Shown in pieces: positions 1 through 27,173 of a stretch of 27,173 bases of DNA (within the stretch, counting starts at the first letter, position 1; the number at the start of each line of letters is the position of its first letter). The notes below the pieces were generated by a model. It had not been told where the DNA came from. It saw only the letters and a program-made list of their open reading frames with translations, and ran no database searches. Source of the stretch: Thermoproteota archaeon (GTDB lineage Archaea > Korarchaeota > Korarchaeia > Korarchaeales > Korarchaeaceae); the NCBI GenBank assembly GCA_015522685.1, contig WALU01000045.1, forward strand, positions 1 through 27,173, read 5' to 3'. The translations under genes were made by a program, and so were the position numbers.

Positions 1-217
1 AGTTGACCCTTCTGATAATTAAAAGTAAGATGAATCTCACTGGATATTTATCAAATAAACTTAATTCCATCCGAGCTGCTCTGTGATTCCTTAGCGACTT
101 TCTGTTGATATCTACTAATTAATAGCCTTAGCCTTAAGAGGCTCTCATTAATCACATGAACTAAACTAAAAGCCTAGGCGAGCTGCATATCTCTACTACG
201 AGAACATAGATGGCATC

Positions 218-1459
218 TCAGGGCTGGAAGTCTGTCGCAGGGATTCCGAACCCTTCCTCCACCTTGGGACCTTCATCATACGCCAAGATCCCCCTTAAAA
301 ATACCTTTTCAACGCACCAATACAACTCCATTCCTCCTATTGCTGTAGATTTGGCCTTAGTGTATAATTCATCGTCACGCACCTTCCACTTCTTCTTTTT
401 GAGGATTACTAGGTCTGCTGCGTTACCTACTGCCACACCTCCCCTTCGCAACCCTAGGTGCATGGCAGGCCTCGAACCATACATGTCCACGATCTGGGCA
501 GGTAGCTCTCCACTTGCTATCAGAGTCATTAGGAAGGGGGCCATTACGTCGAGCCAAGGGATACCGGGAGGCATCTCCTCATAAGATCTGGACTTCTCTT
601 CTAGGCCATGGGGAGCATGATCGGTAACGAGGAAGTCAGCCATTCCTGATATCGCCATAGATCTAAATTCCTCCATGACAGGCTTTGGCCTGAGAGGAGG
701 GTTCACCTTGGCTAGGGGCCCCAATACATCCGAATTCTCAGCGCTGAACAGCAGGTGATGAAGCGCGACCTCAGCGCTGGAATCTATTCCTCTCATCTTA
801 GCATCCTGTACCAGCCTGAGGGTGATCGGTAATGTTGAGTGGGCGATCCTCACCTTGGTTCTATGCCTTCTCGCTAGCCATAGAACTCTCCTCACTGCTA
901 CCTCCTCAGCTAGCTCCGGATGGGCTTTCCAGTGATCTTCAACTCTGCTTGGTCTTTCGGCTTCGTCCAGTATGAGAGGATCCTCTGCATGAACTACCAC
1001 CACCTTTCCAAGCTTAGAGGCTCTGGAGAATACCTCATTAAGATTATTTCTCAAATCCTCTGGAAATAGCTTGATACCAGCCACATATCTCTCTCCTGAG
1101 AGGTAAGGGTAGGCAGTGTAGAGGAGGAAATCTACATAGCTCTCTCTGCTAGCTTCTTCTAGCTTTCTATTCAGTTTTTCCTTCTCATCTATCTTGGGGA
1201 CGTTGTTAGGCATATCTACGACTACTGTGACGCCTCCATGGAGAGATGCCATTGATTCTGTTTTCCATTCCCCTTTATACCTCTGTTCTAGTCCTCTCAT
1301 GTGGACATGTAAGTCCACGAATCCCGGAAGTATTACATCAACCTCCTCACAAGAAGTTGAGGGAGCCTTAGAGACCTCTCTTATTGATGAATCGAACTCG
1401 ACACAAGCTTCCCTGAATCCTAAGGAGGGAAGGTAAACTAAACCGCAGACGCACCCCAT
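218..1459 (-). CDS. pyrC: Dihydroorotase (amidohydrolase superfamily)
   Basis: PGFVDLHVHMR metal-binding motif, GGVTVVVDMPN, KVNPPLR, TDHAPH; lies downstream of the other pyr genes on the same strand. Confidence 0.9.
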   Translation of the reverse strand: MGCVCGLVYLPSLGFREACVEFDSSIREVSKAPSTSCEEVDVILPGFVDLHVHMRGLEQRYKGEWKTESMASLHGGVTVVVDMPNNVPKIDEKEKLNRKLEEASRESYVDFLLYTAYPYLSGERYVAGIKLFPEDLRNNLNEVFSRASKLGKVVVVHAEDPLILDEAERPSRVEDHWKAHPELAEEVAVRRVLWLARRHRTKVRIAHSTLPITLRLVQDAKMRGIDSSAEVALHHLLFSAENSDVLGPLAKVNPPLRPKPVMEEFRSMAISGMADFLVTDHAPHGLEEKSRSYEEMPPGIPWLDVMAPFLMTLIASGELPAQIVDMYGSRPAMHLGLRRGGVAVGNAADLVILKKKKWKVRDDELYTKAKSTAIGGMELYWCVEKVFLRGILAYDEGPKVEEGFGIPATDFQP

Positions 1460-1569
1460 TACTGACCACCGTAGCTTTCATATTTCTCGCTGAAATTCAT
1501 GCTAAGTTCGAAGCTATACAGAGCGAAATATTTAGTTATCTCACTCAAAATCAAATAAATCCCTCCCTA

Positions 1570-1704
1570 CTACTCAACCTTCTCCTGAGATTCTATTTTT
1601 TTCAACCAAATAATAGCTCTTCTTAGTAAAATATTACTCCAATTTATGTATCTATGCTTTACTATTACTCTTCTGATATCTTCCTCGATTCTGATGCTTA
1701 TCAA
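1570..1704 (-). CDS. Small VapB/CopG-like ribbon-helix-helix antitoxin (44 aa, possibly degenerate; not in ORF track)
   Basis: Manual translation from TTG: LISIRIEEDIRRVIVKHRYINWSNILLRRAIIWLKKIESQEKVE*. ISIRI...INWS..RxAI resembles archaeal VapB RHH antitoxins. A TTATATA box (1727-1733) lies about 23 bp upstream. Confidence 0.55.
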   Translation of the reverse strand: MISIRIEEDIRRVIVKHRYINWSNILLRRAIIWLKKIESQEKVE

Positions 1705-1905
1705 AGGACCACTACAAATACAGAGGTATATAAGTGATAAGCCTAACGCTAGCGTTCGATGGCATCTCTCATCGATCCTTCAGCAGTTAATTTAACTCTA
1801 TAATTAATCATAGGAAATCTATGAATATCGTGGCCTAACGGCTGAAAAGACATATCAAAGCTCCAGCTCAAGGCGAGGACATATCGAAATGCCCTTGAGA
1901 TCTTC

Positions 1906-1934
1906 CTAACTAATCTAATCTAGTCTAGTCTAGG
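1906..1934. repeat. Degenerate 5-bp microsatellite
   Basis: CTAA CTAAT CTAAT CTAGT CTAGT CTAGG read directly. Confidence 0.7.
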
Positions 1935-2444
1935 AAATGGTTATAATGGGATTGGAAGGTGTGAGTATTGCATTAATCAAGTCTCCTGATGGCCGGAATT
2001 AAATCGTTGTAATCATTTTCTCAGGATATTTCCAGATGAGATTGGTAGGAGAATACAATGATCTCATGAATAAATCTTTGGTGAATATACAATCCGTTGG
2101 CCTCAGAGAAAATTATAAGATTATTGGATTAATATGCTTTGGGCTGGCTAAAGCCATCGCTTCAGCTAAAAATAGCCATTTGCAGTGACATGTAACCGAA
2201 TATCCATTTATGAGATAAGAGTCTCCTCAATTATTTATGATTACCCACCTTGATATTAGATTAGGAGTGAAAGGTTCTTTTTAATCAAGGTATTATCATC
2301 CAAGGTGATAAATCTCTCCATCACTATCTGTTTGGCAAGGAGGCATTATGAGACTAGGATCTCTAACTTGAGTTAGTTCAGGCGGCATCAGGATAGTGAG
2401 TTCAGGTACTTCTCCTCCTAGCAAGATTATCATGTCTATTGGGC

Positions 2445-2588
2445 CTATACATATCCTCTTATTGCTCCTCGTAGAGCCTTACTTTCTCCTATATCCCCAA
2501 ACATTACCATATTCTCCGCTAAAGCTGAAATCCTCTGCCTTACTCTCACGCCAACGACTTTAGATTGAATATATGTATCATGAAGCAT
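2445..2588 (-). pseudogene. Possible second RHH antitoxin-like small ORF or remnant (47 aa)
   Basis: Manual translation MLHDTYIQSKVVGVRVRQRISALAENMVMFGDIGESKALRGAIRGYV*. The alternating strand KVVGVRV followed by helix ...AENMVxxG resembles archaeal RHH antitoxins. Confidence 0.35.
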
Positions 2589-2644
2589 ATCTCTATTGAT
2601 ATATGAATGCGACCTCAGTTAAGGATCCGAGGGGGAGAACATAG

Positions 2645-3415
2645 CTATCTCTTGGTGCTCAGTGGCACCTTCCTCCCATAGAAGTCCTTCCAGTACTTCC
2701 CGAAGTCCTTGGTCCTTAACAGCAGACGTCCATTGAACACAGGACCATCTCTGCAAACCAAGAGACCAAGAGGATCAAGGGCGCAAGCCCCGCAAATCCC
2801 AACAGCGCATCTGATTAACCTCTCTAAGGAAGCTTCCACCTCCTTCCCTCTTCTCGCCGCCTCGTTGACAACTCTAACCATCATGAGCTCAGGACCTGCA
2901 GTGAAGATGAAGTTGGGCCATTCGTAATTTACATAATCCGTCACGAGTCCCTTCAGGCCATATGAACCATCATCTGTGCTGATAATAACTTTATCAGATA
3001 GATCCTGGAGGAGTCCCTCGAGCATGACTTCTTCCCTCGTCCTAAATCCGGCGTAAAACCTGATTTTCACGTCAGATTCCCTCAGAGAATGGGCTAAATG
3101 GATAAGAGGGGCTATCCCGTATCCTCCACCAACAAGGGCAACTTTTCCCTCAGAGGGAACAGTGAATCCCTTTCCATAAGGTCCCCTAACCCAAAGGTAG
3201 TCTCCCTTGGTGAGGGAGTGAATTGCCGAGCTTACCTTCCCTACCTTAGCGACTAGGAGCCATGTCTCTCTTCCATCCATGGCCACGCCCAGAGGTATTT
3301 CTCCGACCTTAGGTACCCAAGCCATAATGTACTGACCCGGAGCAGCTCCTACACTTCCTTCTAGAACTATCCTCCTTACCCTAGGTGTGAGAGGCTCACT
3401 GATCAGTACCCTCAT
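2645..3415 (-). CDS. pyrK: Dihydroorotate dehydrogenase electron transfer subunit
   Basis: PGQYIMAW, RGPYGKGF, GGGYGIAP, TDDGSYG, and the 2Fe-2S motif CAVGICGAC...CRDGPVF. Start placed at ATG 3415 just after the pyrI stop rather than at 3442. Confidence 0.9.
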   Translation of the reverse strand: MRVLISEPLTPRVRRIVLEGSVGAAPGQYIMAWVPKVGEIPLGVAMDGRETWLLVAKVGKVSSAIHSLTKGDYLWVRGPYGKGFTVPSEGKVALVGGGYGIAPLIHLAHSLRESDVKIRFYAGFRTREEVMLEGLLQDLSDKVIISTDDGSYGLKGLVTDYVNYEWPNFIFTAGPELMMVRVVNEAARRGKEVEASLERLIRCAVGICGACALDPLGLLVCRDGPVFNGRLLLRTKDFGKYWKDFYGRKVPLSTKR

Positions 3416-3419
3416 GGGC

Positions 3420-3893
3420 TTATGTCCCTGTGAGCTGGGCAATCACTTCATCCTCCGTCAGGTATTCACCGCAATATTCGCATACAAGCTTCAATGGCTT
3501 CTCTGAGATTACTGTGAACACGGGTCTAGCTGCCTCTCTAGGGGCATTGGTGATGCATTTAGGGTTAACGCATTTCAATATCCCCTCTATCCTCCTTGGA
3601 AGCTCTACCCTCCTCTTGTTTGCAACATCGTAGTTTCTCACTATGTTTATTGTGGCTGTGGGAGCCACAAGGGCTATCTTATCCACTTCCTCCTTGCTCA
3701 ATTCCTTTCCCTCCACCTTCACTATATCCTTCCTTCCTAACTTCTTGCTACTAGTATTCATGACGAGGGATACCATCAATCCTTCCTCTCCAGTTATCCC
3801 CAATATCTTAAGGACCTTCAAGGCCCTTCCAGCAGGTATGTGATCTATTACAGTTCCGTTACTTATCCTCCTCACAACAAGCTCCTCGCTCAT
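3420..3893 (-). CDS. pyrI: Aspartate carbamoyltransferase regulatory subunit
   Basis: GTVIDHI, KDIVKVE, Zn ligands CVNPKC and CEYC; overlaps the pyrB stop. Confidence 0.97.
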
Positions 3894-4780
3894 GCTACCA
3901 CCTCACTAAGAAGGGCCATCCTAACAGGGACTCCATTTGCTGCCTGCTTGAAGTAAAAGGCGTGCTCTGTTTTATCCACATCTAGTGATATCTCATCTAC
4001 TCTAGGTAGTGGATGCATTACTGCTAGGGAAGTCTTAGCATTCTTAAGCAAGTTGGTGTCTATTCTATAGCTTCCTTTCACTCTCTCGTACTCCGCTGGA
4101 TCAGGAAATCTTTCTTTCTGTATTCTAGTTACATATAGAACATCCAGCTCTGGAAGAATATCATTGAGGTTGGCGAACTCCCATGGCATCTTAAGAGAAT
4201 CTAGGAGCTCCTCCTTTGGTCTGAGGCTCTCTGGGGCTATTAAGTAAACTTTCCTCGGCGAATATAGATTCAAAGCTCTAAGAAAGCTTCTTGCAGCTCT
4301 TCCATATCTCAGATCGCCTAAGACGCCATATGTCATGTTATCTATACCTTTCTTTTCTCTCCAAATTGTGTAGAGATCTATTATGGCCTGAGTGGGATGC
4401 CTCTTGGAACCATCTCCTGCATTAATCACTGGGGATTCAGCAAGCTCAGCTGCTAACTTTGCAGCGCCTTCTAGGCGATGCCTCACCACTATCACATCTG
4501 CATATGCATCGAGCATCCTAACAGTATCAGAAAAGCTCTCTCCTTTAGCTATAGAGGTTGCCTGTGTTGTACCAAATCCTATGTAGTTTCCACTCAGCCT
4601 GAGAGTAGCTGTCTCAAAGCTCATCCTAGTTCTGGTGCTTGGCTCAAAAAACGCGAGAGCGATAACCTTTCCCCTCAATTCATCTCCCTCAAACTTTGAT
4701 GATGCTATTCTGAACAATCTTTCAAGGTCATTTCGAGTAAAATCTAGGATGCAAAGAACATCCTTACCCGTAAAACTCAA
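3890..4780 (-). CDS. pyrB: Aspartate carbamoyltransferase catalytic subunit
   Basis: [30 protein letters not shown] motifs; TTG start preceded by GGTGA. Confidence 0.97.
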
Positions 4781-5370
4781 TATCTCACCTCCTTAAGATA
4801 CATAGAGGCGTAAATCTTCTCCTTCTTGGAGAGATCATTATATATAGATCTAACAATATCAGGGAGGGTGGCTAAGCTATTCAGATTCACACCTTCCTCT
4901 CCAAGAGACTCTTTAGCTCCCTGGATCCTATCAACGACAACCCAAGCATCTCTTACCTCAGCACCCTTCTCCCTCACAGCCTTCACTGCCCTGAGTAGGG
5001 ATCCACCTGTGGTAGCTACATCATCTATAACGATATACTCACTCCTATCTACTACTCCCTCAAGTCTGCTCATAGTCCCATGTTCTTTCTTCTCCTTCCT
5101 AACATAAACTAGAGGTCTTAAGAGAATCATAGCAACTGCTGTCGCTAGCGGGAGACCTCCTACTGCTACGCCACATATTCCAGCATCTTTCTCACTTATG
5201 TTGATGGAAAGTTCGCCTGCCAGCAGTTTGAACTCCTCCGGAAATGAAGGAAGCTGCCTGAGGTCGACGTAGATACTGCTCGCCTTTCCTGAAGTTAGGA
5301 GGAAATCTCCAAATCTCAGCATATTCCTCTCAACTAGGAGTTTCCCTATCTCACTTGCTTTTATTACCAT
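4777..5370 (-). CDS. pyrE: Orotate phosphoribosyltransferase
   Basis: FLLTSGK...YVDLR, VRKEKKEHG, PRPP motif IDDVATTGGS. Confidence 0.95.
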   Translation of the reverse strand: MVIKASEIGKLLVERNMLRFGDFLLTSGKASSIYVDLRQLPSFPEEFKLLAGELSINISEKDAGICGVAVGGLPLATAVAMILLRPLVYVRKEKKEHGTMSRLEGVVDRSEYIVIDDVATTGGSLLRAVKAVREKGAEVRDAWVVVDRIQGAKESLGEEGVNLNSLATLPDIVRSIYNDLSKKEKIYASMYLKEVRY

Positions 5371-5990
5371 AAATTATGCCTCTCTACTTTTACTATGCCT
5401 TCAGCTGCCTTCACGGGATCCTTACTTCTTAGGATGGATCTTCCAATTATCTCGAAATCGGCTCCAGCCTCCAAAGCGGATCCAGGCTTAGCTCCCTGAA
5501 ATCCTACACCTGGGGAGAATATCCTAACCTTAGGCAAGCGTCTCCTAGCTTCTCTAATCATCTCAGGCCTAGTTGCCCCGACAACTATCCCCCAGATATT
5601 CAAGAGATCTGCTATCTCCAATAGCTTGATGAAGTTTTCCCTTATCAGCCTGGCCTCAGGATGGCTCATTCCTGCAACTCCGATCAAGTCTAGTTTACTA
5701 TCATATCTCTTATGTCCAGTGAAGAGGTGGATTATTACTCCATCCATATTCATATCCTCAAATTTCCTTAATATATACCGGACAACATCAGGTATATCTG
5801 CTAGCTTAAAATCGGCTATCCAGTAATATTCAGGATACCTCTTTACTATCTCAGAAATGCCTTCCCATCCTATCATTAGACTAAGAGGAAAACCTACCTT
5901 AACGCCAGCTACCAGATCCTTTAAGCTATTTAGAATGTTATCCAGATCCCCAGAAGGAAAATCAAGGGCAAGAATGAGCCGAGAATCCAA
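5364..5990 (-). CDS. pyrF: Orotidine 5'-phosphate decarboxylase (true start may be 6023)
   Basis: LILALD, GVKVG, DFKLADIP, SPGVGFQG, IIGRSI motifs. Confidence 0.95.
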   Translation of the reverse strand: MDSRLILALDFPSGDLDNILNSLKDLVAGVKVGFPLSLMIGWEGISEIVKRYPEYYWIADFKLADIPDVVRYILRKFEDMNMDGVIIHLFTGHKRYDSKLDLIGVAGMSHPEARLIRENFIKLLEIADLLNIWGIVVGATRPEMIREARRRLPKVRIFSPGVGFQGAKPGSALEAGADFEIIGRSILRSKDPVKAAEGIVKVERHNLW

Positions 5991-6051
5991 ACGAGAAGAT
6001 CTCTCCAGAAGCTTGTTTTCTATTAGAACCCTTCCTTAAGCAAGGTTTTCT

Positions 6052-6066
6052 CCTTATAAATTCTAG
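6052..6066 (-). promoter_or_regulatory. Putative archaeal TATA box of the pyrF-E-B-I-K operon
   Basis: Minus strand reads CTAGAA-TTTATAA (TATA at 6054-6060). Confidence 0.55.
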
Positions 6067-6146
6067 GGGGTTGAATAGGAGTCCGCCTAGCCTACTTTTG
6101 ATGATAGTTACAGGAATGCCTAACTCCAAAGAGCCCATCGAGTGAG

Positions 6147-7445
6147 TTATGAAGGGACTATCTCCTTAAGGTGCTGTGTGGGAATGGACATTTCCCTATC
6201 CGGTCCAACGCCGATGAGAATTGTTTTAGCTTCTACTTCCTTCTCCACGAATGAAACGTAGTTCCTGACTTCCTCTGGTAAGGAGTTCCATCCCCCCTTC
6301 ACGAACTTCTTCCAATCATCTACTTCCCATCCTTCAAGCTCCTTGTATATAGGCCTAGCTTTCTCTAGCTCATTCACATAGGGGGGTGCTATCTCAACTT
6401 CCTCGCCATCAATCTCATAAGCTACAGCTATCTTAATCTTATCCAGCCCTGAAAGGACATCAAGCTTCCTCATGGCTAGGTAGCCTACACCATTAATCAT
6501 CGCGGAATACCTAAGCATTGGTAAATCTAGCCAACCGACCCTCCTAGGCCTGCCTGTGGTGGTCCCATACTCTCCGCCCTTATCTCTTATGTAATCAGCT
6601 ACATTTCCACTTAGCTCAGTGGGAAAGGGTCCCTTTCCCACCCTAGTGGTGTAAGCCTTCATAACTCCAACTACTGAATCTATTGCAAGAGGACTTATCC
6701 CAGCGCCTGTGCAAGCTCCCCCCGCCACGGGATTAGAGGAGGTAACGAAGGGGTAGGTCCCATGATCTACATCAAGCATAGTTCCTTGAGCTCCCTCGAA
6801 TAAAACGAACTTGCCTTCAGCGATCGCCCCGTTCACCTCCAAGTGATCATCGCCAACGAAAGAAGATAGAGAATTCCTCCATTCCTCTGCCTTAGTCAGC
6901 AATTCCAGATAATAATCATCAATGCTTCCAGTAAGTATGCCAGCATTTCTAAGTTCACTTTCCTTAATCTCCAATACCTCCTTCAATCTTTGAGGAAAAT
7001 TAGAGCTAAATAAATCGGCAACCTTCAGACCGGTTACCCTAGCCATCTTATCCTGATAAGCTGGTCCTATACCTCTCTTGGTCGTCCCTAGCCTCCCGCC
7101 AGATATGACGGAATCAAGCCCCTTGTGATAAGGTAGAAGGAGCGTAGCTTTGAGAGATACCAGCACGTCTATATTTCTGCCTCTAGATTTTAGATCTCTA
7201 AGCTCTTCTAGGAAGACTTCTGGGTCGAATGCTACTCCTGCACCTAAGACGCCTTTTTTTTCCCTAACAACACTTGAGGGAATCAAATGGAGTTTATACT
7301 CTTCACCATTTGCTACTACCGTATGACCAGCATTACTTCCACCGTTGTACCTTACTACTAAATTGGCCCATTCTGCAAGGTAATCTACCACAGCACCTTT
7401 GCTCTCATCACCGAATTGCATGCCAACAACAACTACTGCAGGCAT
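6147..7445 (-). CDS. purA: Adenylosuccinate synthetase (full-length 432-aa type)
   Basis: GDESKG P-loop, NAGHT, GTTKRGIGPAY, EGAQG, GTYPFVTSS, TTTGRPRRVGW. Confidence 0.97.
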   Translation of the reverse strand: MPAVVVVGMQFGDESKGAVVDYLAEWANLVVRYNGGSNAGHTVVANGEEYKLHLIPSSVVREKKGVLGAGVAFDPEVFLEELRDLKSRGRNIDVLVSLKATLLLPYHKGLDSVISGGRLGTTKRGIGPAYQDKMARVTGLKVADLFSSNFPQRLKEVLEIKESELRNAGILTGSIDDYYLELLTKAEEWRNSLSSFVGDDHLEVNGAIAEGKFVLFEGAQGTMLDVDHGTYPFVTSSNPVAGGACTGAGISPLAIDSVVGVMKAYTTRVGKGPFPTELSGNVADYIRDKGGEYGTTTGRPRRVGWLDLPMLRYSAMINGVGYLAMRKLDVLSGLDKIKIAVAYEIDGEEVEIAPPYVNELEKARPIYKELEGWEVDDWKKFVKGGWNSLPEEVRNYVSFVEKEVEAKTILIGVGPDREMSIPTQHLKEIVPS

Positions 7446-7591
7446 GATTCATTACCTTTATCTTCGCCAATTCTTAGATATAAGGAGAACGATTGAGGCC
7501 ATCTCCTAAGAAGTACATATGAATTAATCAAACAATAATCATAAAACCTGTTGCTTTTAGCTTAATCCAATTTCCATTACAGGGATAGTAT

Positions 7592-8140
7592 ATGGGTTTA
7601 ACCGATGGAAGGGGAAAGATAATTGAGGAGATAGTTGAGAAAGAGTACAAAATGTTCGAATCCCTGATAGTTAGAGACTTGGATAGATGCAAGGATAATC
7701 CTAGAACATTTAAGCTCGTTAGGTGGGCGTACTTCTCAGTTTTTTCTAATGAAGCACTTCAATCCTACTTGATGGATTTGGAGGAAGCAGAAAAGCATAA
7801 TAGAAACTTGTTAGAAGAGAAATATGCTAGAATAGATGAATTAATCCCTCGGATAAAGGAGAACTCGTTGATAGATAAGATAGTGGCAATAAGATTGGAG
7901 TGGATGAGGGAACTTGCTTCTAAATACCCTTATACTTTCCAGATGGATGATACAAGCTTTACCATATATCTAAGGAGCGAGCTAGAGACTTATTCTGATA
8001 GAACTCTAAAGCTGATTTATAGAGACCTCCAAAAAGCTTTGAAAGAAGGGAAAAATCTACTAAAAGAGCAGTATGAACATCTTTTCAGTAAGGTAGGTTA
8101 CAACTCTCTCGAAGAGGTCGAAAGAAGGAAAGTAGGCTAA
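7592..8140 (+). CDS. DUF4125-like protein of unknown function, internally duplicated
   Basis: SYLxDL...RNLLxEKYAR and YLRSELETYSDRTL...GKNL segments resemble DUF4125 as I recall it; its stop overlaps the convergent activase stop by 4 bp. Confidence 0.7.
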   Translation: MGLTDGRGKIIEEIVEKEYKMFESLIVRDLDRCKDNPRTFKLVRWAYFSVFSNEALQSYLMDLEEAEKHNRNLLEEKYARIDELIPRIKENSLIDKIVAIRLEWMRELASKYPYTFQMDDTSFTIYLRSELETYSDRTLKLIYRDLQKALKEGKNLLKEQYEHLFSKVGYNSLEEVERRKVG

Positions 8141-9036
8141 CCACCTACCCTAACCAGTAAATCATACTCCTCTAGCAGACCAACAACCTTGTTTATGAGT
8201 TGCTGGCTTGGCTGTTCGAATTTTTTCTGCGTTTTATCTAATCTCTCTGCCTTACTCACCCCTAATGGGTGGTATGGAAGCACATTTAACTGCTCTACGT
8301 TTCTGAATGTGGAAACAAACTCGCCCATAGCCCTAATGCTAGCTTCATCATCATTTACTCCCGGAATTAGAGGGAACCTTACCCATATTCTAGCCCCAAG
8401 ATCATCTAATAGCTTTAAATTGCTTAATATGAGATCATTCCTGACTTCCGTATACAACAGATGCTTTTTAGGATCCATTATCTTCAAATCATAGAGAAAA
8501 AGATCAGTAAATCTGCATACTTCTTTCATAACCTCCTTGCTGGCATATCCAGATGTATCAACTGCAGTATGTATTCCCTTGCACTTGAGCTCCTCAAGGA
8601 ACCTTACGACGAACTCATGCTGCATTAGAGGTTCTCCACCTGAAACAGTAACACCTCCTCCCGATTCATCGTAGAAAGGTCTATCCTTTTCTATCTCTTC
8701 AAGAAGTTCCTGAATTGTGTACCACTTCCCAGCCATCTCCCTAGCTCCAGTTGGGCAGTGCTCCACGCATATACCGCAATTATCGCATAGCTGCCTATTT
8801 GTAACCACCTTTTCATTGACTATACTTACCGCTTTCTGAGGGCAAACTTCCACGCATGTGCCGCAGATAATGCATCTACTCTCATAATACATCATCTCTG
8901 GATAGAATTCTTGTCCTTCTGGATTGTGGCACCACCAGCATCTGAGAGGACACCCCTTAAAGAAGATAGAAGTCCTTATACCAGGTCCGTCATGAATCGC
9001 ATATCTCTTTATGTCAAATATCAAGGCCTTTAGCAT
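8137..9036 (-). CDS. Glycyl radical enzyme activating enzyme (radical SAM, with 2x[4Fe-4S] ferredoxin insert)
   Basis: HDGPGIRT, GCPLRCWWCHNPE, CIICGTCVEVCP, CDNCGICVEHCP, GGVTVSGGEP; GGTGA RBS at 9041-9045. Confidence 0.95.
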   Translation of the reverse strand: MLKALIFDIKRYAIHDGPGIRTSIFFKGCPLRCWWCHNPEGQEFYPEMMYYESRCIICGTCVEVCPQKAVSIVNEKVVTNRQLCDNCGICVEHCPTGAREMAGKWYTIQELLEEIEKDRPFYDESGGGVTVSGGEPLMQHEFVVRFLEELKCKGIHTAVDTSGYASKEVMKEVCRFTDLFLYDLKIMDPKKHLLYTEVRNDLILSNLKLLDDLGARIWVRFPLIPGVNDDEASIRAMGEFVSTFRNVEQLNVLPYHPLGVSKAERLDKTQKKFEQPSQQLINKVVGLLEEYDLLVRVGG

Positions 9037-9055
9037 TTAATCACCAATTTAGCAC

Positions 9056-9079
9056 AAAAGAAGAAAAAGAAAGGAGAAA
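9056..9079 (-). terminator. U-rich terminator-like tract between GRE and activase
   Basis: Minus strand TTTCTCCTTTCTTTTTCTTCTTTT directly after the GRE stop. Confidence 0.45.
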
Positions 9080-9081
9080 TG

Positions 9082-11466
9082 CTAAATAGATTCATGCTCC
9101 ATTCTAGATATTATCTCATCTTGTAGGTCCTTGCCTATAGCGACGAAGAAATCGCTATACCCTGCTACCCTCACTAGAAGGTTTCTATATTTCTCAGGCT
9201 CTTCCTGAGCCTCTCTCAAGGTATCAGCGCTCACGACGTTGAACTGTATATGATGCCCACCCAGCTTGAAGAATGCCCTTATGAGATGAGCTAGCTTCCT
9301 TACATCCTCTTCAGTTTTAAGGGTTTGTGGAGAGAACTTCATGTTAAGGAGAGTCCCTCCTGTCTTTACATGATCCCACTTAGCTACGGATTTTATTACA
9401 GCGGTTGGCCCCTTCCTATCTGCTCCCTGAACTGGGGAAACTCCCTCAGAAACTGGCTCGCTAGCCTTTCTACCATCTGGCGTAGCCCCTACTACCTTCC
9501 CAAAGTATATGTGTACGGTAGTTGGGAGCAAATTAGCTCTATAGACGCCTCCTCTAGTGTTAGGTTTCCCATCTAAGAGTTTGACATAGATATCAACGAG
9601 CTTTATAGCTATCTCATCAGCATAATCATCATCGTTGCCATACTTAGGCGTCTTATTCCAGAGAATCTGTCTCAGTAATTCATATTCTCCTTCGAAATTG
9701 CTAGATAATGCCTTTAATAAGGTGTTCATGTTAAACGTCCTCCTATCAAATATGTGATACTTGATAGCAACTAGGCTATCGGTTATAGTTCCTAACCCAG
9801 TTCCTTGAATATAGCTTGTATTATACCTCGGACCTCCATTGTTGTAATCCTTACCCTTCTCTATGCAATCATCTATCAGTAGAGAGAGAAATGGCTGAGG
9901 AATATACTTAGCATACAATCTTTCTATGATATTATTTCCTATTATCTTGAGATTAATGAAATATTTGAGCTGCTTCTTATACACCTCAAAAAGCTCCTCG
10001 AAAGACTTGAACTCTCTAGGATCTCCAGTCTCTATTCCTACCTTCATTCTTGTTCTTGGATCAAAGCCGTTGTTTAAGGTAATCTCTAGGATCTTCGTCC
10101 AATTCATATAACCAGTGAGACCAACAGTCTCCTTACCAAATGCGCCTATTGTGACGCAACCGCTAGGTCCACCTAGTCTAGCATCTTTCAGGGTTTTACT
10201 CTGCCTCAGATGCTCCATTATTATAACATCTGTATTGAATATGGATGGCTTGGGGTGACCAGTAGCTATTATCCTGAGAGCCTTGAGAAGAAGCCAGTCT
10301 GGGGTTTTCTCACTTATCTGAATGCATAAATTGGGCATCATAATTCTAAGCTCATCTTCAACCTCTAATATAAGATCCGAAAGCTCATTGGCCACTGGTC
10401 TCCCATATTCATCAACTCCACCTAGATTTGGAGTGCTGAAGTCTTGATACGTGTTGCTCTGCTCCTTCGTCACTCCTACCTTCGGAGGAGCCGGTTGGTT
10501 ATGAATCTTTATCCATAAACAGGCTAACAGTTCCTTAGCTTGCTCCCTAGTTAATCTGCCCTCTTCTAGATCCTTCTTATAGAAGGGATACCACCATAGA
10601 TCTATCCTCCCAGGATTGAAGGAGTCCCAAACGTTTGTCTCTGACGTAACCCCTAGGTGAATGAACCAGTACATCTGTAATGCTTCCCAGAAGTTCCTAG
10701 GGGCATGAGCCGGAACCCAGCTGCAGACCTCATCTATCTGCTCTAACTCCTTCTTTCTTTTGGGATCTACCTCCTCATCTGCCATCCTCTTTGCTAGATC
10801 CGCATATCTATTGGCGAAATTTATCATAGCATCTATTGTTATTTCCATTGCTAGGAGTTCTTGATCCTTCTCCCAAGCTTCAGGATCATCTAACCAGTCT
10901 ATTTCTCTTCTTCTCTCTTGAACCTTCCTCTTGAAATCTAGAAGGCCCATTTTGTAGATCTTATCATCCATTATAGCATGACCCATAGCCCTCTGTTCCA
11001 TGAACTCTGTGAATACACCAGCCTTAAATGCTTTCATCCAAGCTTCTGGCATATTCCTGAAGATCATGCTTCTCATATCCTTATTCTTCCAGAAAGGAAT
11101 TATCTTCTCTTCATATATCTTCTTGACCTCATCCTTTACTATATAGGGGTTATCTTTCATGGAGTTGAGATTCTCTAAATCCTCCAAAGAGTGAAGGCAT
11201 TGCTCTGGATATGTGGGAACCGCTCTTGGTCCCCTTCCCTTCTCCCCCACTATGAGTTCACCGTCCTCTATACCTATTGTTTTATTCTCCAGATAATACT
11301 TGAAGGCCATAGCCCTAAGGACTGGAGGAGATAGACCCCTCGCCTGATCGCTTTTATAAAACTGAGTTATAAGAGTAGCACGCTCAGGATCTATATAAGG
11401 AGTTCTTAAGCTTTGCTCACGGAGCTTAGATATCCTCCTATTAAGACCTGTGAGAATAGTTACCAT
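9082..11466 (-). CDS. Glycyl radical enzyme, HypD (4-hydroxyproline dehydratase)-like with a non-canonical GCVT Cys loop
   Basis: RVAGYS (Gly769), SGCVT (Cys437). HypD-type segments EFMEQRAxGH, NQPAPPKVG, FGKExxxLTGY, LPTTxHIYFG, DHxKTGGTLLN. Confidence 0.92.
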   Translation of the reverse strand: MVTILTGLNRRISKLREQSLRTPYIDPERATLITQFYKSDQARGLSPPVLRAMAFKYYLENKTIGIEDGELIVGEKGRGPRAVPTYPEQCLHSLEDLENLNSMKDNPYIVKDEVKKIYEEKIIPFWKNKDMRSMIFRNMPEAWMKAFKAGVFTEFMEQRAMGHAIMDDKIYKMGLLDFKRKVQERRREIDWLDDPEAWEKDQELLAMEITIDAMINFANRYADLAKRMADEEVDPKRKKELEQIDEVCSWVPAHAPRNFWEALQMYWFIHLGVTSETNVWDSFNPGRIDLWWYPFYKKDLEEGRLTREQAKELLACLWIKIHNQPAPPKVGVTKEQSNTYQDFSTPNLGGVDEYGRPVANELSDLILEVEDELRIMMPNLCIQISEKTPDWLLLKALRIIATGHPKPSIFNTDVIIMEHLRQSKTLKDARLGGPSGCVTIGAFGKETVGLTGYMNWTKILEITLNNGFDPRTRMKVGIETGDPREFKSFEELFEVYKKQLKYFINLKIIGNNIIERLYAKYIPQPFLSLLIDDCIEKGKDYNNGGPRYNTSYIQGTGLGTITDSLVAIKYHIFDRRTFNMNTLLKALSSNFEGEYELLRQILWNKTPKYGNDDDYADEIAIKLVDIYVKLLDGKPNTRGGVYRANLLPTTVHIYFGKVVGATPDGRKASEPVSEGVSPVQGADRKGPTAVIKSVAKWDHVKTGGTLLNMKFSPQTLKTEEDVRKLAHLIRAFFKLGGHHIQFNVVSADTLREAQEEPEKYRNLLVRVAGYSDFFVAIGKDLQDEIISRMEHESI

Positions 11467-11591
11467 ACTAAGTCGCCGCGTACTAACCCTAAGGCAACCT
11501 TATTACTTTTATCATGGACCTTCGGCATGTAATATTGTTTATATCAGTAATTATTATTTGCGCAAGAGCCTCATTTTTAAATTGATTTAAA

Positions 11592-11723
11592 ATGGGAAAC
11601 TTCATGACCACTATGAGGCTAGGCATGCCAGAGGGCATTGCAAAACTGTCTATTTTCTTGACATCTGAGGATCCTGAAAATAACAGGCCAGCATATGCAA
11701 CACAAACAGCAGATTATCTGTAA
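11592..11723 (+). pseudogene. C-terminal remnant of a short-chain dehydrogenase/reductase
   Basis: Manual translation MRLGMPEGIAKLSIFLTSED, then after a frameshift ITGQ (11680-11691); matches the SDR tail RxGxPExIAxxxxFLxSxxxxxITGQ. Confidence 0.6.
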
Positions 11724-12083
11724 GCACCTACTGGCTACTTTATGAACTCCTTAAGACTCATACACAAAAGTAGTGGCTCCTATTCAAGAACCAGTGAATG
11801 AAACCATTTGTAAAAAATAAATACATTATAATGCCATTAAAATATGCAATATTGTTGTCATAATGTCTTCATAGTACGAAATTTCTGTCGAAATAATGGA
11901 AAGAGCGATTGCTGCTTTGACCCCCTCATATAAATATCTATTTAATTTAAGATAATGTAACTTAAAAATGCATGATCTTAGTCTAGAAAGTATTACGCTC
12001 ATATATGCCCTATCTCAAATTCATACATATTCAATCAATGTTATCATGCTGACTGATATGAAGAAAGAAAAGATAAATTCTAA

Positions 12084-12101
12084 CCGAAAAGGTTATTATA
12101 T
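12084..12101 (+). promoter_or_regulatory. BRE/TATA promoter of the ABC transporter operon
   Basis: CCGAAAAGG-TTATTATAT about 28 bp upstream of ATG 12129. Confidence 0.6.
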
Positions 12102-12128
12102 CTCCTTAAGACCTAGCTGAGGGTTAAG

Positions 12129-13466
12129 ATGAGACGTAGAGGTTTGTCAATCTCAGCATTAGCTATTTTCTTAATAGTTGTTCTCATCATAGGTATAGGT
12201 ATAGGTTATTTAATTCCTAGAGGTGCGCCAACAGCAGTAGTAACTAAAACAGTCACTACAGGTGCGGGAACTACAGCTACTATAACGAAGACAATTACTG
12301 CTGCAGGTGCAGGAGGTTTACCTTCAGAAATCCCAATAGGCGTCTTAAACGCACTTAGTGGCAGCTTCGGAACATTTGGAACGAGAGGACAGGCAGCCCT
12401 AGAGGTAGCTGAGAAGGATATAAATGATTACGTCAAGAAATTAGGTCTTAATGTAAGATTTAAGTTCTATTACGAGGATTATGCTACGAAGCCTGATGTA
12501 GCCCTTCAGAAAGTCCAATCTCTGGCTGCAAGAGGGATAAAGGTTATAGTAGGCGGTCTCATAAGTGGCGCAGTCAAACAGGTATCTTCCTATGCAAATA
12601 CTAACAAGATAGTGATAATAGCTGGCGCATCGACAGCTCCTAGAGAGTCTGTAGCTCCGCCTGGAGGCTATGTATTCAGGGTACTACCTCCATGTGGGGC
12701 TGAGGGTGAAGCTCTGGTAGCAGTTCTCAAGGATAAAGGGATAAAAAATGTTGCTATGATAACTACAGAGGATACATACAGCCTCTCCATTCGCAAAGCA
12801 TTCGCTTCTGCAGCAAAGGCGGCAGGCATCAACATAGTGCTAGATACCACATTCCCGCCGGAAACAAAGGACTTTACTGCTCACTTAGATGCTCTGGAAC
12901 GCGCTGTAACTCCTTACGTACAAAAAAGTGAGCCTATAGCTGTATTCATGAATGTATGGGAGAATCATATACCTCTTCTATTAGATCAAGCTAATAAGAG
13001 AAAAAGTCCCCTTATGAACTTACTTTGGATAGTTCCTGATACAATTCCACTGAGCACGATAGTTCTAAAGGAATCTGGAAAACTAGCAGAGAAGGTTAAA
13101 CTGATAGGACCTCTATTCACGGCCCCAGCGTCAAGTGCTCATAGGCATGTTAGTGAAGCTGTAAGGGCTAAGTTAGGACAGGAACCTGATGTATATGCCC
13201 TTGCTGGTTACGATGCCGCTTGGATTGCAGCTCTCTCCATACTCATGAGTCGTAGTTATGATGCTGAGGCCATAAAGAACACAATACCCCTTGTTTCAAA
13301 GCTTTACTGGGGAGCTACTGGAAATATAGAACTAGATCAGAATGGAGATAGAAAAGTCATGGATCAGGAGCTATATGCCGTTGTTAACGGCCAATGGAAG
13401 GTAGTCGCTGTATACAAATCTCTTGAGAAGAGCTTAACATGGGTTGTACCGATCAATGTCCCATGA
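12129..13466 (+). CDS. Liv-type amino acid ABC transporter substrate-binding protein, membrane-anchored
   Basis: N-terminal TM helix and Thr-rich linker; IPIGVL..LSG, ED...KP, STAP, YDAAW, GATG.I.LDQNGDR. Confidence 0.9.
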   Translation: MRRRGLSISALAIFLIVVLIIGIGIGYLIPRGAPTAVVTKTVTTGAGTTATITKTITAAGAGGLPSEIPIGVLNALSGSFGTFGTRGQAALEVAEKDINDYVKKLGLNVRFKFYYEDYATKPDVALQKVQSLAARGIKVIVGGLISGAVKQVSSYANTNKIVIIAGASTAPRESVAPPGGYVFRVLPPCGAEGEALVAVLKDKGIKNVAMITTEDTYSLSIRKAFASAAKAAGINIVLDTTFPPETKDFTAHLDALERAVTPYVQKSEPIAVFMNVWENHIPLLLDQANKRKSPLMNLLWIVPDTIPLSTIVLKESGKLAEKVKLIGPLFTAPASSAHRHVSEAVRAKLGQEPDVYALAGYDAAWIAALSILMSRSYDAEAIKNTIPLVSKLYWGATGNIELDQNGDRKVMDQELYAVVNGQWKVVAVYKSLEKSLTWVVPINVP

Positions 13467-13473
13467 GTTATAT

Positions 13474-13499
13474 CCCTTTTCTTTATTTTATTTATTTCT
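13474..13499 (+). terminator. U-rich terminator-like tract after the binding-protein gene
   Basis: CCCTTTTCTTTATTTTATTTATTTCT follows the stop. Confidence 0.45.
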
Positions 13500-13549
13500 A
13501 TATAGAATAGCTATTAGTTACGATTTAGGTCGTTAGCTAGGTGATTCTT

Positions 13550-14332
13550 ATGGATAGCACCATTGATTACAGTCAAGTAATCTTACACACAGATAAACTT
13601 ACGAAGAGGTTTGGTGGTCTTATAGCTGTCAATGAGGTCACTCTTAATGTTAAAAGAGGTTCAATTACGCTATTAATAGGTCCTAATGGATGCGGTAAAA
13701 CTACATTTGTTAATACCATTACTGGATATTATAAACCCGATGGAGGCAGGGTATTCTTCGATGGAGGGGATATTACCGGTTTACCCCTAAATAAAACATA
13801 CGAGAAAGGATTAGTAAGGACTTTTCAAATACCATTTCCCTTTCTTAAGCTGAGCGTTCTGGAGAATCTATTAGTTGCTGCCAGAAACAATCCTGGAGAG
13901 AAATTCACGAGGCATCTTATAAAAAGCTCGTGGATAAAAGTGGAGGAGCAACTCACCGAGAAAGCCTTCAACATCATGAAGATGCTTGGAATTGAGGAGG
14001 ATTGGGATAAAGAGCCAGAATCATTAGACGCTGGGGCATTGAAGCTCATTGAAATAGGGAGGGCTCTAATATCTGATGCGAAGATGATTGCTTTGGATGA
14101 GCCGATAGCGGGAGTCAACCCAAAGCTGGCTCATAATATCTTTTCACATATAGTTAACCTAAGGAAGGAACTAGACATTACTTTTCTTATAATAGAGCAC
14201 AGGCTGGATATAGCCCTGAGGTATGTCGACTTTGTCTATGCAATGTATCGAGGAAAGATAATCTCTCAGGGAACTCCAGAAGAGATAGCAAGGGATAAGG
14301 AGGTGAGAGAGGTTTATGTGGGTGGTGAATAA
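13550..14332 (+). CDS. livG: Liv-type ABC transporter ATPase (LivG-like)
   Basis: KRFGGL, GPNGCGKTT, RTFQ, LDEPIAGVNP, IIEH; ATG 13550 follows AGGTGA. Confidence 0.88.
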   Translation: MDSTIDYSQVILHTDKLTKRFGGLIAVNEVTLNVKRGSITLLIGPNGCGKTTFVNTITGYYKPDGGRVFFDGGDITGLPLNKTYEKGLVRTFQIPFPFLKLSVLENLLVAARNNPGEKFTRHLIKSSWIKVEEQLTEKAFNIMKMLGIEEDWDKEPESLDAGALKLIEIGRALISDAKMIALDEPIAGVNPKLAHNIFSHIVNLRKELDITFLIIEHRLDIALRYVDFVYAMYRGKIISQGTPEEIARDKEVREVYVGGE

Positions 14333-15042
14333 TGCTAAAGGTAAAAAATCTCAACTCAGGTTATGGAAAGCTTCACGTGCTCTATGATGTTTCCTTAGAA
14401 TGTGAAAAAGGAGAGATAATTTCAGTAATTGGTCCTAATGGTGCAGGTAAAACGACTCTACTAAATAGCATATTTGGAATAGCAAATATATACTCAGGTT
14501 CTATCACGATAGACGGAAAGGAAACCACTAGACTTCCTGCCTACGTTATTTCTCGAATGGGGGTGGCATACGTCCTACAAATGCTCAATGTGTTTGCTCA
14601 ATTGACAGTGGAGGAAAACCTGAGGATTTCTGCTGCATATTCCAAGGTAAAAGATATCAATAAAGCTACGGAGAAAATATATGAAATATTTCCAATACTT
14701 AGGGAAAGAAAGAAGCAACTAGTTGGTACCCTCAGTGGAGGAGAGAGGCAGATGCTAGCTATAAGCATAGGGCTCATAAGGAATCCGAAAATACTTCTAC
14801 TGGATGAACCTACTGCTGGCCTAATGCCTCTATATGTTAAAATGATAGCTAACAAGATCAAGGAGATAAGAGATATGAGGGGCATCAGCATAATTCTGGT
14901 GGAACAGAATGTCCAAAAAGCTTTAGAGCTAGCTAATAAAGTCTATGTACTCGTTAGCGGCCAAATAATATTCAAAGGAAGTCCATCTGAGCTCAAAGAG
15001 AAGCATGAGATAATGAAGTTATACCTCGGTGTAGGTGAGTAA
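14332..15042 (+). CDS. livF: Liv-type ABC transporter ATPase (LivF-like)
   Basis: GPNGAGKTT, LSGGERQMLAI, LLDEPTAGL, LVEQN. Confidence 0.9.
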   Translation: MLKVKNLNSGYGKLHVLYDVSLECEKGEIISVIGPNGAGKTTLLNSIFGIANIYSGSITIDGKETTRLPAYVISRMGVAYVLQMLNVFAQLTVEENLRISAAYSKVKDINKATEKIYEIFPILRERKKQLVGTLSGGERQMLAISIGLIRNPKILLLDEPTAGLMPLYVKMIANKIKEIRDMRGISIILVEQNVQKALELANKVYVLVSGQIIFKGSPSELKEKHEIMKLYLGVGE

Positions 15043-15044
15043 CA

Positions 15045-15959
15045 ATGTTTGGAATAGGACTACCCACTATTGTAGGAGGGCTCACATGGTCTGCTCTCCT
15101 ATCCCTCATGGGTATTGGTATAACTCTCCTATATAGAACCACGAAAGTTCCAAACTTCGCCCATGCATCTTTTGTTACGACGGGGGTATATGCTTCCTTT
15201 ACGCTCTCGCTTCTGGGCTTCCATCCGTACTGGGGTATACTCGCTGGATTTATTTTAACTGGATTGGAGGCATTACTACTCTTTTACTCTATTTTAGAGC
15301 CCCTGAGAAGGAGAAAATCATCGGTATTCATACTAATGATCGGTACGCTCGCCTTCGACATTCTATTCTATGGTATACTAAATATCTATGCAGATTATCT
15401 ACAAACAGTTTTTAAAGCATCGGCTAGAGCGGTGTATCTAGCTCCGAAGGATTTCTCTATTATGGGAATCCCAGGAATAATGTTCATGTCTTTAGGAATG
15501 CTAGTAATCTCAGTACTAGGGCTATACTTGCTACTAAATAGAACCACTGTTGGTATAGCTTTAAAGGCATGCATGGAGAACACGGCGCTTGCTCAAACAA
15601 TTGGAGTGAATGTGAGCCTAATGCTCATGCTTTCATGGTTTATAGCTGGAGGGATTGCAGGCATCTCTGGAGCTCTACTACCAATGTACATTGAGACTAG
15701 TCCTGATATAGGTGTGCTTCTAGTGGCTGAAATGTTCTGTGTAAGCATCCTCGGAGGATTGGAGCAAGTCTATGGGGCGCCTCTAGGAGGATTCCTGATG
15801 GGCTTCGCTGAGGTCGTACTTACTTCATGGTTAGCCTCAGAGGTAGGCCCTTGGATAATTTCGTATACCCCATTACTACCCCTTGGAGCAATGGCTCTTA
15901 CGCTAATATTCATTCCAAAGGGATTAGCTACCATAAAAATTAGAAGAAGAGAGGGGTGA
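15045..15959 (+). CDS. livH: Liv-type ABC transporter permease (LivH-like)
   Basis: GITLLYRTTKVPNFAH, ENxxLAxxxGVN, SILGGL; hydrophobic. Confidence 0.88.
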   Translation: MFGIGLPTIVGGLTWSALLSLMGIGITLLYRTTKVPNFAHASFVTTGVYASFTLSLLGFHPYWGILAGFILTGLEALLLFYSILEPLRRRKSSVFILMIGTLAFDILFYGILNIYADYLQTVFKASARAVYLAPKDFSIMGIPGIMFMSLGMLVISVLGLYLLLNRTTVGIALKACMENTALAQTIGVNVSLMLMLSWFIAGGIAGISGALLPMYIETSPDIGVLLVAEMFCVSILGGLEQVYGAPLGGFLMGFAEVVLTSWLASEVGPWIISYTPLLPLGAMALTLIFIPKGLATIKIRRREG

Positions 15960-17011
15960 ATGAGATGTCTGTATGGAGCGACATAATACTATTTACAGTA
16001 GATCTCCTAGCCCTTTTTGGCGTTTATCTGATAATTAACATAAGCCTTAACATACAGAGAGGCTTCGCTGGTATACCTAACTTCGGTTTAATGTTTGCTA
16101 TAGCAGGGGGAGCTTATATAACTGGGGCTGTTGCTACTAGATTAGCTCTGGTCATGTTGGGAATGCATACGAACTTAGATCCCATCTTTGATAACATACC
16201 TGTTCTCTCCAAGGTTGATCCACTCTTGCAATCTCAGTCTCTTACTTCGATAGCGCTGATGATAATCCTATTAATAATAGGTGCAATCTTCGGCGCCATT
16301 TTAGGGCTTATACAGTTAGGCCCAGCAATAAGGCTAAGAGAGGATTACTTAGCTATAACCCTCCTAGCATTTGCAGAGATGATCAACGTTATAGCCGTGG
16401 CATATAAGCCATTCATCGGCGGAATTACTGGTGTGCAAGTACCAGATGTATTTGCTTGGTCAGGAGAGTATAGATTCTATATTGCTACGGCAGCAATATT
16501 GGTTGTTGCGGCGATATCCTACGTATATGCTGAATTTCTAGGTAGATCTCCTCTCGGCAGAACAATGAAGGCTATTAGAGAAAACGAAGTAGCTGCTATG
16601 GCTTTAGGGAAGAATCTAGTTAAATACAGGGCAATCGCCATGGTAATAGGGTCAGCTTTCTGCGGAATGGCTGGCGTGCTCTGGACCCTCTATGGAGATA
16701 CTGTAACCCCCACATATCATAGGTTCTACTGGACATTCCTTCCATGGTTAATGGTTCTTCTTGGAGGCTTAGGAAATAATAAAGGAGCCCTGCTAGGTAC
16801 ACTCGTCTTTACAGTATTAGATAAGCTCATTATTTACTACAAACATTCCTTAGCGGGAATGCTTCCCTTTGATGTAGTCTGGCTTGATCAAGTGTTGCTC
16901 GGCCTGATCACTGCTATAATCCTTATATATAGGCCGCAGGGTCTACTCGAAGAAAAACCCTATGTACCCAAAGAACTAGAAGCCAAATTGAAATCTATTG
17001 AGAAGAAATAG
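15956..17011 (+). CDS. livM: Liv-type ABC transporter permease (LivM-like); start may be ATG 15965
   Basis: SLNxxxGFAGIPNFG, RLREDYLAITLL, AIRENEVAAxALG, LGGLGNNKG, RPQGL. Confidence 0.88.
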   Translation: MNEMSVWSDIILFTVDLLALFGVYLIINISLNIQRGFAGIPNFGLMFAIAGGAYITGAVATRLALVMLGMHTNLDPIFDNIPVLSKVDPLLQSQSLTSIALMIILLIIGAIFGAILGLIQLGPAIRLREDYLAITLLAFAEMINVIAVAYKPFIGGITGVQVPDVFAWSGEYRFYIATAAILVVAAISYVYAEFLGRSPLGRTMKAIRENEVAAMALGKNLVKYRAIAMVIGSAFCGMAGVLWTLYGDTVTPTYHRFYWTFLPWLMVLLGGLGNNKGALLGTLVFTVLDKLIIYYKHSLAGMLPFDVVWLDQVLLGLITAIILIYRPQGLLEEKPYVPKELEAKLKSIEKK

Positions 17012-17142
17012 TTTTACTCGTATATCCTCTCCTTTTATTTTTAATTAAACTAAATGATGGATGATTTTCTTCAATTTCTTTTATCTCAGGTCAATATATT
17101 TATAAGTGATGGCATTAGTTTCTATACTAGAAAAATCAGGAA

Positions 17143-17820
17143 GTGAGTCTTCTAAGGACTGGTAAATCTCCACTGCGTTCGAAACTCATGTAACTGGTGG
17201 ACCTCTCAGGATAATATCAAGTGAGCTTCCTGAAATACCTGGCAAAACTATACTGGAGAAAAGATTCTATTTCATGAAGAATCTGGGCTATATTAGGAGA
17301 TCCCTCATGTAGGAGCCAAGAGGGCATGCCATATACGGTGCTGTAACAACAGAGTTAGTATCACTAAAAACTATTGATGTGATATAGCTCCATAATAAAG
17401 TTATACCGTTTTGAATATACGGTAATGTCTCTTGGAGGAAAGTATCCTTGGTATTAACTATAATTATTAGCACAAAGCAGTTATTTTGAGATCAAATAGA
17501 TATGCCTTCAGGCCTCGTAAGAGTGCTCGTGGAAATAAAAGAAGAGAATATTAGAAGGATTTTTCCATAACGTTCTTTCCTTTTGTCTATCTAATCTAAT
17601 GGATGAAGTTATTGAGATACCTAAAATCGAAAGAAGTTAGGTATGATATCACATATGGAAGCAATTCCTCTATTTTCATTAACTCAGGGGATGTTAGACT
17701 GAAATACACTCATAATTACTAAGGGAGTCTCATAGATAGAGATATAAATAAAGAGAGCCATCCTGAAGAGCGTAAATATGAGACGCTTCCTTCGAAGAAA
17801 ATCTAAGTTTCTTTTATATT
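17143..17820 (+). pseudogene. Proline racemase / hydroxyproline epimerase / 3-hydroxyproline dehydratase family pseudogene (not in ORF track)
   Basis: Manual translation in shifting frames: THVTGGPLRII...PEIPGKTILEKRFYF...IRRSLM*EPRGHAIYGAV...VI*LHN; IDMPSGLVRV...HNVLSF; EVRYDITYG; IKRAI...FEENLSFL. Stops at 17310 and 17385, several frameshifts, MCGH motif and C-terminus lost. Confidence 0.85.
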
Positions 17821-17843
17821 AAGTAAAAAATAAATGAGAAATG

Positions 17844-19721
17844 CTACCCTCCTTTCCTCAAAATTTCAGTTATTTCCCTAACTCTGAAGCCCTCCAAATT
17901 TAGGCTCTTAGCTGCATCATTTAGCATCGCGTAACAAAATGGACAAGCAACCACCAGCTCTTTAGCTCCAGAGTCAAGGGCTTCCCTAACTCTTTCTTTT
18001 GCCATAGTGCTCTCTCCTATTTGATACCAATAATTGGCTCCGCCTCCACCGCAACAGAATGTATCTTTCCCATGCCTTGGCATCTCCCTAAATCCATCTA
18101 CATGCCTCAAGATCTCTCTCGGCTCCTCTATTATTCCATTAAATCTGGCTAGATTACAGGGGTCATGGAATGTAATCTCGCCTTTCTTCTCAGCCTCTAA
18201 CTTTCCTTCCTTTACTAAACTAGAGAGCAGTTCTACATGAGATATTACTTTGACGCTCCAATCCCTCACTATCCTAGGATACTCATGCTTAAAGACGGTT
18301 AAGCCGTGAGGGCATATCACAAGGAGCTTCTTTACTCCTAATTCCTTAAACAGCTCTGCATTTGCTAGAGCATACTCTTGAAACATGCCTTCCTCTCCCA
18401 ATCTCCTAGCTGGTTCTCCGCAGCAGGTTTCCATCTCTCCAAAAGCTGCAATCTTAATCCCAGTGCTTCTCAGTAAATCAACTAGCTTTGTTACGATCTT
18501 CCTACCTACGGGATCAAAGGAATACTGGCAGCCTACCCAAATATAATAATCTGGATCTTCATCGCTCTTAAGCCAGCTTAACCTTCCCCTCTGGGGGACT
18601 GAGAGGGCATTATGATATCTTCTTAATCCATTAAGAAGCTCCCTCATTTTCTTATCTATCCTTCCCTCAGATACTAAGGAGCGTCTCCTTTCCATCAAGT
18701 ATGAGAATGGACTTATGTAATTTGGGCATGCAGATACACATGCACCGCAAGAGACGCAGGACCAGACGGTCTCATCACCTAGCTCGTATTCTCTCTCTAA
18801 AATTGCCTGCTTCAGTCCTGATACAACATCCTTAGGAGAGAGGGGCTTGCCAGTTGCATAAGCTGGGCATGCCTCTGTACAGCGGCCGCACTTCACACAT
18901 GCAGCCAAGGCGTACTTCTCATACCAAGGTATATCTTTAGCTTCTTGGAAACCCAGCTTTACCTCCTCGAGATTCTCTAACTCTTCCAGTAGGAATGGCT
19001 CTCTTGGGAATTTGACAAGGTCGCTCCCTAGAGAAGAGGTGATTATTGCTATTAGAGAATGGAGAAGATTGCTATAGGGTAGATAAGCTACCATGGAGAA
19101 TGCCGTTAGAGCATGGCTCCACCAGATCCACGGATAAAATGGGAGCATGTAAGGCCCAACCATGCCAGATATCAGGTATCCTATGAAAGAGTAAGGACTA
19201 GCAGCATTTGGATGGGCGTAAATTCTCATGGATTCAAGAAGGAAGCCGGTAATTCCTATATATAGGAGGCCTAACAGTAAAGCTTTTCCTTCATTATCTC
19301 TCGTGGAGAAGAAGGCTAATATCCCTATGAGGAGAATAAGGCCAAATAGATCCATTATTAATTCGAATGCTGAGTAAGTTCCATCGAAAAGCAGCCTTAT
19401 ACCAAAATGAGCCAAAATATCAGTTTCTAGAAAAACTGTTAAGGTTCCCAGGAGGAGAACGAAGATCCCAATAAATAAGAGAAGATGGGGTATGCCTCTC
19501 GGTTGCTCAACAACTCTCTTTTGGCTGAACACCCTGATGAGGCCTCTTTTTACCTTCCCCACATTAAGTTGCAATAAAGCCTTATCAAGTTCAAATTTCT
19601 CAGTAATTCTCCATAGGCCATAGCAGAAAATCAGGGTAAATGGAATCAGTATGAGATACATAGCTAACTGGGTCCATCCCGGAAGTAAAGGAAAGCTTTC
19701 CCTAATTAGCAAGAGAGCCAC
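17844..19721 (-). CDS. Membrane-bound Fe-S oxidoreductase, HdrF/FadF/EMO-like (cytochrome b-like TM domain + 2x[4Fe-4S] + two CCG domains)
   Basis: Hydrophobic N-terminus with His in TM segments; CVKCGRCTEACP, CVSCGACVSACP, ETCCGEP, HDPCNL, FCCGGGG, CPFC. Confidence 0.88.
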   Translation of the reverse strand: MALLLIRESFPLLPGWTQLAMYLILIPFTLIFCYGLWRITEKFELDKALLQLNVGKVKRGLIRVFSQKRVVEQPRGIPHLLLFIGIFVLLLGTLTVFLETDILAHFGIRLLFDGTYSAFELIMDLFGLILLIGILAFFSTRDNEGKALLLGLLYIGITGFLLESMRIYAHPNAASPYSFIGYLISGMVGPYMLPFYPWIWWSHALTAFSMVAYLPYSNLLHSLIAIITSSLGSDLVKFPREPFLLEELENLEEVKLGFQEAKDIPWYEKYALAACVKCGRCTEACPAYATGKPLSPKDVVSGLKQAILEREYELGDETVWSCVSCGACVSACPNYISPFSYLMERRRSLVSEGRIDKKMRELLNGLRRYHNALSVPQRGRLSWLKSDEDPDYYIWVGCQYSFDPVGRKIVTKLVDLLRSTGIKIAAFGEMETCCGEPARRLGEEGMFQEYALANAELFKELGVKKLLVICPHGLTVFKHEYPRIVRDWSVKVISHVELLSSLVKEGKLEAEKKGEITFHDPCNLARFNGIIEEPREILRHVDGFREMPRHGKDTFCCGGGGANYWYQIGESTMAKERVREALDSGAKELVVACPFCYAMLNDAAKSLNLEGFRVREITEILRKGG

Positions 19722-19773
19722 CTGCTTAGGACACTAGAATGCATTTTTTATTTTTTCATAATCACGATAAGCG
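19722..19773. promoter_or_regulatory. Compact 52-bp divergent promoter region
   Basis: Central TTTTTTATTTTTT tract about 20-30 bp from both start codons. Confidence 0.45.
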
Positions 19774-21054
19774 GTGAAGCACTTGGAAGCGGATGTGCTA
19801 GTTGTAGGAGCTGGTATACTAGGTTTAGCTACCGCATACAACATCCTAAGGATTAACCCGAAGACTAGCGTCCTTATAGTTGATAAAACGGGAGATGTTG
19901 GTCAGGGTGCAACAGCAAAAAGCGCTGCTGGCTTTAGGGCGGAGTTATTCACCTCCCCCACTAATCAAATGCTTTCAAACACCTCAGTAAACTTTTATCT
20001 TCATGCTCAGAAGGAGGAGGGTTACGACTTAGGTATAGAACTGGTTGGCTATCTCATCTTGAGAAGCAGGGATCAATTTGAAGAGATAGCCGATATCGCT
20101 AACCTCCTTGAGAAGAAAGGAGCCTTAAAGATCTATAGAAAAGAGGAGTTGAAGAATCTACTGAAGATGAACTATGAATTTGATGGCGACGAAGAGGCAG
20201 AGTTACTGGGGGTCAAGAATATAGATTATGGCTTATTTGGGATAAAATGTGGTTATATAGATGCTGATAAGCTTGCTTACTATTATAGAGATAAGATAAA
20301 AGAGATGGAAGGAAACTTCCAGTTTAACACGAAGGTTGAGAAGATAATAGTTGAACCCGAGGTAAAGCTGGGCATCCCTAGGGAGCCGAGAGCATGGCAA
20401 AAGGTAAGATTTACTGGAATTGAGACAAATAAAGGTTTCATTAAAGCAAAAAATTTGGTTATAGCTGCAGGAGGATGGACGAATCAGCTTTTAGATTCAA
20501 TAGGAATTGATTGTATATCTAAGCCTAAGAAAAGGCAAATTTTCACCTTTAGACCCAAGACCGAGGAGCAGAAGGCTCTACTGAATACAAAGGGTTTTAG
20601 CGAGGAAGGCATACTGCCCTTCACATTCCTCCCAACAGGCCACTATATAAGGGCCGATAAAAGGGATGGAACATTCTGGTTCAGCTATTCCGATGAGATG
20701 AGGCCTTTCTCAACAGATGACAAACCTGAAGAGAAGTATTATTACGATAACATATATCCGATAATAGTAAAGTACTTCCCACAGCTAGAAGGCGCCAGAA
20801 TTGATAACATGTGGGCTGGCCTCTACATGATTAACTCTGTAGATCACAATCCAGTGGTATTCAAGAGATCTAATATGGTTGTGGCGACTGGTGCGAGTGG
20901 AAGTGGTATACTAAAAGGAGATGCTATAGGAAGAATAGCTGCAGCTTTAGTTTACAATGAACCATATGCAAACCTATTTGAAGGTGAGGAAATATCCTCC
21001 AGCAAGCTAGAAGTTATCGGAAGATCCCTTGAGGTTGAGAAGTTTGTCTTCTGA
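19774..21054 (+). CDS. FAD-dependent oxidoreductase (DAO family), most like Aeropyrum/Pyrobaculum single-subunit dye-linked L-proline dehydrogenase
   Basis: GAGILG Rossmann motif; EEAELLGV, DADKLAYYY, LGIPREPRAWQ, KPKKRQIF, GSGILKGDAIGRIAAA and C-terminal ExFVF match my recollection of A. pernix ProDH. Confidence 0.8.
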   Translation: MKHLEADVLVVGAGILGLATAYNILRINPKTSVLIVDKTGDVGQGATAKSAAGFRAELFTSPTNQMLSNTSVNFYLHAQKEEGYDLGIELVGYLILRSRDQFEEIADIANLLEKKGALKIYRKEELKNLLKMNYEFDGDEEAELLGVKNIDYGLFGIKCGYIDADKLAYYYRDKIKEMEGNFQFNTKVEKIIVEPEVKLGIPREPRAWQKVRFTGIETNKGFIKAKNLVIAAGGWTNQLLDSIGIDCISKPKKRQIFTFRPKTEEQKALLNTKGFSEEGILPFTFLPTGHYIRADKRDGTFWFSYSDEMRPFSTDDKPEEKYYYDNIYPIIVKYFPQLEGARIDNMWAGLYMINSVDHNPVVFKRSNMVVATGASGSGILKGDAIGRIAAALVYNEPYANLFEGEEISSSKLEVIGRSLEVEKFVF

Positions 21055-21564
21055 TAGACTTGCTGAGATAGACTTACTGAAATTGTTTCTCCTCATCCTT
21101 TTTACATAAGAGAAATATAATATGGATGCTACAAATTTAACAGCCGAAATCTTGAGTGGATGTCTAATACTAGAGTATATAAAATGAAAAGAAGCAAGCA
21201 TCATAATAAAGAAGGTGATTGTGGAGAGAAGATAGCTCAGGATCTCGCTAGGCATATGCCATGAGTCAAATCCCCTAAAGCTAGTAAGTACGCGAATTTC
21301 TTAATGGAAACAGTAAAAGAACCTATGAACGGATAACTCCTTTCTTGCACTATATTTTAAAACAGAATAATGCCGCAGGACACTTCTTTCATTTCCGTTA
21401 GCCCAGCTCGGTATATGAGCGAAATCTCTATTCAGAGAGATAAAGCTTAGCGGTTGATGTATTTATACCGTGCCTCGCATACCAATTAGCTGTAACGAGT
21501 ATGTAAGACTCGTCTATCCCACCAATAAGAATATATAGCACTACCTCTTTCAATACCGATATGC

Positions 21565-22251
21565 ATGAACAAGGTTTTAATAGTTACAGCGGTAACCATC
21601 GTCGTTTTGTTTATAGCAGGACTGTTTTTCCTTACTGAAATGAGCAACATATCCAATAAGGCTTCCTTTAAAGATAGATATTCCTCGATAGATAAGCTTA
21701 CTTTCTCTATAGGCAAGGGAAGCATTCTTAAGCAGGCTTTCAAGGTATATCTATCTTACAAGAATAAGAGCAGGGAAGTGCAGAGAGCTAACAAGACCGT
21801 TACTGTAAAAGACTTTTCTTGGCCTAAATATCATATGTGTATAGCTGAGAACAAGTCTATCCAAAATAAAGGTTGCTATGATATCCCGTTTACGTTAGTG
21901 GCCTTGCCTAAGGAACTTATAGGTGTAGATTCAGTAGATGTTCCACTATCACTCGGTAAGGTATCATCCATCACCCTGAAGTATTATGGAAGGACAAACA
22001 TCGATATGCCGTGGGGATCGCAGGTAGTGGCTAATTATACGAACCTATCTATAGGATATCCCCGAACGGGTATGAATACTACAACCCTCGCATACTTCAA
22101 CTATAAGGAAGGATACCTTGTTAAGATAGAGGTGAGTGTGACGAATGGAAACCTGACTTCAACAGCCATTTTCCAGCTTATGGAGCCTCCGCAACTGTAT
22201 GCTCCAATTCAGATTAAAAAACCGGAAAAATGGATATGGGGAGAGGGTTAA
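21565..22251 (+). CDS. Hypothetical membrane-anchored or secreted protein
   Basis: 228-aa ORF, N-terminal hydrophobic helix, several NxS/T sequons; no recognised family. Confidence 0.7.
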   Translation: MNKVLIVTAVTIVVLFIAGLFFLTEMSNISNKASFKDRYSSIDKLTFSIGKGSILKQAFKVYLSYKNKSREVQRANKTVTVKDFSWPKYHMCIAENKSIQNKGCYDIPFTLVALPKELIGVDSVDVPLSLGKVSSITLKYYGRTNIDMPWGSQVVANYTNLSIGYPRTGMNTTTLAYFNYKEGYLVKIEVSVTNGNLTSTAIFQLMEPPQLYAPIQIKKPEKWIWGEG

Positions 22252-22548
22252 TTAGCAGGTATATCCTATTTATCTAATTTATCACCAGCATGATCACCGA
22301 AATGAAAAGCATTTAGTAATTAGAGACTAATAACAAGCGAAATGTAGGATGATACTCGAGACAATAGCTCTATTCTAAAGTAATTTATCTAATAAATATC
22401 TATTCGATTCGATGAGCTACCCATTAATCCGGTGGCTCTAGTAGGCGAATAATGAACTTAAGGACCTTAAAAGGAAGATAGCTCAGATACATAAGGTAGA
22501 ATTCGTTCAGATCCCCCTGTTAATCCTCGTAGAATATTTTCTTAAGGA

Positions 22549-22569
22549 AATCAACCTAATCAACCTAAT
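22549..22569. repeat. 9-bp tandem duplication AATCAACCT x2.3
   Basis: AATCAACCT AATCAACCT AAT read directly. Confidence 0.7.
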
Positions 22570-22608
22570 GGAAGATGAATTGAGGCAAAATATGGAAATA
22601 CCGATTGG

Positions 22609-24060
22609 TTAAAGGAGTTCTTTCATCATATAAAATGATCCACTCACCTTTCTATAGCCAAGCTTCCTGAAGTATTCTCTAGCACCTACACCAGATATAA
22701 CAATAATTCTCCTATGATGGAGCTCCTCCCTAGCTATTCTCTCGGCCTCGCTCACCAGCCACCTACCATATCCCCTGTGCTGAGCTTCCTCCTCGGGCAT
22801 CTCTCCGACTGGAAGTTGAGGCCCATAAACGTGAACTTCTCTTATTAGAGAGGTCCTCTCATCTACTTCCCATCTATGAGCCAACGGAGATGGATCTCTC
22901 AACCGAAGGAGGCCCATCAGGACATTATTGCCATCCACGATTGAGAGGAAGAATTCAGTCCCTCCACTGGCCTCATACTCTACTCTCTTTAACCTTACTG
23001 AATCATACTTCGGTTTTAATCCTCTATATGCTACTCTTCCAACTTCTCTAAATCTTATCTCTCTTATTCTAATGCCTTCCCTCCAGAGAGAATCCTCTAC
23101 TATCTGCCTTAGGTTCCTCCTCTTGGGGCCAGCCATTATGTACTCCTCAGGTATATCTCTCTGGATATGCTGAAGTCTTACCCATTCGGGGATAATTCTC
23201 AAAGCTTTCATGAGGAACTCTACAGTTTCTTCCTCAGTAAGTGCATCATATTCTCCTCTCTTCCACATTGCGTAAAGGGGAGTACCTTCCATGACCAAAG
23301 TAGGGTATATCTTCAACATATCCGGCCTAAATCTCGGATCCTCAAATATGAGCTTTAGAGCCTCTAAATCCCTATCAAGATCGCTGCTAGGGAGTCCAAG
23401 CATCAGGTGATAGCCTACCTTGTAAGCAGAATCCTTCAAGATTCTAGTTGCTTCAATGGAATCTTTCACCATATGACCTCTTCTAACTCTCTCTAAGACG
23501 TCATCAAATGGAGACTGAACACCTATCTCTACCCTAGTAAAACCTAGATAAAGCATCTTATCTATATGATTCTCCTTCGCCCAATCTGGTCTAGTCTCCA
23601 AGGTTAATGCAACACACCTAACACCGGACCTCTCATTTATCTCATGAGCTTCTAAGAGACTCTTAGAGGGAGCTGATGAGTAAAAAGAGTTCATTGCATC
23701 AAAAGCTCTCTTAATGAACCACTCCTGATATGTAAACGGTTGGGCATTGAAAGTCCCTCCCATTGTGATGAGCTCTACTTTCGATGGTTTGAAGCCAGCA
23801 TTAATGAAATCGTTCAGCCTCTCTTTAACTTGAAGATATGGATCGTATCCAAGTCTTCTCCCCCTGACCACTACAGGGCTCCTATCAACATAGCTCTGTG
23901 GAGTATCAACACCTCCCGGGCAGTATATGCACCTGCCATGGGGACAGGGATATGGCCTAGCAACTATGGAAACGACAGCAACTCCCGAGGCTAGCCTAGA
24001 TCTCCTAATTTTCTTCTTCCTTTCTCCTTTTTTTAGTTTCTGCATCCCATTAAGATTCAC
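22609..24060 (-). CDS. elp3: tRNA uridine(34) acetyltransferase Elp3 (radical SAM + KAT)
   Basis: CPHGRCIYC, MGGTF, ETRPD, LKIYPT, QRDIP, REVHVYG, QHRGYG, ISGVGAREYF. Confidence 0.95.
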   Translation of the reverse strand: MNLNGMQKLKKGERKKKIRRSRLASGVAVVSIVARPYPCPHGRCIYCPGGVDTPQSYVDRSPVVVRGRRLGYDPYLQVKERLNDFINAGFKPSKVELITMGGTFNAQPFTYQEWFIKRAFDAMNSFYSSAPSKSLLEAHEINERSGVRCVALTLETRPDWAKENHIDKMLYLGFTRVEIGVQSPFDDVLERVRRGHMVKDSIEATRILKDSAYKVGYHLMLGLPSSDLDRDLEALKLIFEDPRFRPDMLKIYPTLVMEGTPLYAMWKRGEYDALTEEETVEFLMKALRIIPEWVRLQHIQRDIPEEYIMAGPKRRNLRQIVEDSLWREGIRIREIRFREVGRVAYRGLKPKYDSVRLKRVEYEASGGTEFFLSIVDGNNVLMGLLRLRDPSPLAHRWEVDERTSLIREVHVYGPQLPVGEMPEEEAQHRGYGRWLVSEAERIAREELHHRRIIVISGVGAREYFRKLGYRKVSGSFYMMKELL

Positions 24061-24078
24061 TGCTTGGATTAAAAGATC

Positions 24079-25461
24079 TTACTCTTCAACCGACTCCCTA
24101 GCTAGCCTGAGGAGATTCTCCTCAGCTTCCTTCTTCTCCCTCTCATACTCAGTTAGCTTTTCAATATCATCCTGAAGAAACTTCTTTCTGGAAGAAATTT
24201 CCCTTCTCAGTATATCTAAGTTAGATCCCCCTCTCTCTCTAGATCTAAGGACTTCCTCAAAGCTAGGAAGTTCTAATCCTAGTGATTTAGCTGCTCTCTC
24301 TATATCCCATTCGCTCTCCTTAAGCGCTGAGGCAAGCATGGAATGAGCTTCCCTGTAAGTAATACTCCTCTCCTTCACTAGCTTCTCTGCAAGATCCTGA
24401 GCTAAAGTAGATGGTATATCAAGTCCTATGAACCTCACCCTCTTAAATAGATCAGCTAAAACTCTGATGGAGTCAGAAGCTTCATCTACCGCTGACATGG
24501 ATTCATTAGCCTCTTGTAGATCTAAGTTGTAGCCACTGGGTAATCCCTTAATGATGGCCATTAGAGATGTTAGAGAACCTATAATCTCGGCTGATTTCGC
24601 TCTGACTATCTCTAACGTTACGGGGTTCCTCTTTTGAGGCATTATACTACTGGTAGATACGTGATCATTCGGAATCTCGACGAGTTTGAACTGGGGTGTT
24701 GACCATATTATAAGGTCCTCAGCAACTCGACTCATCGATACCATTAGTGATGTTACAGAACTAAGGGAGAGTATTGCGAAGGATCTGCTCCCAGTCGCCA
24801 GTAGTGTATTTACTTCAACACCTGCAAATCCTAAGAGATCGGCTAGCCTCTTCCTATCTAAAGGAAGAGAGCTTCCAACTATAGGGCCTGATCCCAAGGG
24901 AGAGAGATCTACCATCTCCTTCAAGATATCCCAGATCATCCTCCAGTGATGGGAGCATTCATCTTCAATATACAGGAGGTAATGAGCAACTGTCGAGGGC
25001 TGGGCTGGCCGAAGATGAGTGAATAAAGGGATATCTACATCGAGGTTTTTCTCAGCAGTCTCCAAAAGAGAAGACCTAAGCATGTTTATCTCCCAAAGAA
25101 GGCGAATAATCTTCCACCTCAGCGTCAATCTCAGAGCAGTGGCCACCTGATCATTTCTGCTCTTTCCATAGGCAAGCCAACCAGCATTCTTACCAGCATT
25201 CTTGAGCAACCACTCCTCTAATGCCTCATGAACATCCTCATAATTTCCTGATAGAATCTCACTCTCCTCATCAAGGGCCTTCAGAAGCCATGCCATTACG
25301 CTGTTAGAATCCCTTGGAATTAACTCCTTCTCCCATAAGTGATAAAAATGGGCTAGGGCAGTTAGGATAACTGCCCTAAACAGGGGTTCATCCTTATCCA
25401 AAGATGAGGTAAAACTGGTTAACCACTCTGGCTGATCTCCTAAACTAGACTTTCTGTACAC
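24079..25461 (-). CDS. argH: Argininosuccinate lyase
   Basis: EDVH, SRNDQVAT, THLRPAQP, SSIMPQKRNP, YNLDLQE. Confidence 0.95.
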   Translation of the reverse strand: MYRKSSLGDQPEWLTSFTSSLDKDEPLFRAVILTALAHFYHLWEKELIPRDSNSVMAWLLKALDEESEILSGNYEDVHEALEEWLLKNAGKNAGWLAYGKSRNDQVATALRLTLRWKIIRLLWEINMLRSSLLETAEKNLDVDIPLFTHLRPAQPSTVAHYLLYIEDECSHHWRMIWDILKEMVDLSPLGSGPIVGSSLPLDRKRLADLLGFAGVEVNTLLATGSRSFAILSLSSVTSLMVSMSRVAEDLIIWSTPQFKLVEIPNDHVSTSSIMPQKRNPVTLEIVRAKSAEIIGSLTSLMAIIKGLPSGYNLDLQEANESMSAVDEASDSIRVLADLFKRVRFIGLDIPSTLAQDLAEKLVKERSITYREAHSMLASALKESEWDIERAAKSLGLELPSFEEVLRSRERGGSNLDILRREISSRKKFLQDDIEKLTEYEREKKEAEENLLRLARESVEE

Positions 25462-26653
25462 CTTCCCTCGCCGCCCTTGCTATCAGAGTGTGAAGTCCCC
25501 ATGCCTGAATAAACCCTCTAGCCTCCTCATCGGATGGATACCAACCTTTATCATAGCCAGCAATATTTAGACTGTAAGCTGCATATTTAGATCTCCTACC
25601 GACAACGCTAACGCTGCCCTTATAGAACTTCAGCTTCACTTCTCCATCCACTACTTGATTCATCTTAGCTATCATCTCCTCTAAGCTCTTTCTAAGAGGA
25701 TCTCCCCATAGCCCTTCGTATACTAGATTAGTCCATTCTCTGTCTGCAAACTCCTTGAATTGAAGCTCTCTCCTAGTCAATATCATCTTCTCTAAATCCT
25801 TGTGGGCTTTCAGTATGGCGCTCGCTGCTGGGGCCTCATAGACTTCTCTGCTCTTGAATCCTATTATCCTACTCTCCATGTGATCTATCCTACCAATGCC
25901 ATGCTTCCCAGCTAGCCAGTTCAGCTGAGATATTATGCTGATGGTATCCATCTCTACATCATTCAAGGCTCTAGGCACTCCCTCCTTAAACTTCAGTGTT
26001 ATGTATTGAGGCTCCCTAGATGCCCTCACTGGATCTACCGTCCACTCGAAAACTTCCTCTGGTGGTTCATTCCAAGGATCCTCAAGCAATCCTCCCTCAA
26101 TACTCCTTCCCCAGAGGTTCTGATCTATCGAGTACTTGCTATGGCTTTCAGGTATCTTAAGCCCTCTAGATTTGGCATATTCCACCTCTTGCTGCCTAGT
26201 CCAACGCCATATCCTAGTAGGAGCTATTACCTTCAGCTTAGGATTTAGAGCTCTCACAGTTATATCAAACCTTACCTGATCATTTCCCTTAGAAGTGCAT
26301 CCATGCGCAACAGCATCAGCTTTTTCCTTCTCTGCTATCTCCACAAGCTTGCTCGAGATCAAAGGTCTTGAGAGAGCACTTGATAGAGGATACTCTTCCT
26401 CATATTTGGCATTTGCTCTTATGGCGGGTATTACATAACCCGAGACGAACTCGCTCTTCAGGTCGAGGCCATAATGCTTAGAAGATCCTGACTCACAAGC
26501 CCTCCTCTCAGCATCCTTGAGATCTATACCCTGACCTACATCTGCTGTGAAGGTAACTACATCTACGCCCTGCTCCGTGAACCACTTTATTGCTACTGTA
26601 GTATCAAGGCCACCAGAATAAGCTAGAACGACCTTAGAGACTTCTTCATTCAA
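25445..26653 (-). CDS. argG: Argininosuccinate synthase
   Basis: VLAYSGGLDT, HGCTSKGNDQVRF, YSIDQNLWGRSIE, KSREVYEAP. Confidence 0.97.
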   Translation of the reverse strand: MNEEVSKVVLAYSGGLDTTVAIKWFTEQGVDVVTFTADVGQGIDLKDAERRACESGSSKHYGLDLKSEFVSGYVIPAIRANAKYEEEYPLSSALSRPLISSKLVEIAEKEKADAVAHGCTSKGNDQVRFDITVRALNPKLKVIAPTRIWRWTRQQEVEYAKSRGLKIPESHSKYSIDQNLWGRSIEGGLLEDPWNEPPEEVFEWTVDPVRASREPQYITLKFKEGVPRALNDVEMDTISIISQLNWLAGKHGIGRIDHMESRIIGFKSREVYEAPAASAILKAHKDLEKMILTRRELQFKEFADREWTNLVYEGLWGDPLRKSLEEMIAKMNQVVDGEVKLKFYKGSVSVVGRRSKYAAYSLNIAGYDKGWYPSDEEARGFIQAWGLHTLIARAAREGVQKV

Positions 26654-26684
26654 TGGGGGAATATCCGGTAACGCGCACTACTCA

Positions 26685-26716
26685 CCTTGCGGTCTCGCAA
26701 GGGGTTAAGTTATAAA
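26685..26716 (-). promoter_or_regulatory. argG promoter: TATA box plus perfect 7-bp inverted repeat
   Basis: TTTATAA on minus strand at 26710-26716; CCTTGCG-gtct-CGCAAGG at 26685-26702. Confidence 0.55.
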
Positions 26717-26956
26717 GTTACCTCCTTATGCCTCTACCAGACTCAGAAATGCATCTCAGGGGAGTATTGCAAGGATTGATCGGCATAAACACTTACATTT
26801 GAATAAAATACTCTAAGCTAAAGATTCTAAGCATCCTCACTTTATATTATATTTTAATCAAGATCTTCCATATCCTTTTAAGTTGCAACAGCTACCTTTA
26901 AATCGGAGGTCTCGAAGCCGCTAAATATTAGATGGGAAAATAGAAAATATACTCAC

Positions 26957-27173
26957 ATGAAAACGGCACTATGTCGTGAAGGAGGCAGCTAGGACAATTC
27001 AACGATGGAATAAGGCTGGGAAGATAAATACATCTGCATTCCAAGAGGCAGGAGGAGAGTTCCAGAGAGTGAGCAGAGAGTAAAAGGAGGATAATCAGTT
27101 CAAGTGAAGATCTAGTCATGGGCTACACTAAAGTGCCTTCAAGGTTGCGGAAGGATGGAATATATTAGAGGAC
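26957..27173 (+). mobile_element. IS607-family serine transposase (tnpA) remnant, runs off the window
   Basis: Manual translation across frameshifts: RHYVVKEAA..RTIQRWNKAGKI...PRGRRRVPESE...MGYTKVPS; matches the IS607 TnpA HTH and a degenerate GYARVSS. Confidence 0.8.

Follow-up and report, generated by a model that had tools for sequence, protein, structure and literature searches.

A mosaic proline/hydroxyproline locus in a Korarchaeum-related archaeon carries a HypD-family glycyl radical enzyme with threonine at the Cys-loop glutamate position

Introduction

Do the proline- and hydroxyproline-related genes crowded into 13.5 kb of DNA from a Korarchaeum-related archaeon form one catabolic island, and what does the glycyl radical enzyme (GRE) among them do? 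The stretch of DNA analysed here, referred to as the window, is 27,173 nucleotides long. An initial annotation proposed an undescribed island that imports a (hydroxy)proline derivative, converts it by radical chemistry and passes the electrons to the membrane. Among the closest known systems is that of C. difficile, consisting of HypD, its activase and a pyrroline-5-carboxylate (P5C) reductase (reportedly described by Levin in 2017; Backman 2020, PMC7077986). The word ‘undescribed’ was too strong, as HypDs of archaea had been mentioned in 2018 (PMC6219649), and archaeal clusters for 3-hydroxyproline/proline with putative PFL genes at their flanks in 2014 (PMC4141209), according to the portions of these papers available to us. 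According to the accessible portion of a 2026 review (PMC13450708), function has been tested for none of the PFL-like GREs of archaea. Our analysis indicates that the locus consists of several real proline/hydroxyproline genes that were assembled by insertion and not inherited as one island.

Results

Comparison with same-genus genomes revealed an inserted segment. In the complete genome G012 (L134) and in G011 (L135), purA directly adjoins an HdrD-like gene, followed by a DAO-family gene. Past the DAO gene, the order in G012 is Elp3, argH and argG, matching the window. The window contains an extra 10.4 kb (7446-17843), located between purA and the core pair of proline dehydrogenase (ProDH)-like and Fe-S protein genes. 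This accessory segment is composed of two cassettes, the first of which contains the DUF4125, GRE activase and GRE genes, and the second the Liv-type ABC genes and a proline-racemase-family gene. Searches of the segment for a tRNA, an integrase, an Rfam family or meaningful repeats at its flanks gave nothing; its spacers have no second copy in the genome, and no signature of a mobile element was seen.

The nearest relative, G019, has a matching layout on both sides of the segment. One G019 contig carries purA-DUF4125-activase-GRE. Another carries the genes for a substrate-binding protein (SBP) and LivGFHM together with an intact dehydratase gene, and reaches the 3’ end of the HdrD-like gene, where it overlaps the G019 contig carrying HdrD-DAO. 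The adjacency of GRE and SBP is found only in the window genome; the G019 spacer is unassembled, and the ends of the G019 contigs show no alignment to the window spacer. Logan contigs of one DNA run, which may be the source sample, cover 30 of 30 bins of 6000-21500, and one of these contigs spans the purA/DUF4125 junction (7361-7836). Another record also has the same proteins, on a contig of 82 kb.

The GRE gene (9082-11466, minus strand) was rightly called HypD-like. Its product scores 1138.7 bits with the NCBIfam model NF043068 (glycl_HYPD, cut-off 1100) and 985.9 bits with the C. difficile HypD structure 6VXC, at an identity of about 60% by rough reading. Residue positions were mapped by eye from the 6VXC alignment, in which the chain number equals the native number plus 20. 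Ten of the eleven HypD active-site residues are kept, namely the equivalents of Phe152, His160, Asp278, Ser334, Asp339, Phe340, Cys434, Tyr450, Thr645 and Gly765. They include the thiyl cysteine (Cys434) and the glycyl radical site, which reads RVAGYS (Gly765). H163, D281, D342, S337, F343, F155, Y453 and T649 are invariant in 23 sequences with a C-V-T Cys loop (CVT), and G769 and C437 are invariant in the GRE alignment A1. The CXE motif is absent. The Cys loop is GCVTIG, with Thr439 at the position of Glu436. This glutamate is essential in C. difficile HypD, where the E436Q substitution abolishes activity (PMC7077986, in the portion available, including Table 2). Dehydration of 4-hydroxyproline is therefore not assured for an enzyme with threonine at this position. 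The initial annotation had overlooked that the loop is GCVT and not GCVE.

The threonine form is a single derived clade in an outgroup-rooted FastTree phylogeny, comprising 92 of 131 rows with a support of 100. All 92 members have threonine at the Cys-loop position; the alignment column contains 90 T and 30 E. The clade spans Asgard archaea, Bathyarchaeota, Theionarchaea and several bacterial phyla. Three further changes are clade-wide: Ala for Thr at residue 161, beside the His160 equivalent; Gln for Glu at residue 333, beside the Ser334 equivalent; and Ser for Gly438. All nine CVT proteins tested (the window’s and eight others) and all five CVE proteins tested are above the NF043068 cut-off. 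Judged by sequence, the CVT clade is a large branch of HypD-family GREs lacking the glutamate that C. difficile HypD needs. A search of openly accessible main texts found no description of a Thr-loop HypD clade.

The radical SAM gene next to the GRE (8137-9036, minus strand; PF04055) has the features of a GRE activating enzyme. It adjoins the GRE gene, and its product contains the motif CPLRCWWC, of the CX3CX2C type, and two ferredoxin-type CX2CX2CX3C motifs. Its best NCBIfam match is the HypD activase model T4HPD_activ_SAM, with 383.9 bits, below the cut-off of 425; it scores 350.5 bits with TIGR02494. Convergent with it is the DUF4125 gene (7592-8140, plus strand; PF13526, 168.5 bits), also present as annotated. 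DUF4125 is found in three of 61 related genomes, G000, G019 and G011, which are the same-genus genomes with a CVT GRE, and adjoins the activase in all three. It is missing from G059, a distant CVT genome. A metagenome scan returned three loci, one of them a weak match; the other two are on short contigs, where the gene has neither a GRE nor an activase as neighbor. The scan gave no general link between DUF4125 and GRE or activase. A protein-atlas search returned only other DUF4125 clusters, all bacterial.

Divergent from the GRE are five Liv-type ABC genes (12129-17011, plus strand), in agreement with the initial annotation. The first encodes a HAAT/Liv-type SBP (12129-13466; PF13458, 136.4 bits) with an N-terminal membrane anchor, one predicted transmembrane helix, and a Thr-rich linker. 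Its solved relatives are distant (46 bits or less). Its orthologues share 93% identity in G019 and 50% in genomes with a CVE GRE. Homologues of LivG, LivF, LivH and LivM, two ATPases and two permeases by profile matches, follow at 13541-17011. In NCBIfam the Liv proteins match best to urea-type and generic LivG/F/H/M models, in every case under the cut-off.

The Liv genes are followed by a proline-racemase-family pseudogene (17115-17737, plus strand), which corresponds to residues 1-210 of the 348-residue G019 orthologue. It contains at least six in-frame stops and a frameshift. The C-terminal 140 residues, which carry the second catalytic residue, are absent, and the window copy retains no intact frame with both the Cys and the Thr of the catalytic pair. 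The intact orthologue in G019 (L132:5140-6186), a putative 3-hydroxyproline dehydratase gene of the Cys/Thr type, scores 601.6 bits with 6R76 and has the motifs STGCGH and DRCPTGTG, aligned to that structure. The gene has since decayed in the window genome. The SBP and racemase-family genes are 3.7-4 kb apart in G012, G015, G016, G017, G001 and G019, and the G012 cassette adds an OCD/mu-crystallin gene and an M20 amidohydrolase gene. A second putative fossil is the C-terminal SDR remnant of the initial annotation. It does exist, although it is tiny (11616-11755, plus strand; about 45 residues, matching residues 217-263 of the G011 SDR, L099:8784-9578, by tblastn with E = 3e-5), and it is located in the spacer between GRE and SBP, and not behind the racemase pseudogene.

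The core pair is formed by two divergent genes. The minus-strand gene (17844-19721) encodes a membrane Fe-S oxidoreductase of the HdrD/EtfD/FadF-like type, with Fer4 domains and two PF02754 stretches. The initial assignment is supported by two CCG domains, a pair of CX2CX2CX3C motifs and a prediction of four transmembrane helices; the score with 9OJN (‘Iron-sulfur-binding reductase’) is 210 bits. The plus-strand gene (19774-21054) encodes a FAD-dependent flavoprotein of the DAO family (PF01266). It scores 251 bits with 3AXB, and 45.8 with the next match. Its predicted structure (pLDDT 80.3) superimposes on 3AXB with a Z of 42.6 and 36% identity over 405 residues, whereas the next structural match has a Z of 33.7, about 9 units lower. 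The flavoprotein thus resembles the A. pernix L-proline dehydrogenase and is a predicted homologue of it, as initially suggested. In all 15 family genomes whose flanks could be read the two genes are neighbors, whereas they are not in any of three more distant loci.

Discussion

Our analysis suggests, with moderate confidence, that this mosaic locus supports import of hydroxyproline or proline, conversion via P5C to proline, and oxidation of proline at the membrane. The divergent pair of an A. pernix-type ProDH homologue and an HdrD/EtfD-like Fe-S protein is the core beside purA in the family. In the lineage of the window genome and G019 the two accessory cassettes are located between purA and this pair, and the first, with its CVT-clade GRE, is foreign to the CVE-type GRE of the genus. 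The Liv importer would take up proline or hydroxyprolines set free from peptides. Once activated, the GRE would dehydrate a 4-hydroxyproline-type substrate to P5C, and ProC, encoded elsewhere in the genome, would reduce P5C to proline. The ProDH-like enzyme would then oxidize proline and transfer the electrons to the membrane Fe-S protein. The window’s own genome, which is 92% complete, contains a proC gene (256.8 bits, above the cut-off), not adjacent to the GRE. Neither an aldehyde dehydrogenase (PF00171) nor an OCD gene was found in it, and the 3-hydroxyproline branch is broken in this genome. HypD-type dehydration is established as redox-neutral and gives no electrons (PMC7077986, in the portion available). 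Any electrons reaching the membrane would therefore come from proline oxidation, and not from the radical step as first proposed.

The presence of the whole gene set within 13.5 kb, and the same layout on both sides in G019, could be taken to indicate a single co-evolved, undescribed catabolic island whose radical step supplies the membrane protein with electrons. We regard this as very improbable. Besides the redox-neutral chemistry, the ProDH/Fe-S pair belongs to the backbone, its ProDH-like gene being present, with or without a GRE, in 18 of the 20 genomes of the genus. The gene set is co-located elsewhere only in G019 and is dispersed in G012 and G015; in the complete G012 the GRE is found at 527 kb, the Liv cassette at 807 kb and the ProDH-like gene at 159 kb, 280-370 kb apart. 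The neighborhoods of 80 GRE loci of other species, examined among more than 592 matched, contain neither DUF4125 nor the full set, and one weak match each to SBP, DAO and HdrD. It can also be argued that the juxtaposition has no functional meaning, that a variable spot by purA gathers unrelated genes and that the Liv system imports ordinary amino acids. The two gene fossils in the segment, the GRE cassette of G011, which is found in a different context without a Liv cassette, and the generic and urea-type matches of the Liv proteins are consistent with this. We nonetheless consider it unlikely, because at least seven genomes show linkage of the SBP with the 3-hydroxyproline dehydratase gene, a DAO homologue is again side by side with Liv and racemase-family genes in G040, which belongs to another family, and Liv, racemase-family and ProDH-like genes were described together in Thermococcus by Watanabe et al. 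(PMC4364671 and PMC4141209, in the portions available). Furthermore, the GRE and the racemase-family gene co-occur across the genus, both being present in eight genomes, both absent in eight and discordant in five, of which four are less than 85% complete. This co-occurrence, the HypD family of the GRE and the similarity of the flavoprotein to 3AXB bear out the initial view that three genes point to proline-ring substrates.

The mosaic reading assigns the dehydration to the GRE. The CVT GRE may not be a trans-4-hydroxy-L-proline dehydratase, acting instead on another proline-like substrate or in another radical reaction for which the Cys-loop glutamate is not needed. Threonine throughout a monophyletic clade, the co-varying changes beside the His160 and Ser334 equivalents and at Gly438, and the loss of C. 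difficile HypD activity in E436Q all argue for this, as does the retention of CXE, without exception, by the six C-O eliminases and the three isomerases in the accessible portion of the 2026 review (PMC13450708). However, ten of the eleven HypD residues are retained, and the threonine hydroxyl and the His160 equivalent could still position the leaving hydroxyl. Prolidase-type neighbors (Xaa-Pro peptidase, M24) are common to both forms, in five of 29 CVT loci and six of 50 CVE loci. No CVE copy is found in any of the eight CVT genomes examined, a typing that leaves out the GRE fragments of G004 and G006, as expected of isofunctional variants. On this evidence a different reaction is possible but not the expected outcome. 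Similarly, we only tentatively propose that the CVT clade represents a distinct GRE activity that the HypD annotation conceals. No earlier eliminase-type GRE would then have worked without the Cys-loop glutamate, and the substrate would be proline-derived but other than free trans-4-hydroxy-L-proline. The clade is widespread in bacteria and in archaea of anoxic sediments and vents (Asgard, Bathyarchaeota, Theionarchaea and Korarchaeum relatives).

The locus provides a concrete archaeal PFL-like GRE candidate with a plausible substrate class. A large clade is automatically named ‘trans-4-hydroxy-L-proline dehydratase’ and lacks a residue essential in the enzyme studied. If the role accepted for Glu436 holds generally, many annotations in bacteria and sediment archaea are wrong; if they are right, that role is not a general one.

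Compared to the C. difficile HypD system, the locus has a GRE of the same NCBIfam equivalog family with the radical glycine and cysteine, eight substrate-contact residues kept, an adjacent activase and a proC gene in the genome. It differs in Thr for Glu436, in the clade-wide changes at residues 161, 333 and 438, in the non-adjacent proC, in the archaeal host and in the DUF4125 partner gene. HplG (7VUA), HpyG (8ID1) and HpzG (8IOF) share the GRE fold and a proline-derived substrate class. The window GRE is far from them (391, 458.8 and 433.4 bits, respectively, versus 985.9 for HypD), and all three keep CXE (PMC13450708, in the portion available). Like the archaeal 3-hydroxyproline/proline clusters, the locus has a Cys/Thr-type dehydratase gene by amino-acid transporter genes and an L-proline dehydrogenase gene, and in G012 an OCD-type reductase as well; such clusters were reported to have ‘putative PFL’ genes next to them (PMC4141209, in the portion available). 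Unlike them, the window genome has only a fossil of the dehydratase gene, and a search of it for an OCD gene gave nothing. The ProDH is of the single-subunit A. pernix type, not hetero-oligomeric as in Thermococcus, and is paired with a membrane Fe-S protein.

The flavoprotein is also of the same length class as the A. pernix dye-linked L-proline dehydrogenase (3AXB/3VQR). To our knowledge, the A. pernix-type class is known only with artificial dyes, and we know of no natural electron acceptor for the A. pernix enzyme. In contrast to that enzyme, the flavoprotein here has a conserved divergent HdrD/EtfD-like gene as a candidate acceptor, and this conserved pairing suggests a natural electron acceptor for the class. 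The HdrD-like protein resembles the EtfD, FadF or EMO-type membrane Fe-S oxidoreductases, with which it shares a membrane domain at the N-terminus, a pair of [4Fe-4S] motifs and two CCG domains. The window shows no ETF genes. Unlike in that class, the partner here would be an amino-acid dehydrogenase and not an electron-transfer flavoprotein.

Gene order and decayed genes

The window is the entire contig C45 (27,173 bases) of a 1.48 Mb genome that is 92% complete. By purA, the closest named organisms belong to Korarchaeum (68-71% identity), which suggests a Korarchaeum-related archaeal host. ORF listing combined with Pfam and NCBIfam scans established the gene order and confirmed the genes named in the initial annotation. 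An amidohydrolase gene, pyr genes and purA occupy 218-7445 on the minus strand. They are followed by genes for DUF4125 (7592-8140, plus strand), the GRE activase (8137-9036, minus) and the GRE (9082-11466, minus). A spacer of 662 bases separates the GRE gene from the importer genes on the plus strand (12129-17011), which encode the substrate-binding protein (SBP), LivG, LivF, LivH and LivM. No intact gene is present in the 832 bases between LivM and the gene for an HdrD-like membrane Fe-S protein (17844-19721, minus). The DAO-family flavoprotein gene (19774-21054, plus) is next, followed by an unknown membrane-anchored ORF, Elp3, argH and argG. This ORF (21565-22251) encodes 228 residues with one N-terminal transmembrane helix, and has a counterpart at the same position in G012, a complete genome of the same genus (152 bits). 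No match to it was found in the Pfam and NCBIfam scans. Between the amidohydrolase gene and pyrK, 1.18 kb (1460-2644) has no evident coding frame, and no second copy was found in the genome. Unlike in the window, the two genes are direct neighbors in G012 and in G019, the nearest relative.

A tblastn search with the intact 348-residue G019 orthologue located the decayed remains of a proline-racemase-superfamily gene at 17115-17737, which match residues 1-210 of the orthologue at 51% identity. A frameshift and at least six in-frame stops interrupt the match, and nothing is left of the C-terminal 140 residues. The intact orthologue matches PDB 6R76 with 601.6 bits, and its STGCGH and DRCPTGTG motifs carry the Cys/Thr pair. 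An SDR remnant at 11616-11755, inside the spacer between the GRE and SBP genes, is real, but its sequence match is marginal (E = 3e-5).

An accessory segment beside a conserved gene pair

These genes had been proposed to form a catabolic island. In G012 and G011, another genome of the same genus, purA directly adjoins the HdrD-like and DAO genes, and the window therefore has 10.4 kb extra (7446-17843). Beyond this pair, G012 continues with Elp3, argH and argG, the same as the window. The DAO gene is found in 18 of 20 genus genomes, the GRE gene in only nine. The DAO and HdrD-like genes form an adjacent divergent pair in all 15 family genomes with readable flanks, and at none of three more distant loci. 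The conserved pair was seen at 17844-21054 in the window and at loci L133, L134, L135, L147, L151, L152 and L108-L116. In G012, the GRE gene is located at 527 kb, the Liv cassette at 807 kb and the DAO gene at 159 kb. Among HypD-family loci of other species (the best 80 of at least 592 confirmed matches), 63 have an activase gene and none has DUF4125; weak matches to the SBP, DAO and HdrD were found once each. The core pair is independent of the GRE, the parts are dispersed in G012 and the set is absent from these 80 loci, which argues against a single island.

G019 has the window layout on both sides. One of its contigs carries purA-DUF4125-activase-GRE. A second runs from the SBP gene through the intact racemase-family (dehydratase) gene into the HdrD-like gene, whose 3' end aligns with the terminal 174 bases of this contig; it overlaps the contig with the HdrD-DAO pair. 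The GRE-SBP spacer is unassembled in G019. A mobile-element signature was sought and none was found.

A GRE clade with threonine in the Cys loop

The GRE scores above the NCBI HypD equivalog cut-off (1138.7 bits versus 1100). Alignment with C. difficile HypD (6VXC) indicated that the equivalents of Phe152, His160, Asp278, Ser334, Asp339, Phe340, Cys434, Tyr450, Thr645 and Gly765 are kept, and these ten residues are invariant in 23 Thr-clade members. The Cys loop is GCVTIG, in which Thr439 replaces Glu436 of the CXE motif. Excerpts of Backman et al. (PMC7077986) describe a hydrogen bond from Glu436 to the leaving hydroxyl and an E436Q variant without detectable activity. According to excerpts of a 2026 GRE review (PMC13450708), CXE is kept in all six C-O eliminases and three isomerases, and none of the archaeal PFL-like GREs has been functionally characterised. 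The best 120 database homologues have Thr (90) or Glu (30) at this position. The Thr is not an error. An outgroup-rooted FastTree tree of 131 rows groups all 92 Thr sequences into a single clade (support 100) that branches from within the Glu-type sequences, and this topology fits a single derived change from Glu to Thr. The clade has its own substitutions next to other active-site residues: the residue after the His160 equivalent is Ala instead of Thr, the one before the Ser334 equivalent is Gln instead of Glu, and Gly438 is replaced by Ser. Positions 147 and 202 (window GRE numbering) are changed as well. Named members are archaeal (Theionarchaea, Bathyarchaeota, Thorarchaeota, Promethearchaeota) and bacterial (Aminicenantes, Synergistota, Acidobacteriota, Planctomycetota, Zixibacteria). 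Nine Thr-type and five Glu-type proteins were scored against the HypD cut-off and all passed, so automatic annotation hides the difference.

Thr-type GREs are present in G000, G019 and G011. The Glu-type GREs of G012, G014, G015, G016 and G017, and of G030 and G033 in a sister genus, form their own basal clade. DUF4125 was found in three of 61 related genomes, exactly the same-genus Thr-type ones, and lies beside the activase gene in each, so DUF4125-activase-GRE was apparently gained as one cassette. The DUF4125 clusters in the Atlas are bacterial. A DUF4125 homologue on a metagenome contig (L140, 73% identity) is in three ORF pieces, and may be a pseudogene or reflect sequencing errors.

Strict conservation of the Thr, together with co-varying neighboring residues, favors a functional shift. 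The lack of co-residence and the common peptidase neighbors favor a similar physiological role for both types: no Glu-type copy accompanies the Thr type in the eight Thr-type genomes examined, and among the loci listed, five of 29 Thr and six of 50 Glu loci have an Xaa-Pro (M24) peptidase gene no more than 6 kb away, counts that leave out ten loci untyped by sequence pattern. On the same count, M3-like peptidases lie near six of 29 Thr loci, all from Planctomycetota. We give about even chances that the two types catalyse the same reaction.

Other neighbors were also recorded. PALP (serine/threonine dehydratase-like) and trypsin-PDZ protease genes are near the Glu-type loci of G012 (L103) and G016 (L101), echoing a remark on flanking genes in excerpts of Watanabe et al. 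No activase gene was found in the flanks retrieved for the Thr-loop loci L003, L004, L005, L007, L009, L010, L016 and L042, which are from Thor-/Promethearchaeota and other archaeal MAGs, most of them Asgard. At several of these (e.g. L003, L016, L042), ribosomal protein, archease and FtsZ genes adjoin the GRE gene.

Proline dehydrogenase homologue and importer

The DAO-family protein matches 3AXB/3VQR with 251 bits; the next match has 45.8. Its AlphaFold model (pLDDT 80.3) aligns with 3AXB, titled Aeropyrum pernix dye-linked L-proline dehydrogenase, over 405 residues (Z 42.6, rmsd 2.4 Å, 36% identity). The second-best structural match is P. horikoshii L-proline dehydrogenase (Z 33.7). The HdrD-like partner has four predicted transmembrane helices, two CX2CX2CX3C motifs and two CCG domains, and matches 9OJN, 'Iron-sulfur-binding reductase', with 210 bits. 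We infer that the two form a membrane-linked proline dehydrogenase module. The HdrD/EtfD-like protein is a candidate natural acceptor for a 'dye-linked' dehydrogenase homologue of the A. pernix type. Because HypD-type dehydration is redox-neutral, proline would be the source of any electrons delivered to the membrane, and the proposal that the radical step supplies them is not supported. This pairing and the Thr-loop GRE clade are the two features worth testing.

Because all solved relatives of the SBP are distant, we infer its ligand. The SBP gene lies 3.7-4 kb from the dehydratase gene in G012, G015, G016, G017, G001 and G019. Across 21 genus genomes, the window's own included, GRE and racemase-family genes are both present in eight and both absent in eight; two have only the GRE and three only the racemase-family gene. 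Completeness is below 85% in four of these five discordant genomes. The genus genomes are kin, so this co-occurrence is worth a few independent events at most.

Hydroxyproline would likely be converted to P5C and then to proline. The window's genome contains proC; neither a PF00171 aldehyde dehydrogenase nor an OCD gene was found in this 92%-complete genome. The genes found include no evident outlet for P5C formed by proline oxidation, and the branch for 3-hydroxyproline is interrupted in this genome.

Comparison with known clusters

Overall, the listed genes are confirmed and the initial interpretation is partly supported; a single island and a radical source of electrons are not supported. 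Excerpts of Watanabe et al. (PMC4141209, PMC4364671) describe Thermococcus 3-hydroxyproline/proline clusters with a dehydratase, an OCD-type reductase, L-ProDH and transporters, and putative PFL genes nearby. In G012 and G015, OCD/mu-crystallin and M20 amidohydrolase genes precede the Liv operon, whose SBP is 50% identical to the window's, and the dehydratase and an amino-acid permease gene lie downstream. In G040, from another family, Liv ATPase and permease genes, a 488-residue ORF, a racemase-family gene and a DAO homologue (46% identity) are in a row (L149, G040:C8:25000-36700). The cassettes of G012/G015 and G040 match the gene make-up of the Thermococcus clusters. Both components of this mosaic locus, an archaeal 3-hydroxyproline/proline cluster and a HypD-family cassette, are of known kinds.

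Follow-up and report, generated by a model that had tools for sequence, protein, structure and literature searches.

A HypD-family enzyme without the Cys-loop glutamate

The contig stretch analyzed here (27,173 nucleotides, the window) encodes a glycyl radical enzyme (GRE) of the HypD family whose Cys loop carries threonine in place of the CXE glutamate, which raises the question of whether such an enzyme still acts as a trans-4-hydroxy-L-proline dehydratase. Judging from its sequence, it probably does, as an isofunctional HypD variant that dispenses with the Cys-loop Glu. The variant is previously undescribed: among the papers listed for GREs, hydroxyproline dehydratases, and the CXE motif, none reports a HypD-type enzyme with CXT. 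Backman 2020 (Figure 3-supplement 4) and Huang 2018 (86-sequence tree) mention a clade of archaeal HypD close to thermophilic bacteria, and may already include CVT sequences.

The gene and its diagnostic positions are located as follows:

9082..11466, minus strand: glycyl radical enzyme, 794 aa, HypD family, Glu-less (CVT) clade; assigned from the ORF, its translation, NF043068, Pfam, and the alignment to PDB 6vxc
10144..10164, minus strand: Cys loop, codons 435-441, S-G-C437-V-T439-I-G, aligned without gaps to the HypD loop SGCVETG
10156-10158, minus strand: codon of C437
10150-10152, minus strand: codon ACA of T439 (the plus strand reads TGT)
9160..9162, minus strand: Gly769, the radical glycine, in RVAGY
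10975..10980, minus strand: H163-A164; the His pairs with the Glu that is missing here, and at 164 canonical HypD has Thr where the clade has Ala
10456..10461, minus strand: Q336-S337; the Ser binds the carboxylate, and at 336 canonical HypD has Glu where the clade has Gln

Translation of 9082-11466 gives the full loop as GGPSGC437-V-T439-IGAF, confirming the loop and the ACA codon read in the first-pass annotation. The protein contains PFL-like and Gly_radical Pfam domains and scores 1138.7 bits against the NCBIfam HypD equivalog NF043068, above its cut-off of 1100. Using HMMER, residues 24-806 of the Clostridioides difficile HypD chain (PDB 6vxc) were aligned to residues 7-790 of the query (E 1.2e-295), with an identity of ∼60% as estimated by eye and residue numbers in the GRE equal to those in HypD plus 3. 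The HypD Cys loop reads SGCVETGCFGKE in this residue-by-residue alignment; HypD Glu436 is replaced by Thr439, and the catalytic Cys437 and radical Gly769 are both present. The same alignment bears out the residues annotated as retained, namely F155, H163, W280, D281, S337, D342, F343, Y453, LPTT (with T648-650), and G769.

Of the sequencing runs listed as containing this DNA, none is an RNA run and one, X1, is a DNA run. Contigs from X1, labeled as a hydrothermal vent metagenome and possibly the source sample, hence not independent, span the region without any difference from the GRE at 10150-10152, and show three single-base differences and no indels over 7500-21100. An AlphaFold2 model built from a 22-row CVT alignment had a mean pLDDT of 73.6 and was unusable for pocket geometry, with all active-site loops (155-166, 280-285, 332-344, 433-451, 648-693, and 747-794) below 50.

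The threonine marks a conserved clade

Among the 120 best database homologues, 90 carry GCVT, so that the closest relatives mostly share the Thr rather than the GCVE loop. Threonine occupies position 439 in all 103 aligned rows of the clade, all four ACN codons are used for it across 25 CVT loci, and comparison with an orthologue of 90% identity gives a dN/dS of 0.033. The GRE clade is under strong purifying selection, and because of the homologue counts, the codon usage, and the dN/dS value, Thr439 is neither a sequencing error, nor chance, nor decay, in agreement with the earlier argument that a single-base error was unlikely.

Homologue alignment and trees both answer the question of whether GCVT defines a clade: CVT sequences form a single one, with the signature F147, A164, Q336, mostly S441 (the window GRE keeps Gly, unlike most members), and no Tyr at 448. 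Thirteen HypD active-site positions (F152, H160, W277, D278, S334, D339, F340, C434, Y450, P-T-T645, and G765 in HypD numbering) are the same in 101/103 CVT and 92/96 CVE rows, and RVAGY is found in 100/103 and 96/96, respectively. Ten further CVT proteins score 1199-1294 bits against NF043068, all above the cut-off.

Four segments (GRLDQ, IQPSS, GWGQP, and EAYV) had also been described as changed from HypD. They do differ from 6vxc, but three of them are not features of the clade: GRLDQ is conserved in 51/103 CVT rows, IQPSS is variable in both groups alike, and GHPKP, the window's version of the third, occurs in only 28/103 CVT rows, with GFGQP in 66/103 CVT and 75/96 CVE rows. The EAYV segment alone tells the two groups apart, position 448 being Tyr in most CVE sequences and Cys, Thr, or Val in CVT sequences.

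In trees that did not include the C. difficile HypD sequence itself, the CVT clade is the sister of a CVE clade containing Clostridiaceae and Desulfosporosinus sequences, which places the window GRE outside the characterized clade. A search at the level of 50%-identity representatives, in which the HypD and CVT clades merge into one representative (P0122), supplied outgroups only. A first IQ-TREE quick search rooted the outgroup inside a CVT grade; this rooting was rejected because, in the AU test, constraining CVT and sequence L031 to one clade raised the log-likelihood by 56 units (p-AU 0.937 for the constrained tree). Members come from many phyla and include Asgard archaea, Bathyarchaeia, Aminicenantes, and Planctomycetes, and by these alignments and trees the clade appears to be a large and old sister branch to known HypD. 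Three distinct planctomycete sequences (L031, identical to L202, L199, and L200) carry Glu on the CVT signature background and nest within the clade with support of 99-100. Because of them, Glu and Thr can be regarded as interchanging on one background.

The altered positions adjoin hydroxyl-side residues in sequence

The first-pass annotation assigned the CXE Glu of HypD a contact with the ring amine, and took the amine side of the pocket to be remodeled with the carboxylate and hydroxyl side kept. Backman 2020 (PMC7077986) contradicts the first statement: Glu436 hydrogen-bonds the leaving C4 hydroxyl (2.7 Å) and His160 (2.5 Å), and the amine is contacted by Asp278 and, through a water, by Asp339. 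Since Glu436 binds the 4-hydroxyl and the amine-side residues D281 and D342 are invariant, the second has to be reversed: going by the alignment, the remodeling is on the hydroxyl side, with amine-side residues unchanged. The carboxylate residues are kept as proposed, but the hydroxyl side is altered, the changes T439, A164 (beside H163), Q336 (beside S337), 441, and 448 all adjoining hydroxyl-side residues in sequence.

Compared with HypD (PDB 6VXC/6VXE, NF043068), the enzyme thus has the same radical Gly, Cys, and carboxylate-, amine-, and ring-contacting residues, an adjacent radical SAM activase, and the same kinds of operon partners; it differs, in HypD numbering, by Thr for Glu436, Ala for Thr161, Gln for Glu333, Phe for Tyr144, and the lack of Tyr445, and most clade members additionally by Ser for Gly438, which the window GRE retains. 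The N-methyl-cis-4-hydroxyproline dehydratases HpyG and HpzG (PDB 8ID1 and 8IOF) are likewise described as GRE C-O eliminases acting on hydroxyproline derivatives, but lie much farther away in sequence, scoring 459 and 433 bits where HypD scores 986, and are reported to keep CXE. The same holds for HplG (7vua, 391 bits), a GRE acting on a hydroxyproline isomer, which is reported to open the ring instead of dehydrating it.

Operon partners are shared by Thr- and Glu-type loci

We compared neighbors within 5 kb of 26 CVT and 135 CVE loci, which are related and non-independent; 9 of 170 loci without a recognizable Cys loop (L133, L160, L162, L061, L189, L011, L019, L047, and L052) were excluded. 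Five families are common to both types, although most loci, whether CVT or CVE, lack informative neighbors:

Activase: 18 CVT, 103 CVE
M24B Xaa-Pro peptidase: 3 CVT, 17 CVE
Proline-racemase family: 1 CVT (plus the pseudogene of the window), 5 CVE
OCD/mu-crystallin: 1 CVT, 7 CVE
GntR: 3 CVT, 3 CVE

Gene order is GntR-activase-GRE-M24B-racemase-OCD in a CVT locus (L002) and racemase-OCD-x-M24B-activase-GRE in a CVE locus (L158). An M2/M3-like peptidase (7/26 CVT against 2/135 CVE loci) and an SSF symporter (4/26 against 1/135) lie more often beside CVT genes, an enrichment that traces to one planctomycete lineage and is therefore not independent, and a GH3 glycosidase gene lies upstream of the GRE in three planctomycete CVT loci. 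None of 30 genomes (14 CVT, 13 canonical CVE, and three with Glu on the CVT background) has two HypD-family genes above the cut-off, which is weak evidence, as metagenome-assembled genomes are included. Within the genus of the window, CVT is found in three species and CVE in six.

The window itself holds the following neighbors:

8137..9036, minus strand: radical SAM activating enzyme, 299 aa, intact, 45 bp downstream of the GRE
12129..17011, plus strand: putative amino-acid ABC transporter, Liv/HAAT type, divergent from the GRE
12129-13466, plus strand: ABC binding protein
13541-14332 and 14332-15042, plus strand: ABC ATPases
15045-15959 and 15956-17011, plus strand: ABC permeases
17157..17564, plus strand: decayed proline-racemase-family gene, N-terminal part only, ∼140 codons, broken by stops
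17844..19721, minus strand: iron-sulfur protein, 625 aa, 4Fe-4S dicluster and two CCG domains (HdrD/TfrB-like)
19774..21054, plus strand: FAD oxidoreductase, DAO family (Pfam DAO), 426 aa, close to PDB 3axb/3vqr

Both the GRE and activase ORFs are intact, as annotated. The activase scores 350.5 bits against the GRE-activase model TIGR02494 (cut-off 174) and 383.9 bits against the HypD-activase model NF043069, short of its cut-off of 425; it has the radical SAM CX3CX2C motif (CPLRCWWC) and ferredoxin-like clusters, and is encoded beside the GRE. The transporter is not conserved as a neighbor in L108. The racemase relic matches PF05544 at 45.9 bits with two TGA and two TAG codons inside, is 33% identical to the racemase-family protein of L002 (tblastn, E 8e-22), and is covered by X1 contigs without indels. 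The FAD oxidoreductase matches 3axb at E 1.6e-73, a structure deposited as 'putative oxidoreductase' that we take to be the dye-linked L-proline dehydrogenase of Aeropyrum pernix, and is proline dehydrogenase-like; the iron-sulfur protein is possibly its electron acceptor. In the genome, which is 92% complete, proC is present and no gene of the aldehyde dehydrogenase family was found.

Function of the Glu-less enzymes

Several observations favor trans-4-hydroxy-L-proline as the substrate. The 13 active-site positions are kept and all tested CVT proteins pass the NF043068 cut-off; both types share operon partners, no genome has two copies, and one genus carries either; and Glu-bearing planctomycete members sit on the CVT background. 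A role with hydroxyproline is further favored by the proline dehydrogenase-like gene, racemase relic, and amino-acid transporter of the window, together with proC. The mechanism proposed in Backman 2020 (PMC7077986) also favors it, as it gives the roles of base and acid to Asp278 and neither of them to the Glu. In the Glu-less enzyme, the activase would install the radical on Gly769, Cys437 would take a hydrogen from C5, and Asp281 would deprotonate the amine and protonate the leaving 4-OH, which would be held by His163 and the neutral hydroxyl of Thr439 in place of the His-Glu pair, the hydroxyl-side hydrogen-bond network having been rebuilt without the Cys-loop glutamate. The released P5C could be consumed by the ProC of this genome and by other routes elsewhere, and in the bacteria of the clade the products of neighboring Xaa-Pro peptidase and transporter genes may supply the substrate. 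The missing aldehyde dehydrogenase counts against this explanation, as it leaves no obvious outlet for P5C apart from ProC.

Two published facts also count against an isofunctional enzyme. Table 2 of Backman 2020 (PMC7077986) reports that E436Q kills the activity of C. difficile HypD, and published reviews agree with the first-pass annotation that CXE is general, extending it from all characterized GRE C-O eliminases to isomerases; a 2026 review finds it in all six C-O eliminases and also in isomerases. The mutant also speaks for a catalytically dead or decaying protein in which Thr marks lost function, and the decayed racemase gene nearby would suit that idea, which is nevertheless highly improbable given the dN/dS value, the invariant Thr maintained with all four codons, the intact Gly and Cys motifs and activase, and the spread of the clade across many phyla. 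Inactivity of E436Q also speaks for a shifted specificity, with hydroxyl-side changes that fit the pocket to a related proline-type compound with a different leaving group or ring face, for instance a different stereoisomer of 4-hydroxyproline, or hydroxyproline with an O-modification or some other substitution. The clade differs from canonical HypD by at least six coordinated substitutions, mostly next to H163 or S337 or in the Cys loop, a pattern that a change of specificity could also produce, and two carboxylates and several hydroxyls are lost (E439T, E336Q, T164A, Y147F, and Y448C/T/V); the peptidase, symporter, and GH3 neighbors point the same way. Yet the carboxylate, amine, and ring residues are unchanged, the core partners match those of canonical HypD, no genome has both types although this would be expected if functions differed, Glu-bearing members lie within the clade, and the peptidase and symporter enrichment is confined to one lineage. 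Moreover, a substrate common to Asgard archaea, Bathyarchaeia, Aminicenantes, and Planctomycetes would most simply be hydroxyproline. We regard a shifted specificity as unlikely, and the evidence leans against the other substrate initially suggested, given the shared partners, the two types never co-occurring, and the Glu/Thr interchange on one background.

The missing Glu could also mean other chemistry after hydrogen abstraction, namely ring opening or isomerization of hydroxyproline or proline as in HplG rather than dehydration to P5C, and the GRE family does, according to reviews, include C-O dehydratases and a C-N lyase for hydroxyprolines. This is improbable, since HplG and other isomerases are themselves reported as CXE, HplG is far more distant than HypD, and no thiolase or other downstream gene of such a route is among the conserved neighbors. 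That the clade as a whole is a distinct enzyme and not HypD, with a rebuilt, less acidic hydroxyl-side pocket for another abundant proline-derived substrate or leaving group, is a tentative proposal that we consider doubtful; if true, this would be the first GRE eliminase without the CXE Glu, acting on a new substrate and widespread among the Asgard archaea, Bathyarchaeia, Aminicenantes, and Planctomycetes that inhabit anoxic sediments.

A natural Thr clade that otherwise keeps the HypD residues offers a ready test of the HypD mechanism, in which Asp278 is base and acid and the Glu serves positioning only. If the clade dehydrates hydroxyproline, as we favor, the Glu is dispensable given the right background, CXE fails as a filter for eliminase function, and the NCBIfam equivalog annotation is right for an unchecked reason. 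If it does not, proteins in many sediment archaea and bacteria are misnamed and a new substrate awaits. Either way, nature already supplies controls in the three planctomycete members with Glu.

A genus-specific neighbor of the activase

Neither Rfam nor tRNA scanning found anything in the window. One further protein-coding gene adjoins the activase:

7592..8140, plus strand: DUF4125 protein, convergent with the activase (Pfam PF13526, E 1.9e-49)

A search for a solved relative and for an informative Atlas match of this protein found neither. The gene has one copy in the genome, and among CVT loci it adjoins the activase only in the three from this genus (the window, L107, and L108).

A Thr-bearing Cys loop in an intact HypD homologue

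The glycyl radical enzyme (GRE) gene and its activase gene are both intact, in agreement with the first-pass annotation.

9082-11466, minus strand: GRE, open ORF of 794 residues (ORF and translation)
8137-9036: radical SAM activase, intact, next ORF downstream of the GRE (ORF call and profile match)

Residues 7-790 of the GRE align to chain A of the Clostridioides difficile trans-4-hydroxy-L-proline dehydratase HypD (PDB 6vxc; HMMER, E = 1.2e-295), with an ungapped Cys loop and residue numbers equal to those of HypD plus 3. The loop reads GGPSGC437-V-T439-IGAF, with codon 439 being ACA (10150-10152), and SGCVETG at the aligned site of HypD. Against the NCBIfam model NF043068, the HypD equivalog, the GRE reaches 1138.7 bits, above the cut-off of 1100.

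A DUF4125 gene (7592-8140, plus strand) is convergent with the activase gene, the two 3' ends sharing 4 bp. The three loci of the window's genus that encode the Thr loop (CVT), namely the window, L107, and L108, have it next to the activase, and no such neighbour was seen at that genus's loci with the canonical Glu loop (CVE).

Thr439 is a clade character

Thr439 is a character of a clade and not an accident. Relaxed selection with all closest homologues carrying GCVE, raised beforehand as a possibility, was not seen: among the best 120 homologues from 5.8 billion clustered proteins, 90 have GCVT and 30 GCVE, and dN/dS is 0.033 for the window gene compared with L107, a 90%-identical orthologue from a genome of the same genus, dS being saturated for more distant pairs. 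Named sources of these 120 include Theionarchaea, Bathyarchaeota, Synergistota, Aminicenantes, and Acidobacteriota, and genome loci extend the range to Thor-, Hermod-, and Prometheoarchaeota, Pirellulales, Phycisphaerae, and Planctomycetaceae. All four Thr codons occur in 25 CVT loci (ACA 9, ACC 8, ACG 7, ACT 1), and both Glu codons in 134 CVE loci (GAG 72, GAA 62).

That GCVT might define a clade, a question the first-pass annotation had put to phylogeny, was borne out. With the Cys-loop columns left out, a FastTree phylogeny of 229 rows gathered every one of the 103 ingroup CVT rows beneath a single node, which holds just one CVE row, L031. A quick IQ-TREE of 55 rows put the outgroup inside a CVT grade; this arrangement was set aside after the AU test, in which the constrained tree holding CVT and L031 together was 56 log-likelihood units better (p-AU 0.937). 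Because the test favours this grouping, we take the CVT clade as real and sister to the canonical CVE clade, which is represented by Clostridiaceae and Desulfosporosinus sequences, C. difficile HypD itself lying outside the trees.

Three planctomycete loci, L031 (identical to L202), L199, and L200, carry Glu439 alongside the clade's Ala164, Gln336, Ser441, and Cys448. They form a subclade (support 99) sister to nine planctomycete CVT rows and nested in the signature clade (support 100). Two histories would give this pattern: two losses of Glu after the background had changed, or a single regain of Glu. In each, residue 439 switches between Glu and Thr against the same background, which argues that a carboxylate at 439 would be dispensable in that setting.

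The Cys-loop Glu is likewise missing from two other unclassified PFL2-type GREs, the representative proteins P0151 (CVT) and P0155 (CAS), which are ∼38% identical to the window protein and score below every NCBIfam equivalog cut-off.

The hydroxyl side of the active site is altered

According to Backman 2020 (PMC7077986), the C4 hydroxyl, which is the leaving group, forms a 2.7 Å hydrogen bond with HypD Glu436, itself 2.5 Å from His160; Asp278 touches both amine and hydroxyl and is proposed as base and acid, Asp339 reaches the amine via a water, and activity is lost in each of the mutants E436Q, H160Q, D278N, and D339N. The first-pass annotation had Glu contacting the ring amine, which is wrong given this contact with the C4 hydroxyl; the remodelling it assigned to the amine side is, as read from the sequences, on the hydroxyl side.

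Six alignment columns differ at ≥ 90% in both groups.

Residues separating CVT from CVE rows
Position 147: CVT F, CVE Y
Position 164: CVT A, CVE T
Position 202: CVT Q, CVE E
Position 336: CVT Q, CVE E
Position 439: CVT T, CVE E
Position 441: CVT S, CVE G

Residue 164 directly follows His163 and residue 336 directly precedes Ser337, and 441 lies within or just past the Cys loop, as does 448, where most CVE rows have Tyr and CVT rows have Cys, Thr, or Val. The window protein departs from its clade at 441 (Gly) and has Val448. It has Thr439 where C. difficile HypD has Glu436, whereas the 13 catalytic or substrate-contact positions described in PMC7077986 are identical in 101/103 CVT and 92/96 CVE rows. 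All residues previously listed as retained were confirmed in the alignment to HypD, but three of four segments listed as changed proved to be sub-lineage features or variable in both groups.

Probable function

The most economical account of these sequences is that the window protein is probably an isofunctional hydroxyproline dehydratase. Its 4-hydroxyl subsite would rely on His163, on Thr439 as a neutral residue, and on a second shell whose contacts have been rewired; acid–base catalysis would fall to Asp281. A shifted substrate, as the first-pass annotation suggested, is a possible but less likely explanation, kept in play because a specificity change would show the same coordinated changes and because E436Q abolishes activity when made in canonical HypD (PMC7077986). 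A different reaction, also suggested there, is improbable, and a dead enzyme more improbable still.

All six C–O eliminases, and isomerases too, keep CXE according to a 2026 review (PMC13450708), whereas the window protein has CVT. Since it lacks CXE, we do not file it as a strict-sense HypD; we class it instead as a variant without the Glu whose mode of action is most likely that of HypD. No description of a Glu-less HypD-type clade was found in the literature searched, supplementary alignments and some key subscription literature being outside its scope.

Genomic context

None of the 30 genomes with a HypD-family gene had a second above the family cut-off, although many are incomplete, so this lack is only suggestive. 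Single genes were found in the window's genome, ten CVT genomes reached via loci (one also has a different GRE, 575 bits), ten others from the window's phylum (43 genomes), and nine further Planctomycetota (301 sampled). Within the window's genus, three genomes have CVT (G000, G030, and G035) and six have CVE (G024, G025, G027, G038, G041, and G043), the latter at another genomic location.

Several neighbours in the window fit a proline/hydroxyproline theme:

12129-17011: Liv/HAAT-type ABC transporter, divergent from the GRE
17157-17564, plus strand: decayed proline-racemase-family gene after the transporter, several in-frame stops
17844-19721: HdrD/TfrB-like CCG iron-sulfur protein, divergent pair with the flavoenzyme
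19774-21054: DAO-family flavoenzyme, matching PDB 3axb (E = 1.6e-73)

The racemase relic, lying between the transporter and iron-sulfur genes, is recognisable only in its N-terminal part (∼140 codons), and G+C is low (0.35) over 17001-18000. We take 3axb to be the Aeropyrum pernix dye-linked L-proline dehydrogenase; the pair at 17844-21054 possibly constitutes an anaerobic proline dehydrogenase served by a dedicated electron-transfer partner. The genome, 92% complete, has proC, two M24 peptidases, and no aldehyde dehydrogenase family member. The neighbour set is not conserved at the orthologous locus L108.

Elsewhere in the window, 1.17 kb (1478-2644) between a dihydroorotase-like gene and pyrK holds no ORF ≥ 70 aa in any frame; pyrD might be expected there and is on another contig (C21).

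Neighbours (ORFs ≤ 5 kb from the gene, Pfam names via cluster representatives) were counted at 26 CVT and 135 CVE loci, after exclusion of 9/170 loci with an unrecognised Cys loop; as the loci are related to each other, the counts are descriptive and carry no statistical test.

Neighbouring genes at CVT and CVE loci
Activase: CVT 18/26, CVE 103/135
M24B Xaa-Pro peptidase: CVT 3/26, CVE 17/135
Proline-racemase family: CVT 1/26, CVE 5/135
OCD/mu-crystallin family: CVT 1/26, CVE 7/135
GntR: CVT 3/26, CVE 3/135
M2/M3-like peptidase (from one planctomycete lineage): CVT 7/26, CVE 2/135
SSF symporter (from one planctomycete lineage): CVT 4/26, CVE 1/135

The order is GntR–activase–GRE–M24B–proline racemase–OCD in the Aminicenantes CVT locus L002, and proline racemase–OCD–x–M24B–activase–GRE in the CVE locus L158. 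Four Asgard loci (L005, L010, L013, and L028) have no activase beside the CVT gene, which sits between archease/RNA-methyltransferase genes and ribosomal L3-L4-L23-L2 genes. Three Planctomycetota loci (L015, L034, and L130) share an activase–GRE–M2/M3-like peptidase–SSF symporter–M24B peptidase operon, with a GH3 glycosidase and a TAT-signal xylose-isomerase-like TIM-barrel protein encoded upstream, a possible route of supply that starts from glycosylated proteins rich in hydroxyproline.
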